NCBI GenBank assembly: GCA_026387385.1 | Contig: JAPLLU010000032.1 | Span: forward strand, 1 to 31,916 | Source of the DNA: Candidatus Omnitrophota bacterium | GTDB taxonomy: Bacteria > Omnitrophota > Gorgyraeia > Gygaellales > Profunditerraquicolaceae | Length of the DNA: 31,916 bases | Direction: 5' to 3' | In this document: one piece after another, positions 1 through 31,916 of the stretch | Layout of the letters: each line of letters opens with the position of its first letter | Position numbering within the stretch: the stretch's first letter is position 1 | Notes under the pieces: generated by a model | What the model was told of the DNA's origin: nothing | Seen by the model: only the letters and a program-made list of their open reading frames with translations | Database searches by the model: none | Made by a program: the position numbers and the translations under genes

Positions 1-1
1 T

Positions 2-346
2 GCCATGGGAGACCGCGTCCTTATCCAGATGGCAAATATAATTAAGGATAATTTACGCGTAGTGGACATAGTCGCGCGTTATTCCGGAGAAGAATTTGCG
101 GTGTTACTTGCGGACATAAATCTAAAGCAGGCAGCAACAGTGGCTGAGAAATTGAGGGATAAAATAGAGAAAGCGGTGTTTGTAGAGAGGAGAGATTCTC
201 CTTTAGAGATGACAAGGCTTACGGTAAGCGCCGGGGTAGGGCAATATAATTTAAGAGACAGCAAAGAGAAATTTCTCAAGCAGGTAATAACCGTTTTGGA
301 AGAAGCAAAGCGAAAAGGCAAAAACCGCGTTTGTGTTTATAAATAA
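2..346 (+). CDS. Diguanylate cyclase (GGDEF domain), C-terminal fragment; the 5' end lies outside the window
   Basis: The translation holds the GGDEF active-site region as RYSGEEFAVLL, then the conserved C-terminal part of the domain (SAGVGQY, EEAKRKGKNRVCVY). The motif reads SGEEF rather than GG(D/E)EF. Confidence 0.8.
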   Translation, partial: AMGDRVLIQMANIIKDNLRVVDIVARYSGEEFAVLLADINLKQAATVAEKLRDKIEKAVFVERRDSPLEMTRLTVSAGVGQYNLRDSKEKFLKQVITVLEEAKRKGKNRVCVYK

Positions 347-351
347 GTATT

Positions 352-615
352 ATGCATTACGTATATGTTCTCCAAAGTCTAAAAGACGGTGAATTTTATA
401 CAGGTTTTACAAGTAATTTAGAGCGTCGTATAAAAGAACACAACGATAAAAATCAATTCTCGACACAAAATAGGGGGCCGCTTAAGCTGATTTATTATGA
501 AGGATGCTTAGAAAAAGAAGATGCTATAGTCAGAGAAAGATATTTGAAAAGTGGCATGGGTAAGAAATATTTAAGATATAGATTGAAGAATTATTTAGCA
601 TTAAACAGTAAATAA
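352..615 (+). CDS. Small GIY-YIG nuclease-superfamily protein (UPF0213-like)
   Basis: The N-terminus VYVLQSLKDGEFYTGFTSNLERRIKEHN matches the GIY-x10-YIG motif plus the conserved Arg/Glu. At 87 aa it fits the stand-alone GIY-YIG family that is often found next to tRNA genes. Confidence 0.75.
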   Translation: MHYVYVLQSLKDGEFYTGFTSNLERRIKEHNDKNQFSTQNRGPLKLIYYEGCLEKEDAIVRERYLKSGMGKKYLRYRLKNYLALNSK

Positions 616-620
616 ATATT

Positions 621-723
621 CGTCAGCATGGGGGGGGCGTGGCCCGATGCTGACGTGAAGTCTAGAGCATGGTCAGCATCGGGCCGTGGTCCCGATGCTG
701 GCTTAGGGTTTAAAAATAACGCC
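621..723 (+). repeat. Two tandem 50-nt units, each a strong hairpin that copies the 5' end of the downstream tRNA-Pro (CAGCAT-[C/G]-GGGGCGTGG plus its reverse complement)
   Basis: Copies of CAGCAT begin at 624, 674 and 724, a period of exactly 50 nt. Hairpin 1 spans 621-655 (9 bp, one mismatch, then 3 bp). Hairpin 2 spans 674-700 (perfect 10-bp stem, 7-nt loop CCGTGGT). The third copy is the genuine tRNA-Pro 5' end. Confidence 0.8.
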
Positions 724-728
724 AGCAT

Positions 729-803
729 CGGGGCGTGGCTCAGTTTGGCTAGAGCGCTTGGTTTGGGACCAAGAGGTCACAGGTTCAAATCCTGTCGCCC
801 CGA
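729..803 (+). tRNA. tRNA-Pro (anticodon TGG)
   Basis: Cloverleaf: acceptor stem CGGGGCG/CGCCCCG, D arm GCTC-AGTTTGGCTA-GAGC, anticodon arm CTTGG-TTTGGGA-CCAAG with anticodon TGG, variable loop AGGTC, T arm ACAGG-TTCAAAT-CCTGT, discriminator A. CCA is not encoded. Confidence 0.9.
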
Positions 804-878
804 CTTACCCACTATTACTTGTCAGTAAATCGTACTTTGTCATCAGACAAAATACCTAAAGATCATTGAAACTAAACT

Positions 879-955
879 GTCCCTGTAGCTCAGCTGGATA
901 GAGCAACTGCCTTCTAAGCAGTCGGTCGGCTGTTCGAATCAGCCCAGGGACGCCA
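879..955 (+). tRNA. tRNA-Arg (anticodon TCT)
   Basis: Acceptor stem GTCCCTG/CAGGGAC, D arm GCTC-AGCTGGATA-GAGC, anticodon arm ACTGC-CTTCTAA-GCAGT with anticodon TCT, T arm GGCTG-TTCGAAT-CAGCC, discriminator G. CCA is encoded at 953-955. Confidence 0.9.
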
Positions 956-990
956 GTATTTTCACTCTCCTCATATAATGAGAGAACTTT

Positions 991-1029
991 AAGGCTATGG
1001 TCGATCATACTGATCATAGCCTTTTTATC
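991..1029 (+). terminator. Rho-independent terminator after the tRNA pair
   Basis: AAGGCTATG ... CATAGCCTT forms a 9-bp stem, with an inner GATCA/TGATC pairing, followed by TTTTAT. Confidence 0.6.
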
Positions 1030-1354
1030 TGGCGCTGTGTCAAAGACTTAGGGCATTGCGTTTTCCGACCTACCAAAGCACTTATTCCGACGGATTTCTA
1101 TTTATAAAACCTCTCTGAATTAAGTTATTTTAGCGTAGAAATAGGCCAATTCCTCTCTTATATAATGGTCCCTATATAATGAAAATATCGGCAATATTCG
1201 AGGCATTTTCGAGTTTCCGAAGGTCATTTATAAAAGCCGGGTAATAGGAGAGTGGCTAGGAAATACCTCTCTAATTTTGCCATACCTGTTTGCAGAGAGT
1301 GTTTTTATGGTGAGTCCCTTCTGAGCGTCCTGAGTGAGAATACCTCTTAACTGC

Positions 1355-1382
1355 TTGACAAAAGAAAAAAACGCGATAAAAT
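1355..1382 (+). promoter_or_regulatory. Sigma70-type promoter for the thi leader
   Basis: TTGACA at 1355-1360, a 16-nt spacer, then TAAAAT at 1377-1382. It lies immediately upstream of the riboswitch. Confidence 0.55.
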
Positions 1383-1394
1383 TATTTTAAATAA

Positions 1395-1540
1395 AAAGTG
1401 GGGAGGTCGTAAAACGGCCTGAGAGTTCCGTGTGGAACGGATGACCCCAGGAACCTGATCTGGATAATGCCAGCGGAGGGAAAGGAGGTCTGGATGTATG
1501 TAGCCCTTATGCAGTTGGCATAAGGGTTTTTTGTTTTTAA
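1395..1540 (+). ncRNA. TPP (thiamine pyrophosphate) riboswitch with an intrinsic-terminator expression platform
   Basis: Hallmark THI-box strings are present: CTGAGA at 1419-1424 and ACCTGATCTGGATAATGCCAGCG.AGGGAA at 1453-1483, near-identical to the E. coli thiM aptamer core. They are followed by the terminator hairpin GCCCTTATGC-AGTT-GCATAAGGGC plus TTTTTTGTTTTT at 1503-1538. A free strong RBS AAGGAGGAG then precedes the thi4 ATG. Confidence 0.85.
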
Positions 1541-1561
1541 CCATTAATAAGGAGGAGCAAA

Positions 1562-2335
1562 ATGAGATTGGATGAAATAAAAATTTCTCGGGCTATTATT
1601 GAATCATACAGCGAGAAGCTCGTGAAAGCGTTGGATGTTGATGTGGCAATAGCCGGGGCCGGCCCTGCCGGTATGGTATGCGGATACTATTTGGCTAAGG
1701 CTGGGAAAAAGGTAGTTTTATTTGAGCGGAAGTTATCCGTAGGGGGAGGTATGTGGGGCGGTGGGATAATGTTCAATGAGATAGTAGTTCAGGAAGAGGG
1801 TAAGAAGATTCTGGATGAGTTTGGAGTCAAGAATAGAAAATATGAGGACGGTTATTACCTTGCGGATTCCATAGATGCGGTGTCCACGATATGTTCGCAA
1901 AGCGTGCATGCTGGCTTAAAGATTTTTAACCTTTTAAGTGTTGAAGATGTAATGATAAGGTCTAAACGTGTTTGTGGCTTGGTTTTAAACTGGACGTCTG
2001 TTGAAATGGCTAACCTGCATGTTGATCCGATTACCATGAGGGCGAAATTCGTGGTTGATGCTACTGGACACCCTGCAGAAGTTGCGCGGGTCGTGGAACG
2101 GAAATCAGGAATTAAACTTAATACAAAGACCGGGAAAATTATGGGTGAACAATCAATGTGGGCAGAGGTAGGAGAAGATACTATAGTAAAGAATTCCAAA
2201 GAAATATGCCCTGGGCTTTACGCCTGTGGGATGTGCGCAAATGCTGTATTTGGAGGCCCGCGTATGGGGCCAATCTTTGGCGGCATGTTTCTTGCAGGTA
2301 AGAAGGTAGCAAGAGAATTGCTTAAGAAGTTATAG
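1562..2335 (+). CDS. thi4: Thiazole synthase of the Thi4 family (archaeal/anaerobe type, probably sulfide-dependent)
   Basis: The N-terminal dinucleotide-binding motif [18 protein letters not shown], the length (257 aa) and the overall similarity fit Thi4/THI1. It sits directly behind the TPP riboswitch. The stretch [10 protein letters not shown] has no Cys at the position I tentatively align with the suicide Cys of yeast Thi4 (alignment made from memory). Confidence 0.8.
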
Positions 2336-2351
2336 AATAAATAAGACAAAA

Positions 2352-2777
2352 ATGTGGAAATCTTACCGCTTGCTTGCGCAAAGATATCCAAAAATCACCT
2401 TATCCGAAGAAAGACAATTGATCCTAAAGGCCCAAAAGGGCTCAAAGAAAAGTAAGGATGAACTTGTACTTCGTCATATAGGTTTTCTAATCTTTAGAAT
2501 CCATAAAGTAGCATTCCCTGAGCTTATCCAGCGTTTTGGAGAAGATTTGCTCGAAGAAGCTATTCTGATCGCCTATAAAAAGATTGAAAGTTATGATCTT
2601 GATTATCGCGATAATATTTCCTACATTTGGAAACGAATTGATGGATTGATAATCGATTCTTTAAAGAAAGAACTGAGTGAATCTAATTTCTACAACAGAT
2701 ATAATGAATATAACATTAAAAATGGAGATTTATCGTCTATGTCCTGGTCAACAGAGGTGGACAACTCTATCTTCTAA
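2352..2777 (+). CDS. Sigma-70-family fragment with region 2 only (141 aa) and no region 4
   Basis: LSEERQLILKAQKGSKKSKDELVLRHIGFLIFRIHK and DLLEEAILIAYKKIESYDLDYRDNISYIWKRIDGLIIDSL resemble sigma70 regions 1.2-2.4. No region 3/4 follows. Its 3' end overlaps repeated promoter module A. Confidence 0.5.
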   Translation: MWKSYRLLAQRYPKITLSEERQLILKAQKGSKKSKDELVLRHIGFLIFRIHKVAFPELIQRFGEDLLEEAILIAYKKIESYDLDYRDNISYIWKRIDGLIIDSLKKELSESNFYNRYNEYNIKNGDLSSMSWSTEVDNSIF

Positions 2778-2778
2778 C

Positions 2779-2890
2779 CTCTCAAAGAGTTAGAGAATTT
2801 CAGGCCAAAAAATACCGGACAAAACGGACATAAAATCTATCTCTAATAAGCCATAATTTCTGGAAATTCGGCATTTTTGTTATATAATAG
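2779..2890 (+). promoter_or_regulatory. Promoter/leader module, copy A (-10 TATATAAT at about 2881-2888), upstream of the sigma54-activator gene
   Basis: Aligns with copy B at 21998-22120 over about 110 nt. For example CCAAAAAATACCGGACAAAACGGACATAA matches CCAAAAAAGACCGGACAAAACAGACAAAT. Both end in TATA(A)TAA(T)AGG, and similarity continues into the transcribed leader (TGTTTGTACAAAGAGATAAAG versus TGTATTTAGAGATAGGAG). Confidence 0.55.
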
Positions 2891-3356
2891 GCTTGTTTGT
2901 ACAAAGAGATAAAGTTATTACCTATAGCAACACGCGCAGCCAATTTGGACGAGAGAGCCCTTCAGCGAACAAAATGAGGTGCTTTTTATATGTGGGATAA
3001 AGATTTACGTCATTCAATAGATAGTTCGAAGCTACGAATCTGGCAATTTTAGCCCTTTCCCCGCAATTTCCTTTAACATATAACGGATACAGGTGGTTTT
3101 TAGTTCAAGCTGCTTATTTACTATTTATACTGTAGGGCTTCTTTTTTTATATTGTATGTAAGCCAGTATAGTAAACAACGCATTTTAATTAGTCCATTGA
3201 AAAAACTATATGCTATAATACGAGAAGTTAGTACTGATGATAGGTGAGGCATTATAATTTATATAAAAGAGAGCCTCCAAGGTTAAGATCAATTTTTTAA
3301 TCCGCTATTTAATCAACGCTGTATAAAATTAACTTACACTTCAAATCTGAACAGAT

Positions 3357-4730
3357 ATGAATAATCCAAAAAATTTGCCCATTGCTTTGGTGGTTGATGA
3401 TGAGCCAGCGGTCTTAGAAACCTTTGAGACTATTTTGGAGGGAAGGTTTGAGGTTCTAACCGCAAGGAGCGGTAAAGACGCCCTGGATAAGATAGCAAAG
3501 GAATCGATTAATTTGGTTTTCTTAGATATTGCTATGCCGGATATGGATGGCATGCAGGTCCTGCGCAAGATAAAGGAATACGATGAAAACCTGCCTGTAA
3601 TTATGGCAACAGCTACAGATAGCGCACGCAAGGCAGTTGAAGCAATGCAGCTAGGAGCCAGTAATTATATTACCAAGCCTTTTGATGTAGATGAGGTGAT
3701 AACAGTAGCCGAGAAGGCCCTAGAGCAAGATAAATTATTTAGAGAGGTAGTCTATTTCCGTTCTCAAAGAGAAGAGACTAAATTTGAGAATATTGTGGGT
3801 AAAAGCAAAAAAATAAGAGAAATATACGGCATAATTGAAAAGGTGATAAAGAACGATTCTACGGTCCTGGTATCCGGAGAAAGCGGGACTGGCAAAGAGT
3901 TAATCGCCCGGGCTATACACTTTAACAGCACCAGGAGACAAAAGCCATTTATACCCATTAATTGCGCTGGTATACCGGAAGCCCTATTAGAGAGCGAATT
4001 GTTCGGCCATGAAAAAGGAGCTTTCACCGATGCTATTAATCAGAAGTTAGGGATGTTTGAGCTGGCTAATGAGGGCACGCTCTTTTTAGATGAAATTTCC
4101 GGATTAAGATTGGGCGTGCAGGCAAATCTTTTAAGAGCCCTGGAGGAAAAAGAAATCAGGAGGTTGGGCGGCACAAAAATAATTAAAGTAGATGTGCGCA
4201 TAATATCCGCTACCAATGTTGACCTAAAACAGGCAGTAGAGGTAGGGAAGTTCAGAAACGATTTATACTACCGTTTGAATGTCGTACCCATACACCTTCC
4301 CGTTTTAAGGGAACGCCGAGAAGATATACCTTTATTAGTCGCCTATTTCTTGCAGAGGTATAATCAGCTTTTCAGAAAAAAGATAGAAGCTTTCACTAAA
4401 GAGGCTTTGGAATATTTGGTGAATTACGCTTGGCCGGGGAATGTAAGAGAACTCAAGAATGTCATAGAGCGGCTTGTAGCTTTAAGGGATGAAGGCGTGA
4501 TTACTTCCAAGGACCTGCCCTTTGATATTTTTATCAAGAGCGGCCTAGTAAGGGCTTTCCATGCCGAAGGCGGGCTCAAAGAAGCAAGTAAAGATTTTGA
4601 GAAGCAATACATAGAAGCAGTTTTAGAAAAAGTTAGGGGAAATCAAGTCAAGGCAGCTAAGATATTAGGAATACATCGCAATGCTCTTTTCAACAAGATG
4701 AAAAGCCTGGGATTAAAAAATAGTGAATAA
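3357..4730 (+). CDS. Sigma54-dependent NtrC-family response regulator (REC - AAA+ sigma54 activator - Fis-type HTH)
   Basis: Receiver domain (VVDDE, LDIAMPDMDG), Walker A GESGTGKE, the sigma54-contact loop ESELFGHEKGAFTDA (a GAFTGA variant), the Arg finger region and a C-terminal HTH (QVKAAKILGIHRNALFNKMK). Confidence 0.9.
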   Translation: MNNPKNLPIALVVDDEPAVLETFETILEGRFEVLTARSGKDALDKIAKESINLVFLDIAMPDMDGMQVLRKIKEYDENLPVIMATATDSARKAVEAMQLGASNYITKPFDVDEVITVAEKALEQDKLFREVVYFRSQREETKFENIVGKSKKIREIYGIIEKVIKNDSTVLVSGESGTGKELIARAIHFNSTRRQKPFIPINCAGIPEALLESELFGHEKGAFTDAINQKLGMFELANEGTLFLDEISGLRLGVQANLLRALEEKEIRRLGGTKIIKVDVRIISATNVDLKQAVEVGKFRNDLYYRLNVVPIHLPVLRERREDIPLLVAYFLQRYNQLFRKKIEAFTKEALEYLVNYAWPGNVRELKNVIERLVALRDEGVITSKDLPFDIFIKSGLVRAFHAEGGLKEASKDFEKQYIEAVLEKVRGNQVKAAKILGIHRNALFNKMKSLGLKNSE

Positions 4731-6591
4731 GAAATATCTAACCGCTAACTCCGCATGGGCTTTATTATTGGCTATATTCATTATCGGGATAATACATGCT
4801 CCGGTAGCGGCAGAAAACAGCAAAGAAATAGAATTACAAAAGATAATAGTAACTAACAGAAGAACACCTGTTGGCCTCAGTGAAACAACTGAAAATGTGG
4901 TGGTAGTTAATGAAGAAGAAATCAAGCAATTGCCCGCCAGGGATTTAAGCGAAGTCCTAAATTACATACCGGGTGTTTATGTTGAGCCAGGGCGCGGTTT
5001 TGGCCGTGCCACTTCCGTCAGTATTCAGGGGTCAGACTCCCGGCAAGTAAGGGTGATGATTGACGGCATACCTTTGAATACGCAAGCCTCAGGCCAGGTA
5101 AACCCCTCAAAATTCCCTATCGAAGACATAGCTAGGATAGAAGTAATTAAAGGTTCGGCTTCCAGCATCTGGGGCTCTGCCTTAGGAGGAGTGATAAACA
5201 TTATTACCAAGGATACGGGAAATTCATTAATACCGGAAGGTAGCATAACCAATACCTTTGCTGAATTCCGCACACAAAAACACAGTTTTGATTTATCCGG
5301 CAAAGCGCTAGGCCTTGGTTATTATATTTTCTCAAGTTATATGGAATCAGGCGGAAATGGGCCAAAGGATGATATTTTGGAGAAAAAGTCATTCGGTAAG
5401 CTATCCTATGATTTAGAAGAGCAGGGTAAAATTACCGGCTCCTTTGGTTTTAGCGAAGGAGATGTCAATAGCGGGGTGTTGCCGGATAATACCTGGGAAG
5501 CCCACCCCTACCGCTGCCAGTACGGCAAGGTTGGCTGGGAAGGGAATGTTAAAGATTCAAATATAAGAATAGATTTAAAGCGTTCCCGCCAGGATATAAT
5601 TTCCGATTATTTTCTTTCGGTTGACGATGAAGCCCCTTACCTAGCCATAAAATCTAAAGACCTGCTTTATCAGTTGAGTTTAAATTCCAGCACCCGCCTT
5701 AGAGGGAAAGACCTCTTGGTCTTGGGTGTTGATTTTGATTCTGATACCTTAAAGTCTACTTATCTTACCAAAGCAAAAAATTTAAAATTACAGGCGCCCT
5801 ATGCTAATTACAGTTTGAAATTAAATCCCTGGGATTTCAATTTTGGGTTGCGTTACGACCGTAATAGCGAATTCGGACAGGACATAAGCCCGTCATTCGG
5901 CTGCGTATACCATTTAGGCAGTAGGGAAGACACCTTAATAAGGCTTAATATCTCCCGTGCCTTTAACGCTCCGCCGCTATTGTGGAAGTATTATATTGAA
6001 AGCCTAAGCGGCCTTACCACTAACCCTGACCTTGGGCCTGAGCGCGCCATGGTTTATGAGTTGGGCTTGGAAAGTCAGCCTGTAGCCAGGGTATGGTTAA
6101 AACTTTCATTATACAAAGCAGATATTTCTGATGCTATCTCCAATGCCAAGAACCTAGAAGGCAAATGGATTAAAAAGAACTTTGAAGAATTCAGAAGGCA
6201 GGGAATAGAGGCAGAGGTTAGATTAAAACTATTTGAGGATTTAAGCTTTTTCGGCTCAGGCGCTTTTAATGATATTGAAAACAGGACAACAGGGGAAACT
6301 GTTAAAGACGCAGATAGCCCCAGGCAGTCTTTTGATTTAGGGTTTGAATATAAGAATAAGATAGGCACCTGTCTTTATATTAACGGCCGTTATGATTATT
6401 GGAACAAGACTTTTGATATCTTCCAGCCAAAAGACAGAAAATTCATCTTTGACCTTAAGGCCAGGCAAAAGGTCAAGAATCTCACCTGTTTTTTAAATAT
6501 CTACAATATCTTTGACAGCGAATACTGGTCAGATTTCTATAATCCCATCCCAAGAAGATACTTTGAAGGCGGCTTTTCAATCGATTGGTAA
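4723..6591 (+). CDS. TonB-dependent outer-membrane receptor (short, BtuB-sized)
   Basis: A signal peptide, a plug domain (ETTENVVVVNEEEIKQLPARDLSEVLNYIPGV, IRGSDSRQVRVMIDGIPLN), a beta-barrel and a C-terminal aromatic ending ...GGFSIDW. The GTG start overlaps the activator stop by 8 nt (GTGAATAA). Confidence 0.85.
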   Translation: MNKKYLTANSAWALLLAIFIIGIIHAPVAAENSKEIELQKIIVTNRRTPVGLSETTENVVVVNEEEIKQLPARDLSEVLNYIPGVYVEPGRGFGRATSVSIQGSDSRQVRVMIDGIPLNTQASGQVNPSKFPIEDIARIEVIKGSASSIWGSALGGVINIITKDTGNSLIPEGSITNTFAEFRTQKHSFDLSGKALGLGYYIFSSYMESGGNGPKDDILEKKSFGKLSYDLEEQGKITGSFGFSEGDVNSGVLPDNTWEAHPYRCQYGKVGWEGNVKDSNIRIDLKRSRQDIISDYFLSVDDEAPYLAIKSKDLLYQLSLNSSTRLRGKDLLVLGVDFDSDTLKSTYLTKAKNLKLQAPYANYSLKLNPWDFNFGLRYDRNSEFGQDISPSFGCVYHLGSREDTLIRLNISRAFNAPPLLWKYYIESLSGLTTNPDLGPERAMVYELGLESQPVARVWLKLSLYKADISDAISNAKNLEGKWIKKNFEEFRRQGIEAEVRLKLFEDLSFFGSGAFNDIENRTTGETVKDADSPRQSFDLGFEYKNKIGTCLYINGRYDYWNKTFDIFQPKDRKFIFDLKARQKVKNLTCFLNIYNIFDSEYWSDFYNPIPRRYFEGGFSIDW

Positions 6592-6600
6592 GAAAGGTTA

Positions 6601-6644
6601 TTTGTGCACAGGAGTGGTATTTGCACAGTTTTTTGTGCATATAA
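6601..6644 (+). promoter_or_regulatory. Candidate enhancer (UAS): three TGTGCA-type repeats
   Basis: TGTGCACA at 6603-6610, TTGCACAG at 6621-6628 and TGTGCATA at 6635-6642 lie about 90-130 bp upstream of the sigma54 promoter. The geometry and the palindromic GTGCAC-like sites are typical of NtrC-family enhancer-binding-protein sites. Confidence 0.5.
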
Positions 6645-6730
6645 AATCCGGCAGTTGTTAAGCGCGCTTTGCCATGAAGAAAAAATCCTACCGACGGTAT
6701 TTCATAGGAATTCTTTTTTCACTTAATCCT

Positions 6731-6746
6731 TGGCACAGAAGTTGCT
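6731..6746 (+). promoter_or_regulatory. Sigma54 (RpoN) -24/-12 promoter
   Basis: TGGCAC-AGAAG-TTGCT matches the consensus TGGCAC-N5-TTGCW with correct GG/GC spacing (GG at 6732-6733, GC at 6744-6745). It sits about 18 nt upstream of the SBP start. Confidence 0.7.
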
Positions 6747-6763
6747 TTTATAAAAGGTGAAAG

Positions 6764-8359
6764 ATGCGCGTAATTATATTTACCCTGCTCATTATGCTCA
6801 CACTTACCGTAACAGGAAACAAGGGTATAACCAAACAAGACAAACCTTATGGCGGAATCCTGGTTTGGGGCACGCGCAATAAGCCCACCATAATAAATCC
6901 TCTTTTTACTACCTCCAGCGTTTCTATGTCTTTGCTTGATTTGATATTTAACCGCTTGGTAAGAATAGGTTCAAAAGGCGAAATAGAGCCGGATTTGGCA
7001 GAATCTTGGGATATTTCTTCGGATGGCCTGGTTTATACCTTTTATTTAAGAAAAGGTGTCCGCTTTCATGATGGAGTAGAATGCACCGCAGACGATGTTA
7101 AATTTACTTATGAAAGTGTTATTAATCCAAAGAATAATTCGCCGTTTAATTCTCTCTTTGAATCGGTCAATGATTTTAAAGTAATTGACAAATATACCTT
7201 CCAGATAATCTTAAAGAAGCCATCATCACCGTTTATTTACAGGCTGGTAAGAGAAATAACCCCCAAACATATTCTTGAAGGGGCGGATTTAAGGAATTGT
7301 AATTTTAATTTTCATCCTATTGGCACGGGGCCATTCAGGTTTAAAGAATGGGGAAAGGACAACCAGATTATCTTAGAATATAATCCTGGTTATTATGAAG
7401 GAAGGCCTTATCTGGATAGGATTATTGTGAAAGTATATCCTGACTCCCGCGACCTCTGGACTGGTCTGATGCGCGGTGAAGTGGATTATGCCACATTTAT
7501 AGAGAGAGAGGATTATGAGGTGATTAGGGATGATCCGGCATTTAAAGCCTACGCCTTTCCCGTCGATATTTATTACGCTCTTTTTTATAATTTAGATGAC
7601 CCTTTATTAACTGATAAGAGGATTCGAGAGGCAATTGCTTATGGTATAGACAGAAAGGCATTGATAGAGAAGGTAGCTTATGGTTATGGTATGGAATGCG
7701 TAGGCCCTTTTTATCCTAAATCTTTAGGGTTTAATCCTGAGGTTTTACCTTTTGAATATAATCCGCAAAAATCACTTGAATTATTAAGAGAAGCAGGATG
7801 GAAGGATAAAGATAATGACGGAATCTTAGAGAAAAGGGGAGAAGAGTTAGAACTTAGGGTATTGGTTGACACAAGGAGCGAGATTTATCAAAGGATAATT
7901 ATGGCTATCAGGCAGCAACTGCAGCAGATTGGGATTAAGGTTAAGGTAATATTATATGATAATGAAGATATGCTTACCGAAGAATTCTTAAAAAATCTCA
8001 GAGTTCAAGCGCATCTAAAATTATTTATGGCTGGGCGTGCCGATGATATAGAAGAAGAATGGTATTCTAAGTACAAAAGAGGCGGTAAATTATGGGTTTA
8101 TGAAGATGAGGAAGTGAATAAGCTTTTTGAATTAGGAGAAATTAGTCAAGATAAGAAGAAAAGACAGGAAATATATCAAAAAATTAATCAGCTTATTTAT
8201 GAAAAACAGCCCGCCGCTTTTCTCTATTTTCCATTTGTTTTTCATGTTGTTTCTGCAAAACTCGCAAATACAAACGAATATTTTACCTTAAGCATGCCAA
8301 CTTATACGATGAAAGATTGGTATATGAGAGATAAAATAGAAAGCAAGTATTTTAAATGA
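6764..8359 (+). CDS. ABC-transporter substrate-binding protein, family 5 (peptide/nickel, Opp/Dpp-like); orphan, no cognate permeases nearby
   Basis: A signal peptide plus the family-5 signature region LAESWDISSDGLVYTFYLRKGVRFHDGVECTADDVKFTYESV, at 531 aa. No Opp/Dpp BCDF genes are in the window. Confidence 0.85.
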   Translation: MRVIIFTLLIMLTLTVTGNKGITKQDKPYGGILVWGTRNKPTIINPLFTTSSVSMSLLDLIFNRLVRIGSKGEIEPDLAESWDISSDGLVYTFYLRKGVRFHDGVECTADDVKFTYESVINPKNNSPFNSLFESVNDFKVIDKYTFQIILKKPSSPFIYRLVREITPKHILEGADLRNCNFNFHPIGTGPFRFKEWGKDNQIILEYNPGYYEGRPYLDRIIVKVYPDSRDLWTGLMRGEVDYATFIEREDYEVIRDDPAFKAYAFPVDIYYALFYNLDDPLLTDKRIREAIAYGIDRKALIEKVAYGYGMECVGPFYPKSLGFNPEVLPFEYNPQKSLELLREAGWKDKDNDGILEKRGEELELRVLVDTRSEIYQRIIMAIRQQLQQIGIKVKVILYDNEDMLTEEFLKNLRVQAHLKLFMAGRADDIEEEWYSKYKRGGKLWVYEDEEVNKLFELGEISQDKKKRQEIYQKINQLIYEKQPAAFLYFPFVFHVVSAKLANTNEYFTLSMPTYTMKDWYMRDKIESKYFK

Positions 8360-8372
8360 AAGGAGGTGAAAA

Positions 8373-8468
8373 ATGGAAGTGATTAGAAAAGGTTCAGACA
8401 ATGTGTCTAAGGTAGGTCCGCTTGGCTGTTGTTATCCGCCAGGAACCGAGAATCTTCGTGTAAGATAA
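8373..8468 (+). CDS. Unannotated 31-aa ORF MEVIRKGSDNVSKVGPLGCCYPPGTENLRVR; candidate RiPP precursor peptide
   Basis: Perfect SD AGGAGGTG 5 nt before the ATG, 13 nt after the SBP stop and about 100 nt before the rSAM/SPASM gene. It has a Cys-Cys-Tyr-Pro-Pro-Gly core. It is too short for the supplied ORF track. Confidence 0.55.
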   Translation: MEVIRKGSDNVSKVGPLGCCYPPGTENLRVR

Positions 8469-8484
8469 CAAAGTTAGCAAATGT

Positions 8485-8530
8485 TCCTTGCAGTAAAGCC
8501 CTGGGCGGCCGACCAGGGTTACTACAAGGA
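8485..8530 (+). promoter_or_regulatory. Long hairpin (attenuator/processing element) between the precursor ORF and the maturase
   Basis: TCCTTGCAGTAAAGCCCTGG-GCGGCCGA-CCAGGGTTACTACAAGGA forms a stem of about 19 bp with one G/A mismatch. It is not followed by a U-run, so it is not a full terminator. Confidence 0.6.
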
Positions 8531-8570
8531 AATTAGTTAGACAGCTCTAAAAGATTATTTTAAGGAGTAA

Positions 8571-9935
8571 ATGAAGATGAAATTATCCAGATTTAATCTA
8601 TGCGTAGAGAATTATCCTGAGCAGGGAGAGAATTTATTATTTAATACCCGCACCCAGGCCTTGATAAAGATAAATCCGGAATTAAAAGGCCTTCTGGATA
8701 GTCTAGAGAAACTAAAGGTAGAAGATTTAGGCTTGATAACAAGAGGGCATCTCGCTGCTTTAAAAGAAAACGGAATCATCGTAGAGGATGAAAATGAGGA
8801 AGAAGCCAAATTAAAGGACTTCTTCCGGCAGCTAAAATATGATTCCTCTTTTTTGCCTTTTGAGGTTACTATTCTTACTACCTATGCCTGCAATTTCCGC
8901 TGTGTCTATTGTTTTGAGGAGTCGGTCAAAGAAGATGTTTTTTTAGACAAGGAGACCAGTGATTTAATCATTAAGTGGTTAATCCAGAGGGCTGAGGAGA
9001 AAAAATTTAAACGCATCTTTTTAGTCTATTATGGCGGAGAGCCCCTCTTAAACATCAGGCCTATTTACGACATCTCCTGGCATATAAGAGAATGGGCGCA
9101 AAAAAAAGGAGTTGAGTTTGGCTTTGGGATTATTACTAACGGCAGCCTTATAAATCCCGACTTAATTGATAAATTTACTACCGTAGGCCTAAAAGATATT
9201 CGCATCACTATCGATGGAGATAGAAGCGAACATAATAAGAAGAGGCCTTTTTGTGACGGACGGCCAACCTTTGACCTGATTATCGATAATATCAAAAGCA
9301 TAATCGATAAGGTTAAGGTAGGGGTGGTGGGTAATTTTGACCGGGAGAATGTTGCAAGTATCCCCGGGTTCCTTGATTATTTAGAGAAAGAGGGGCTTCT
9401 TTATAGATTAGACCGTATTGATTTTGCTCCGCTATCCCCGCGCCTGGGCCCAAGGAGCAATCCCGGGGCAATTGAGCTGGCAGAGTGTTTATCCTTTGTG
9501 AGTAAAGACGGATTATTTAACGAAGTGCTGGCTGTTAAGAGAGAGTTAATGAGGCGGGGGATTAAGATTAGGACGGGTTTAGCCATTAACGCCTGCTCTT
9601 TGATTATGCAGGACGCAGCAGTGACTATTGACCCGGAAGGGTTAATCTATAAATGTAATTCTCTTGTAGGATATTCAGAGTTTTCCCTTGGTAATGTGCA
9701 GAGCGATGAATTTGAAGAGAAATCCAGGGAGTTTTTAAATATTGATGCCTGGGATAAATGCCCAATGGATTGCCCTTATATCCCTATGTGCCAGGGCGGA
9801 TGCCGTTTTTATTCCTATTTGGAAAATAATAATTTTTCTGATTTGTCCTGCAAGAGAGAGTATTTTGACCGCATTACCCCGGAGTTAATTAAGCTGGAAT
9901 ATCATAAACTACTCAGCGAAAAGAGTAGCTCCTAA
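8571..9935 (+). CDS. Radical SAM enzyme with a C-terminal SPASM domain (peptide-modifying maturase class)
   Basis: CxxxCxxC cluster in ACNFRCVYC, a C-terminal SPASM Cys cluster CPMDCPYIPMCQGGCRF plus an upstream CNSLVGY, and an N-terminal LFNTRTQALIKINPELKGLL stretch typical of peptide-maturase rSAM N-termini. Confidence 0.85.
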   Translation: MKMKLSRFNLCVENYPEQGENLLFNTRTQALIKINPELKGLLDSLEKLKVEDLGLITRGHLAALKENGIIVEDENEEEAKLKDFFRQLKYDSSFLPFEVTILTTYACNFRCVYCFEESVKEDVFLDKETSDLIIKWLIQRAEEKKFKRIFLVYYGGEPLLNIRPIYDISWHIREWAQKKGVEFGFGIITNGSLINPDLIDKFTTVGLKDIRITIDGDRSEHNKKRPFCDGRPTFDLIIDNIKSIIDKVKVGVVGNFDRENVASIPGFLDYLEKEGLLYRLDRIDFAPLSPRLGPRSNPGAIELAECLSFVSKDGLFNEVLAVKRELMRRGIKIRTGLAINACSLIMQDAAVTIDPEGLIYKCNSLVGYSEFSLGNVQSDEFEEKSREFLNIDAWDKCPMDCPYIPMCQGGCRFYSYLENNNFSDLSCKREYFDRITPELIKLEYHKLLSEKSSS

Positions 9936-9960
9936 GCTCATAAACTAATAAGCGCAAAGG

Positions 9961-11757
9961 ATGAGCAATTTAAAAGAGTTTTTAGCGCTTTTAAGGCCTT
10001 ACAAGAAACAAGTCTTCTTTACAATTTTAGCCATTCTTATAGCTAATCTGTTAGGCCTGGCTTTTCCTTGGGTTATTAAGATAGTTATTGATGAGATATT
10101 ACCTAAGAAGAATATATTTTTGCTTAATACCCTGGCAATAGCCCTAATACTTGTTTTTATTCTAAAATTTTATTTTGGGTATCTACGCGAGTATTTAATT
10201 TCTCTTATCGGAGAAAATGTAGTCTGCGATTTACGTAATAAACTCTATTGGCACCTGCAGAGATTATCGGTTAGATATATTGAGAATAATCCGACAGGAA
10301 AGATTATTTCAGGGGTTATCGGAGACGTAGAGAGCATTAGAAACTTCTTATTTGGGGGAGTGGTTGATTTTATCTATTCATTTTTTAACGTTTTTTTTGT
10401 CCTGGTTATTTTATTTATTTTAGACTGGAGGTTAACTTTAATTTCCCTTCTTTATCTACCTGCATTCGGCCTGGCCTTCTTTAAATTTACTCCGCGCCTA
10501 AAAAAGAAACACGAATTTATAAGAAACAAATACGCTGAGTTGACCTCAAGGTTAAATGAGGTATTTAACGGGATTCGCATAGTCAGCGGATTTGCCAAGG
10601 AGGAATATGAAGCAAATGAATTCAATTTCAAACAGAAAGAAATATTTAAAGCTTCTATGGGGAGCCATAAATTAGGAATTTTATTATGGATGTCATCCGA
10701 ATTTGTCAGTTCCCTGGGATTAGTTACGCTTATCTGGTTGGGAGCAAAGGCGGTTTTCTCCGGCCGAATATCCACAGGGACATTAATGGCTTTCTATTCC
10801 TATCTGGGCATGCTATTTTTTCCAATAATTAAGATGGTGATTATCAATAATTACTATCAGGAGGCAGCTGCCTCTTTAGAGCGCATTAATAAGGTATTAA
10901 CTGAAGAACCAAAGATAAAAGAGGCGAAACACGCGATTTCGCTCGACAGTATAAAAGGGAATATAAAGTTCGAAGATGTTAGTTTCGGTTATGATAATAA
11001 CAAGGAGGTTTTATCTGAAATTAACCTTGAGGTAAAAGAATCAGAGGTAGTAGCTTTAGTGGGTAAGAGTGGCGCAGGAAAGACTACCTTGTTAAATTTA
11101 CTTTTAAGGTTTTATGATACGACAAAAGGAGATATCTTTATCGATGGTTATAATCTGAAAGGCTTGGAATTAAAATCCTACCGCTCCAAGATCGCTATGG
11201 TTCTTCAGGACGATTACTTGTTTAGCGGAACAGTTAAAGAAAATATAATTTATGGCAAGTTAGGGGCTTCCAAAGATGATATAATAAAGGTGGCAAGATT
11301 AGCCAACGCTCATCAGTTTATTATGGAGTTGCCCGATGGTTACGATACGCAGATTGGTGAGCGAGGGATTAAATTATCTTACGGTCAGAGACAGAGGATT
11401 TCTATCGCCAGAGCCATATTACGAGACCCGGCAATTTTAATTTTAGATGAAGCTACCTCTTCTGTGGATTCAGAGACCGAACGTTTAATCATTGAACAGG
11501 CTTTTGAGAAATTAATGAGTGGCCGCACTACCCTTATGGTTGCGCATAGGCTTTCTACAATAACCCATGCCGATAAGATTGTTTTTATTGAAGGCGGAAA
11601 GATAGCTGAGACGGGAGGGCACTTTCAGCTGCTGGATAGAAAAGGAAGTTATTGGAAAATGTGGCTTGAGCAGGTTCGGGCTACAAACTGCAAATTGCAA
11701 TCTAGAAGTTATACACTCGAAAGCAAAGATTTTAAAACAGGGAGCTTAAATATCTAA
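9961..11757 (+). CDS. ABC exporter, fused permease-ATPase (type I exporter, MsbA-like); no N-terminal C39 peptidase domain
   Basis: Six N-terminal TM helices, Walker A GKSGAGKTT, signature LSYGQRQR, Walker B ILILDEATS and an H-loop AHRL. Confidence 0.9.
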   Translation: MSNLKEFLALLRPYKKQVFFTILAILIANLLGLAFPWVIKIVIDEILPKKNIFLLNTLAIALILVFILKFYFGYLREYLISLIGENVVCDLRNKLYWHLQRLSVRYIENNPTGKIISGVIGDVESIRNFLFGGVVDFIYSFFNVFFVLVILFILDWRLTLISLLYLPAFGLAFFKFTPRLKKKHEFIRNKYAELTSRLNEVFNGIRIVSGFAKEEYEANEFNFKQKEIFKASMGSHKLGILLWMSSEFVSSLGLVTLIWLGAKAVFSGRISTGTLMAFYSYLGMLFFPIIKMVIINNYYQEAAASLERINKVLTEEPKIKEAKHAISLDSIKGNIKFEDVSFGYDNNKEVLSEINLEVKESEVVALVGKSGAGKTTLLNLLLRFYDTTKGDIFIDGYNLKGLELKSYRSKIAMVLQDDYLFSGTVKENIIYGKLGASKDDIIKVARLANAHQFIMELPDGYDTQIGERGIKLSYGQRQRISIARAILRDPAILILDEATSSVDSETERLIIEQAFEKLMSGRTTLMVAHRLSTITHADKIVFIEGGKIAETGGHFQLLDRKGSYWKMWLEQVRATNCKLQSRSYTLESKDFKTGSLNI

Positions 11758-11769
11758 CAGCAAGATAAT

Positions 11770-13548
11770 ATGAGACGCCAAAAGAGGCTAATAAAACGCT
11801 TTTTATTAAATTTCTTCTACCGTAAGTTGTGGGTAAGGATTGCGATTATATTACTTACGATAGTTACTATACCGGTAGTGCTTTTAGGAGTTTTACTGAT
11901 TAATACCTCTCAGAAAGCAGTGAGAAGCTCGGTATTAAATAACCATAAGCAGATTGTAATCAGGACAGCGGAGGAGATAGGATTATTTGTAAAAAAACCC
12001 CAGGATATCTTAAATATTACTGCGGCAATGCTGGGGATAGTTTATCCTGCGCCCTGGAAGCAAGAGACAGTGCTGGTAGAATTAGTCCTCAATCAGCCTA
12101 TTTTTATGCGTGCCGCTACTGTAGATTTATCAGGCGAAGAAATAGCTAGTTCTGAGTTAGGAAAGGCATTTGTTTGGGACATTCCCAAAGAGGCCTTAGA
12201 AGAAATAGAGGGAGGGAAAGTTTATATTTCTGAAGTCAAGATTTTAGATAACCATACCCCTTTTGTAACTATGGCTGTTCCGATTAATAAGATGGGCAGG
12301 AGGGTCGCAACGCTGATTGCCGAAGTTAATTTAAGAGGCATGTGGGATATCATAGATAACATCAGAATAGGTAATACGGGCAGGGCTTTCTTGGTGTCTA
12401 AGGGGGGAGTTTTAATAGCCCACCAGGACAAAAAGAGGGTGTTAAAGAATGAGAATATGATGGAGCAAAAAGAAGTCCAGTTGGTTTTAGCCGGTAAAAC
12501 CGATGCAGTGGAATTAGAGGATAAATTAGAAGGCAAGCTGATTAGCTCCTATGCCCCTATTCCTGGTTTAGACTGGGGGGTTGTCTTAAGGCAACAGCAG
12601 GATGAGGCCTATTTATTTTCTAAGGTAATGAAGATCCAATCCTGGATAATTATCATTTTTAGTGAACTAGTTGTTGTTTTAGTGAGCATTTTTATGTCCA
12701 AGGTCTTTGCCCGGCCAATTAAAACCCTGGCTTCCCGGATCAAAAGAGTAGCCGCAGGAGATTTAGACCATAAAATCAAAATAAAGATGCGCGATGATAT
12801 TGGAGAATTAATCAGGTCCTTTAACGATATGACCAAGAAGTTGAAGAAGGCCAGGCTTAACGAACGACTCTCGGCAATAGGAGAGGCAGTGGCGTGGATA
12901 ACGCATGAACTCAAGAATTCTTTAATATCTATAAAATCTTTCGTTCAATTATTTCCCCAAAGACATAAAGACGAAAAATTTGTGCATAAATTCGCTAAAT
13001 TAATACCGCAGGAGATTGAACGCCTGGAAGGCATGTTTAAAGAATTGTCTGATTTTTCTTCTCATTCAGAGCTAAAGTTAGCTAGAGTAAACGTGAAGGA
13101 AATAATAGACGGCGTTTTAGAAATAATGAAAGAGGGCTTGATAGAAAAGAAAATCAATATTAGCTACAATACTCAGAATGATAATTATTATATTCAAGCT
13201 GACCCAGAGAGGCTCAGAAGGGTTTTTATGAATTTGATAATTAATTCAGTAAATGCAATGCCAAACGGAGGCTTGCTTACAGTCTCCATAGGCTTAGGAG
13301 GCAATAAATATTCAGAGATCCCTGAATGCCTGGAAGTAAAAGTAACCGATACAGGCATAGGCATGTCTAGAGAAGCGCTGGATAAGATATTCGAACCCTT
13401 CCATACTACTAAGGACGGAGGCATGGGCTTAGGGCTTACCATAGGCCGCAAAATTATCGAACAGCACGGCGGGAATATTTATGCAGAAAGTGAAATAAAT
13501 AAAGGGACGACCTTTGTCGTAAGATTACCAGCAGGCATACTGAAATAG
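11770..13548 (+). CDS. Sensor histidine kinase (TM - about 245-aa periplasmic Cache-like domain - TM - HAMP - HisKA - HATPase_c)
   Basis: Two TM segments flank a large extracytoplasmic domain. The HAMP is at about 313-365, the H-box is ITHELKNSLISIKSF, the N-box is NLIINSVNAM, and DTGIGM and GLGLTIGRKIIEQHGG follow. Confidence 0.85.
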   Translation: MRRQKRLIKRFLLNFFYRKLWVRIAIILLTIVTIPVVLLGVLLINTSQKAVRSSVLNNHKQIVIRTAEEIGLFVKKPQDILNITAAMLGIVYPAPWKQETVLVELVLNQPIFMRAATVDLSGEEIASSELGKAFVWDIPKEALEEIEGGKVYISEVKILDNHTPFVTMAVPINKMGRRVATLIAEVNLRGMWDIIDNIRIGNTGRAFLVSKGGVLIAHQDKKRVLKNENMMEQKEVQLVLAGKTDAVELEDKLEGKLISSYAPIPGLDWGVVLRQQQDEAYLFSKVMKIQSWIIIIFSELVVVLVSIFMSKVFARPIKTLASRIKRVAAGDLDHKIKIKMRDDIGELIRSFNDMTKKLKKARLNERLSAIGEAVAWITHELKNSLISIKSFVQLFPQRHKDEKFVHKFAKLIPQEIERLEGMFKELSDFSSHSELKLARVNVKEIIDGVLEIMKEGLIEKKINISYNTQNDNYYIQADPERLRRVFMNLIINSVNAMPNGGLLTVSIGLGGNKYSEIPECLEVKVTDTGIGMSREALDKIFEPFHTTKDGGMGLGLTIGRKIIEQHGGNIYAESEINKGTTFVVRLPAGILK

Positions 13549-13566
13549 TGCTCAAAAGGGAGTAAT

Positions 13567-14214
13567 ATGCCGATAAAAATTATCTTAGCCGATGACCATA
13601 ATATGGTTCGCCAAGCCATAAGTGCCCTGCTTGAACAGGATACAGTGATAGAAGTTGTTGGCGAAGCAGCGGACGGTCAGGCAACGTTAGAGTTGGTCCG
13701 CAACAGTAGGCCTGATGTGGTCATCATGGATATTGCGATGCCGGATTTGAACGGAATTGAGACTACGCGTAGGATAATCAAGGAGTTTCCTGATGTAAAA
13801 GTGATTGCCTTATCAGTCCATTCTGAAAAGAAATTTGTTTTTCAGATGTTCAAAGCCGGAGCATCCGGCTATCTGCTCAAAGACTGTATTTTTGAAGAGC
13901 TACTTTCTGCTATTCAAGTTGTTATAAAAAACCAAATATATATATCACCTAAAATATCAAGTTCTGTAGTTAGGGACTATTTAGGCCAATCTGTAAAGAA
14001 TGATTTTAACGCATTTTCTGTCTTGACCAATAGGGAACGCGAAGTCTTGCAGCTTCTTACTGAAGGAAAAACCGCAAAGCAAATTGCTTCTATCTTGAAA
14101 ATAAGCGTAAAGACAATCGAGACGCACCGTAAACAAATCATGGATAAATTGAACATCCGCAGCATAGCCGAACTCACCAAATACGCTGTCCGCGAAGGGT
14201 TAACTTCTTTATAA
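13567..14214 (+). CDS. Response regulator, NarL/LuxR family (REC + LuxR-type HTH)
   Basis: ILADDHNMVRQ, DIAMPDLNG and a C-terminal REREVLQLLTEGKTAKQIASILKISVKTIETHRKQIMDKLN. It lies 18 nt after the HK. Confidence 0.9.
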   Translation: MPIKIILADDHNMVRQAISALLEQDTVIEVVGEAADGQATLELVRNSRPDVVIMDIAMPDLNGIETTRRIIKEFPDVKVIALSVHSEKKFVFQMFKAGASGYLLKDCIFEELLSAIQVVIKNQIYISPKISSSVVRDYLGQSVKNDFNAFSVLTNREREVLQLLTEGKTAKQIASILKISVKTIETHRKQIMDKLNIRSIAELTKYAVREGLTSL

Positions 14215-14447
14215 TCTAGCGCATTAGAAGTACCAGCCAAAGATAACCACAGTTTGAGTCTATTTTTATCAAAGTAATCTAAGGTATTTCGAACCTCAAA
14301 ATCAGGAATTCCCCGATTGCAAAGTTTTAGAAAGTAATTAAAATTATAATACCACTATAAGAGTAGCGGTAATTTTTCAATTTCAAAAATATATAAAATA
14401 GTTTATAGAAAACCTTTTACATATTTAATTTTTATCAGGGAAACTAA

Positions 14448-14747
14448 ATGGCTAATTTTAATGATGGATTATTTGGATCATTTACAGTTGCCAATAAAAT
14501 AGGGACATCTTTGGAAAGGTTACGTTATTGGGAGAATCTGGGCATACTGAAGCCAAATTATGTTCAGTGCGGTACGAGGCAATTTAAAAGATATTCCCAA
14601 GAAGATATTAATAAAGCCATATTAGTCAAGAAGTTGGTTGATGAGGAAAAATATTCTCTTGGGGGAGCGATTATGAAACTAAAGGAAAAGCTGCAGTCAA
14701 CAGAGAAAAGCCAAGACGAAGAAAAGAATTTCATACTTAAAGAATGA
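14448..14747 (+). CDS. Small MerR-family HTH protein
   Basis: FTVANKIGTSLERLRYWENLGILKP...GTRQFKRYSQEDI matches the MerR N-terminal winged helix, followed by a short coiled-coil tail. Confidence 0.6.
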   Translation: MANFNDGLFGSFTVANKIGTSLERLRYWENLGILKPNYVQCGTRQFKRYSQEDINKAILVKKLVDEEKYSLGGAIMKLKEKLQSTEKSQDEEKNFILKE

Positions 14748-14809
14748 GTTAAAGGAAGTATAAAGAAAAAAACTTAAACTACAATTTATAATTTCTGTTT
14801 TGATAGGTC

Positions 14810-17743
14810 ATGAAAATCCGTACTAAACTATATCTTTCGCTGTCCTTAACTATAATACTGTTCGGGATTATCTTTGTTGTCTACGGGTTTATTCAAAGAG
14901 AAAGTTTTGTTGGGCTCTTCATAAATGAAGCTCATGAGAAGGAAGTAATTTTTGACAAGATTCTAATACTTAAAGGAGCACCCTTAGAAACATTCACATT
15001 CGATTATTCTTATTGGGATGAGATGGTTAATTTTATTGCAAATGAAAATGAATCTTGGGCAAAAGAAATGATAAACACAAGTGTTCTTACAAACTATGGT
15101 ATTAATGCAATATGGTTATACAAAACCGATTATTCTCTTCTATATTCCATCGATAACTTAAAGGACAATGGTTTTAAAGAGGTTCCTTTGAATAAAGAAA
15201 TCATTAATAGTGTATTTTTGCATAAGCAGTTGTGTCATTTCTTCCTGAATACATCCAAAGGCTTGATGGAGATACGCGGAGCCACTATTCATCCAACACT
15301 TGACGTAGAGAGAAAAACTCCATCGCGAGGATACATATTTGCTGCAAAATTATGGGGTAAAGAGTACATTGATGAACTTTCTAGATTAATCGGTGGCACA
15401 ATACAGATCACAAACCCTGAAGAAAAAACAGTTGTAAGTAATCAGAGTCTAGAAAAGGCCATAATTACCTTTTCAAGAATATTAACTGATTGGAATGAAA
15501 CTCCGTTGATCCGTCTTAATATCCGGTTTGAGTCTTATGGTCTTAAAGAATTTAATCATATATTCAAACAGCGTTTTATCATTTTTATTCTTTTTGCAGG
15601 AAGTATTTTGGTTATTATTTTATTCATCTTTACACGTTGGATAAGCATGCCCCTACGAAAAATATCCTTCGCTTTAAATTCAAAAGACCCCTCTTACATA
15701 GCCAGTTTGAAGAGACACAATGATGAGTTTGGTGATATATTGCTAATGATTGAAAATTTTTTAAAGCAGGAGGAGATACTGCGCAAGAGTGAAGAACAAT
15801 TCCGTTTGGTGGTAGAAGAAACGGTTGATTATGCTATTTTTATGTTGGATTCTGATGGGCGCATTGTCAGTTGGAATAAAGGAGCAGAGCGCATTAAAGG
15901 ATATCGAGCGGGAGAGATCATTGGAAAACATTTTTCAGCCTTTTATACCAGTGAAGACATCCAACGCGGCAAGCCTGAAGAGGAACTGAAGAAAGCGAGG
16001 GTCGAAGGTCGGTGTGAAGACGAGGGATGGCGTGTGCGAAAGGATGGCTCGCAATTTTTAGCCAACGCAATCATTACGGCATTATATGATCAAGCCGGGA
16101 ACTTGCGTGGATTCTCAAAAGTAACACGCGATATCACCAAGCGTAAGAAATCAGAGGATGAACTGTATAGACTTAACCGTGCGCTTAAGACAATCAGTGA
16201 GTGTAACCAGACTTTAGTACGCGCTACTAATGAGAGTAACTTACTGCATGAGATATGTCGTAACCTTGTGGGAGTTGGCGGATATCGTTTGGCGTGGGTC
16301 GGCTTTGCTGAACAGAACGAAAAAAAGATTGTGCGTCCGGTGGCACAGGCTGGATATGAAGAGGGGTACTTGGAGAATTTAAACTTTACTTGGTCTGATG
16401 CAGAATTAGGCCATGGGCCAACAGGCACATCTATCAGAATGGGTAAAATTTGCATATGTAAGAACGTCCTAACTGATCCAAGGTTTGCTCCTTGGAGAGA
16501 TGAGGCGATTAAACGCGGTTATGCATCGTCTATAGCCCTTCCTATGACTGCCGAAGGACGGACCTTTGGCGCACTGAATATATATGCGGATGAGCTGGAT
16601 GCCTTTGATGAACAGGAGGTCAGTATGCTGGAGGAATTGACAAATGACTTGGCATACGGCATATTTGCATTACGTACTCATTCAGAACGCGAACAGGCCC
16701 AGGAATCATTGAAAAAACTTCACAGTGCAATTGAACAAACAGCGGATATCGTTGTTATAACTAATAAAGAAGGAGTAATTGAGTATGTTAATCCTGCATT
16801 TGAGAAAACAACAGGCTATGCAAAAGAAATAGCTATCGGCCAGACACCAAGAATTATTAAGTCTGGTAAGCACGATCAAAGATTTTACGAAATGTTATGG
16901 AAGACAATTCTTTCCGGCAACGTCTTCCGCGACACGCTCATTAATAGAAGGAAAAATGGTGAGTTCTATTACGCAGAAAAAGCCATCACGCCAATAATAG
17001 ACAAGGAGGGAAACATTACGCATTTTGTCTCAACCGATAAAGACATCACTGAACGCAAAGAAATAGAAAAAACTCAAAGACTCGCTCAGTTAGGAGAACT
17101 TGTCGCGGATATGGCCCATGAGGTAAATAACCCCCTCATGATTATCTCAGGAAACGCCCAGCTTTCCTTACTTGATGGAACGCTTAATGAAGAGATTAAG
17201 AGCAATCTTAAAATTATCCACGAAGAATGCAACAGGGCAAAGGATATTATTCAGAGGCTTCTTAAGTTCTCAAGGCCAAGCAAGGGTGAACGAAAGGGAA
17301 CAGATATTAATCAGAGTATCGAGTCTGTTACAAAGCTCATAGAACACCAATTTAGCTTAAGTAACGTAAAAATAAAGAAAGACTTAAAGTACGATCTTCC
17401 TGCCATAGTAATAGATGAAAAACAGATGCAGGAAGTATTTATGAATCTCTTGAACAACGCAAGAGATGCCATGCCTGAAGGAGGAGAGATTATCATCAAC
17501 ACATCTTTAGACGGCGAGTACTGCAAAATAGAAATGAAAGATTCCGGAGTTGGCATGGATGATAAAACCCTAGCCAGAGTGTTTGAGCCATTCTTTACCA
17601 CCAAAGAAAAAGGGACAGGCTTAGGGCTTTCTGTTTGCTTCGGGATCATAAAAGCCCATAACGGAAAAATAGAGTTTAAAAGCCAGTTGCAGAAAGGCAC
17701 AACTGCGCATATCTGGTTACCCATTAAAGCGGAAGGAGTGTAA
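14810..17743 (+). CDS. Large sensor histidine kinase (TM - extracytoplasmic domain - TM - PAS - GAF - PAS - HisKA - HATPase_c)
   Basis: PAS S-box FRLVVEETVDYAIFMLDSDGRIVSWNKGAERIKGY, a GAF domain (LLHEICRNLVGVGGYRLAWVGF...), a second PAS (IVVITNKEGVIEYVNPAFEKTTGY), the H-box MAHEVNNPL, then NLLNNARDAM, DSGVGM and GTGLGLSVCFGIIKAHNG. Confidence 0.9.
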   Translation: MKIRTKLYLSLSLTIILFGIIFVVYGFIQRESFVGLFINEAHEKEVIFDKILILKGAPLETFTFDYSYWDEMVNFIANENESWAKEMINTSVLTNYGINAIWLYKTDYSLLYSIDNLKDNGFKEVPLNKEIINSVFLHKQLCHFFLNTSKGLMEIRGATIHPTLDVERKTPSRGYIFAAKLWGKEYIDELSRLIGGTIQITNPEEKTVVSNQSLEKAIITFSRILTDWNETPLIRLNIRFESYGLKEFNHIFKQRFIIFILFAGSILVIILFIFTRWISMPLRKISFALNSKDPSYIASLKRHNDEFGDILLMIENFLKQEEILRKSEEQFRLVVEETVDYAIFMLDSDGRIVSWNKGAERIKGYRAGEIIGKHFSAFYTSEDIQRGKPEEELKKARVEGRCEDEGWRVRKDGSQFLANAIITALYDQAGNLRGFSKVTRDITKRKKSEDELYRLNRALKTISECNQTLVRATNESNLLHEICRNLVGVGGYRLAWVGFAEQNEKKIVRPVAQAGYEEGYLENLNFTWSDAELGHGPTGTSIRMGKICICKNVLTDPRFAPWRDEAIKRGYASSIALPMTAEGRTFGALNIYADELDAFDEQEVSMLEELTNDLAYGIFALRTHSEREQAQESLKKLHSAIEQTADIVVITNKEGVIEYVNPAFEKTTGYAKEIAIGQTPRIIKSGKHDQRFYEMLWKTILSGNVFRDTLINRRKNGEFYYAEKAITPIIDKEGNITHFVSTDKDITERKEIEKTQRLAQLGELVADMAHEVNNPLMIISGNAQLSLLDGTLNEEIKSNLKIIHEECNRAKDIIQRLLKFSRPSKGERKGTDINQSIESVTKLIEHQFSLSNVKIKKDLKYDLPAIVIDEKQMQEVFMNLLNNARDAMPEGGEIIINTSLDGEYCKIEMKDSGVGMDDKTLARVFEPFFTTKEKGTGLGLSVCFGIIKAHNGKIEFKSQLQKGTTAHIWLPIKAEGV

Positions 17744-18117
17744 TGAATAAAATTTTGGTAGTGGATGATGAGGAAAGAATTGTCGATATCACGGAAAAGT
17801 TCTTGAAGATGAACGGTTTTGACGTGGTCAAGGCCATAGGTGGAGAAGAAGCGATAAGGATTTTGTCAACTGATACGCAGATTGATCTGATGGTGCTTGA
17901 TATGAAGATGCCCAAAGTAAACGGCTTGGGCGTGATGCAAAAAAAAACAGAATTAGGCAAAAAGTTCCCGGTATTGCTTCTTACGGGTTCAATCGATGCA
18001 GAAAAGTACCTTGAGGTATTGAAAGATAAAGGTTTTACAGCAGAGGATATTCTTTACAAGCCGATTGATTTGTCTGTATTGCTGGAGAAGGTGAAGCAGA
18101 AATTAAACATTGCCTGA
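17743..18117 (+). CDS. Single-domain (CheY-like) response regulator
   Basis: ILVVDDEERIV, LDMKMPKVNG and a conserved Lys region. The start overlaps the HK stop (TAATGA). Confidence 0.85.
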   Translation: MNKILVVDDEERIVDITEKFLKMNGFDVVKAIGGEEAIRILSTDTQIDLMVLDMKMPKVNGLGVMQKKTELGKKFPVLLLTGSIDAEKYLEVLKDKGFTAEDILYKPIDLSVLLEKVKQKLNIA

Positions 18118-18140
18118 AGTGATGATTTTTAACGATAAGA

Positions 18141-19460
18141 GTGAAAAATATTATGCCTGATACACAATTACATGACGAGCTAATACCAAAATACCGCTGG
18201 GCCGGCAAGATCAGACTGATAAGCTTTTCTCTGCTTTTTGTTTTTTTTCTTATGATGAAGTTTGTTGGCGGGTTTTCCTATCTTAACCCTGCGTTGTACG
18301 CCATCATTTTTGTGGAAGCCCTCCTTAACCAGCCATATGGTTTTTTTCTAAACAAAGTTAATCTGAGCCGCTTCCAGTATTTTCAGATGCTCACCGATAT
18401 TATTGCCATCAGCTGGGTTTTGTATTACATGGGTGGCCTGGCAGCTCCGGTGGTTAGCCTTGCCTATTACGCAGTTATCCTTTGGGCGGGAGTTGTTGCC
18501 GGTTTTGGGGCGGCGTTGTTTGGGGTTCTTACTTGCGCATTCTTTTTCTCGTCTGTCGTGTTGTTAGAGCAATTTGGCATATTGTCGCGCGTATCTTTTT
18601 CAAATTACTCTATGCCGACAACGCAGGTAGTAACTATTCTTATGGGTAACGTAGCATTTCTTTTTGCGTTCGGATATTTTAGCGTTCGTTCTTCAGAGCT
18701 TCTACGTCTCTTGCAGAGGAAGAGGCAGGAGGAATCGCTGCGATACACTCACAGGCTTCAAGCGACAGGTTACCTGATGAGTGAGACTGCCCATGATATA
18801 CAGGGATGTTTGGCCGGCATTAAGGCCGGGGTTCAGGTATTACAAGATCTGGGAAGCCACAGCGAGGAAGAAAAGAAATTCCTGACGTCTATTGGAGATT
18901 TTGAGAAAAAATGCGCTGATTTGGTCCAGCGGTTGGCAAAATTTTCAAAAAAGCCTAAAAAAGAATATCTACCGGTTAATGCTCATGCTGTTATTGAGGA
19001 TGCTTTAGAGTTAACCTTTCCGCTGGTAAGGTATTCTCAAATGACTATTCAAAAAACATTTGACCAAAATATCCCTCTCATTGCTGCAGACAAAGACCAA
19101 ATGCAGGAAGTCTTTGTGGTTATCATATTAAACGCGTTAGATGCTGTATCCGATAAGCCAAAAGGCGGGGAGCTTAACATAAGAACCAAGTGTTTAGAGG
19201 AGGCGGGATTGGTAGAGATTATTTTCTCCGATACCGGGATAGGGCTAAAACCAGATGAGTTAAGGCGGATAGGCGAGCCATTTTTTAGCTCGAAGAAAGC
19301 CGCAGGAGGTTCAGGCTTAGGCCTAGCTACTGCTTATGATATAGTTGCAAGGCATAGCGGAAGAATTGACGTGGAGAGCAGAGAAAGCGAAGGGACAACA
19401 TTCACCATTCGGTTGCCATTTATCCCGCCTTCGCAGAAGACTCCCGCTGTTTTCTTGTGA
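18141..19460 (+). CDS. Membrane histidine kinase with an N-terminal multi-TM (about 5-6 helices) sensor domain
   Basis: A hydrophobic N-terminal 180 aa, a dimerisation/phosphoacceptor region around ETAHDIQGCLAGIKAG, and an HATPase_c (ILNALDAV, DTGIGL, GGSGLGLATAYDIVARHSGRI). Confidence 0.8.
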   Translation: MKNIMPDTQLHDELIPKYRWAGKIRLISFSLLFVFFLMMKFVGGFSYLNPALYAIIFVEALLNQPYGFFLNKVNLSRFQYFQMLTDIIAISWVLYYMGGLAAPVVSLAYYAVILWAGVVAGFGAALFGVLTCAFFFSSVVLLEQFGILSRVSFSNYSMPTTQVVTILMGNVAFLFAFGYFSVRSSELLRLLQRKRQEESLRYTHRLQATGYLMSETAHDIQGCLAGIKAGVQVLQDLGSHSEEEKKFLTSIGDFEKKCADLVQRLAKFSKKPKKEYLPVNAHAVIEDALELTFPLVRYSQMTIQKTFDQNIPLIAADKDQMQEVFVVIILNALDAVSDKPKGGELNIRTKCLEEAGLVEIIFSDTGIGLKPDELRRIGEPFFSSKKAAGGSGLGLATAYDIVARHSGRIDVESRESEGTTFTIRLPFIPPSQKTPAVFL

Positions 19461-19665
19461 AAACAAGAAGCGAGGGATGAATGCGAAGGAAGACCTGCTC
19501 GGCGGGATGTCACTAAATAGGCATGTTATTGTTGTCGGCGTGGCAATCAAGGTACCACGGCATGCCCGCGGGTTGTTTTCCATTAAATCAGCCAAGATCG
19601 CATAGGAATGGGTTGTGAAGCTTTAGCAAAAAGGTGAGCTCCGGTGACCTTGATTATTTCAAGAT

Positions 19666-20187
19666 GTGTCTTCTTACCAAAATCTTACTTTTGAGCATAA
19701 GAGAATGTATAATCAAAACGAAGATACCATAAAGTCTCTCATTGCGCAGTACCAACAGAGAATCTACGCATTGGTGCTGTACTTAGTTGGCCAAGACCAA
19801 GACAGGGCTTACGATATTTGTGCGTCAAGTTTTACCGAGGCAATACGGGAAAGCTCTTCCCTAGGGCAAAAAGAGGTCTTTTTACTCAGACTTATCGGTG
19901 TTACTGTAGAAAAGTGCCGAAATATAAAAACAATTCCAACTTTTGATGTAATTGAGCTTCTGGAGATTAGCGGGGCGGAAAAAGGGCAGCTGCTTATAGT
20001 ATTAAAGGCCCTGCAAACGTTAGACTTTGAGCTAAAAGTGCCCCTGTTCTTACGGTATCAATTTAATCTTTCTTACGGGGATATCGCAACGGTTATGCTG
20101 GTATCAGAGAGCGATGCCAGGATAAAAACCGCCCAGGCGCGTGCTCAACTGGACAAAGAAATTGAACGCATATTAAGCAATACTTGA
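19666..20187 (+). CDS. ECF-type sigma-70 family sigma factor (regions 2 and 4); GTG start
   Basis: Region 2-like IKSLIAQYQQRIYALVLYLVGQDQDRAYDICASSFTEAIR and region 4-like ALQTLDFELKVPLFLRYQFNLSYGDIATVMLVSESDARIKTAQARAQL. The codon at 19666 is GTG. The first in-frame ATG is codon 14 (ATG 19705-19707). Confidence 0.75.
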   Translation: MSSYQNLTFEHKRMYNQNEDTIKSLIAQYQQRIYALVLYLVGQDQDRAYDICASSFTEAIRESSSLGQKEVFLLRLIGVTVEKCRNIKTIPTFDVIELLEISGAEKGQLLIVLKALQTLDFELKVPLFLRYQFNLSYGDIATVMLVSESDARIKTAQARAQLDKEIERILSNT

Positions 20188-20196
20188 GGGGATGAT

Positions 20197-20703
20197 ATGA
20201 ATTGCGATGACATCAAACAAAGCCTGCAGCCCTTTTTGGAAGATCTGCTCGCAGAAGAGGAATATAAAGCATTTTGTGCCCACATAGACACCTGCGGCAA
20301 ATGCAGCGAGTACGTACGGTCTATTGGCGCATTATCAAATCAACTATGGAAATTGGGTAAGGTTAGGGTTCCGGAAGATCTCGGTTCTACAATAATGTAT
20401 AAGCTCGCCCATCCCGAAGAAAAAGCCCCGCCATCTAAATTCGTAATATCAAAAAAGCATATTGTTATAGGCTCTATCTTAATTTTGTTGGCAGCTGGTA
20501 TTTTTTTCGGGGTCAGTTATTTCAGAAACAAGCAATATGAAGACGAAGAAGGCGCGCCGATAATCAAAACAGAAGTAATTCGTACATTCGAGCCGCCAAA
20601 CGATAGTGAAGCGCAGTCGCTTCTCAATCAACTGGAGACGATAGCGGAGAAACTAGGGGCTTCGGGCAAAGATAATACCACCGAGGGAGAAACCGGGAAA
20701 TAA
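20197..20703 (+). CDS. Zinc-finger (ZAS-type HxxxCxxC) transmembrane anti-sigma factor
   Basis: CAHIDTCGKCSEY gives the H-x3-C-x2-C zinc-binding motif. A single TM follows (IVIGSILILLAAGIFFGVSYF), and the gene lies 9 nt after the ECF sigma gene. Confidence 0.7.
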   Translation: MNCDDIKQSLQPFLEDLLAEEEYKAFCAHIDTCGKCSEYVRSIGALSNQLWKLGKVRVPEDLGSTIMYKLAHPEEKAPPSKFVISKKHIVIGSILILLAAGIFFGVSYFRNKQYEDEEGAPIIKTEVIRTFEPPNDSEAQSLLNQLETIAEKLGASGKDNTTEGETGK

Positions 20704-20720
20704 AGCTCTGGGGATTAATT

Positions 20721-21488
20721 ATGGCAAAAATTCTTATTGTAGATGATGAGGCTCGTATTAGGGAGCTTCTTAGAAAAGCTCTTACTAAAGCAGGATATGA
20801 AATTGTCAGTGTTCCCTCTGCTGAGCAATCACTAGAACTTATCTTTAAAGAACCTTTTGACCTTCTCTTATTAGATGTACGGCTCTCTTCTGGAGAATCA
20901 GGACTTTCGATTTTGAAAAAAGTGAGGGAGCACCAGAAAGATGTCCCGATAGTAATTTACACAGGAGCCCTCACCCCAGAGCTTGAGATAGAAGCCAGGA
21001 CAGCCGGAGCCAATGAGGTTTTAAGTAAAGATATTGATATTCTGCAGCTGGTAGCGCAAATCGGAAAGATTGTAAAAGTTAAAGATCGTATCTTACAGGG
21101 CCCTTTGAATCCAGGAGAAAAATCACTTCTTGTGGTTGACGACGAAGAAGGTATCCTCCGAGTCTTGAAGATATTCTTTACGCGTAAAGGATATAAAGTT
21201 TTTGAGGCAGAAAGCGGCGAGAAAGCTCTTCAGATTGCTCGTTCGGAAAAAATATCAGCAGTTTTATTAGACATGAAAATGCCGGGAATGGACGGCCTGG
21301 CTACTTTGGAGAAGCTTTTAGAGATAAACCCTAAGCTTGGAGTGGTGATGGCCACCGGAGAACAAGATGATGAAAAAGTCAAAAAAGCAATAGTGTTGGG
21401 AGCCTACGGTTATGTCCTGAAGCCATTTGATTTTTTGTATCTTGAACTCGTGGTGGCTTCAAAATTGGCTATTGCAGAAAGCGATTAG
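20721..21488 (+). CDS. Tandem-receiver (REC-REC) protein with no output domain
   Basis: Two receiver domains: ILIVDDEARIRE...LLLDVRLSSGESG and LLVVDDEEGILR...VLLDMKMPGMDG. Confidence 0.85.
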   Translation: MAKILIVDDEARIRELLRKALTKAGYEIVSVPSAEQSLELIFKEPFDLLLLDVRLSSGESGLSILKKVREHQKDVPIVIYTGALTPELEIEARTAGANEVLSKDIDILQLVAQIGKIVKVKDRILQGPLNPGEKSLLVVDDEEGILRVLKIFFTRKGYKVFEAESGEKALQIARSEKISAVLLDMKMPGMDGLATLEKLLEINPKLGVVMATGEQDDEKVKKAIVLGAYGYVLKPFDFLYLELVVASKLAIAESD

Positions 21489-21511
21489 ACGTTATAAGGA
21501 AGGAAGAATTT

Positions 21512-21877
21512 ATGGCTAAGAAAATCTTGATTATTGATGATGAACCAGGTATTTGTTCGGTAGTAAGTACATTTCTTGAGAAAAAAGGATTTACGGCTAT
21601 AGCTGCAAAGAGCGGAAAAGAAGGTATAGGAGTTGCCAATCATCTTAAGCCAGACCTGATACTCTTGGATATTAATATGCCCGACATGGATGGCTTTGCA
21701 GTCTTGGTGAAAATCAAGAATTCTAAAGAGACAGCGTCAATTCCGGTTATAATGTTTACCGGAAGAAGTGATGAGATAGCTAAGATAAGCGCTTCAGCTT
21801 TATCTTGCGAAGATTACATTAGCAAACCTTTTGAGCTGGAGGAGTTGTTAGACAAGGTAAAGAAAATTATAGGATAG
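21512..21877 (+). CDS. Single-domain (CheY-like) response regulator
   Basis: ILIIDDEPGI, LDINMPDMDG and a C-terminal KPF motif. Confidence 0.85.
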   Translation: MAKKILIIDDEPGICSVVSTFLEKKGFTAIAAKSGKEGIGVANHLKPDLILLDINMPDMDGFAVLVKIKNSKETASIPVIMFTGRSDEIAKISASALSCEDYISKPFELEELLDKVKKIIG

Positions 21878-21997
21878 GGGAAAGTTATGCCGGAGAAGCG
21901 CGACCGGCGCAAAAAATATAACCGGATTATAAGGGCAAGAAGATGTAAATAACCTTATGTCCGCCTCTCAAGGGCAGACATTTCGTATTCATTTATC

Positions 21998-22120
21998 CCT
22001 CAAACAGTTACGCAATTTCCAGCCAAAAAAGACCGGACAAAACAGACAAATTACGCGAGGAAATAACCTCTCTAATTCCCGAATTTCATTGATTAATCCT
22101 ATATTTGGGCTATAATAAGG
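21998..22120 (+). promoter_or_regulatory. Promoter/leader module, copy B (-35 TTGATT at 22089-22094, -10 TATAAT at 22111-22116), upstream of the SPFH gene
   Basis: See copy A. The downstream leader holds the hairpin TCCCTC-GTGGCACAT-GAGGGA at 22143-22165 before the RBS. Confidence 0.6.
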
Positions 22121-22199
22121 ACCTGTATTTAGAGATAGGAGATCCCTCGTGGCACATGAGAGGGACCCCATGTGTTCGTTATTCTAAAAGGAGGTGCGC

Positions 22200-22946
22200 A
22201 TGGTTTGGTTTATAGTCGTTACGGCTGTCGTTATTGTGATGTTCGGGGTTAGGATTGTATCGCAATGGCAGAGCGGTGTGGTTTTTCGTCTGGGGAAATA
22301 TATGAGACAAATTAAACCAGGTCTGAATATTATAATTCCGGTTTTAGAATACGTAAGTTTAGTCGATATGCGCATTCGAACCATGGATGTCATCCCCCAG
22401 GAAATTATGACTAAGGATTCAGTTCCAGTCAAAATCGACGCCGTGGTCTATTATAAGATTTTCGATGCCCCGAAGTCAATTATAGCAGTTGAGAATTTTG
22501 GTTTGGCGTCTACCCTATTGGCTCAATCTAAGCTGAGAGATGTTTTAGGTAAATATGATTTAGATACCCTTCTAGCTAACAAAGATCATATTGGTAAAGA
22601 AGTATTGGTGGCATTACAAGGGCCAACAGATGAGTGGGGTATTACTATCCTCAGCGTTGAGATTAAGAATATCGAATTACCAGATAATATGAAGCGTGCA
22701 ATGGCTAAGGAATCTGAGGCTGTCCGAGAGAAACGCTCGCGATTAGTTAAAGCTTCAGCAGAAGAGGAGGCGAGCAGGAAGTTTATGGAAGCTGCTAAAG
22801 TTATGGCCGATTCGCCCAATGCCTTAATTTTAAGACAATTGCAAACCTGGCAAGAAATTGGTGCCGAACAGAATAGTTTGATTATCCTTGTTCCTACGGA
22901 GTTCGCCCAGATTGTAAAGAATTTGGGGGGTAGTAAAAAAGAATAG
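22200..22946 (+). CDS. SPFH/band-7 (stomatin/HflK-C-like) membrane protein
   Basis: An N-terminal TM followed by an SPFH domain (VFRLGKY...IIPVLEYVSLVDMRIRT...VVYYKI) and a C-terminal coiled coil. The ATG at 22200 has correct spacing from SD AAAGGAGG. The track's start at 22194 is a GTG inside the SD. Confidence 0.85.
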   Translation: MVWFIVVTAVVIVMFGVRIVSQWQSGVVFRLGKYMRQIKPGLNIIIPVLEYVSLVDMRIRTMDVIPQEIMTKDSVPVKIDAVVYYKIFDAPKSIIAVENFGLASTLLAQSKLRDVLGKYDLDTLLANKDHIGKEVLVALQGPTDEWGITILSVEIKNIELPDNMKRAMAKESEAVREKRSRLVKASAEEEASRKFMEAAKVMADSPNALILRQLQTWQEIGAEQNSLIILVPTEFAQIVKNLGGSKKE

Positions 22947-23141
22947 CTGATTAACCACATTATTAGCATATAGATGGTTTTGTGGCGGCCTAATAATTCG
23001 CTATAAAATACCTCGAATTCAGATATAATTTTTTTCCGTGGGGGTTGTGTTTTACCTTATCATAAATTGCTTGCAGAAAGTGGTTGTTTGAAGTAAAGTA
23101 TTTAACTACGCGGTATCATAAGCGGGAGTAAGGAGGGTATA

Positions 23142-23297
23142 TTGGCAAGAGATAATTATTCATATAAAAAGTTTCAGAAAGAATTGGCCAGGAAAAAGAA
23201 GACAGAGGAAAAAAAACAAAGAAAACTGGAGAAAAAAGCGACGGAGGCTAACCTTGAGTCTGGACAGGTCCCCAATGGCCCGATCGCCTTAGAATAA
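23142..23297 (+). CDS. Possible 51-aa Lys-rich small protein (TTG start)
   Basis: SD TAAGGAGGG 6 nt before the TTG. The ORF reads (M)ARDNYSYKKFQKELARKKKTEEKKQRKLEKKATEANLESGQVPNGPIALE. Tentative. Confidence 0.3.
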   Translation: MARDNYSYKKFQKELARKKKTEEKKQRKLEKKATEANLESGQVPNGPIALE

Positions 23298-23308
23298 AGA
23301 AATACTTG

Positions 23309-23337
23309 CAATCTTTTTTAAAAGCCCTATAATCACA
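23309..23337 (+). promoter_or_regulatory. Sigma70-type promoter for the zinc-ribbon mini-protein gene
   Basis: TTGCAA at 23309-23314, a 17-nt spacer, then TATAAT at 23332-23337, about 40 nt upstream of the ATG. Confidence 0.5.
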
Positions 23338-23378
23338 ACTCAAGGCTAAATCTTTAGCGCAAAATAAAAGGAGGAAAC

Positions 23379-23549
23379 ATGGGATATCAGGGTGGTGGTG
23401 GTGGTGGTGGATTTGGCGGGTCACGGGAGATGCACAAGGCAATTTGCTCGGAGTGCAAGAAAGAGTGCGAAGTCCCGTTTAAACCCAGAGATGATCGTCC
23501 GATATACTGCAGGGATTGTTATTCAAAGCGCAAGAACGAAGGCCGTTAA
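23379..23549 (+). CDS. 56-aa Gly-rich zinc-ribbon mini-protein (MGYQGGGGGGGFGGSREMHKAICSECKKECEVPFKPRDDRPIYCRDCYSKRKNEGR)
   Basis: Strong SD AAAGGAGGA 5 nt before the ATG. A CxxC ... CxxC zinc ribbon and a basic tail. The track's overlapping ORFs (23392-23598 +, 23248-23442 -) are other-frame readings of the (GGT)n run (poly-Val, poly-His). Confidence 0.7.
   Translation: MGYQGGGGGGGFGGSREMHKAICSECKKECEVPFKPRDDRPIYCRDCYSKRKNEGR
23391..23411 (+). repeat. (GGT)6GGA trinucleotide repeat encoding the poly-Gly tract
   Basis: ggtggtggtggtggtggtgga sits in frame inside the mini-protein. Confidence 0.9.
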
Positions 23550-23654
23550 AAGAAGAGATTTTGTTAGCTTCTTGCTTCTAGCAGATCCGCAAAGGTAATG
23601 TAATAAAATCGTTCGGGGTGAGGTTCTCGCAATAATTTTAGACATATCTCTTTT

Positions 23655-23790
23655 ACAATTCATTCCTCAAGAAATCCGCGAGGAATTCCTTCTTGGGTGC
23701 TCAAAACTCCTCTATATAGTAGGATAGTATGGCTAAAATAAAACCAGGCAGACAAGAGAGGAGTTCCCTCGTGAAGCTTGCAAGGGGCAT
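23655..23790 (+). promoter_or_regulatory. Promoter/leader module, diverged copy C, upstream of the membrane-protein gene
   Basis: It shares CGCGAGGAA, the TATA(A/G)TA(A/G)GGA -10-like box and the 21-nt leader string AGAGAGGAGTTCCCTCGTG (B: AGAGATAGGAGATCCCTCGTG). Confidence 0.4.
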
Positions 23791-23803
23791 TTAAAATAGG
23801 ATT

Positions 23804-25003
23804 ATGAGGTATCTAATAAAATCAGTAGTAATATATTTCTTAGTTTTATTTTTGATAGTCACCGCTATTTATACAAGCCTTGCGCTCAGAGGTAAAGACT
23901 TAATCATTCGTAAACTAGAGGACCTCACCAGAAAAAAGGTAAGTATCGATTACTTTTTTTTATCTCCCACCTTTCATTTGCAGCTCAAAAAAATCAATAT
24001 TGAAGGATTATTCAAAGCTGATTCTATTAATCTTGCCCCCAGCATATTAAGATTATTCTCCGGTAAGATTGCCTTTAACAGTATTAAGATGCAAAAGCCT
24101 GAGTTTATCTTAGAGAGGTTTGCGCCTGAGGCAACTGTAAACTTAACAGAGGCTGCCTCCGGTAAGAAAGTAGCCAAACCGAAACAAATATTAACATTGC
24201 CTTTTATATGTAAGCGCTTAAAGATATGGGAAGGCAGGATAGATTATATTGACCATACATTGGGCCAAGATGGATTTAAGATAATCGTTAACAAAATAAA
24301 CTTTTATTTAAACAATTTTAATATGTTTTCTCATTCCCTGGCTAGTGATTTTCAAATAACGGGAGAACTTCCCTGGCAGGAAGGTCAAGAAGTGGGTAAA
24401 ATAAAAGCCGAGGGTTGGATTAATTTCTTTAAAAAGAACATGGAGGCAAATTTAAACATTTCCGATATCGACGGGATTCATTTTTATCCTTATTATTCTA
24501 ATTGGGTAGATTTAGAAAAGGCGCGCATTGAAAAGGCAAAACTTAATTTTACAAGCGATATTTCTTCGCTGAATAATAATCTGACTGCAAATTGTCATCT
24601 GGAATTGACCGATATCGTGTTTACGCCGCGCTCGCCTGAAGAGGCCGAAGAAAAAGCAGAAAAAATTGCTACGGCTGTCCTCGATATTTTTAAATCTTTA
24701 GATGAGGGCAAGATAGTTTTGGGTTTTGTCATCAGGACAAAGATGGATAGCCCCGAATTCAGACTCGGTGATGTCAGGATGGCAGTTGAGGATAAGCTCA
24801 CCGGTAGTCGCAAATATGGATTAGGAATAGAGGATGTTTTTATGCTGCCGACAAAAGTCTTAGAAGGAATGTTTAAAGGCGCCACAGGTATGTCCAAGGC
24901 ATTTATCGGAGGTACCTTCGCCATAGGTAAGGAAATCAAAGATTCAGTGCAGGGAGCTTTTAAGAAAGAAGGCAATGTAGCTACGCAAGAGCAAAAAGAA
25001 TGA
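23804..25003 (+). CDS. Membrane-anchored hypothetical protein (N-terminal TM, mostly beta-rich soluble part); possibly AsmA/DUF748-like
   Basis: N-terminal TM IKSVVIYFLVLFLIVTAIYT. No catalytic motifs recognised. Family assignment is a guess. Confidence 0.45.
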   Translation: MRYLIKSVVIYFLVLFLIVTAIYTSLALRGKDLIIRKLEDLTRKKVSIDYFFLSPTFHLQLKKINIEGLFKADSINLAPSILRLFSGKIAFNSIKMQKPEFILERFAPEATVNLTEAASGKKVAKPKQILTLPFICKRLKIWEGRIDYIDHTLGQDGFKIIVNKINFYLNNFNMFSHSLASDFQITGELPWQEGQEVGKIKAEGWINFFKKNMEANLNISDIDGIHFYPYYSNWVDLEKARIEKAKLNFTSDISSLNNNLTANCHLELTDIVFTPRSPEEAEEKAEKIATAVLDIFKSLDEGKIVLGFVIRTKMDSPEFRLGDVRMAVEDKLTGSRKYGLGIEDVFMLPTKVLEGMFKGATGMSKAFIGGTFAIGKEIKDSVQGAFKKEGNVATQEQKE

Positions 25004-25016
25004 AAGGAGAGGCGTT

Positions 25017-25478
25017 ATGAAAAAAATTACCAGTGTTTTTATTACGGCCTTTGTATTCCTGTTTAGTTTTGTGAACACACTTTTTTCTGCCACAACAAGC
25101 GAGGACACAAATGAAAATCTTCGTATTAACCGTAAAAGGAAATTCCCTGCCGGGCTTGAGAATTTGAATAAGAACGTAACAATGGAAGTGGGGAAAATAG
25201 AGAGCCTGGAATATAAATTAGAGGACTTAAGCAAATATAAGAATTTGGATAAAAACTTAACGGTAGAAGCAGGGAAGTTTGAAGACCTTACGCATAAAGA
25301 AAATAACCTGGAAAAATTTGAGAATTTGGATAAAAACTTAACGGTAGAACAAGGAAAGATAGACGAACTCCAGGTCAAACTAGAAGACTTAGGAAAAATC
25401 GAGGATTTAGGAAAAAATACTACAACAGTTGATGTAGGCTTGAATTTTAAGTTAAATAATTTAGAAAACAAACGCTAA
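25017..25478 (+). CDS. Secreted acidic repeat protein (27-aa repeats NLDKNLTVE.GK...L)
   Basis: Signal peptide MKKITSVFITAFVFLFSFVNTLFSA and SD AAAGGAGAGG. The DNA carries an 81-nt direct repeat at 25241-25290 and 25322-25370. The opposite-strand ORF 24944-25471 is low-complexity and rejected. Confidence 0.65.
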   Translation: MKKITSVFITAFVFLFSFVNTLFSATTSEDTNENLRINRKRKFPAGLENLNKNVTMEVGKIESLEYKLEDLSKYKNLDKNLTVEAGKFEDLTHKENNLEKFENLDKNLTVEQGKIDELQVKLEDLGKIEDLGKNTTTVDVGLNFKLNNLENKR

Positions 25479-25482
25479 AAAA

Positions 25483-26157
25483 CTAACTAAACCAGATCTC
25501 TTTCAAAATATCGCGGTTTACAATCTTACCTAAAAAAGAGAGCTCTTCCTGTAATCCCTGATAAGCAGGTGTGTTTTTGTCTTTGCTACAAGGGAAATGC
25601 ATACTGCTTATTTTTTCCGGCAGCGTAAGACGCCCCTTATCGATACTCAAGGGATACTTCCAGCAATTAAAAGGTTTATAATACCATTTGTGCAATCCTT
25701 CCCGTTTGGCCAAAAGCTGCAAGCTGCAGGAACCGTCATGCATGGCAAATACGCAGGTGCGGGTGAATCTTGAGAAAAACCTGAAATCCAGCGGTCCCAA
25801 CTCGTTTTTTTTATTAATTAAATTATAAATAATTTTATTTAGCTCTCGGAAACTTCTTTTTCTCTTTGCCAGGCGCCTTCTTTTGTTCCTTGAATCAATT
25901 CTTATTACTGCTCCCCGAATATTTTTTCCCATTTTTCTAAAAACATCGGCCCTATCCTTTACTAATCTGCTTAATACCTCTGCTTCTTCCTGCGTCACGG
26001 CCACGGGGAGGCTGCAACAAGCGCCAAGACAATTTTTCGAGAGAAAGGAGCAGACAGGAACGTGTTCTTTCCTGAAACGCTCTGCATCAATGTGTCTGAT
26101 TAAGTCCTTAAGGTTTGCTTCGGTAGAAGAGAATGCGGTAAAGGTTTGTTGCGGCAT
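25483..26157 (-). CDS. Cysteine-rich hypothetical protein (possible CxxCxxCC-type, YkgJ-like metal-binding domain)
   Basis: VCSFLSKNCLGACC cluster plus later Cys residues (CVFAMHDGSC, NCWKYPL). The family call is weak. Confidence 0.5.
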   Translation of the reverse strand: MPQQTFTAFSSTEANLKDLIRHIDAERFRKEHVPVCSFLSKNCLGACCSLPVAVTQEEAEVLSRLVKDRADVFRKMGKNIRGAVIRIDSRNKRRRLAKRKRSFRELNKIIYNLINKKNELGPLDFRFFSRFTRTCVFAMHDGSCSLQLLAKREGLHKWYYKPFNCWKYPLSIDKGRLTLPEKISSMHFPCSKDKNTPAYQGLQEELSFLGKIVNRDILKEIWFS

Positions 26158-26208
26158 TCTTTTTATAAGTGCTTAAGTTTAGGTCGGTGAAACTTTGCGC
26201 CTTGCGGA

Positions 26209-26739
26209 TTACTTAATATTATTTATCAATTCTTTTGCCCTGTCCAGGGTACTAGCCGCCTTTTCTTTAAACTGTTCTTTGAACTTTTCTTTATAATTCG
26301 CCAATTCAACAGAGGCCTTTTCTTTAAACTGTGCCATTTGATTTTGCATTTTCTCTTTAGCTGCGGCAATCAGTTTGTCGGCTTTAATCGCGGCTTCTTC
26401 CTTAAGCTTAGCTGCCTTTGCCTCAGCAGATGCGACCTCCTGTGCTGCCTTTTCCTGCAGGTTCTTTAAGTCTGACTGGAATTTTTCTTTGTAGGTCTTC
26501 ATCTCCGGATTTTCTTCTTGAGTTACCCTATTAATCTCGCGTTCCTGCAAAATTATTTCTTTTTCTTCTTTGGATTTACCGAAGGTAGCAAACCAGTCCC
26601 CAATTTTTTCTAAGACCGGCGTCTTGGCAGTCTCAGTTGAGGATTCCTCGGCAGATGTCGGGTCAGCCGCAAAGATGAAGACAGGGTTTATAAAGACGAT
26701 AGAAAAGAAGAGTACTAAAATTGCCGCTAATTTCTTCAT
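26209..26739 (-). CDS. Secreted Lys/Glu/Ala-rich coiled-coil protein
   Basis: A signal peptide (MKKLAAILVLFFSIVFINPVFIFA), then amphipathic heptad-like repeats (KEKFKEQFKEKAAS...). Confidence 0.6.
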   Translation of the reverse strand: MKKLAAILVLFFSIVFINPVFIFAADPTSAEESSTETAKTPVLEKIGDWFATFGKSKEEKEIILQEREINRVTQEENPEMKTYKEKFQSDLKNLQEKAAQEVASAEAKAAKLKEEAAIKADKLIAAAKEKMQNQMAQFKEKASVELANYKEKFKEQFKEKAASTLDRAKELINNIK

Positions 26740-26772
26740 TTATTTATCCTTTTTAGATATGAAGGGAGTGAT

Positions 26773-26811
26773 AAAAAAGGCAACTTTTTTAAAAAGAGTT
26801 GCCTTTTTTTT
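26773..26811. terminator. Bidirectional rho-independent terminator downstream of macB
   Basis: AAAAAA-GGCAACT-...-AGTTGCC-TTTTTTTT: a 7-bp GC-containing stem flanked by an A-run and a T-run. Confidence 0.65.
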
Positions 26812-26932
26812 ACTGGTATTCTTTTATTTTCATAAGTCATCATCATTAATTGATTTATTATACCACTGCCGTACAAAAATCAAAAGATATTCTTTGCCTT
26901 GAATACGCGGTTTTAGTTTTCCAGGAAGGCGA

Positions 26933-28900
26933 TTATTCATATCTTAGGGCTTCGATTGGGTCAAGATAGGAGGCCTGGCGCGCCGGCCATAAGCCAAAAA
27001 CAACACCCACGATTGCGGAGAAAGAAGTAGCCAGGACTATAGAGGAGGAAGAGATTTTTACGGACCAGCCTGCAAAGACCGTAATTAATACCGCAATGCC
27101 GCTGCCGATAAGAATTCCTAAGGCCCCTCCGATAAAAGCCATCAATATTGCCTCAACCAAAAACTGAAACATAATATCTTTATTAGTCGCTCCGATGGCC
27201 TTACGTAAACCTATTTCCCTGGTTCTTTCAGTGACGGAGACGAGCATGATATTCATGATACCGATACCGCCTACCAAAAGAGAAATCGCGGCAATTGCGC
27301 CTAATAACATAGACATGGTCTTAGTGGTAGACTCGATGGTCTCTTTTATATCTGCCATGTTGCGGATCTCAAATGCATTTTCCTCTTTATCCTTTTTTAT
27401 GCGGTGCTTATTGATAATCAATTGCGATATGGCGTCCTGCGCCTCGGGCATGAGTTTTAAATCTTTTACTTCTACGTAGATGGTGTCCACGTATTCTTTC
27501 CCTAACAGCCTAAACATTGCAGTAGTGACAGGTATGATAATGGTATCGTCTTCGTCGTGAAAGGAATTTGCTCCTTTTGAACGCAAAACGCCGACCACCT
27601 TAAAATTGATTAAATTTATTTTTATTGTTTCGCCCACGGGATTTGCCTCACCGAAAAGTTCTCGGGCAACTGTGGGCCCTAAAAGCACTACTTTTTCCCG
27701 CATTTTCAATTCTTCTTCGTTGAAAAAACGTCCTACTTCGGGAGCAGCATTGCGCATCTTCTCGTACTCAACGCCTACGCCCTCAACCGAGGTGCTCCAG
27801 TTGTTATTTCCGTAGACTAACTGCACCCTGCCTCTTACAGAAGGGCTTACGCTGTTTAACAAGTCACTTAGTCTTGAGATTGCCGCAACATCGCTAAAGG
27901 TAAATCTGGTTACTGAGTCTGCTCCCATTGATACGCCGTGTAATCTCGCAGAACCCGGCCTTATTACTAAGAGATTTGAACCCAAAGAGGCAAGCTGTTT
28001 TTCGATGGATTCTTTGGCGCCTTGGCCTAACGCCAGCATGGCTATAACTGCGGCAACCCCGATTAAGATTCCCAATATGGAGAGAAAGGAGCGCATCTTA
28101 TGAGAGATAAGGGCAAATAATGCCTGGCGGGTGAAGTCACCGAATTCCGCCCTGCCGACTTTATGGTGTGCGGAGACGATTTGGCAGACTTCTTCGGTAT
28201 ACTGAGCATCCTCAGCAATCGGTTTTATAGTGTTTTGTTTATCAGAGATGATCTGTCCGTCGCGCATCACGATAATGCGTTTGGCATACGCAGCCACATC
28301 ATTCTCATGGGTCACGACGGCTATAGTTTTTCCGCGTTGATTAAGTTGCTTTAATAAAGTAAGAATTTCTTCCTTACTTTTTGAATCCAGGTTCCCCGTT
28401 GGCTCATCAGCCAGGATGATCAGCGGGTCATTCACCAGCGCGCGGGCTATTGCTACGCGCTGCTGTTGGCCTCCGGAAAGCTCATTCGGCCGGTGCGTCA
28501 TTCGGTCTTCCAGGCCGACTTCGCAGATTTTTTCTTTTGCTTTTTCTCTGGACCTCTGTTTATTGCCGGAATAAATCAGCGGTAGGCCGGCATTTTCCAG
28601 CGCGTTCATGCGCGCCAGCAGATGGAATTGCTGGAAGATAAAACCGACTATGCGGTTACGCAATGCTGCCTTCTGCTCATCATTTAATTCGTGCATCTTG
28701 CGACCACATAAATAGTATTCTCCCTGATTAGGTTTATCCAAGAGGCCAATAATATGCATGAGGGTAGATTTACCGGAACCCGAAGGCCCCATGATGGCCA
28801 CGAATTCACCCAGCGTGATAGTAAGAGAGACCCCTTGCAGGGCCTTTACCTGGATCTTGCCCATCTGGTAAGTTTTATGAATATTTTTTAGTTCTATCAT
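26933..28900 (-). CDS. macB: MacB-type ABC transporter (N-terminal ATPase fused to a periplasmic domain and FtsX-like permease)
   Basis: Walker [10 protein letters not shown], signature [15 protein letters not shown], Walker [12 protein letters not shown], and a C-terminal 4-TM FtsX-like permease. At 655 aa. Confidence 0.9.
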
Positions 28901-29850
28901 CTTCTTCCTGGCATAAAAGGATTTGTTCCGGTATCAGTTGTCGGTATGGAATACCTTTTAGATCTTACGATAACAGTATCGGTATCCTTAATTCCGGATA
29001 AAATTTCTACATTTTTTTCGTCAGAGATTCCCAGTTTCACTTCACACCTGAGGGGTTCCTTACCGTTATTTTGTTTGACTAGTACGTATGCTTTTGTCTT
29101 TTCTTCTTTTTTGACGGCTTCCTGCGGAAGCAAAAGCACGTTGTCTTGACTTTCTTCAATAAAATCTATAGACGCATTCATGCCGGAGCGGAAGAAAAGA
29201 GGAATCTCTTCAGGGATTACATCTACTTCATAGATGGTGACATTATTCACTGTTTTCGATTCATAATAAATATGTTCCACCATTCCTTTAATTTTTGTAT
29301 CAGAATAAGCATCTAGCGAAATGATAGCTTGTTGGCCCTGTTTTATCTTGCCGATATCAGTTTCATCTACCTGGGCCCGGGCAATAAGATGGTCAGATAG
29401 GACGATTACCGCATCGCTAGCGGTGATAGTCTGGCCCGGCTGGGTTGTAGCTACAATTACTTCTGCGTCAATAGGCGCAACCAGAGGAATGGGCTTGTAG
29501 GTATCCTGCCAGTATTTGAGTGTTTCTTCTCCTTTTCCGCGTGCAGCATCAATTAGTGCTGCTCTTTCAGTAGAACTCATCCAGGCAATAATATCGCCGG
29601 TTTTTACCTTTTGGCCTTCCTGGACAAGAATTTCTTCCACTCGGCCATTTACCGGAGGTTTTATTTCTAAGCGGTTTTTAGGTAAGACCGTGGCAGTAGT
29701 TGAGATTATAGATTGGATCAGTCCTCTTTTGGGAGTGATCTCTTTTACCTCTTCCTGAGAAGGTTTCTTTTGTGCCAGACGCAAGACAAAAAATAAAAGC
29801 AGAATTATGCCTGATAAAACCAATATGATTTTGATTTTTTTATTCCACAT
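28897..29850 (-). CDS. macA: Periplasmic adaptor / membrane-fusion protein (MacA/HlyD family)
   Basis: An N-terminal TM anchor plus biotinyl-lipoyl-like and beta-barrel segments. It overlaps macB by 4 nt. Confidence 0.85.
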   Translation of the reverse strand: MWNKKIKIILVLSGIILLLFFVLRLAQKKPSQEEVKEITPKRGLIQSIISTTATVLPKNRLEIKPPVNGRVEEILVQEGQKVKTGDIIAWMSSTERAALIDAARGKGEETLKYWQDTYKPIPLVAPIDAEVIVATTQPGQTITASDAVIVLSDHLIARAQVDETDIGKIKQGQQAIISLDAYSDTKIKGMVEHIYYESKTVNNVTIYEVDVIPEEIPLFFRSGMNASIDFIEESQDNVLLLPQEAVKKEEKTKAYVLVKQNNGKEPLRCEVKLGISDEKNVEILSGIKDTDTVIVRSKRYSIPTTDTGTNPFMPGRR

Positions 29851-31105
29851 ATTCTAATGTCGCTCCTTTCGCCTGGATCCAATTCGCCTCGGCAAGCAGT
29901 ACATTAGCCTCAGCATCCAGCAGGCTCTTTTTGTTTCTTACCAGATCATCCTCAATAATCGTCCAGTTATCAAATTGAATCAGGCCCAAAGAATATTGCG
30001 CTTCGGAGATCTTTGAGCGTTCTTCAGCTGCATCTAAAAATTTCTTTTGCACATCCGCTGTCTCAACACTATCCTCCAATGCAGCCCAGGTATCTTCCAG
30101 ATTAAGAACAACGCTATCTTTAGTGCTTCTTTCAATGGCTTGAAACTGTCTGAATAAAGATTCTGCTTGTTTAACCTGGGCGGTTTTAAGTCCGCCTTCA
30201 AAAATCGGCCAGGACAAAGAAAGGCCGGCATCCCAGCGGCTAATACTCGGAGGAAAGTGTTCATCCGTCCTACTGGTTCCGAATTGCCCGGAAATCTGCG
30301 GGAAGAATTCCGCATATGCGGATTTGATTCCGTAACGGGCTGCGTTTTTCTGAAAAATAAGTTGTTTGACTGAAGAGCTATTTTTAGCGATAAGACCAAA
30401 ATCCGGTTTTTCTTCCCTTTTGACGACAAAATTTCCTTCTACGCTAAAGGGCTCAAAGGTGGCAAGGCCCATTTCCTTGGCCAGCTGCACCTGACTCACC
30501 TCAAGATTTCTTTTTGCTTTATCTATCTCCAGTTTGGCCTGGGCAACGTTTGCTTCGGCTGTCAGGAGTGCACCTTTATGCTCTAAGCCGGATTCGTAGC
30601 GTAGCGAAATCAATATCAGATTATTCCTTCTGATCTTCAAAATATCCTCTGCTACTTTCAGCATTTGCTGGGCCCTGAGTAGATTTATGAATGCGGTCCT
30701 TAGGCGTAGGCGTATTTCAGAAGAGGTAAAGCGATAGGCCTCTCGGGTGGCTTTTATACTTTCTGATGCTGCCTGAATTTGATCTGTGGTCTTAAAACCG
30801 TCAAAGATAAGCTGGGAAGCACTCGCCCCATAGTCGTATGATTTAGTGGAAGAGCTTTGCGTGCTGGATTTTTCAGTAGATACCCCGGCACTTACGGATA
30901 CCTGAGGCAGGAGGCTGCTTTTTGTAATTTCCTTGCTCGCTACTGATTGATTGATTTCTTCCTGCGCAGAGATTAAATCCGGATGGTTTTTTAGCGCCTG
31001 GCGGATACAGTCCTTCCAGGTAAGTACCTCTTCAGCCCTTACCTTAGGAGCCGGGATAGAAGAGAGGATTATTATAAAAATAAAGACCTTTAGAATTTTT
31101 TGCAT
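29840..31105 (-). CDS. tolC: TolC-family outer-membrane efflux channel
   Basis: Signal peptide, two-fold repeat of coiled-coil/beta segments (LTWKDCIRQALKNHPDL..., ...NWIQAKGATLEY) and a length of 421 aa. It overlaps macA by 11 nt. Confidence 0.85.
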   Translation of the reverse strand: MQKILKVFIFIIILSSIPAPKVRAEEVLTWKDCIRQALKNHPDLISAQEEINQSVASKEITKSSLLPQVSVSAGVSTEKSSTQSSSTKSYDYGASASQLIFDGFKTTDQIQAASESIKATREAYRFTSSEIRLRLRTAFINLLRAQQMLKVAEDILKIRRNNLILISLRYESGLEHKGALLTAEANVAQAKLEIDKAKRNLEVSQVQLAKEMGLATFEPFSVEGNFVVKREEKPDFGLIAKNSSSVKQLIFQKNAARYGIKSAYAEFFPQISGQFGTSRTDEHFPPSISRWDAGLSLSWPIFEGGLKTAQVKQAESLFRQFQAIERSTKDSVVLNLEDTWAALEDSVETADVQKKFLDAAEERSKISEAQYSLGLIQFDNWTIIEDDLVRNKKSLLDAEANVLLAEANWIQAKGATLEYVE

Positions 31106-31110
31106 TCTAT

Positions 31111-31353
31111 TTAGTCTTTTTTTGGAATTTTATTTTCTAAACGTGAAATGATGCGCGCTGCCTTTTCCAGGAATTTGCTGAAATCACTGGACGGAATAAG
31201 GATGATCGCCTTTTTCTCAGGTTTACCAAATACCATAAGTTGGTCGCCTGATTTTATGTTCAGTGATTTGCGCAATTCCGCCGGAATAACCAGTTGGCCT
31301 CTTTCTCCGACTGTCGCCGCGCCATAGGTCTTACCCCCGAAAAACGGTTGCAT
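31111..31353 (-). CDS. AbrB/SpoVT/MazE-fold DNA-binding protein (swapped-hairpin)
   Basis: ERGQLVIPAELRKSLNIKSGDQLMV is the classic AbrB N-domain motif. At 80 aa it is the first gene of the tolC-macA-macB operon. Confidence 0.8.
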   Translation of the reverse strand: MQPFFGGKTYGAATVGERGQLVIPAELRKSLNIKSGDQLMVFGKPEKKAIILIPSSDFSKFLEKAARIISRLENKIPKKD

Positions 31354-31372
31354 AATGACCTCCTTGTATATG

Positions 31373-31416
31373 AAATATATGAATAGTATGATATATCATA
31401 TTCATATATTTGTCAA
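31373..31416 (-). promoter_or_regulatory. Promoter with a nested palindromic operator for the abrB-like/efflux operon
   Basis: Read on the minus strand: TTGACA (plus-strand coordinates 31411-31416), a 17-nt spacer, then TATCAT. The 12-bp arms AAATATATGAAT / ATTCATATATTT (31373-31384 and 31400-31411) flank the inner palindrome TGATATATCA and overlap the spacer and -10. Confidence 0.6.
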
Positions 31417-31454
31417 GGAAATAATCGATAGGCAAGAGAAAACTATAATAGTCC

Positions 31455-31528
31455 GGAGTTTTGAGTTTGGAGTTTTGAGTTTTAACTCATAACTCAAACC
31501 TCCTAACTCCTAACTAAAAAACTGTTAG
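31455..31528. repeat. Tandem 14-mer (GGAGTTTTGAGTTT x2), then its imperfect inverse (AACTCATAACTCAAACCTCCTAACTCC), then CTCCTAACTAAAAAACTGTTAG
   Basis: The region can fold into an imperfect hairpin of about 27 bp. It also contains two CTCCTAACT units. Confidence 0.6.
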
Positions 31529-31570
31529 ATTACTCCACTTTTCTTACTATTAACCCTCTAAAAAACAGAA

Positions 31571-31598
31571 AAGGCGTCGAGTTTACAACTGACGCCTT
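31571..31598. terminator. Bidirectional terminator-like hairpin
   Basis: AAAAACAGAAA-AGGCGTC-GAGTTTACAACT-GACGCCT-TTTCT. Confidence 0.55.
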
Positions 31599-31725
31599 TT
31601 CTGTGACTCTACAACCTGATTCAACAGCTTGTGTTGTCTACAATGTAAGTATACACCATTTTAACGACTTTGCAAGGCTTATTTACCTTCTGCATCCTGA
31701 GACCTGCATCTCGAAGCCCTTAATA

Positions 31726-31761
31726 CTCCTAACTCAAAGCTCCTAACTAAAAACCGTTAGA
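31726..31761. repeat. Second copy of the CTCCTAACT...CTCCTAACTAAAAAC(C/T)GTTAGA element (direct repeat of 31498-31530)
   Basis: CTCCTAACTCAAAGCTCCTAACTAAAAACCGTTAGAG versus CCTCCTAACTCCTAACTAAAAAACTGTTAGAT. The two copies lie 228 nt apart and flank the terminator. Confidence 0.6.
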
Positions 31762-31916
31762 GCTTTCGCTACTTTTTAAGTCAGCAACCTTAAATTATCT
31801 AAAGAAGCCAAATAGTAAAGTAATCACACCATAAATTAAATTCTGCATAAGGCCTATCACGGGATTTAATAAACCGGTAAAGAGTAGGAAAATCAAGATG
31901 AAAAACCCGTAAGGCT

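Follow-up and report, generated by a model that had tools for sequence, protein, structure and literature searches.

The window, by which we mean the whole 31.9-kb stretch of DNA analyzed here, carries close to its start a short gene for a GIY-YIG nuclease, placed between the 3' end of a GGDEF gene and an intact tRNA-Pro gene (Table 1). The interval between the nuclease gene and the tRNA is filled by a repeat region, and a tRNA-Arg gene, a terminator-like hairpin, and a TPP riboswitch with thi4 follow downstream. The terminator-like hairpin likely marks the end of the transcription unit. In Rfam searches, whether at the gathering cut-off or at E ≤ 1, only the tRNA and TPP riboswitch matches passed, and the hairpins of the repeat region gave sub-threshold matches to generic hairpin (miRNA) models. 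A promoter scan found no convincing promoter inside the array.

Table 1. Features around the repeat region, with positions in the window; element copies are labeled according to the interpretation proposed in the text.
Feature	Position	Strand	Remarks
GGDEF gene, 3' end	up to 346	+	
GIY-YIG nuclease gene	352-615	+	87 aa, UPF0213/YhbQ-like catalytic core only; protein-coding copy of the putative element
Gene-bearing copy of the putative element	352-637	+	
Repeat region	621-733	+	between GIY-YIG gene and tRNA-Pro
Right end (RE0) of gene-bearing copy	621-637	+	CGTCAGCAT, then a run of 8 G; left arm of hairpin 1
CGTGG, loop of hairpin 1	638-642	+	duplicate of tRNA-Pro nt 6-10
Mini copy 1 (41 nt)	643-683	+	left end CCCGATGCTGACG, 16 nt internal, right end GTCAGCATCGGG
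CCGTGGT, loop of hairpin 2	684-690	+	diverged duplicate of tRNA-Pro nt 5-10
Mini copy 2 (43 nt)	691-733	+	left end CCCGATGCTGGC, 18 nt internal, right end GCCAGCATCGGGG
tRNA-Pro (UGG), intact	729-804	+	ARAGORN; Rfam tRNA, 69.9 bits
tRNA-Arg (UCU)	879-955	+	context
Terminator-like hairpin	991-1023		3' of tRNA-Arg
TPP riboswitch	1389-1498	+	thi4 next

The repeat region is built on the motif CAGCAT-CGGG-N-CGTGG, which occurs at 674-689 and 723-738 and, as a degenerate copy in which 8 G replace CGGGG, at 624-642. The motif count in the window was 4 against 0.26 expected, with no shuffle reaching 4, and we found the motif nowhere else in the 31.9 kb. The fold of the region had a z-score of -5.1. 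A preliminary description of this DNA had placed the motif at 624, 674, and 724 in an exact 50-nt tandem period. The copy at 674 is as described, that at 624 is present only in degenerate form, and the last copy starts at 723. The period proved inexact: the copies are spaced by 50 and 49 nt, are 79%-94% identical, and include an indel in copy 1. Tandem Repeats Finder, run with scores down to 30, reported no array in the window because the copies are too short and too diverged. The remaining observations of that description were reproduced. The last motif copy is the 5' end of tRNA-Pro, consisting of a 6-nt leader and nt 1-10 of tRNA-Pro(UGG), each upstream copy is followed by its own reverse complement, and a T-run is lacking. 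The two resulting hairpins pair 621-633 with 643-655 (hairpin 1, 12 of 13 positions) and 674-683 with 691-700 (hairpin 2, 10 of 10), the latter reaching 672-702 with a G-U pair.

The arms of these hairpins pair better with those of their neighbors. The right arm of hairpin 1 is complementary to the left arm of hairpin 2 at 14 of 14 positions (641-654 with 672-685), and the right arm of hairpin 2 is complementary to the next left arm at 12 of 12 (691-702 with 721-732). Predicted energies of these between-hairpin stems were -29.4 and -24.0 kcal/mol, compared with -21.6 and -21.2 kcal/mol for the hairpins as drawn. Since the between-hairpin pairing is both the best and the more stable one, it suggests that the natural unit is CCCG-X', a short spacer, and X-CGGG, not the hairpin. 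Divided in this manner, the region contains two short units, which we call mini copies. The ends of mini copy 1 are complementary at 14 of 14 positions (predicted fold, -29.4 kcal/mol) and those of mini copy 2 at 12 of 12, and the final 5 nt of mini copy 2 are nt 1-5 of tRNA-Pro. The longest exact complement of the leader and tRNA 5' end found upstream in the window measures 12 nt.

The gene itself ends in a comparable repeat. Its right end, RE0, is a degenerate form of the leader followed by CGGGG; the homologous repeat in most relatives is the right-end repeat at their stop codon, ...TAACGGGG. We considered a left end upstream of the ATG, as 330-346 resembles 703-719, and rejected it because the GGDEF coding sequence ends with 330-346. 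Both in the window and in its closest relative (L002, with 84% protein identity and the same GGDEF neighbor), the left end of the gene-bearing copy is not recognizable because the GGDEF gene abuts it. Without a visible left end, the gene-bearing copy in the window may be immobile.

The protein encoded by the gene matches the Pfam GIY-YIG domain (PF01541, E=1.4e-16) over residues 1-71 of 87, and residues that are invariant among 28 relatives include Y5, Y16, R26, H30, and E62. It consists of the catalytic domain alone, and a DNA-binding domain is absent. Among solved structures, the UPF0213 proteins BH0048 and EF2693 were the closest relatives, and PDB 1zg2 and 1ywl (UPF0213) were the only entries found. 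The NCBIfam group I intron endonuclease model scored 20.6 bits, compared with a cut-off of 56. With a dN/dS of 0.10 between the window gene and that of L002, the protein is under purifying selection. Within the unit of ~290 bp, no other open reading frame fits, so that the GIY-YIG gene is the only one. A 2006 survey of GIY-YIG proteins described such proteins as standalone Slx1-like domains with an unknown role (PMC1564403).

Relatives of this gene were numerous and phylogenetically scattered. The window protein has many relatives of ~86 aa with 56%-84% identity, and a scan of one genome per species returned at least 445 family loci. Our detailed family comparison covered the 80 best of 445 relatives, with about 100 related loci considered overall. 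Those 80 best relatives came from Omnitrophota, many lineages of CPR/Patescibacteria, Planctomycetota, Nitrospirota, Thermodesulfobacteriota, bins labeled Bdellovibrionales, Balneolaceae, and others. In the gene tree, phyla were intermixed outside a single clade of tRNA-Pro-linked genes, and the family has apparently spread horizontally. GIY-YIG genes are also among the transfers inferred to have come from Patescibacteria in a 2025 survey (PMC12455944). We found no match for the GIY-YIG protein in PHROGs and only one distant relative among 2.9 million viral contigs, and a phage origin was therefore rejected.

Across the family, the gene is bounded by inverted repeats. We compared the 60 nt that precede the ATG with the ±30 nt around the stop codon; the longest exact inverted repeat shared by the two measured at least 10 nt in 46 of 67 loci, compared with 1 of 335 shuffles. 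At these 46 loci, the exact repeats span 10-20 nt, and the consensus ends of the family are CCCGTTAGAG...CTCTAACGGG. The inner part of the ends varies by locus (AGAGAT, AGAGACA, AGAAAT, and ACAAATT, for example), and the two ends of one copy agree. The ends can be summarized as CCCG + X' at the left and X + CGGG at the right, where X is GTCAGCAT in the window lineage and TCTCTAA in most of the family. The reading frame of the right end relative to the stop codon differs between loci, and the right end is therefore a feature of the DNA. Its outermost bases, (A)ACGGGG, are those of the leader and of tRNA-Pro bases 1-5.

The link to tRNA-Pro recurred in other lineages. A tRNA lies directly downstream on the same strand at 12 of the 80 loci, drawn from Omnitrophota, CPR, and other lineages, and in all 12 it is tRNA-Pro (UGG, GGG, or CGG). 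Each of these loci has one to three hairpins of the window type between the stop codon and the tRNA, with arms that match the local tRNA leader, a sequence that differs by locus. We note that the genes linked to tRNA-Pro fall into a single clade whose subclades are phylum-coherent; the association could therefore largely reflect vertical descent from few insertions.

The tRNA-linked relatives also showed how the ends relate to the target. In these loci, the CGGG(G) of the right repeat is the first bases of the tRNA, and the local tRNA 5' end is duplicated at the left. A locus from Jorgensenbacteria (L030) shows the order: its tRNA starts CGGGCTGTAG, an identical 10-mer adjoins the left end on its left, and the whole reads CGGGCTGTAG, left end CCCGTTAGAGG, gene, right end CCTCTAACGGG, CTGTAG. 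The duplicated pair in L067 is CGGGCCTTGG at the left and CGGGCCGTAG at the right of the element, and in L008 CGGGGCGTG flanks the element on both sides. Duplicates of the type seen in the loop of hairpin 1 co-vary with the local tRNA sequence in L030, L067, L008, and L212.

When the element is taken as CCCG...CGGG, its flanks form a 6-bp direct repeat. Flanking hexamers matched at five or more of six positions in 9 of 46 loci, where 1.5 were expected and none of 2000 permutations gave more than 5. Perfect 6-bp duplications were present in L008, L030, L033, L016, L047, L081, and L218, and a 7-bp duplication was present in L020. Several of these lie at unrelated targets: L033 and L016 have GTTTAC duplicated in pilin genes, L218 has GTTTGC duplicated within a tyrosine integrase gene, in its RHSFATH motif, and ATGAGT (L047 and L081) and ATGAAAT (L020) are duplicated at gene starts. 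At most non-tRNA loci, a flanking duplication was absent or imperfect, and some lineages had inverted rather than direct hexamers. Because of these imperfect and inverted cases, we regard target duplication as apparently real but not universal.

One orthologous site in Omnitrophota was found in four different states. The order rph-rdgB-X-tRNA-Pro-tRNA-Arg is conserved, and X differs among genomes. In L208, the site is empty, with a TTGACT-17-TAAAAT promoter, a plain leader, and no hairpin. A solo mini copy is present in L212-214, a full gene with a mini copy in L001, and a decayed gene remnant with a mini copy in L209-211. This is the series that would be expected for invasion, decay, and loss. 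The exact upstream complement of the leader and tRNA 5' end measures 11-17 nt in 13 of 16 occupied loci, compared with 5 nt in the empty L208. We had also sought an empty site through the downstream gene thi4, where the close Thi4 orthologs (90%-95% identity) did not adjoin tRNA-Pro; the route through rdgB succeeded.

The solo copies at this site carry traces of exchange with the tRNA gene itself. In L212-214, a displaced tRNA fragment, CGGGGCGTG, is present, and the working tRNA begins CGGGGCATGG. The 3' half of tRNA-Pro in L212 is of the matching donor type. That of L214 is of the resident type, making this tRNA-Pro a chimera in which A7 stands opposite C66 as a mismatch, and therefore at least tRNA nt 1-7 arrived with the element. 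The exchanged tract thus ends at different points in L212 and L214, which is a signature of gene conversion (homing) and not of a sharp transposon end. L212 additionally has an insertion of ~310 nt in its tRNA-Arg, for which we found no group I intron match in Rfam.

Copies that lack the gene were common near family members and measured 20-160 nt, and some related 5-kb loci held 4-11 element ends each. They occur in tandem (L008) or alone (L166 and L212). The second unit of L008, between the full copy and the tRNA, retains a left end, the 5' UTR, the first 26 and last ~30 nt of the open reading frame, and a right end; judged by what it retains, it is an internal deletion derivative. L166 has a single unit, a homolog of mini copy 1 of the window, before an identical tRNA-Pro, and to the left of the unit lies a displaced GGGCGTGG with a different leader. 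The array of L002 extends beyond the end of its contig and has six or more units, and both mini copies of the window recur in it. L166 came to light with a metagenome scan whose pattern would fit every hairpin that has these 10-nt arms; of the 120 stretches returned, ~118 resemble unrelated chance hairpins, and only L166 and L159 were informative.

Taken together, we consider it probable that 352-733 is a head-to-tail array of a small mobile element at the 5' end of tRNA-Pro, with one full copy and two mini copies. The mobility and structure of this putative element are well supported by the comparison among relatives, which points to its ends, target duplication, tRNA-Pro specificity, deleted copies, and presence or absence at one orthologous site. 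Its enzymology and the manner of its spread, transposition-like or homing-like, we infer from the same comparison, and a role of the nuclease in movement from association only.

The proposed mechanism would run as follows. The element would sit in tRNA-Pro such that its terminal CGGG(G) replaces the first tRNA bases and nt 5-10 of the tRNA (GCGTGG) stand on both sides. The joint of two copies would then be a right end, GCGTGG, and a left end (GTCAGCATCGGG-GCGTGG-CCCGATGCTGAC), and this joint would give rise to the perfect-looking hairpin that seems to mimic the tRNA 5' end. As insertion would rebuild the target site, further copies could join the array through re-insertion or through unequal exchange at the short direct repeats, and copies would become smaller by internal deletion. 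The GIY-YIG protein would make the breaks that move the element, either by staggered cuts ~6 bp apart (transposition-like), by homing-type gene conversion between tRNA-Pro alleles, or by both. The gene would be transcribed with the tRNA precursor, from which RNase P would release the tRNA. In the window, the 5' leader and the first bases of tRNA-Pro are supplied by the right end of the last copy. Because conversion signs of the L214 type occur along with clean 6-bp duplications at unrelated sites, we suggest two modes of spread, namely copying between cognate tRNA-Pro alleles and occasional insertion at new sites.

Two proposals of the preliminary description come close to this reading. Scars of repeated integration at the tRNA had been suggested, and element ends and a duplicated target do seem to be present, although the units would be complete mini copies of a GIY-YIG element and not scars of a large one. 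A substrate of the adjacent GIY-YIG protein had also been suggested; in substance this agrees with our comparison, in which the repeats appear tied to the GIY-YIG family across phyla. Its two RNA-based proposals, decoys for RNase P or RNase E and tRNA-mimic regulatory hairpins, are not needed, given the orthologous element-free tRNA-Pro site of L208, which has no hairpin, and the comparison lent neither of them any support.

A function at the RNA level deserves separate treatment. The hairpins could be signals for processing or stability, or a switch that hides the tRNA-Pro leader and 5' acceptor strand, and could in this way govern how tRNA-Pro matures or how the upstream gene is expressed. 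The last left end pairs at 12 of 12 positions with the leader and tRNA nt 1-4, and the minimum-energy fold predicted here hides the true 5' end and has the 3' acceptor strand of the tRNA paired with the upstream G-run. In L001 and L212, the element lies between promoter and tRNA. Conservation of the region also exceeds that of synonymous sites: between the window and L002, 36 of 60 synonymous sites were conserved in the rest of the open reading frame as a baseline, compared with 25 of 28 in its last ~85 nt, and 61 of 67 positions were conserved in the first hairpin. This raised conservation could reflect a right-end region that acts in cis or a recent conversion tract. The complementarity, however, follows automatically from the inverted ends of an element. 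Moreover, the empty L208 has a normal promoter and leader and no hairpin, so tRNA-Pro needs none; relatives differ in copy number, from 0 to at least 6; the gene has these ends also when it lies within protein-coding genes, where there is no tRNA; and no Rfam family matched. We consider an RNA-level function unlikely.

Site-specific recombination by the host would explain the geometry of the array in another way. The units would be core sites of a tyrosine (Xer-like) recombinase encoded elsewhere, and the GIY-YIG gene a passenger cassette, on the model of IMEX elements or of the pdif modules of Acinetobacter. The junctions do fit a core site, with arms of ~10-13 bp around a spacer of 6-7 nt, identical on both sides of the element, and pilin targets resemble the junction of right end, spacer, and left end on either side. 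Against this, we found no linked recombinase gene, and it is this one small gene that the arms accompany in 46 of 67 loci, across many phyla with differing Xer proteins and dif sites. The inner arm varies freely provided that the ends match, unlike an arm bound by a protein, and perfect duplications occur at targets that do not resemble the arms (ATGAAAT, ATGAGT, and CACAGTTTGCCACA). A host recombinase is, in our assessment, an improbable driver of these arrays.

We also weighed ordinary transcription terminators or REP-like extragenic palindromes whose likeness to the tRNA would be accidental. The G+C-rich stems just 3' of a stop codon suggest as much, and palindromes of the family type do recur in some related loci. 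They have no T-run, however; the terminator scan found no + strand terminator at 616-733, and the sole terminator-like site was the hairpin 3' of tRNA-Arg. The arms match the local tRNA leader at occupied loci, and the motif is missing from the other 31 kb of the window, so the common REP-like unit that had been raised as a possibility earlier was not seen in the window and the motif is confined to one spot there. This explanation is very unlikely. An assembly artefact or chance similarity is scarcely credible: the contig does come from a metagenome-assembled genome and that of L002 ends inside the array, but the same architecture appears in independent NCBI, JGI, ENA, and Logan assemblies from several phyla, the motif count lies beyond every shuffle, and the comparison with relatives found the repeats in differing copy number (L002, L166, L025, and L061) and thus not unique to this assembly.

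The mobile element that we propose shares features with several known systems. Like free-standing GIY-YIG homing endonuclease genes, such as the seg genes of phage T4, it places a nuclease gene between genes and beside tRNA genes; in T4, the cluster of tRNA genes includes SegB (PMC2330249). As in the homing life cycle, its site is found empty, full, decayed, and gene-lost, and the adjacent target is co-converted with the element (the L214 chimera). Unlike homing endonucleases, which carry NUMOD, zinc finger, or HTH domains and have a long asymmetric target, its protein is a core of ~86 aa without a DNA-binding domain, and unlike homing genes, the element has inverted ends, flanking 6-bp duplications at some loci, and gene-less mini copies alone and in tandem. 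The family is also chromosomal, with 1 match in 2.9 million viral contigs, unlike the homing genes of phages.

Insertion sequences and MITEs likewise have terminal inverted repeats and internally deleted non-autonomous copies, their short target duplications have counterparts at some of the loci, and in tandem IS dimers and circle junctions the right end similarly abuts the left end across a few flanking bases. The element differs from insertion sequences in having no DDE, DEDD, HUH, or serine/tyrosine transposase, its sole protein being a GIY-YIG hydrolase; in addition, the interiors of its ends are free to vary and its insertion would rebuild the end of the target gene. REP/REPIN-RAYT systems also combine one small nuclease-type gene with short palindrome-forming inverted flanks and gene-less doublets nearby. 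RAYT proteins, however, are HUH Y1 transposases resembling those of IS200/IS605, whereas the element's protein is GIY-YIG. REP sequences occur in tens to hundreds of dispersed extragenic copies per genome; in the 31.9-kb window the motif is present at one spot, and 4-11 ends occur in some related 5-kb loci. The repeats of the element further differ in carrying target-derived tRNA bases.

Integrative elements that target tRNA genes through a tyrosine integrase and att sites also duplicate the tRNA end, leave the gene intact, and form tandem copies parted by att-like junctions. The element uses the 5' rather than the 3' end, has units of 40-300 bp and no integrase, and duplicates 6-10 nt. Xer core sites (dif, pdif, and att) have inverted arms of ~11 bp and a 6-8-bp center; the geometry of the element fits, but its arms are not conserved between loci. 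The element thus appears to mix traits of homing genes, IS/MITEs, and tRNA-targeting integrative elements, and to fail one defining feature of each.

We tentatively raise the possibility of a previously undescribed class of prokaryotic mobile element, one that carries only a minimal GIY-YIG nuclease of ~86 aa, has inverted ends of 10-17 bp and a 6-bp duplication, and is placed just upstream of a host processing site. If so, the host product would still mature correctly. In the window, the element would lie 5' of the RNase P site of tRNA-Pro. Elsewhere in Omnitrophota, its place would be the prepilin-peptidase site, G|FT, in genes for type IV pilins and GspG; in these genes it would be in frame, and its right end (S-L-T-G) with the duplicated GTTTAC would rebuild a second G|FT site. 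A full-text literature search found no published description of such an element; most subscription journals were outside its reach, and an earlier description is possible. The element would in any case be a kind of nuclease-borne mobile element, and the chance that it represents a new class is substantial.

Few unexplained small nucleases are as common in bacterial genomes as standalone UPF0213/YhbQ-like GIY-YIG proteins. Our results suggest that a large branch of them, with at least 445 loci among genomes that each represent a species, belongs to a very small mobile element whose ends are defined. If true, this would add one more nuclease family to the few enzymes that move prokaryotic DNA, and would account for many small palindromes and assembly breaks in the genomes of Omnitrophota and CPR. 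For annotation, it would mean that hairpin arrays beside tRNA-Pro should not be called regulatory RNAs or terminators. The junction of right end, 6 nt, and left end would offer a defined short DNA substrate with which to probe cutting by a minimal nuclease, and the element itself would be a rare case in which a tRNA gene is targeted at its 5' end and regenerated.

In type IV pilin and GspG pseudopilin genes of Omnitrophota, the element, a small putative mobile unit coding for a GIY-YIG nuclease, lies in frame directly behind the prepilin G↓FT site. The resulting single open reading frame runs in the order leader-GFT, PLEI, GIY-YIG domain, RFLSLT-GFT, LIELM and T2SSG domain. The pilin-like T-P-L-E is encoded by the left end of the element itself, and the right end, joined to the GTTTAC duplicate, restores a second G↓FT cleavage site ahead of the mature pilin. 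Tyrosine integrase genes also carry the element, which is placed within their conserved RHSFATHLL / LLGH..TT.IYTHV region and has a perfect GTTTGC duplication. The integrase gene is split by this insertion, and the C-terminal piece, bearing the catalytic Tyr, retains an open frame.

Positions of the element and of other features in the window and on related contigs (L-numbers)
Feature	Position	Further cases
Element in pilin/GspG gene	L044 2345-3130; L078 2405-3133	L016, L033, L039
Element in tyrosine integrase gene	L218 1150-1620 (arrangement common to 17 contigs)	L015, L068, L070
Second GIY-YIG gene at tRNA-Pro	L004 2859-3249 (gene 2919-3160)	
tRNA-Pro(GGG) copy fused to mini copy	L159 2290-2570	
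Duplicate of tRNA-Pro 3' end	L001 3395-3566; L209 2280-2457	
Interrupted tRNA-Arg(UCU)	L212 about 2409-2690	L213
Conserved non-coding element	window 1130-1345; L203 4390-4640	

Other arrangements were observed at tRNA-Pro loci. Between an intact tRNA-Pro and a truncated tRNA-Pro 5' half, the first 29 nt of which are identical to the real tRNA, L004 carries a second, different GIY-YIG gene, so that two unrelated genes of this type occur at one tRNA-Pro locus. At L159, the intact tRNA-Pro(GGG) is preceded, at a distance of 160 nt, by a mini copy (a gene-less, internally deleted copy of the element) that has window-type ends and is fused to a decayed tRNA-Pro(GGG) copy. In L001 and L209, 28 nt of the tRNA-Pro 3' end occur again some 150 nt beyond the gene, enclosing a short G-rich segment; this resembles an independent small insertion at the 3' end of this same tRNA.

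The last ~85 nt of the window's GIY-YIG reading frame and the first hairpin (536-683) are about 91-95% identical to the closest relative, L002 (1292-1438), and synonymous sites in the rest of the gene are near saturation between these two genomes (dS 0.93). In the predicted minimum-energy RNA fold of 616-804, the mini copies fold into separate stems, one apiece, and the tRNA-Pro 3' acceptor strand pairs with the upstream G-run (632-637), not with the true 5' end.

The anticodon loop of a tRNA-Arg(UCU) is broken by roughly 300 nt in L212, and likewise in L213. ARAGORN missed the interrupted gene, and the L212 insert matched no Rfam family, group I introns included, at gathering score. The window itself contains a conserved non-coding element of ~220 nt between tRNA-Arg and a TPP riboswitch, with the blocks AATAGGCCAA..CCTCTCTTATATAATG..CTATATAATGAAAA and ACCTCTCTAATTTT..ACAGAGAGTGTTTTTATGGTGAG, which is also present in a different gene context in another Omnitrophota contig.

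Follow-up and report, generated by a model that had tools for sequence, protein, structure and literature searches.

A conserved Omnitrophota gene cassette that joins a cysteine-containing precursor peptide and a CteB-like radical SAM maturase to a TonB-dependent receptor, an orphan binding protein and a sensor kinase

Gene content and distribution of the cassette

The stretch of DNA analysed here (the window) comprises 31,916 nt of a Candidatus Omnitrophota bacterium (assembly GCA_026387385.1, contig JAPLLU010000032.1, positions 1 to 31,916, forward strand). It carries a cassette composed of a precursor peptide gene, a CteB-like radical SAM maturase, an ABC exporter, a TonB-dependent receptor, an orphan family-5 solute-binding protein (SBP) and a dCache sensor kinase; in the window it is preceded by a sigma54 promoter and NtrC-type enhancer repeats, and the gene of an NtrC-type activator is adjacent (Table 1). 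The gene content and these sequence features are directly evident; co-transcription is inferred. From the SBP gene through the LuxR-type regulator gene, the intergenic gaps are 13, 102, 25, 12 and 18 nt (ORF coordinates). An earlier note, made from the sequence alone, had described the SBP, a 31-aa ORF, the radical SAM enzyme, the exporter, the kinase and the LuxR-type regulator, together with an NtrC-family activator encoded in the window. All six ORF positions held exactly, the domain assignments of all but the 31-aa ORF were confirmed by Pfam and NCBIfam, and the activator gene is present. The operon start, placed by that note at 6601, required correction: the unit begins at 3357 and includes the TonB-dependent receptor gene directly upstream of the SBP gene, which had been missed along with the overlap between the receptor and activator genes. 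Because the activator gene overlaps the receptor start by 8 nt, both are assigned to the same unit.

Table 1. Features of the cassette and its control region (positions within the window)
Feature	Position	Strand	Evidence or details
NtrC-family sigma54 activator (REC, AAA+ Sigma54_activat, HTH_8)	3357..4730	+	Pfam, NCBIfam
TonB-dependent outer-membrane receptor	4723..6591	+	Plug and 22-strand barrel, BtuB-sized, signal peptide
Enhancer-like TGCACA repeats	6598..6646	.	Half-site TGTGCACA at 6603-6610; inverted repeat arms TATTTGCACA at 6618-6627 and TGTGCATATA at 6634-6643
Sigma54 -24/-12 promoter, TGGCAC-N5-TTGCT	6731..6746	+	Ends 17 nt 5' of the SBP start codon
Orphan periplasmic family-5 SBP	6764..8359	+	PF00496, 309 bits; signal peptide; no permease genes nearby
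Precursor peptide gene	8373..8468	+	31 aa, MEVIRKGSDNVSKVGPLGCCYPPGTENLRVR; strong Shine-Dalgarno; conserved in homologous loci
Conserved RNA hairpin	8474..8540	+	Core 8484-8531; apex CTGGGCGGCCGACCAG at 8501-8516; covariation
Radical SAM/SPASM peptide maturase with N-terminal RRE-like domain (predicted)	8571..9935	+	Cys motifs, NCBIfam, fold match to CteB
ABC exporter half-transporter (ABC_membrane, ABC_tran), no C39 peptidase domain	9961..11757	+	Pfam/NCBIfam
Sensor histidine kinase: TM, periplasmic dCache_1 (~51-272), TM, HAMP, HisKA, HATPase_c	11770..13548	+	Pfam/NCBIfam
LuxR/NarL-type response regulator (REC, GerE), variable member	13567..14214	+	Pfam/NCBIfam

Homologous loci were gathered by a metagenome scan using an alignment; a scan of genome contigs with the single radical SAM protein matched only one distant member of the Bdellovibrionia. 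The cassette is kept in about 50 loci at 56-82% radical SAM identity, and the gene set is conserved in more than 50 loci and in several phyla. The kinase is present in every architecture, and the SBP is co-conserved with it and with the radical SAM enzyme in all of them. No accessory gene is as constant as the TonB-dependent receptor: wherever a type-A locus has enough flanking sequence, the cassette includes it, 5' of the SBP gene or 3' of the kinase gene. The ABC exporter belongs to the cassette of most type-A loci, the exceptions being L020/L022 and L055, and of no type-B locus; the latter have a core of peptide, radical SAM enzyme, SBP and kinase without receptor or exporter. The cassette appears to be undescribed, a statement that rests solely on the searchable literature, in which no description was found.

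The genes surrounding the cassette are housekeeping genes and not mobile DNA. No leader protease gene is encoded in the cassette, and nothing in it accounts for the exit of a ~3-kDa peptide across the outer membrane. MacB-HlyD-TolC genes at 26.9-31.1 kb were considered as the missing outer-membrane exit and rejected; they are left out of the cassette because they are not conserved near it in other loci.

Precursor peptide gene

The 31-aa ORF has an AGGAGG sequence 7 nt 5' of its ATG and is retained by practically all homologous loci whose upstream DNA extends far enough. All 40 homologues keep C19, C20, P22 and G24 and have an aromatic residue at position 21, while conservation of M1, E2, G7 and R29 reaches at least 90%, so that the core motif C-C-[F/Y/W]-P-x-G is common to all of the ~40 homologous loci carrying the ORF. 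Such conservation, with invariant residues, shows that the ORF is a real gene. The window peptide contains two cysteines, which are adjacent, and lacks a W-x-W-x-K-type motif in its core. The ORF is not called in the window's own public record, and an exact look-up did not find the same sequence as a called protein in the public collection. Neither the window peptide nor those of its relatives matched an NCBIfam model, the former not even at E <= 10, in a release for which the presence of a geopeptide precursor model is unconfirmed. The earlier suggestion that the core belongs to no known class therefore holds as far as no NCBIfam precursor family matches it.

Radical SAM/SPASM maturase

The radical SAM motif CX3CX2C of the enzyme (C107-x3-C111-x2-C114; PF04055, 53.7 bits) is invariant in 23 homologues. 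Its SPASM domain contains seven cysteines, the criterion applied for two auxiliary [4Fe-4S] clusters, and all of them are likewise invariant (C342, G357-x4-C362, C397-x3-C401-x5-C407-x3-C411 and C427). The best NCBIfam match is the geopeptide maturase TIGR04280, at 286 bits against a cutoff of 400 that is not reached; the other peptide-maturase matches include CefB, Clo7bot, TIGR04463 and PapB. The CefB score (NF038107, 215 bits) misses its cutoff of 600, and a precursor with a cysteine at every fifth residue is absent; DynA (105 bits, cutoff 450) is missed as well, and QhpD scores 82 bits. The AlphaFold model (pLDDT 86) places three strands (residues 9-13, 21-25 and 31-34) and three helices (36-43, 55-66 and 74-90) ahead of the barrel. 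This N-terminal arrangement is predicted to be an RRE-like fold, a prediction in line with the closest fold match, CteB (5wgg/5why; full length, E = 1.8e-19, TM about 0.68), which is also the closest solved structure by sequence (1e-18).

The anaerobic sulfatase maturase family TIGR03942 was rejected as an identity, since it scores only 74 bits against a cutoff of 349 and covers only the radical SAM core (residues 104-245). Motifs, NCBIfam scores and fold together support a CteB-like RiPP maturase rather than a sulfatase maturase; the chemistry itself is inferred. The earlier sacti- or ranthipeptide-like reading is accordingly supported, and the darobactin-like option offered with it is not, given the missed DynA cutoff and the lack of a W-x-W-x-K-type core. 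Of the outcomes that the note had named as refuting it, two were examined, a radical SAM enzyme of a non-peptide family such as the sulfatase maturases and a 31-aa ORF not conserved in homologous loci, and neither applies. The same evidence bears on the possibility that the genes are chance neighbours, or the small ORF spurious, with the enzyme acting on a protein encoded elsewhere. The uncalled status of the ORF in the window's public record speaks for this view; its invariant residues in 40 loci, the retention of the gene set in more than 50 loci and several phyla, and the lack of a sulfatase-maturase match leave it practically no room.

The geopeptide system, defined computationally as a 'hypothetical equivalog' for which no experimental characterisation was found in the literature searched, likewise pairs a short peptide with a radical SAM/SPASM enzyme and provides the best-scoring curated family; however, no tested sequence reaches 400 bits and the cassette peptides match no NCBIfam model. 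CteB/SCIFF and the sacti- and ranthipeptide synthases (PapB, CefB, TIGR04463, Clo7bot) resemble the cassette enzyme in having an N-terminal RRE, a radical SAM barrel and, in the SPASM domain, two auxiliary clusters, and they act on short Cys-containing precursors, as is proposed here. They differ in that identity to the cassette enzyme is only ~20% and the family cutoffs are missed by wide margins. Moreover, their precursors carry multiple spaced cysteines, whereas the cassette precursor has two adjacent ones in C-C-aromatic-P-x-G, and only the cassette has a context of TonB-dependent receptor, SBP and dCache kinase.

Several products of these closest enzyme families are antimicrobial, which raises the possibility of an autoinduced, nisin-like RiPP, in which the peptide would be a bacteriocin, the kinase and regulators would sense it and raise production, and the SBP, possibly with the exporter, would protect the producer. 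The classic bacteriocin gene set likewise combines a precursor and a maturase with an ABC exporter and a two-component system, and in lantibiotic clusters of the NisK/NisR type the mature peptide is sensed by such a two-component system. Those clusters, however, are Gram-positive, use other enzymes and sigma70 promoters, and lack an outer membrane, a TonB receptor and an SBP co-receptor. A producer is not expected to devote an outer-membrane importer in the same operon to its own toxin, yet among the accessory genes it is the receptor that is kept most constantly. Whereas the cores of warfare peptides diversify, this one is very short and hardly varies between divergent genomes, and the cassette lies among housekeeping genes. 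A bacteriocin is thus considered unlikely.

Hairpin downstream of the peptide gene

The hairpin that the earlier note had described in the 102-nt gap held when folding energy was compared with shuffled sequences: the gap folds at -33.2 kcal/mol (z = -3.9), and none of 200 shuffles was equally stable. A hairpin occupies the same place in nearly all homologous loci, with compensatory changes in 10 of 15 pairs, and the 16-mer at its apex occurs once per locus in 18 loci, as well as in the window. Rfam gave no match for the operon leader or the hairpin. An intrinsic terminator was rejected as its identity because it is not followed by a T-tract and went unreported in the terminator scan. In lantibiotic clusters, the ratio of precursor to enzyme is set by a hairpin that lies downstream of the precursor gene.

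Binding protein, receptor and kinase

The SBP falls below the NCBIfam cutoffs for NikA, Opp4A, CntA and DppA, with Opp5A/NikA also among its matches, and its closest solved structure is AppA (1xoc, 1.6e-66); NikZ (4oet) is another PDB match. The earlier description of an SBP without permeases held, and no inner-membrane permease adjoins the SBP in any other locus examined either. The receptor is closest to BtuB among solved structures (8e-21, full length), with siderophore and heme receptors also nearest. The kinase core most closely resembles AtoS and ZraS, kinases that are paired with sigma54 activators.

These components allow a second reading, in which the product is a methanobactin-like peptide metallophore: a secreted, modified Cys peptide would capture a metal such as Ni, Co or Cu, return through the TonB-dependent receptor and be held by a NikA/CntA-like SBP, and the loaded form would be sensed by the kinase, leading to induction. 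In methanobactin operons, the MbnA precursor is encoded with an exporter, the TonB-dependent transporter MbnT and a periplasmic binding protein, and the product has been proposed to act in regulation on its return (PMC3621798). The cassette resembles them in combining a ribosomal peptide, an exporter, a TonB importer and a binding protein without an obvious permease, a likeness of architecture only. Further support comes from the NikA, Opp5A/NikA, CntA and NikZ matches of the SBP, the two invariant cysteines of the peptide and the BtuB, siderophore and heme receptors nearest to the receptor. Against it, the SBP matches the peptide binders Opp4A and AppA equally well, AppA being the best solved match, and every named family is far below cutoff; the cassette holds no metal-responsive regulator or permease; the related peptides of other phyla contain only one Cys and lack His; and the nearest enzyme families use up Cys thiols in thioethers. 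Neither the cassette nor the window contains an MbnB/MbnC pair by Pfam and NCBIfam, and no methanobactin-binding protein appears among the solved-structure matches of the SBP at E <= 1e-20. Methanobactin systems also differ in that MbnB/MbnC are not radical SAM/SPASM enzymes, in their MATE rather than ABC exporter, and in their sigma/anti-sigma regulation as opposed to a dCache kinase with a sigma54 activator; the cassette offers no indication of a metal. The metallophore reading remains possible, at low probability.

A third reading holds that the crosslinked peptide is exported only to the periplasm, as a stable subunit or cofactor of the SBP, and that the complex serves as receptor for another ligand entering through the TonB-dependent receptor and signalled by the kinase. 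A parallel exists in quinohemoprotein amine dehydrogenase, whose crosslinked small subunit is made by a radical SAM/SPASM enzyme and exported by a dedicated ABC transporter, and QhpD is among the family matches of the maturase (82 bits). The absence of an encoded outer-membrane exit would fit, as would the gene order, with the SBP first and the peptide 13 nt later, before the hairpin, suiting matched and high co-production, and so would the type-B loci that lack receptor and exporter. The argument is, however, purely architectural: there is no sign of a second ligand, and the exporter on which the model depends is itself missing from type-B loci. This reading, too, is considered unlikely.

Sigma54 promoter, repeats and regulators

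The sequence TGGCACAGAAGTTGCT ahead of the SBP gene is the sole exact match to the sigma54 consensus in the 31.9-kb window and has the -24 GG and -12 GC elements at correct spacing. The canonical sigma54 promoter claimed earlier therefore holds as a sequence match; RpoN dependence is inferred. The enhancer-like upstream repeats described with it are also real repeats, their role as enhancers being inferred; orthologous loci show TGCACA...TTGCACAG-N6-TGTGCATA after the receptor stop codon, in the same layout as in the window, and we take the TGCACA repeats to be similar to NtrC-type TGCAC half-sites. The activator has AtoC as its best NCBIfam match (454 bits, under cutoff), and LuxO is among its matches (1e-108).

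A strict sigma54 match lies before the SBP gene, at a conserved position and once per locus, in 20 homologous loci, and about 15 have an NtrC gene 5' of the TonB receptor gene. Among these NtrC-carrying loci, two distinct ones are without a strict match, L005/L011 (one contig) and L039, and none of the loci shown to lack the NtrC gene has one; where that gene is absent, the receptor-SBP gap is mostly 20-46 nt. Gene and promoter thus mostly co-occur across loci. Both are absent from about 40% of type-A loci, and a feedback route through them is therefore not universal. The LuxR-type regulator has orthologues at 61-70% identity in three loci (L007, L014 and L041); it is the least conserved part, because a REC and AraC-type regulator takes its place in most other orthologous loci. 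The pairing of the kinase with a dedicated LuxR-type regulator, as first proposed, was accordingly corrected: the NtrC-type regulator is likely to be its partner at least as much, an inference without phosphotransfer data.

A proposed self-sensing loop

The preferred reading is a self-regulated RiPP cassette, in which a crosslinked peptide is exported, re-imported, bound by the SBP and read by the kinase, which fires the sigma54 promoter. No product or function has been shown, and this reading stands an equal chance of being right or wrong (probability roughly 0.5). With its RRE-like domain, the maturase would bind the ME(V/I)I(R/K)KG leader conserved at the N-terminus of the peptide. It would then introduce at least one crosslink at the invariant C-C-aromatic-P-x-G motif; by homology, thioethers from Cys sulfur are the most likely kind. 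The hairpin would hold the SBP-peptide message above the enzyme message in abundance. The ABC exporter is presumed to carry the product out of the cytoplasm, and the TonB-dependent receptor to return it from the medium across the outer membrane, whereupon the permease-less SBP would bind the peptide in the periplasm and present it to the dCache domain. The kinase may then phosphorylate the NtrC-type regulator, which would bind the TGCACA repeats and fire the promoter, closing a positive, density-dependent loop; a second regulator (LuxR-type in the window, AraC-type elsewhere) would pass the output to other genes.

In favour of self-sensing, the receptor is observed to stay inside the cassette even when moved downstream of the kinase. 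The conservation of the peptide and of the cassette, the identity of the maturase, the AtoS/ZraS-like kinase core, the co-occurrence of activator and promoter, the lack of an adjoining permease, the minimal core and the covariation of the hairpin point the same way. Precedent for an orphan periplasmic binding protein complexed with a membrane kinase that signals to a sigma54-dependent regulator is found in LuxP-LuxQ-LuxO of Vibrio (PMC8895600). That system differs, however, in that its signal is AI-2 and not a peptide, and its operon includes neither a TonB receptor nor biosynthetic genes; LuxP is from an SBP family other than family 5. LuxQ, a hybrid kinase, acts through LuxU; the cassette kinase has no receiver domain and is not hybrid, and Pfam finds no Hpt gene in the cassette, which leaves the likeness an analogy and not membership. 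Against the loop, product, binding, phosphotransfer and transcript are all unobserved, and the mechanism is inferred. A permease encoded elsewhere could let the SBP serve uptake, systems for nutrient or metallophore uptake just as typically combine a TonB receptor with an SBP, and dCache domains often bind small ligands directly, with no need of an SBP. In addition, the exporter is absent from a few type-A and all type-B loci, and no protease or outer-membrane exit is encoded.

Distant relatives and significance

A minimal core of peptide, radical SAM enzyme, family-5 SBP and dCache kinase is found in relatives from Syntrophobacterales/Thermodesulfobacteriota, Nitrospirota and Nitrospinota at 33-39% radical SAM identity. 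Their peptides share a Cys-x-aromatic motif with a single Cys and no His, and their maturases have TIGR04280 as the best curated family (231-329 bits, full-length alignment), all those tested being below the 400-bit cutoff. The 'produce-export-sense' circuit suggested in the earlier note is strengthened because these four genes stay together across several phyla; its function remains unshown. A bolder reading, on which the odds are unfavourable, would see widespread peptide cell-to-cell signalling in uncultured anaerobic diderms (Omnitrophota, Thermodesulfobacteriota, Nitrospirota and Nitrospinota). The signal would be a ~25-35-aa peptide with a new radical SAM crosslink at the universal Cys-x-aromatic motif, passing in Omnitrophota through a dedicated TonB-dependent transporter to a periplasmic SBP/dCache-kinase pair and on to a sigma54 activator.

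Peptide signalling is regarded as a Gram-positive habit, and very few ribosomal peptide signals are known in outer-membrane bacteria; to our knowledge, none uses a TonB-dependent transporter with an SBP co-receptor. If true, the bolder reading would mean a new RiPP class and a new route of peptide sensing across the outer membrane; under the metallophore reading, anaerobes would instead have a new, ribosomally made class of metal scavenger. The cassette ties peptide, maturase, binding protein and sensor kinase together across several poorly known phyla, a linkage that offers a testable set of ligand, receptor and promoter, and its unnamed precursor family, defined by the invariant Cys-x-aromatic motif, may carry a crosslink not yet described. 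Omnitrophota are uncultured and often tiny or host-dependent; for them, this would be among the few lineage-wide systems with a concrete hypothesis. Like the window cassette, the minimal-core relatives usually have an NtrC gene and a sigma54 promoter.

Organization of the cassette and its precursor peptide

The cassette, which lies in a Candidatus Omnitrophica metagenome-assembled genome (MAG), has good support as a genuine, widespread and undescribed system, with its chemistry and biological role so far inferred. Its combination of parts at the system level appeared in none of the searchable papers. The six co-directional ORFs described in the earlier note, running from the family-5 solute-binding protein (SBP) gene to the last regulator gene, kept exactly the same positions when ORF coordinates were rechecked and are separated, in order, by gaps of 13, 102, 25, 12 and 18 nt. 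The products assigned to them also held, as Pfam and NCBIfam agree for the large ORFs, and so did the NtrC-family activator said to be encoded in the window. The proposed extent, starting at 6601, proved too small: the cassette extends upstream to the TonB-dependent receptor and activator genes, and the GTG start of the former overlaps the 3' end of the latter.

Coordinates of features in the window
Feature	Position	Strand	Description
tRNA-Pro(TGG)	729-804
tRNA-Arg(TCT)	879-955
TPP riboswitch	1389-1498		57.5 bits (threshold 54.3); 5' of Thi4-type gene
Thi4-type gene	1562-2335		Sulfide-dependent thiazole synthase
NtrC-family activator	3357-4730	+	REC, Sigma54_activat, HTH_8
TonB-dependent receptor	4723-6591	+	622 aa; Plug and barrel; closest solved structure BtuB; immediately 5' of SBP gene
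Upstream repeat	6603-6610		TGTGCACA
Inverted repeat	6618-6627 / 6634-6643		TATTTGCACA/TGTGCATATA
CCG-A-CGG box	6689-6699		TACCGACGGTA; palindromic
Sigma54 consensus	6731-6746		TGGCACAGAAGTTGCT; ends 17 nt 5' of SBP start codon
SBP	6764-8359	+	Family 5; signal peptide
Precursor peptide	8373-8468	+	31 aa, MEVIRKGSDNVSKVGPLGCCYPPGTENLRVR; AGGAGG 7 nt 5' of ATG
Hairpin apex	8501-8516		YTGGGCGGCCGACCAR
rSAM	8571-9935	+	Radical SAM/SPASM enzyme; Cys-rich C-terminus
ABC exporter	9961-11757	+	Half-transporter without peptidase domain
Sensor kinase	11770-13548	+	dCache_1 between two membrane segments, then HAMP, HisKA, HATPase_c
Last regulator	13567-14214	+	LuxR/NarL type; REC and GerE
Signalling run	14448-21877		MerR-like regulator, 977-aa multi-PAS kinase, single-domain receiver, second kinase; also ECF sigma with zf-HC2 anti-sigma, double-receiver protein, another receiver
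Efflux operon	26933-31105	-	MacB-type ABC transporter, HlyD-family adaptor, TolC-like outer-membrane factor

The gap between the SBP and radical SAM (rSAM) genes holds a small ORF in essentially every homologous locus with enough sequence, and the short ORF earlier proposed as a precursor is accordingly upheld as a real, conserved gene. Alignment of the peptides (n=40) yields the consensus ME(V/I)I(R/K)KGSD-x(6-9)-CC(F/Y/W)PxG(T/S)xxxR, in which C19, C20, P22 and G24 are invariant and residue 21 is aromatic in all. No NCBIfam family matched the peptide, and in that respect the claim that its core belongs to no recognised class is also sustained. The exact 31-aa sequence is absent among the called proteins of the public collection searched, and the few homologues called as proteins are unnamed or "hypothetical protein"; the cassette's key gene has thus been missed by automated annotation.

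The radical SAM enzyme

The rSAM is 100% identical to an NCBI protein named only "SPASM domain-containing protein". Its C107-x3-C111-x2-C114 radical SAM motif and seven SPASM cysteines are invariant among homologues. Against NCBIfam, it falls below every curated cutoff considered, scoring 286 bits for the TIGR04280 geopeptide maturase (cutoff 400), 215 for CefB (600), 167 for Clo7bot (600), 166 for TIGR04463 (525) and 131 for PapB (340). The alternative that it is an anaerobic sulfatase maturase failed on the same measure (74 bits against a cutoff of 349). The nearest curated family, TIGR04280, is itself merely a computational prediction. CteB is the sole solved-structure relative by sequence, and in the AlphaFold model (pLDDT 86) a three-strand, three-helix domain precedes the barrel, the best fold matches being CteB, TigE, anSME, ChlB and SuiB. 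Because of the sub-cutoff scores, the CteB-like sequence and fold, and this N-terminal domain, the enzyme is taken to be a leader-dependent peptide maturase in the neighbourhood of the thioether synthases but outside every named family, an assignment in which the chemistry remains inferred from sequence and model. The cassette's biosynthetic half is an offshoot, new and so far without a name, within an enzyme class already known.

Distribution and conserved core

More than 120 cluster representatives of the rSAM share 56-95% identity, and the named ones are nearly all from Omnitrophota. Three long contigs and 78 metagenome loci were compared by tblastn with the window proteins. About 50 loci (type A; rSAM identity 56-82%) share the order [NtrC] - TonB receptor - SBP - peptide - rSAM - ABC exporter - dCache kinase - [regulator]. 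The receptor is present in every type-A locus with a long enough flank; in three it lies 3' of the kinase gene, yet still inside the cassette. The exporter is not in the cassette of L020/L022 and L055. The last regulator is of the LuxR type (REC and GerE) only in the window and three other loci (L007, L014 and L041), and combines REC with an AraC-type HTH in most type-A loci (e.g., L002 14984-15724 and L004 15029-15808). This post-kinase regulator is exchanged between orthologous cassettes, and some loci have none at that position.

A wider set of loci (type B; L062-L079, L082 and L084-L086, exemplified by L073 5952-11000) encodes rSAMs with 33-39% identity to that of the window, all likewise below the TIGR04280 cutoff, from MAGs of Syntrophobacterales/Thermodesulfobacteriota, "Deltaproteobacteria", Nitrospirota and Nitrospinota. 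Their order is NtrC - sigma54 promoter - rSAM - peptide - SBP5 - dCache kinase, and several have a second sigma54 site 5' of the NtrC gene itself. The rSAM - peptide - SBP5 - dCache kinase series was confirmed in three further contexts. Receptor and exporter are not present in the type-B cassettes, apart from one Nitrospirae locus with NtrC and a TonB receptor in addition. The type-B peptides (~25 aa), MRLQIVKKGSKGDKKILWCWWYLYR, MKLQVIKKGTRKDDKKTLYCAWFVST, MKLQIVKKGERKIKSKPSFCGWYAR and MKIKIIKKGVKKENIKMNWCEWSYW, follow the pattern MK(L/I)x(I/V)(I/V)KKG...aromatic-C-x-aromatic. Peptides of both types have a hydrophobic-KKG leader and a Cys-x-aromatic motif, which in type A takes the form C-C-[F/Y/W]. 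Since they are retained in both types, the peptide, rSAM, orphan SBP and dCache kinase constitute the invariant core of the superfamily in the loci examined. In Nitrospinota locus L086, a class-I methyltransferase gene (9722-10621) lies between the peptide and SBP genes, a position suggestive of additional tailoring in this lineage.

Promoter, proposed kinase partner and hairpin

The sigma54 promoter and upstream repeats claimed in the earlier note were both confirmed, and the consensus is the sole exact match in the window. In 20 homologous loci, the SBP gene has a strict match ~30 nt on its 5' side. All loci with an NtrC gene possess one, except L005/L011 (one contig) and L039, and no strict site precedes the SBP gene in the loci shown to lack NtrC, where the receptor-SBP gap is just 20-46 nt (L034 excepted). 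TGCACA repeats directly 3' of the receptor stop codon are likewise conserved among loci. A small CCG-A-CGG box, located 3' of the enhancer repeats but 5' of the -24 element and kept in position in six loci (L012, L015, L017, L027, L041 and L052), could be a site for the second regulator or a bending protein. The kinase core is nearest to AtoS and ZraS, whose partners are sigma54 activators; on account of this relatedness, the kinase is inferred to have the NtrC-type protein as its target, with the neighbouring regulator (LuxR- or AraC-type) as a possible additional one, the phosphotransfer itself being inferred.

The hairpin reported in the 102-nt gap between the peptide and rSAM genes was upheld as well (-33.2 kcal/mol; equally stable in 0/200 shuffles). 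A stable hairpin directly follows the peptide gene in nearly all loci, and the consensus (n=22) displays compensatory changes in 10/15 pairs. It has no Rfam match and no T-tract on its 3' side. Keeping precursor message above enzyme message is a known habit of RiPP operons, and the hairpin may likewise hold the SBP-peptide message above that of the enzyme genes, by stabilisation or attenuation, a role that is only inferred. Its apex, nearly palindromic as DNA, is identical in the window and 18 loci, with one copy each, although the proteins of those loci differ by 20-40%, and this identical apex is seen solely in the sigma54-promoter subgroup. Such identity exceeds structural need and is reported without explanation.

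Proposed function

The best reading is a self-sensing peptide loop, to which a probability of roughly 0.5 is assigned, with product, binding and phosphotransfer all inferred. The crosslinked peptide would be exported from the cell and return through the TonB receptor; the SBP, lacking a permease, would bind the returned peptide and report to the dCache kinase, which would fire the sigma54 promoter via the NtrC-type regulator. This reading is favoured because the SBP and kinase are constantly paired with the peptide and enzyme, an inner-membrane importer adjoining the SBP is absent in every locus examined, the activator gene and sigma54 promoter are linked, and LuxP-LuxQ-LuxO offers a precedent for an SBP-kinase-regulator relay (PMC8895600). 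Two other precedents exist: a family-5 SBP works with a kinase in the case of the chitin-oligosaccharide binding protein and ChiS, and AioX/AioS/AioR combine an SBP, a kinase and a sigma54 regulator.

Several points weaken it: some loci lack the exporter, ~40% of type-A loci lack the sigma54 route, and neither an outer-membrane exit route nor a leader protease is encoded in the cassette. TonB-dependent transporters can serve export too, as Oar does in Myxococcus, and whether the peptide enters or leaves through the receptor is therefore undecided. Among the rival explanations, a metallophore with methanobactin-like logic (PMC3621798) is regarded as unlikely, whereas an autoinduced bacteriocin and a peptide acting as a periplasmic partner of the SBP are both held to be very unlikely.

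Other features of the window

Within the window, the MacB/HlyD/TolC-like efflux operon, 13 kb downstream of the cassette, is the sole way out across the outer membrane. Other loci do not have this operon beside the cassette, and for that reason it is probably unrelated to it. The signalling run between 14448 and 21877 is dense, and the two tRNA genes and the TPP riboswitch are ordinary.

Follow-up and report, generated by a model that had tools for sequence, protein, structure and literature searches.

Does the short ORF lying between a solute-binding protein (SBP) gene and a radical SAM (rSAM) gene of an Omnitrophota contig encode the substrate of that enzyme, and what would the product be used for? 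In the window, that is, the whole stretch of 31,916 nucleotides analysed here, the locus reads only as a 'SPASM domain-containing protein' plus transporters, because the putative substrate gene stays below the ORF cut-off and has no name. The initial annotation proposed a 31-codon ORF with a consensus Shine-Dalgarno sequence as a RiPP precursor gene for the adjacent rSAM/SPASM enzyme. The coordinates and the translation were exactly as described there: the plus-strand ORF starts with ATG at 8373-8375, ends with TAA at 8466-8468 and encodes MEVIRKGSDNVSKVGPLGCCYPPGTENLRVR. The gap of 13 nt from the SBP stop codon (TGA, 8357-8359) was also confirmed, and the start of the rSAM ORF (8571, or more likely 8577) follows 102-108 nt downstream. 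Only the spacing of 5 nt between the Shine-Dalgarno sequence and the ATG needed a trivial correction, since AGGAGGTG ends 4 nt and its GGAGG core 6 nt upstream from the start codon. The overlapping ORFs, one starting with TTG (8429-8536) and two on the minus strand (8288-8401 and 8394-8480), were set aside as by-products, because they lack a ribosome-binding site and their conservation is limited to the part overlapping a downstream hairpin.

The comparison set consisted of 49 loci, the window and 48 others with enough upstream DNA, representing 47 distinct nucleotide sequences. Every one of the 48 related metagenomic loci has an intact homologous ORF of 28-39 codons directly upstream from its rSAM gene, at a distance of 54-284 nt and with rSAM identities of 36-82%. 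The peptide ORF is likewise present upstream from the rSAM gene of locus L082 (rSAM identity 95%); a search for the precursor in L052 and L053 (39-40%) detected none. Each locus carries a single copy, preceded in 49/49 loci by a purine-rich ribosome-binding site, including GGAGG within 20 nt in 43 loci, GGGGGTGA in five and only AAGGA in the remaining one, L044. The family consensus is MEIIRKGSDxVx..GPLxCC[FYW]PxG[TS]xxxRxx, in which C19, the following aromatic residue, P22 and G24 are conserved in 49/49 loci, and C20 and R29 in 48/49. As to the Cys-Cys next to Tyr-Pro-Pro-Gly in the initial annotation, the Cys pair, the aromatic residue, the first Pro and the Gly are conserved and the second Pro is not, the core motif being CC-aromatic-P-x-G rather than YPPG. 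The conserved core residues of the window peptide are C19, C20, Y21, P22, G24, T25 and R29.

Variability (entropy) at codon positions 1, 2 and 3 was 0.81, 0.80 and 1.43 bits, the third being about 1.8-fold more variable than the first two. Pooled pN/pS was 0.45 and the median dN/dS for 678 pairs was 0.28, indicating purifying, not diversifying, selection on the core. The invariant Pro is encoded by CCA, CCT, CCG or CCC, the invariant Gly by all four codons and the near-invariant Arg by all six, and neither frameshifts nor internal stops were found in the 49 loci. The ORF is far beyond chance, and selection acts on the amino acid sequence of the peptide. The checks named in the initial annotation, ORF homologues beside rSAM relatives and purifying selection across orthologues, gave positive answers, and the outcome named there as unfavourable, conservation of the hairpin without the ORF, is the opposite of the observed amino-acid-level conservation with synonymous turnover.

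Homologues of 30-33 aa have been called by gene callers in some assemblies, all unnamed. Exact look-ups of the 31-aa peptide and of the window rSAM protein returned no record, and the curated NCBIfam precursor models gave no match to the peptide even at E<=10. The phmmer matches to proteins of 540-650 aa represent NHL-type repeats (GSDNVSKITPLGVS) and were dismissed as chance. The 31-codon ORF represents an unannotated peptide family of the uncultivated phylum Omnitrophota, always accompanied by uptake and sensor genes. Based on its conservation and on the co-occurrence with the maturase gene in 48/48 loci, which support the original proposal, it is very probably a genuine gene for a 31-residue RiPP precursor, the substrate of the CteB-like rSAM/SPASM maturase encoded about 105 nt downstream.

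Table 1. Features of the predicted peptide locus (positions within the window)
Feature	Position	Strand	Basis or remark
NtrC/AtoC-type sigma54-dependent response regulator (receiver + AAA+ sigma54-interaction + Fis HTH)	3357..4730	+	Pfam, NCBIfam
TonB-dependent outer-membrane receptor (Plug + barrel, BtuB-sized)	4723..6591	+	Start overlaps regulator stop
Three TGTGCA/TGCACA repeats	6603..6642	+	About 100-130 nt 5' of promoter; candidate enhancer-binding sites
Predicted sigma54 (-24/-12) promoter, TGGCACAGAAGTTGCT	6731..6746	+	18 nt 5' of SBP start
Periplasmic solute-binding protein, family 5 (peptide/nickel/opine type), signal peptide	6764..8359	+	Pfam SBP_bac_5, 309 bits
Shine-Dalgarno sequence of precursor gene, AGGAGGTG	8361..8368	+	Read from sequence
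Predicted precursor peptide gene	8373..8468	+	31 aa; leader about M1-S12, MEVIRKGSDNVS; core about K13-R31
Stem-loop RNA	8484..8531	+	Outer stem 8484-8496/8519-8531; inner stem 8499-8504/8513-8518
Predicted radical SAM/SPASM peptide maturase, N-terminal RRE-like winged helix	8571..9935	+	True start probably ATG 8577
MsbA-like ABC half-transporter (exporter fold)	9961..11757	+	ABC_membrane (from residue 18) + ABC_tran
Sensor histidine kinase (AtoS/ZraS-like): TM1, periplasmic dCache, TM2, HAMP, HisKA, HATPase	11770..13548	+	Pfam, NCBIfam
NarL/LuxR-type response regulator	13567..14214	+	Pfam; homologues only in three related loci

The neighbouring enzyme shows the features expected of a peptide maturase. 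The CxxxCxxC cysteines C107, C111 and C114 and seven cysteines of the SPASM region (C342, C362, C397, C401, C407, C411 and C427) are invariant in 29 homologues. Pfam recognized only Radical_SAM and Fer4_12. In the AF2 model (pLDDT 89), the N-terminal domain consists of three strands and three helices, and the best full-length fold match is CteB (5wgg/5why, E 6e-21, TM 0.68/0.70), followed by TigE, anSME, ChlB and SuiB, with PqqE as a distant match; CteB is also the best PDB match in sequence, at about 20% identity. The enzyme thus models as a CteB-like RRE + radical SAM + SPASM protein. Its scores stay below every curated NCBIfam cut-off, including TIGR04280 (286 bits, the best; cut-off 400), TIGR03974 (97 against 425) and PapB (130 against 340). 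A scan of genome contigs with the window rSAM protein gave a single match, one distant locus of Bdellovibrionia. Together, the adjacent co-oriented ORF, the selection on its coding sequence, the maturase motifs and the RRE-like domain correspond to a generic radical SAM/SPASM RiPP locus, in which the peptide is very probably modified by the neighbouring enzyme.

CteB and PapB form thioether links from a Cys sulfur to carbon, each with a loss of 2 Da; in sactipeptides the acceptor is the alpha-carbon, and in ranthipeptides the beta- or gamma-carbon, of the acceptor residue. By analogy, the leader MEVIRKGSD would dock as a beta-strand on the RRE-like domain, and 5'-deoxyadenosyl radical chemistry would be directed to the core around C19-C20-aromatic-P-x-G...R29. 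The mature peptide most probably carries one or two intramolecular thioethers between Cys sulfur and the carbon of another residue, a type of modification deduced from remote homologues, CteB being about 20% identical. A possible assignment to the sactipeptides or ranthipeptides draws only on the predicted fold kinship with CteB and the invariant Cys residues.

The conserved module, syntenic in about 45 loci, comprises the sigma54 regulator, the TonB receptor, (where present) the sigma54 promoter, the orphan SBP, the precursor, the stem-loop, the rSAM enzyme, the ABC exporter and the dCache kinase. A homologue of the regulator was found upstream from the receptor gene wherever the flank reaches it (eight loci). 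The receptor belongs to the module at every locus with enough flank, usually upstream from the SBP gene and sometimes after the kinase gene (four loci). The SBP gene is located immediately upstream from the precursor in all loci. The nearest solved relative of its product is the oligopeptide-binding AppA (1xoc, E 1.6e-66); scores were also obtained with NikA (199 bits) and CntA (164 bits), and several NikA structures were matched. No BPD_transp permease is encoded in the 31.9-kb window, nor was an importer permease detected in the 4-kb flanks, screened with the window's own proteins only. In almost every orthologous locus the ABC gene comes next after the rSAM gene, and the kinase gene is conserved behind it. 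The hydrophobic segments 18-48 and 285-318 of the kinase flank the dCache domain, and the sensor domain is predicted to be periplasmic. The NarL/LuxR-type regulator is probably not a core part of the module, because it is seen only in the closest relatives.

In agreement with the initial annotation, the transporter is composed of ABC_membrane and ABC_tran only, with no C39 peptidase domain, and no GG is conserved across the loci; both features of double-glycine-leader bacteriocins, the GG site and the peptidase domain in the transporter, are absent. The conserved module encodes no leader peptidase, and none of its genes was assigned to export across the outer membrane.

The putative promoter is the sole zero-mismatch match to TGGCAC-N5-TTGCW in the window. 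With at most one mismatch, the motif recurs at the same position in 18 further loci, and two others carry a TGGTAT variant, which corresponds to only 19-21 of the about 36 loci with this junction covered. TGTGCA/TGCACA hexamers are located 74-164 nt upstream from the promoter in 16 of the 18 other promoter-bearing loci and are candidate binding sites of the sigma54 activator. Transcription of an SBP-precursor-rSAM-ABC-kinase operon would start from this promoter under the control of the NtrC-type regulator.

The strict conservation of receptor, binding protein, kinase and sigma54 regulator suggests that the producer perceives or takes up its own product. As the functional model we tentatively prefer, though at somewhat less than even odds, a peptide-based autoinduction loop of a diderm cell, in which a thioether-crosslinked peptide would be exported, re-imported and sensed. 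After export by the ABC transporter, the peptide would re-enter the periplasm via the dedicated TonB receptor, be bound by the orphan peptide-type SBP and be reported to the periplasmic dCache kinase, which would activate the sigma54 regulator. In favour of this model are the absence of an importer permease from the window and the predicted periplasmic position of the kinase sensor domain, even though the absence of a nearby permease does not prove signalling because a family-5 SBP without its own permease can make use of one encoded at another site. Also in favour, the same architecture recurs elsewhere with non-homologous parts, both in the true geopeptide loci and in a third clade with a sigma54 regulator, an rSAM enzyme, a downstream single-Cys peptide, an SBP_bac_5 protein and a dCache kinase. 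With still more reserve, we propose a self-contained pheromone circuit for a two-membrane cell. Its logic would have arisen on no fewer than three occasions, out of binding proteins and two-component systems that are not homologous: in the CC-peptides of Omnitrophota, in the true geopeptides and in the single-Cys peptides of the WCWW/YCLF type. If this is true, TonB-gated RiPP sensing represents a general and so far unrecognised mode of signalling.

The main rival to the signalling model keeps the same gene assignment and sees the product as a metallophore or a scavenger of nutrients. After export, the peptide would bind metal, for example via Cys-derived ligands, and return in its loaded form through the TonB receptor to the SBP, which would deliver or release the metal in the periplasm; the loaded compound would be perceived by the two-component system, in the manner of siderophore-responsive sensors. 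The vicinal Cys-Cys is invariant, the SBP also matches the nickel/metallophore binders NikA and CntA, and the layout of TonB receptor, binding protein, exporter and short Cys precursor matches that of methanobactin (PMC3621798). We consider this reading unlikely: the best relative of the SBP is an oligopeptide binder, the lone Cys of the related clades in its hydrophobic WCWW/YCLF context is a poor metal site, Cys residues consumed in thioethers would be poor ligands, and the module includes neither a metal-responsive regulator nor an inner-membrane importer.

Antibacterial activity is common among peptides crosslinked by rSAM/SPASM enzymes, and the maturase gene is followed immediately by an ABC exporter gene; the same peptide could instead be a bacteriocin of the sacti- or ranthipeptide type, with the transporter serving for export and immunity and the genes for receptor, SBP and kinase being unrelated neighbours. 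The synteny of receptor, SBP and kinase in about 45 loci, and the recurrence of equivalent genes in distant clades by non-homologous replacement, render this improbable, as do the single precursor copy per locus, the purifying selection on its core and the lack of an evident immunity gene. It is very improbable that the peptide provides the backbone of a small redox cofactor or a similar molecule, excised after crosslinking as in PqqA/PqqE and MftA/MftC. Such a role would suit the small size of the precursor, the single SPASM enzyme, the invariant residues in the core and the distant fold match of the maturase to PqqE; but the likeness to PqqE and MftC is far weaker than to CteB, the conserved module contains neither a peptidase nor further tailoring enzymes, and the exporter and the outer-membrane importer argue for an extracellular product.

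Downstream from the precursor stop, a stable hairpin was detected in 49/49 loci, 5-58 nt after the ORF. In the window its loop is GCGGCCGA (8505-8512), identical in 22 loci, and no T tract follows. Compensatory changes were found in 7 of the 8 inner stem pairs, indicating a separate covarying RNA element; all Rfam 15 matches in 8200-8700 stayed at or below 21 bits, far under the gathering scores. A sigma54 promoter or symmetric DNA operator was rejected because the G...A asymmetry is conserved and the stem changes are compensatory, and an intrinsic terminator was rejected for most loci because the T tract is absent. The stem-loop may punctuate or stabilise the transcript, so that the precursor message would exceed that of the enzyme. 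A short ORF containing two neighbouring Cys codons, a strong hairpin 5-58 nt behind it and then a gene could also represent a cysteine-sensing attenuator, with a leader peptide of no function of its own and stalling at the tandem Cys codons controlling the hairpin. This was rejected as scarcely tenable, since selection extends over the whole peptide beyond the Cys codons and only 4 of the 49 hairpins have a T-rich tail; in addition, no alternative pairing of the antiterminator kind was detected, the gene behind the hairpin encodes a predicted peptide maturase whose peptide-recognition domain calls for a peptide substrate, and one sister clade has the peptide gene after, not before, the enzyme gene. 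That the ORF is spurious, and that conservation from the SBP gene to the rSAM gene concerns regulatory, non-coding DNA or RNA alone, as the high nucleotide conservation of the hairpin and the TTG ORF conserved merely as its by-product might suggest, is refuted with near certainty by the three-base periodicity of substitutions, the saturated synonymous sites beside invariant residues, the intact frame and the ribosome-binding site in all 49 loci.

A biosynthetic module of wide occurrence has its probable substrate gene hidden under normal ORF cut-offs, and wherever that gene is called it remains unnamed. More than 100 distinct clusters of Omnitrophota rSAM/SPASM enzymes gain a defined candidate peptide substrate, and the product may serve this uncultivated phylum of ultra-small diderms in peptide signalling or in the scavenging of metals. 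Similar loci elsewhere, including the geopeptide and related loci of other anaerobes with the same accessory genes, may be explained in the same manner, and the minimal pair of one peptide and one enzyme offers an easy case for heterologous testing. A literature search gave nothing specific on radical SAM RiPPs of Omnitrophota or on the combination of TonB-dependent receptor, SBP and radical SAM RiPP.

Binding-protein-dependent two-component sensing is known for LuxP-LuxQ, TorT-TorS and AioX-AioS-AioR, the last with a sigma54 activator, and DppA-Tap is an example of such sensing with a family-5 SBP. The window likewise encodes a permease-less binding protein together with a periplasmic-sensor kinase, and the output would go via a sigma54 activator as in AioXSR; in contrast, the ligand proposed here is a RiPP made by the cell itself, with a TonB receptor as its gate, and the SBP-kinase link is a predicted one. 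The maturase shares with the CteA-CteB (SCIFF/thermocellin) system the three-domain build of RRE-like wHTH, radical SAM barrel and SPASM with auxiliary clusters, and a Cys-containing substrate encoded beside the enzyme. The SCIFF precursor, however, is about 45 aa long with six Cys, whereas the window peptide has two Cys in 31 aa, and with 97 bits on TIGR03974 against the cut-off of 425 the locus falls outside the SCIFF/ScfB-CteB class. The CteB/PapB-type systems come from Gram-positive anaerobes and are not known to include a TonB receptor, SBP or kinase module.

In methanobactin operons, a short Cys precursor is encoded beside an exporter, a TonB-dependent transporter and sometimes a periplasmic binding protein, and uptake is coupled to regulation (PMC3621798). 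The window locus resembles them in the short Cys precursor, the exporter, the predicted TonB-dependent re-uptake and the binding protein found in some operons. The differences are the chemistry, by MbnB/MbnC instead of a radical SAM enzyme, the exporter, MATE-type instead of ABC, and the regulation, by ECF sigma/anti-sigma via an extended receptor instead of a kinase and a sigma54 activator.

The closest known system is that of the geopeptides, defined bioinformatically, for which the literature search found no experimental paper. The Omnitrophota enzyme clade is sister to the never-characterised geopeptide maturases. Both systems have a precursor of about 30 aa with a basic/hydrophobic N-terminal leader of the K/R-G type, [IV][IV]x[KR]xG, and two vicinal Cys with small residues or Gly behind them; in both, an rSAM/SPASM maturase gene is adjacent, a TonB receptor gene lies upstream, and a binding protein, kinase and regulator are encoded nearby (loci L078-L081). 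In L079 the set consists of the TonB receptor, a CC-peptide, the rSAM enzyme, a PF04392 SBP, an sCache/HisKA_3 kinase and a LuxR regulator. The thresholds are at least 30 bits on TIGR04229 for the peptide and at least 400 bits on TIGR04280 for the maturase. The true geopeptide maturases of L078-L081 score 547-584 bits, and the window enzyme 286, with only 29-31% identity; neither the window peptide nor a consensus-like relative matches TIGR04229 at E<=10, and only the peptide of the distant locus L050 reaches 16.5 bits. The window system also differs in its core motif CC[FYW]PxG[TS]xxxR, its family-5 SBP instead of PF04392, its sigma54/NtrC-type regulator instead of LuxR/HisKA_3, its dedicated ABC exporter and its lineage, Omnitrophota. 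Because both of its genes stay under the TIGR04229/TIGR04280 cut-offs, the window locus is a sister variant of the geopeptide system and not a member; it would work like a geopeptide locus, yet it forms a separate clade.

The short open reading frame in front of the rSAM/SPASM gene is a gene under purifying selection and is invariably paired with a CteB-like maturase. The initial annotation had taken it as the RiPP precursor for the adjacent enzyme, a reading now supported by the conserved coding frame and the constant maturase partner; its location, length and peptide, together with the 13-nt gap after the solute-binding protein (SBP) gene, were all confirmed.

Coordinates of the precursor gene, associated elements and peptide genes of related loci
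Feature	Position	Strand	Details
Precursor ORF	ATG 8373, TAA 8466-8468	+	31 codons, translation MEVIRKGSDNVSKVGPLGCCYPPGTENLRVR
Shine-Dalgarno AGGAGGTG	8361-8368	+	GGAGG core ending 6 nt 5' of ATG
Stop of family-5 SBP gene	8357-8359		13 nt before precursor ORF
sigma54 promoter TGGCACAGAAGTTGCT	6731-6746		18 nt 5' of SBP start; sole perfect consensus match in the window
TGTGCA/TGCACA repeats	6603-6642		about 100-130 nt 5' of sigma54 promoter
Hairpin loop GCGGCCGA	8505-8512		8 nt; inner stem 8499-8518
Peptide gene, L065	5418-5495		L054-L074 clade
Peptide gene, L067	5350-5424		L054-L074 clade
Peptide gene, L069	about 3884-3958		L054-L074 clade

A profile-based scan of metagenome contigs yielded 80 loci with rSAM relatives. 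An intact precursor homologue was found at the same place in every locus with an rSAM identity of at least 49% and enough upstream DNA, the contigs without one in this group ending at most 124 nt from the rSAM start, and also in two remoter loci (L050, rSAM 41%; L064, rSAM 36%). The comparison set was thus made up of the window and 48 other loci; their peptides measure 28-39 aa and follow the consensus MEIIRKGSDxVx..GPLxCC[FYW]PxG[TS]xxxRxx. Conservation is complete (49/49 loci each) at the first Cys, the aromatic position, Pro and Gly, and 48/49 at the second Cys and Arg. On one short contig (L046, 265-360) Cys-Ser (TGT AGT) replaces Cys-Cys, which may be natural variation or an error in sequencing.

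For the 47 distinct nucleotide sequences, the variability at codon positions 1, 2 and 3 was 0.81, 0.80 and 1.43 bits, respectively, pooled pS was 0.69 (saturated) versus a pN of 0.31, and the median dN/dS was 0.28; purifying selection across orthologues, one of the checks first suggested, was thus found, with the highest variability at position 3. All four synonymous codons are in use for the invariant Pro and Gly, and all six for the near-invariant Arg. This peptide-level conservation with synonymous turnover excludes the scenario in which only the nucleotide hairpin is conserved. Upstream GGAGG is present in 43/49 loci, GGGGGTGA in five of the remaining six, and AAGGA only in the last (L044). 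The closest relative (L082, rSAM 95%) carries the ORF with four synonymous and six conservative changes, as a 31-aa gene in the assembly's own gene calls. A phmmer search of 1.8 billion representative proteins detected seven homologues of 30-33 aa, all unnamed or 'hypothetical'. Peptide residues 7-23 (8391-8441), GSDNVSKVGPLG, are similar to an NHL-type beta-propeller repeat unit, GSDNVSKITPLGVS; the phmmer matches to NHL-type proteins of 540-650 aa that arise from this likeness were judged to be chance and rejected as spurious.

Relatives of the partner rSAM protein at 57-95% identity number more than 120, and almost all derive from Omnitrophota MAGs or metagenomes. In 29 homologues the CxxxCxxC motif (C107, C111, C114) never varies, nor do seven other Cys of the C-terminal SPASM region. 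Two in-frame ATGs are present at 8571 and 8577; since M3 is invariant and the homologues start with MKLS..., the second is likely the true start, and AAGGAG (8563-8567) lies 9 nt 5' of it. An AlphaFold2 model (mean pLDDT 89) placed a three-strand/three-helix N-terminal domain ahead of the barrel. The top fold matches, over about 470 columns, were CteB (5wgg/5why; E ~6e-21, TM 0.68/0.70) and TigE, followed by anSME, ChlB and SuiB, and CteB was the sole match in a PDB sequence search. In CteB, the SCIFF maturase that forms thioethers, the leader peptide is bound by the N-terminal domain. Among curated families TIGR04280, the geopeptide radical SAM maturase, scored best (286 bits versus a 400-bit cut-off); CefB and other Cys-rich-peptide maturase models ranked next, all under their cut-offs.

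The peptide is very probably the substrate of this enzyme, and the chemistry that we favour, if only slightly, is Cys-based thioether crosslinking. All clades of related loci share a K/R-K-G-S/T-type leader, with one or two Cys at roughly 17-22 residues from the start, which fits Cys-centred chemistry. Cys oxidation would be one alternative: anSME, an rSAM/SPASM enzyme, oxidises the sulfatase motif C-x-P-x-R to formylglycine, and the window C-x-P-x-G (8430-8444, C20-Y-P-P-G24) resembles that target. Aromatic C-C crosslinks would be another alternative to thioether formation. The product is probably exported by the downstream ABC transporter, which lacks a peptidase domain as originally described. 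A tripartite efflux set of MacB-type ABC transporter, HlyD-family adaptor and OEP outer-membrane factor is encoded at 26933-31105 on the minus strand; it is a candidate that could move a periplasmic peptide over the outer membrane.

A stable hairpin starts 1-58 nt past the peptide stop codon in 49/49 loci, with medians of 15 pairs, -22 kcal/mol and z -3.5 versus shuffles. Since a T-rich tail follows only 4/49 of the hairpins and that of the window was not called in a terminator scan, a typical intrinsic terminator was rejected. The loop, together with the G-C pair that closes it, is identical in 22/49 loci, among which compensatory changes affect 7/8 inner stem pairs; a site for a protein or an RNase, or contact between loops, could account for this conservation. 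The loop includes the palindrome CGGCCG, and in many of the remaining loci the hairpin tip reads GGCC or CGGCC. No match for the stem-loop was found in Rfam. We read it as an RNA element ending or protecting the SBP-precursor part of the transcript, which would give more precursor message than enzyme message, a common arrangement in RiPP operons.

The module, the promoter motif and the RNA hairpin are conserved. When the window proteins were compared with all loci by tblastn, one gene order was found in about 45: sigma54 response regulator, TonB-dependent receptor, SBP, peptide, rSAM, ABC exporter and dCache kinase, with the receptor relocated behind the kinase in four. A match similar to the sigma54 promoter occupies the equivalent position in 18-20 other loci of about 36 with the junction covered; loci in which the receptor and SBP genes adjoin lack the promoter. 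Transcription from the predicted start would give a leader of just some 8 nt, unusually short and overlapping the AAGGTG ribosome-binding site. The TGTGCA/TGCACA repeats, within about 100-150 nt of the promoter on its 5' side, are placed as expected for enhancer-binding sites, for which they are candidates. The GTG start of the receptor gene overlaps the regulator stop by 8 nt (4723-4730), and these two genes are probably co-transcribed outside the sigma54-driven unit.

The dCache domain of the kinase is flanked by two hydrophobic segments, indicating a periplasmic sensor. The SBP, which carries a signal peptide, is most similar to the oligopeptide binder AppA. No Opp/Dpp/Nik-type permease was found anywhere in the 31.9-kb window, or in the 4-kb flanks as screened with the window's own proteins only. 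The stretch 14810-21877 is dense in signalling genes, including a CHASE4-PAS-GAF-PAS histidine kinase (977 aa), several stand-alone receivers, another HATPase kinase and an ECF-like sigma factor.

The receptor, SBP, kinase and regulator may, tentatively, constitute an autoinduction loop. That the producer itself perceives the product is argued for most strongly by comparison: the same receptor/binding protein/kinase/regulator context, built from non-homologous parts, surrounds three diverged peptide-enzyme clades. Metallophore uptake in place of autoinduction seems unlikely and a bacteriocin improbable, while a cofactor scaffold is very hard to credit.

Precursors beside rSAM/SPASM genes are common, so that the precursor by itself is not what makes the locus interesting. 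The interest lies in an unannotated peptide family widespread in Omnitrophota, in a clean substrate-enzyme pair now on offer for an unstudied enzyme clade, and in the uptake and sensing genes strictly conserved around the precursor.

In the third clade (loci L054-L074, rSAM 33-39%) the order is sigma54 regulator, rSAM, peptide, SBP_bac_5 and dCache kinase, the peptide gene being located 3' of the enzyme gene and directly before SBP_bac_5. These peptides, which appear unannotated as well, contain one Cys amid aromatics (LWCWWY, DCQWV, LYCLF), as in MKLQVVKKGSRGDKKVLWCWWYIAR, MKIIKKGSKIIVPRPDCQWVLDHR and MKIKTVKTGKKEVKTLYCLFLVGG. Loci L073, L075/L076 and L077 (rSAM 34-35%, best match CefB) form a further clade, with the peptides MLVIQEAESEVLVGGEPNFCGCFISPVGSH and MVIIEHGIQDAMISGEPNFCIFCNPIKM, in which a GEPNF motif occurs along with a C-x(1-2)-C pair and which are encoded 5' of rSAM (for example L075, 2290-2382).

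Four loci, L078-L081 (rSAM 29-31% identical to that of the window), score 547-584 bits on TIGR04280, above the cut-off, and the peptides encoded just 5' of their rSAM genes, such as MKKRIVVVKKGMEKKELLEAVCCAGAVIPLMM, are geopeptides. All four have a TonB-dependent receptor gene 5', and in L079 three genes come after that for rSAM, encoding a binding protein of PF04392 (a family other than that of the window SBP), a kinase of sCache/PAS/HisKA_3 type and a LuxR-type regulator. In the literature search no paper was found with the word 'geopeptide' or citing TIGR04280, so the geopeptide system itself is only a bioinformatic definition. The window peptide gave no match to TIGR04229, the geopeptide family, indicating that the locus is a geopeptide sister variant and not a member. 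It is a Cys-containing RiPP with its rSAM/SPASM maturase, most closely related to the uncharacterised geopeptide family: the leader-plus-Cys-Cys layout is common to both, whereas the Pro of the window C-x-P-x-G is absent from true geopeptides.
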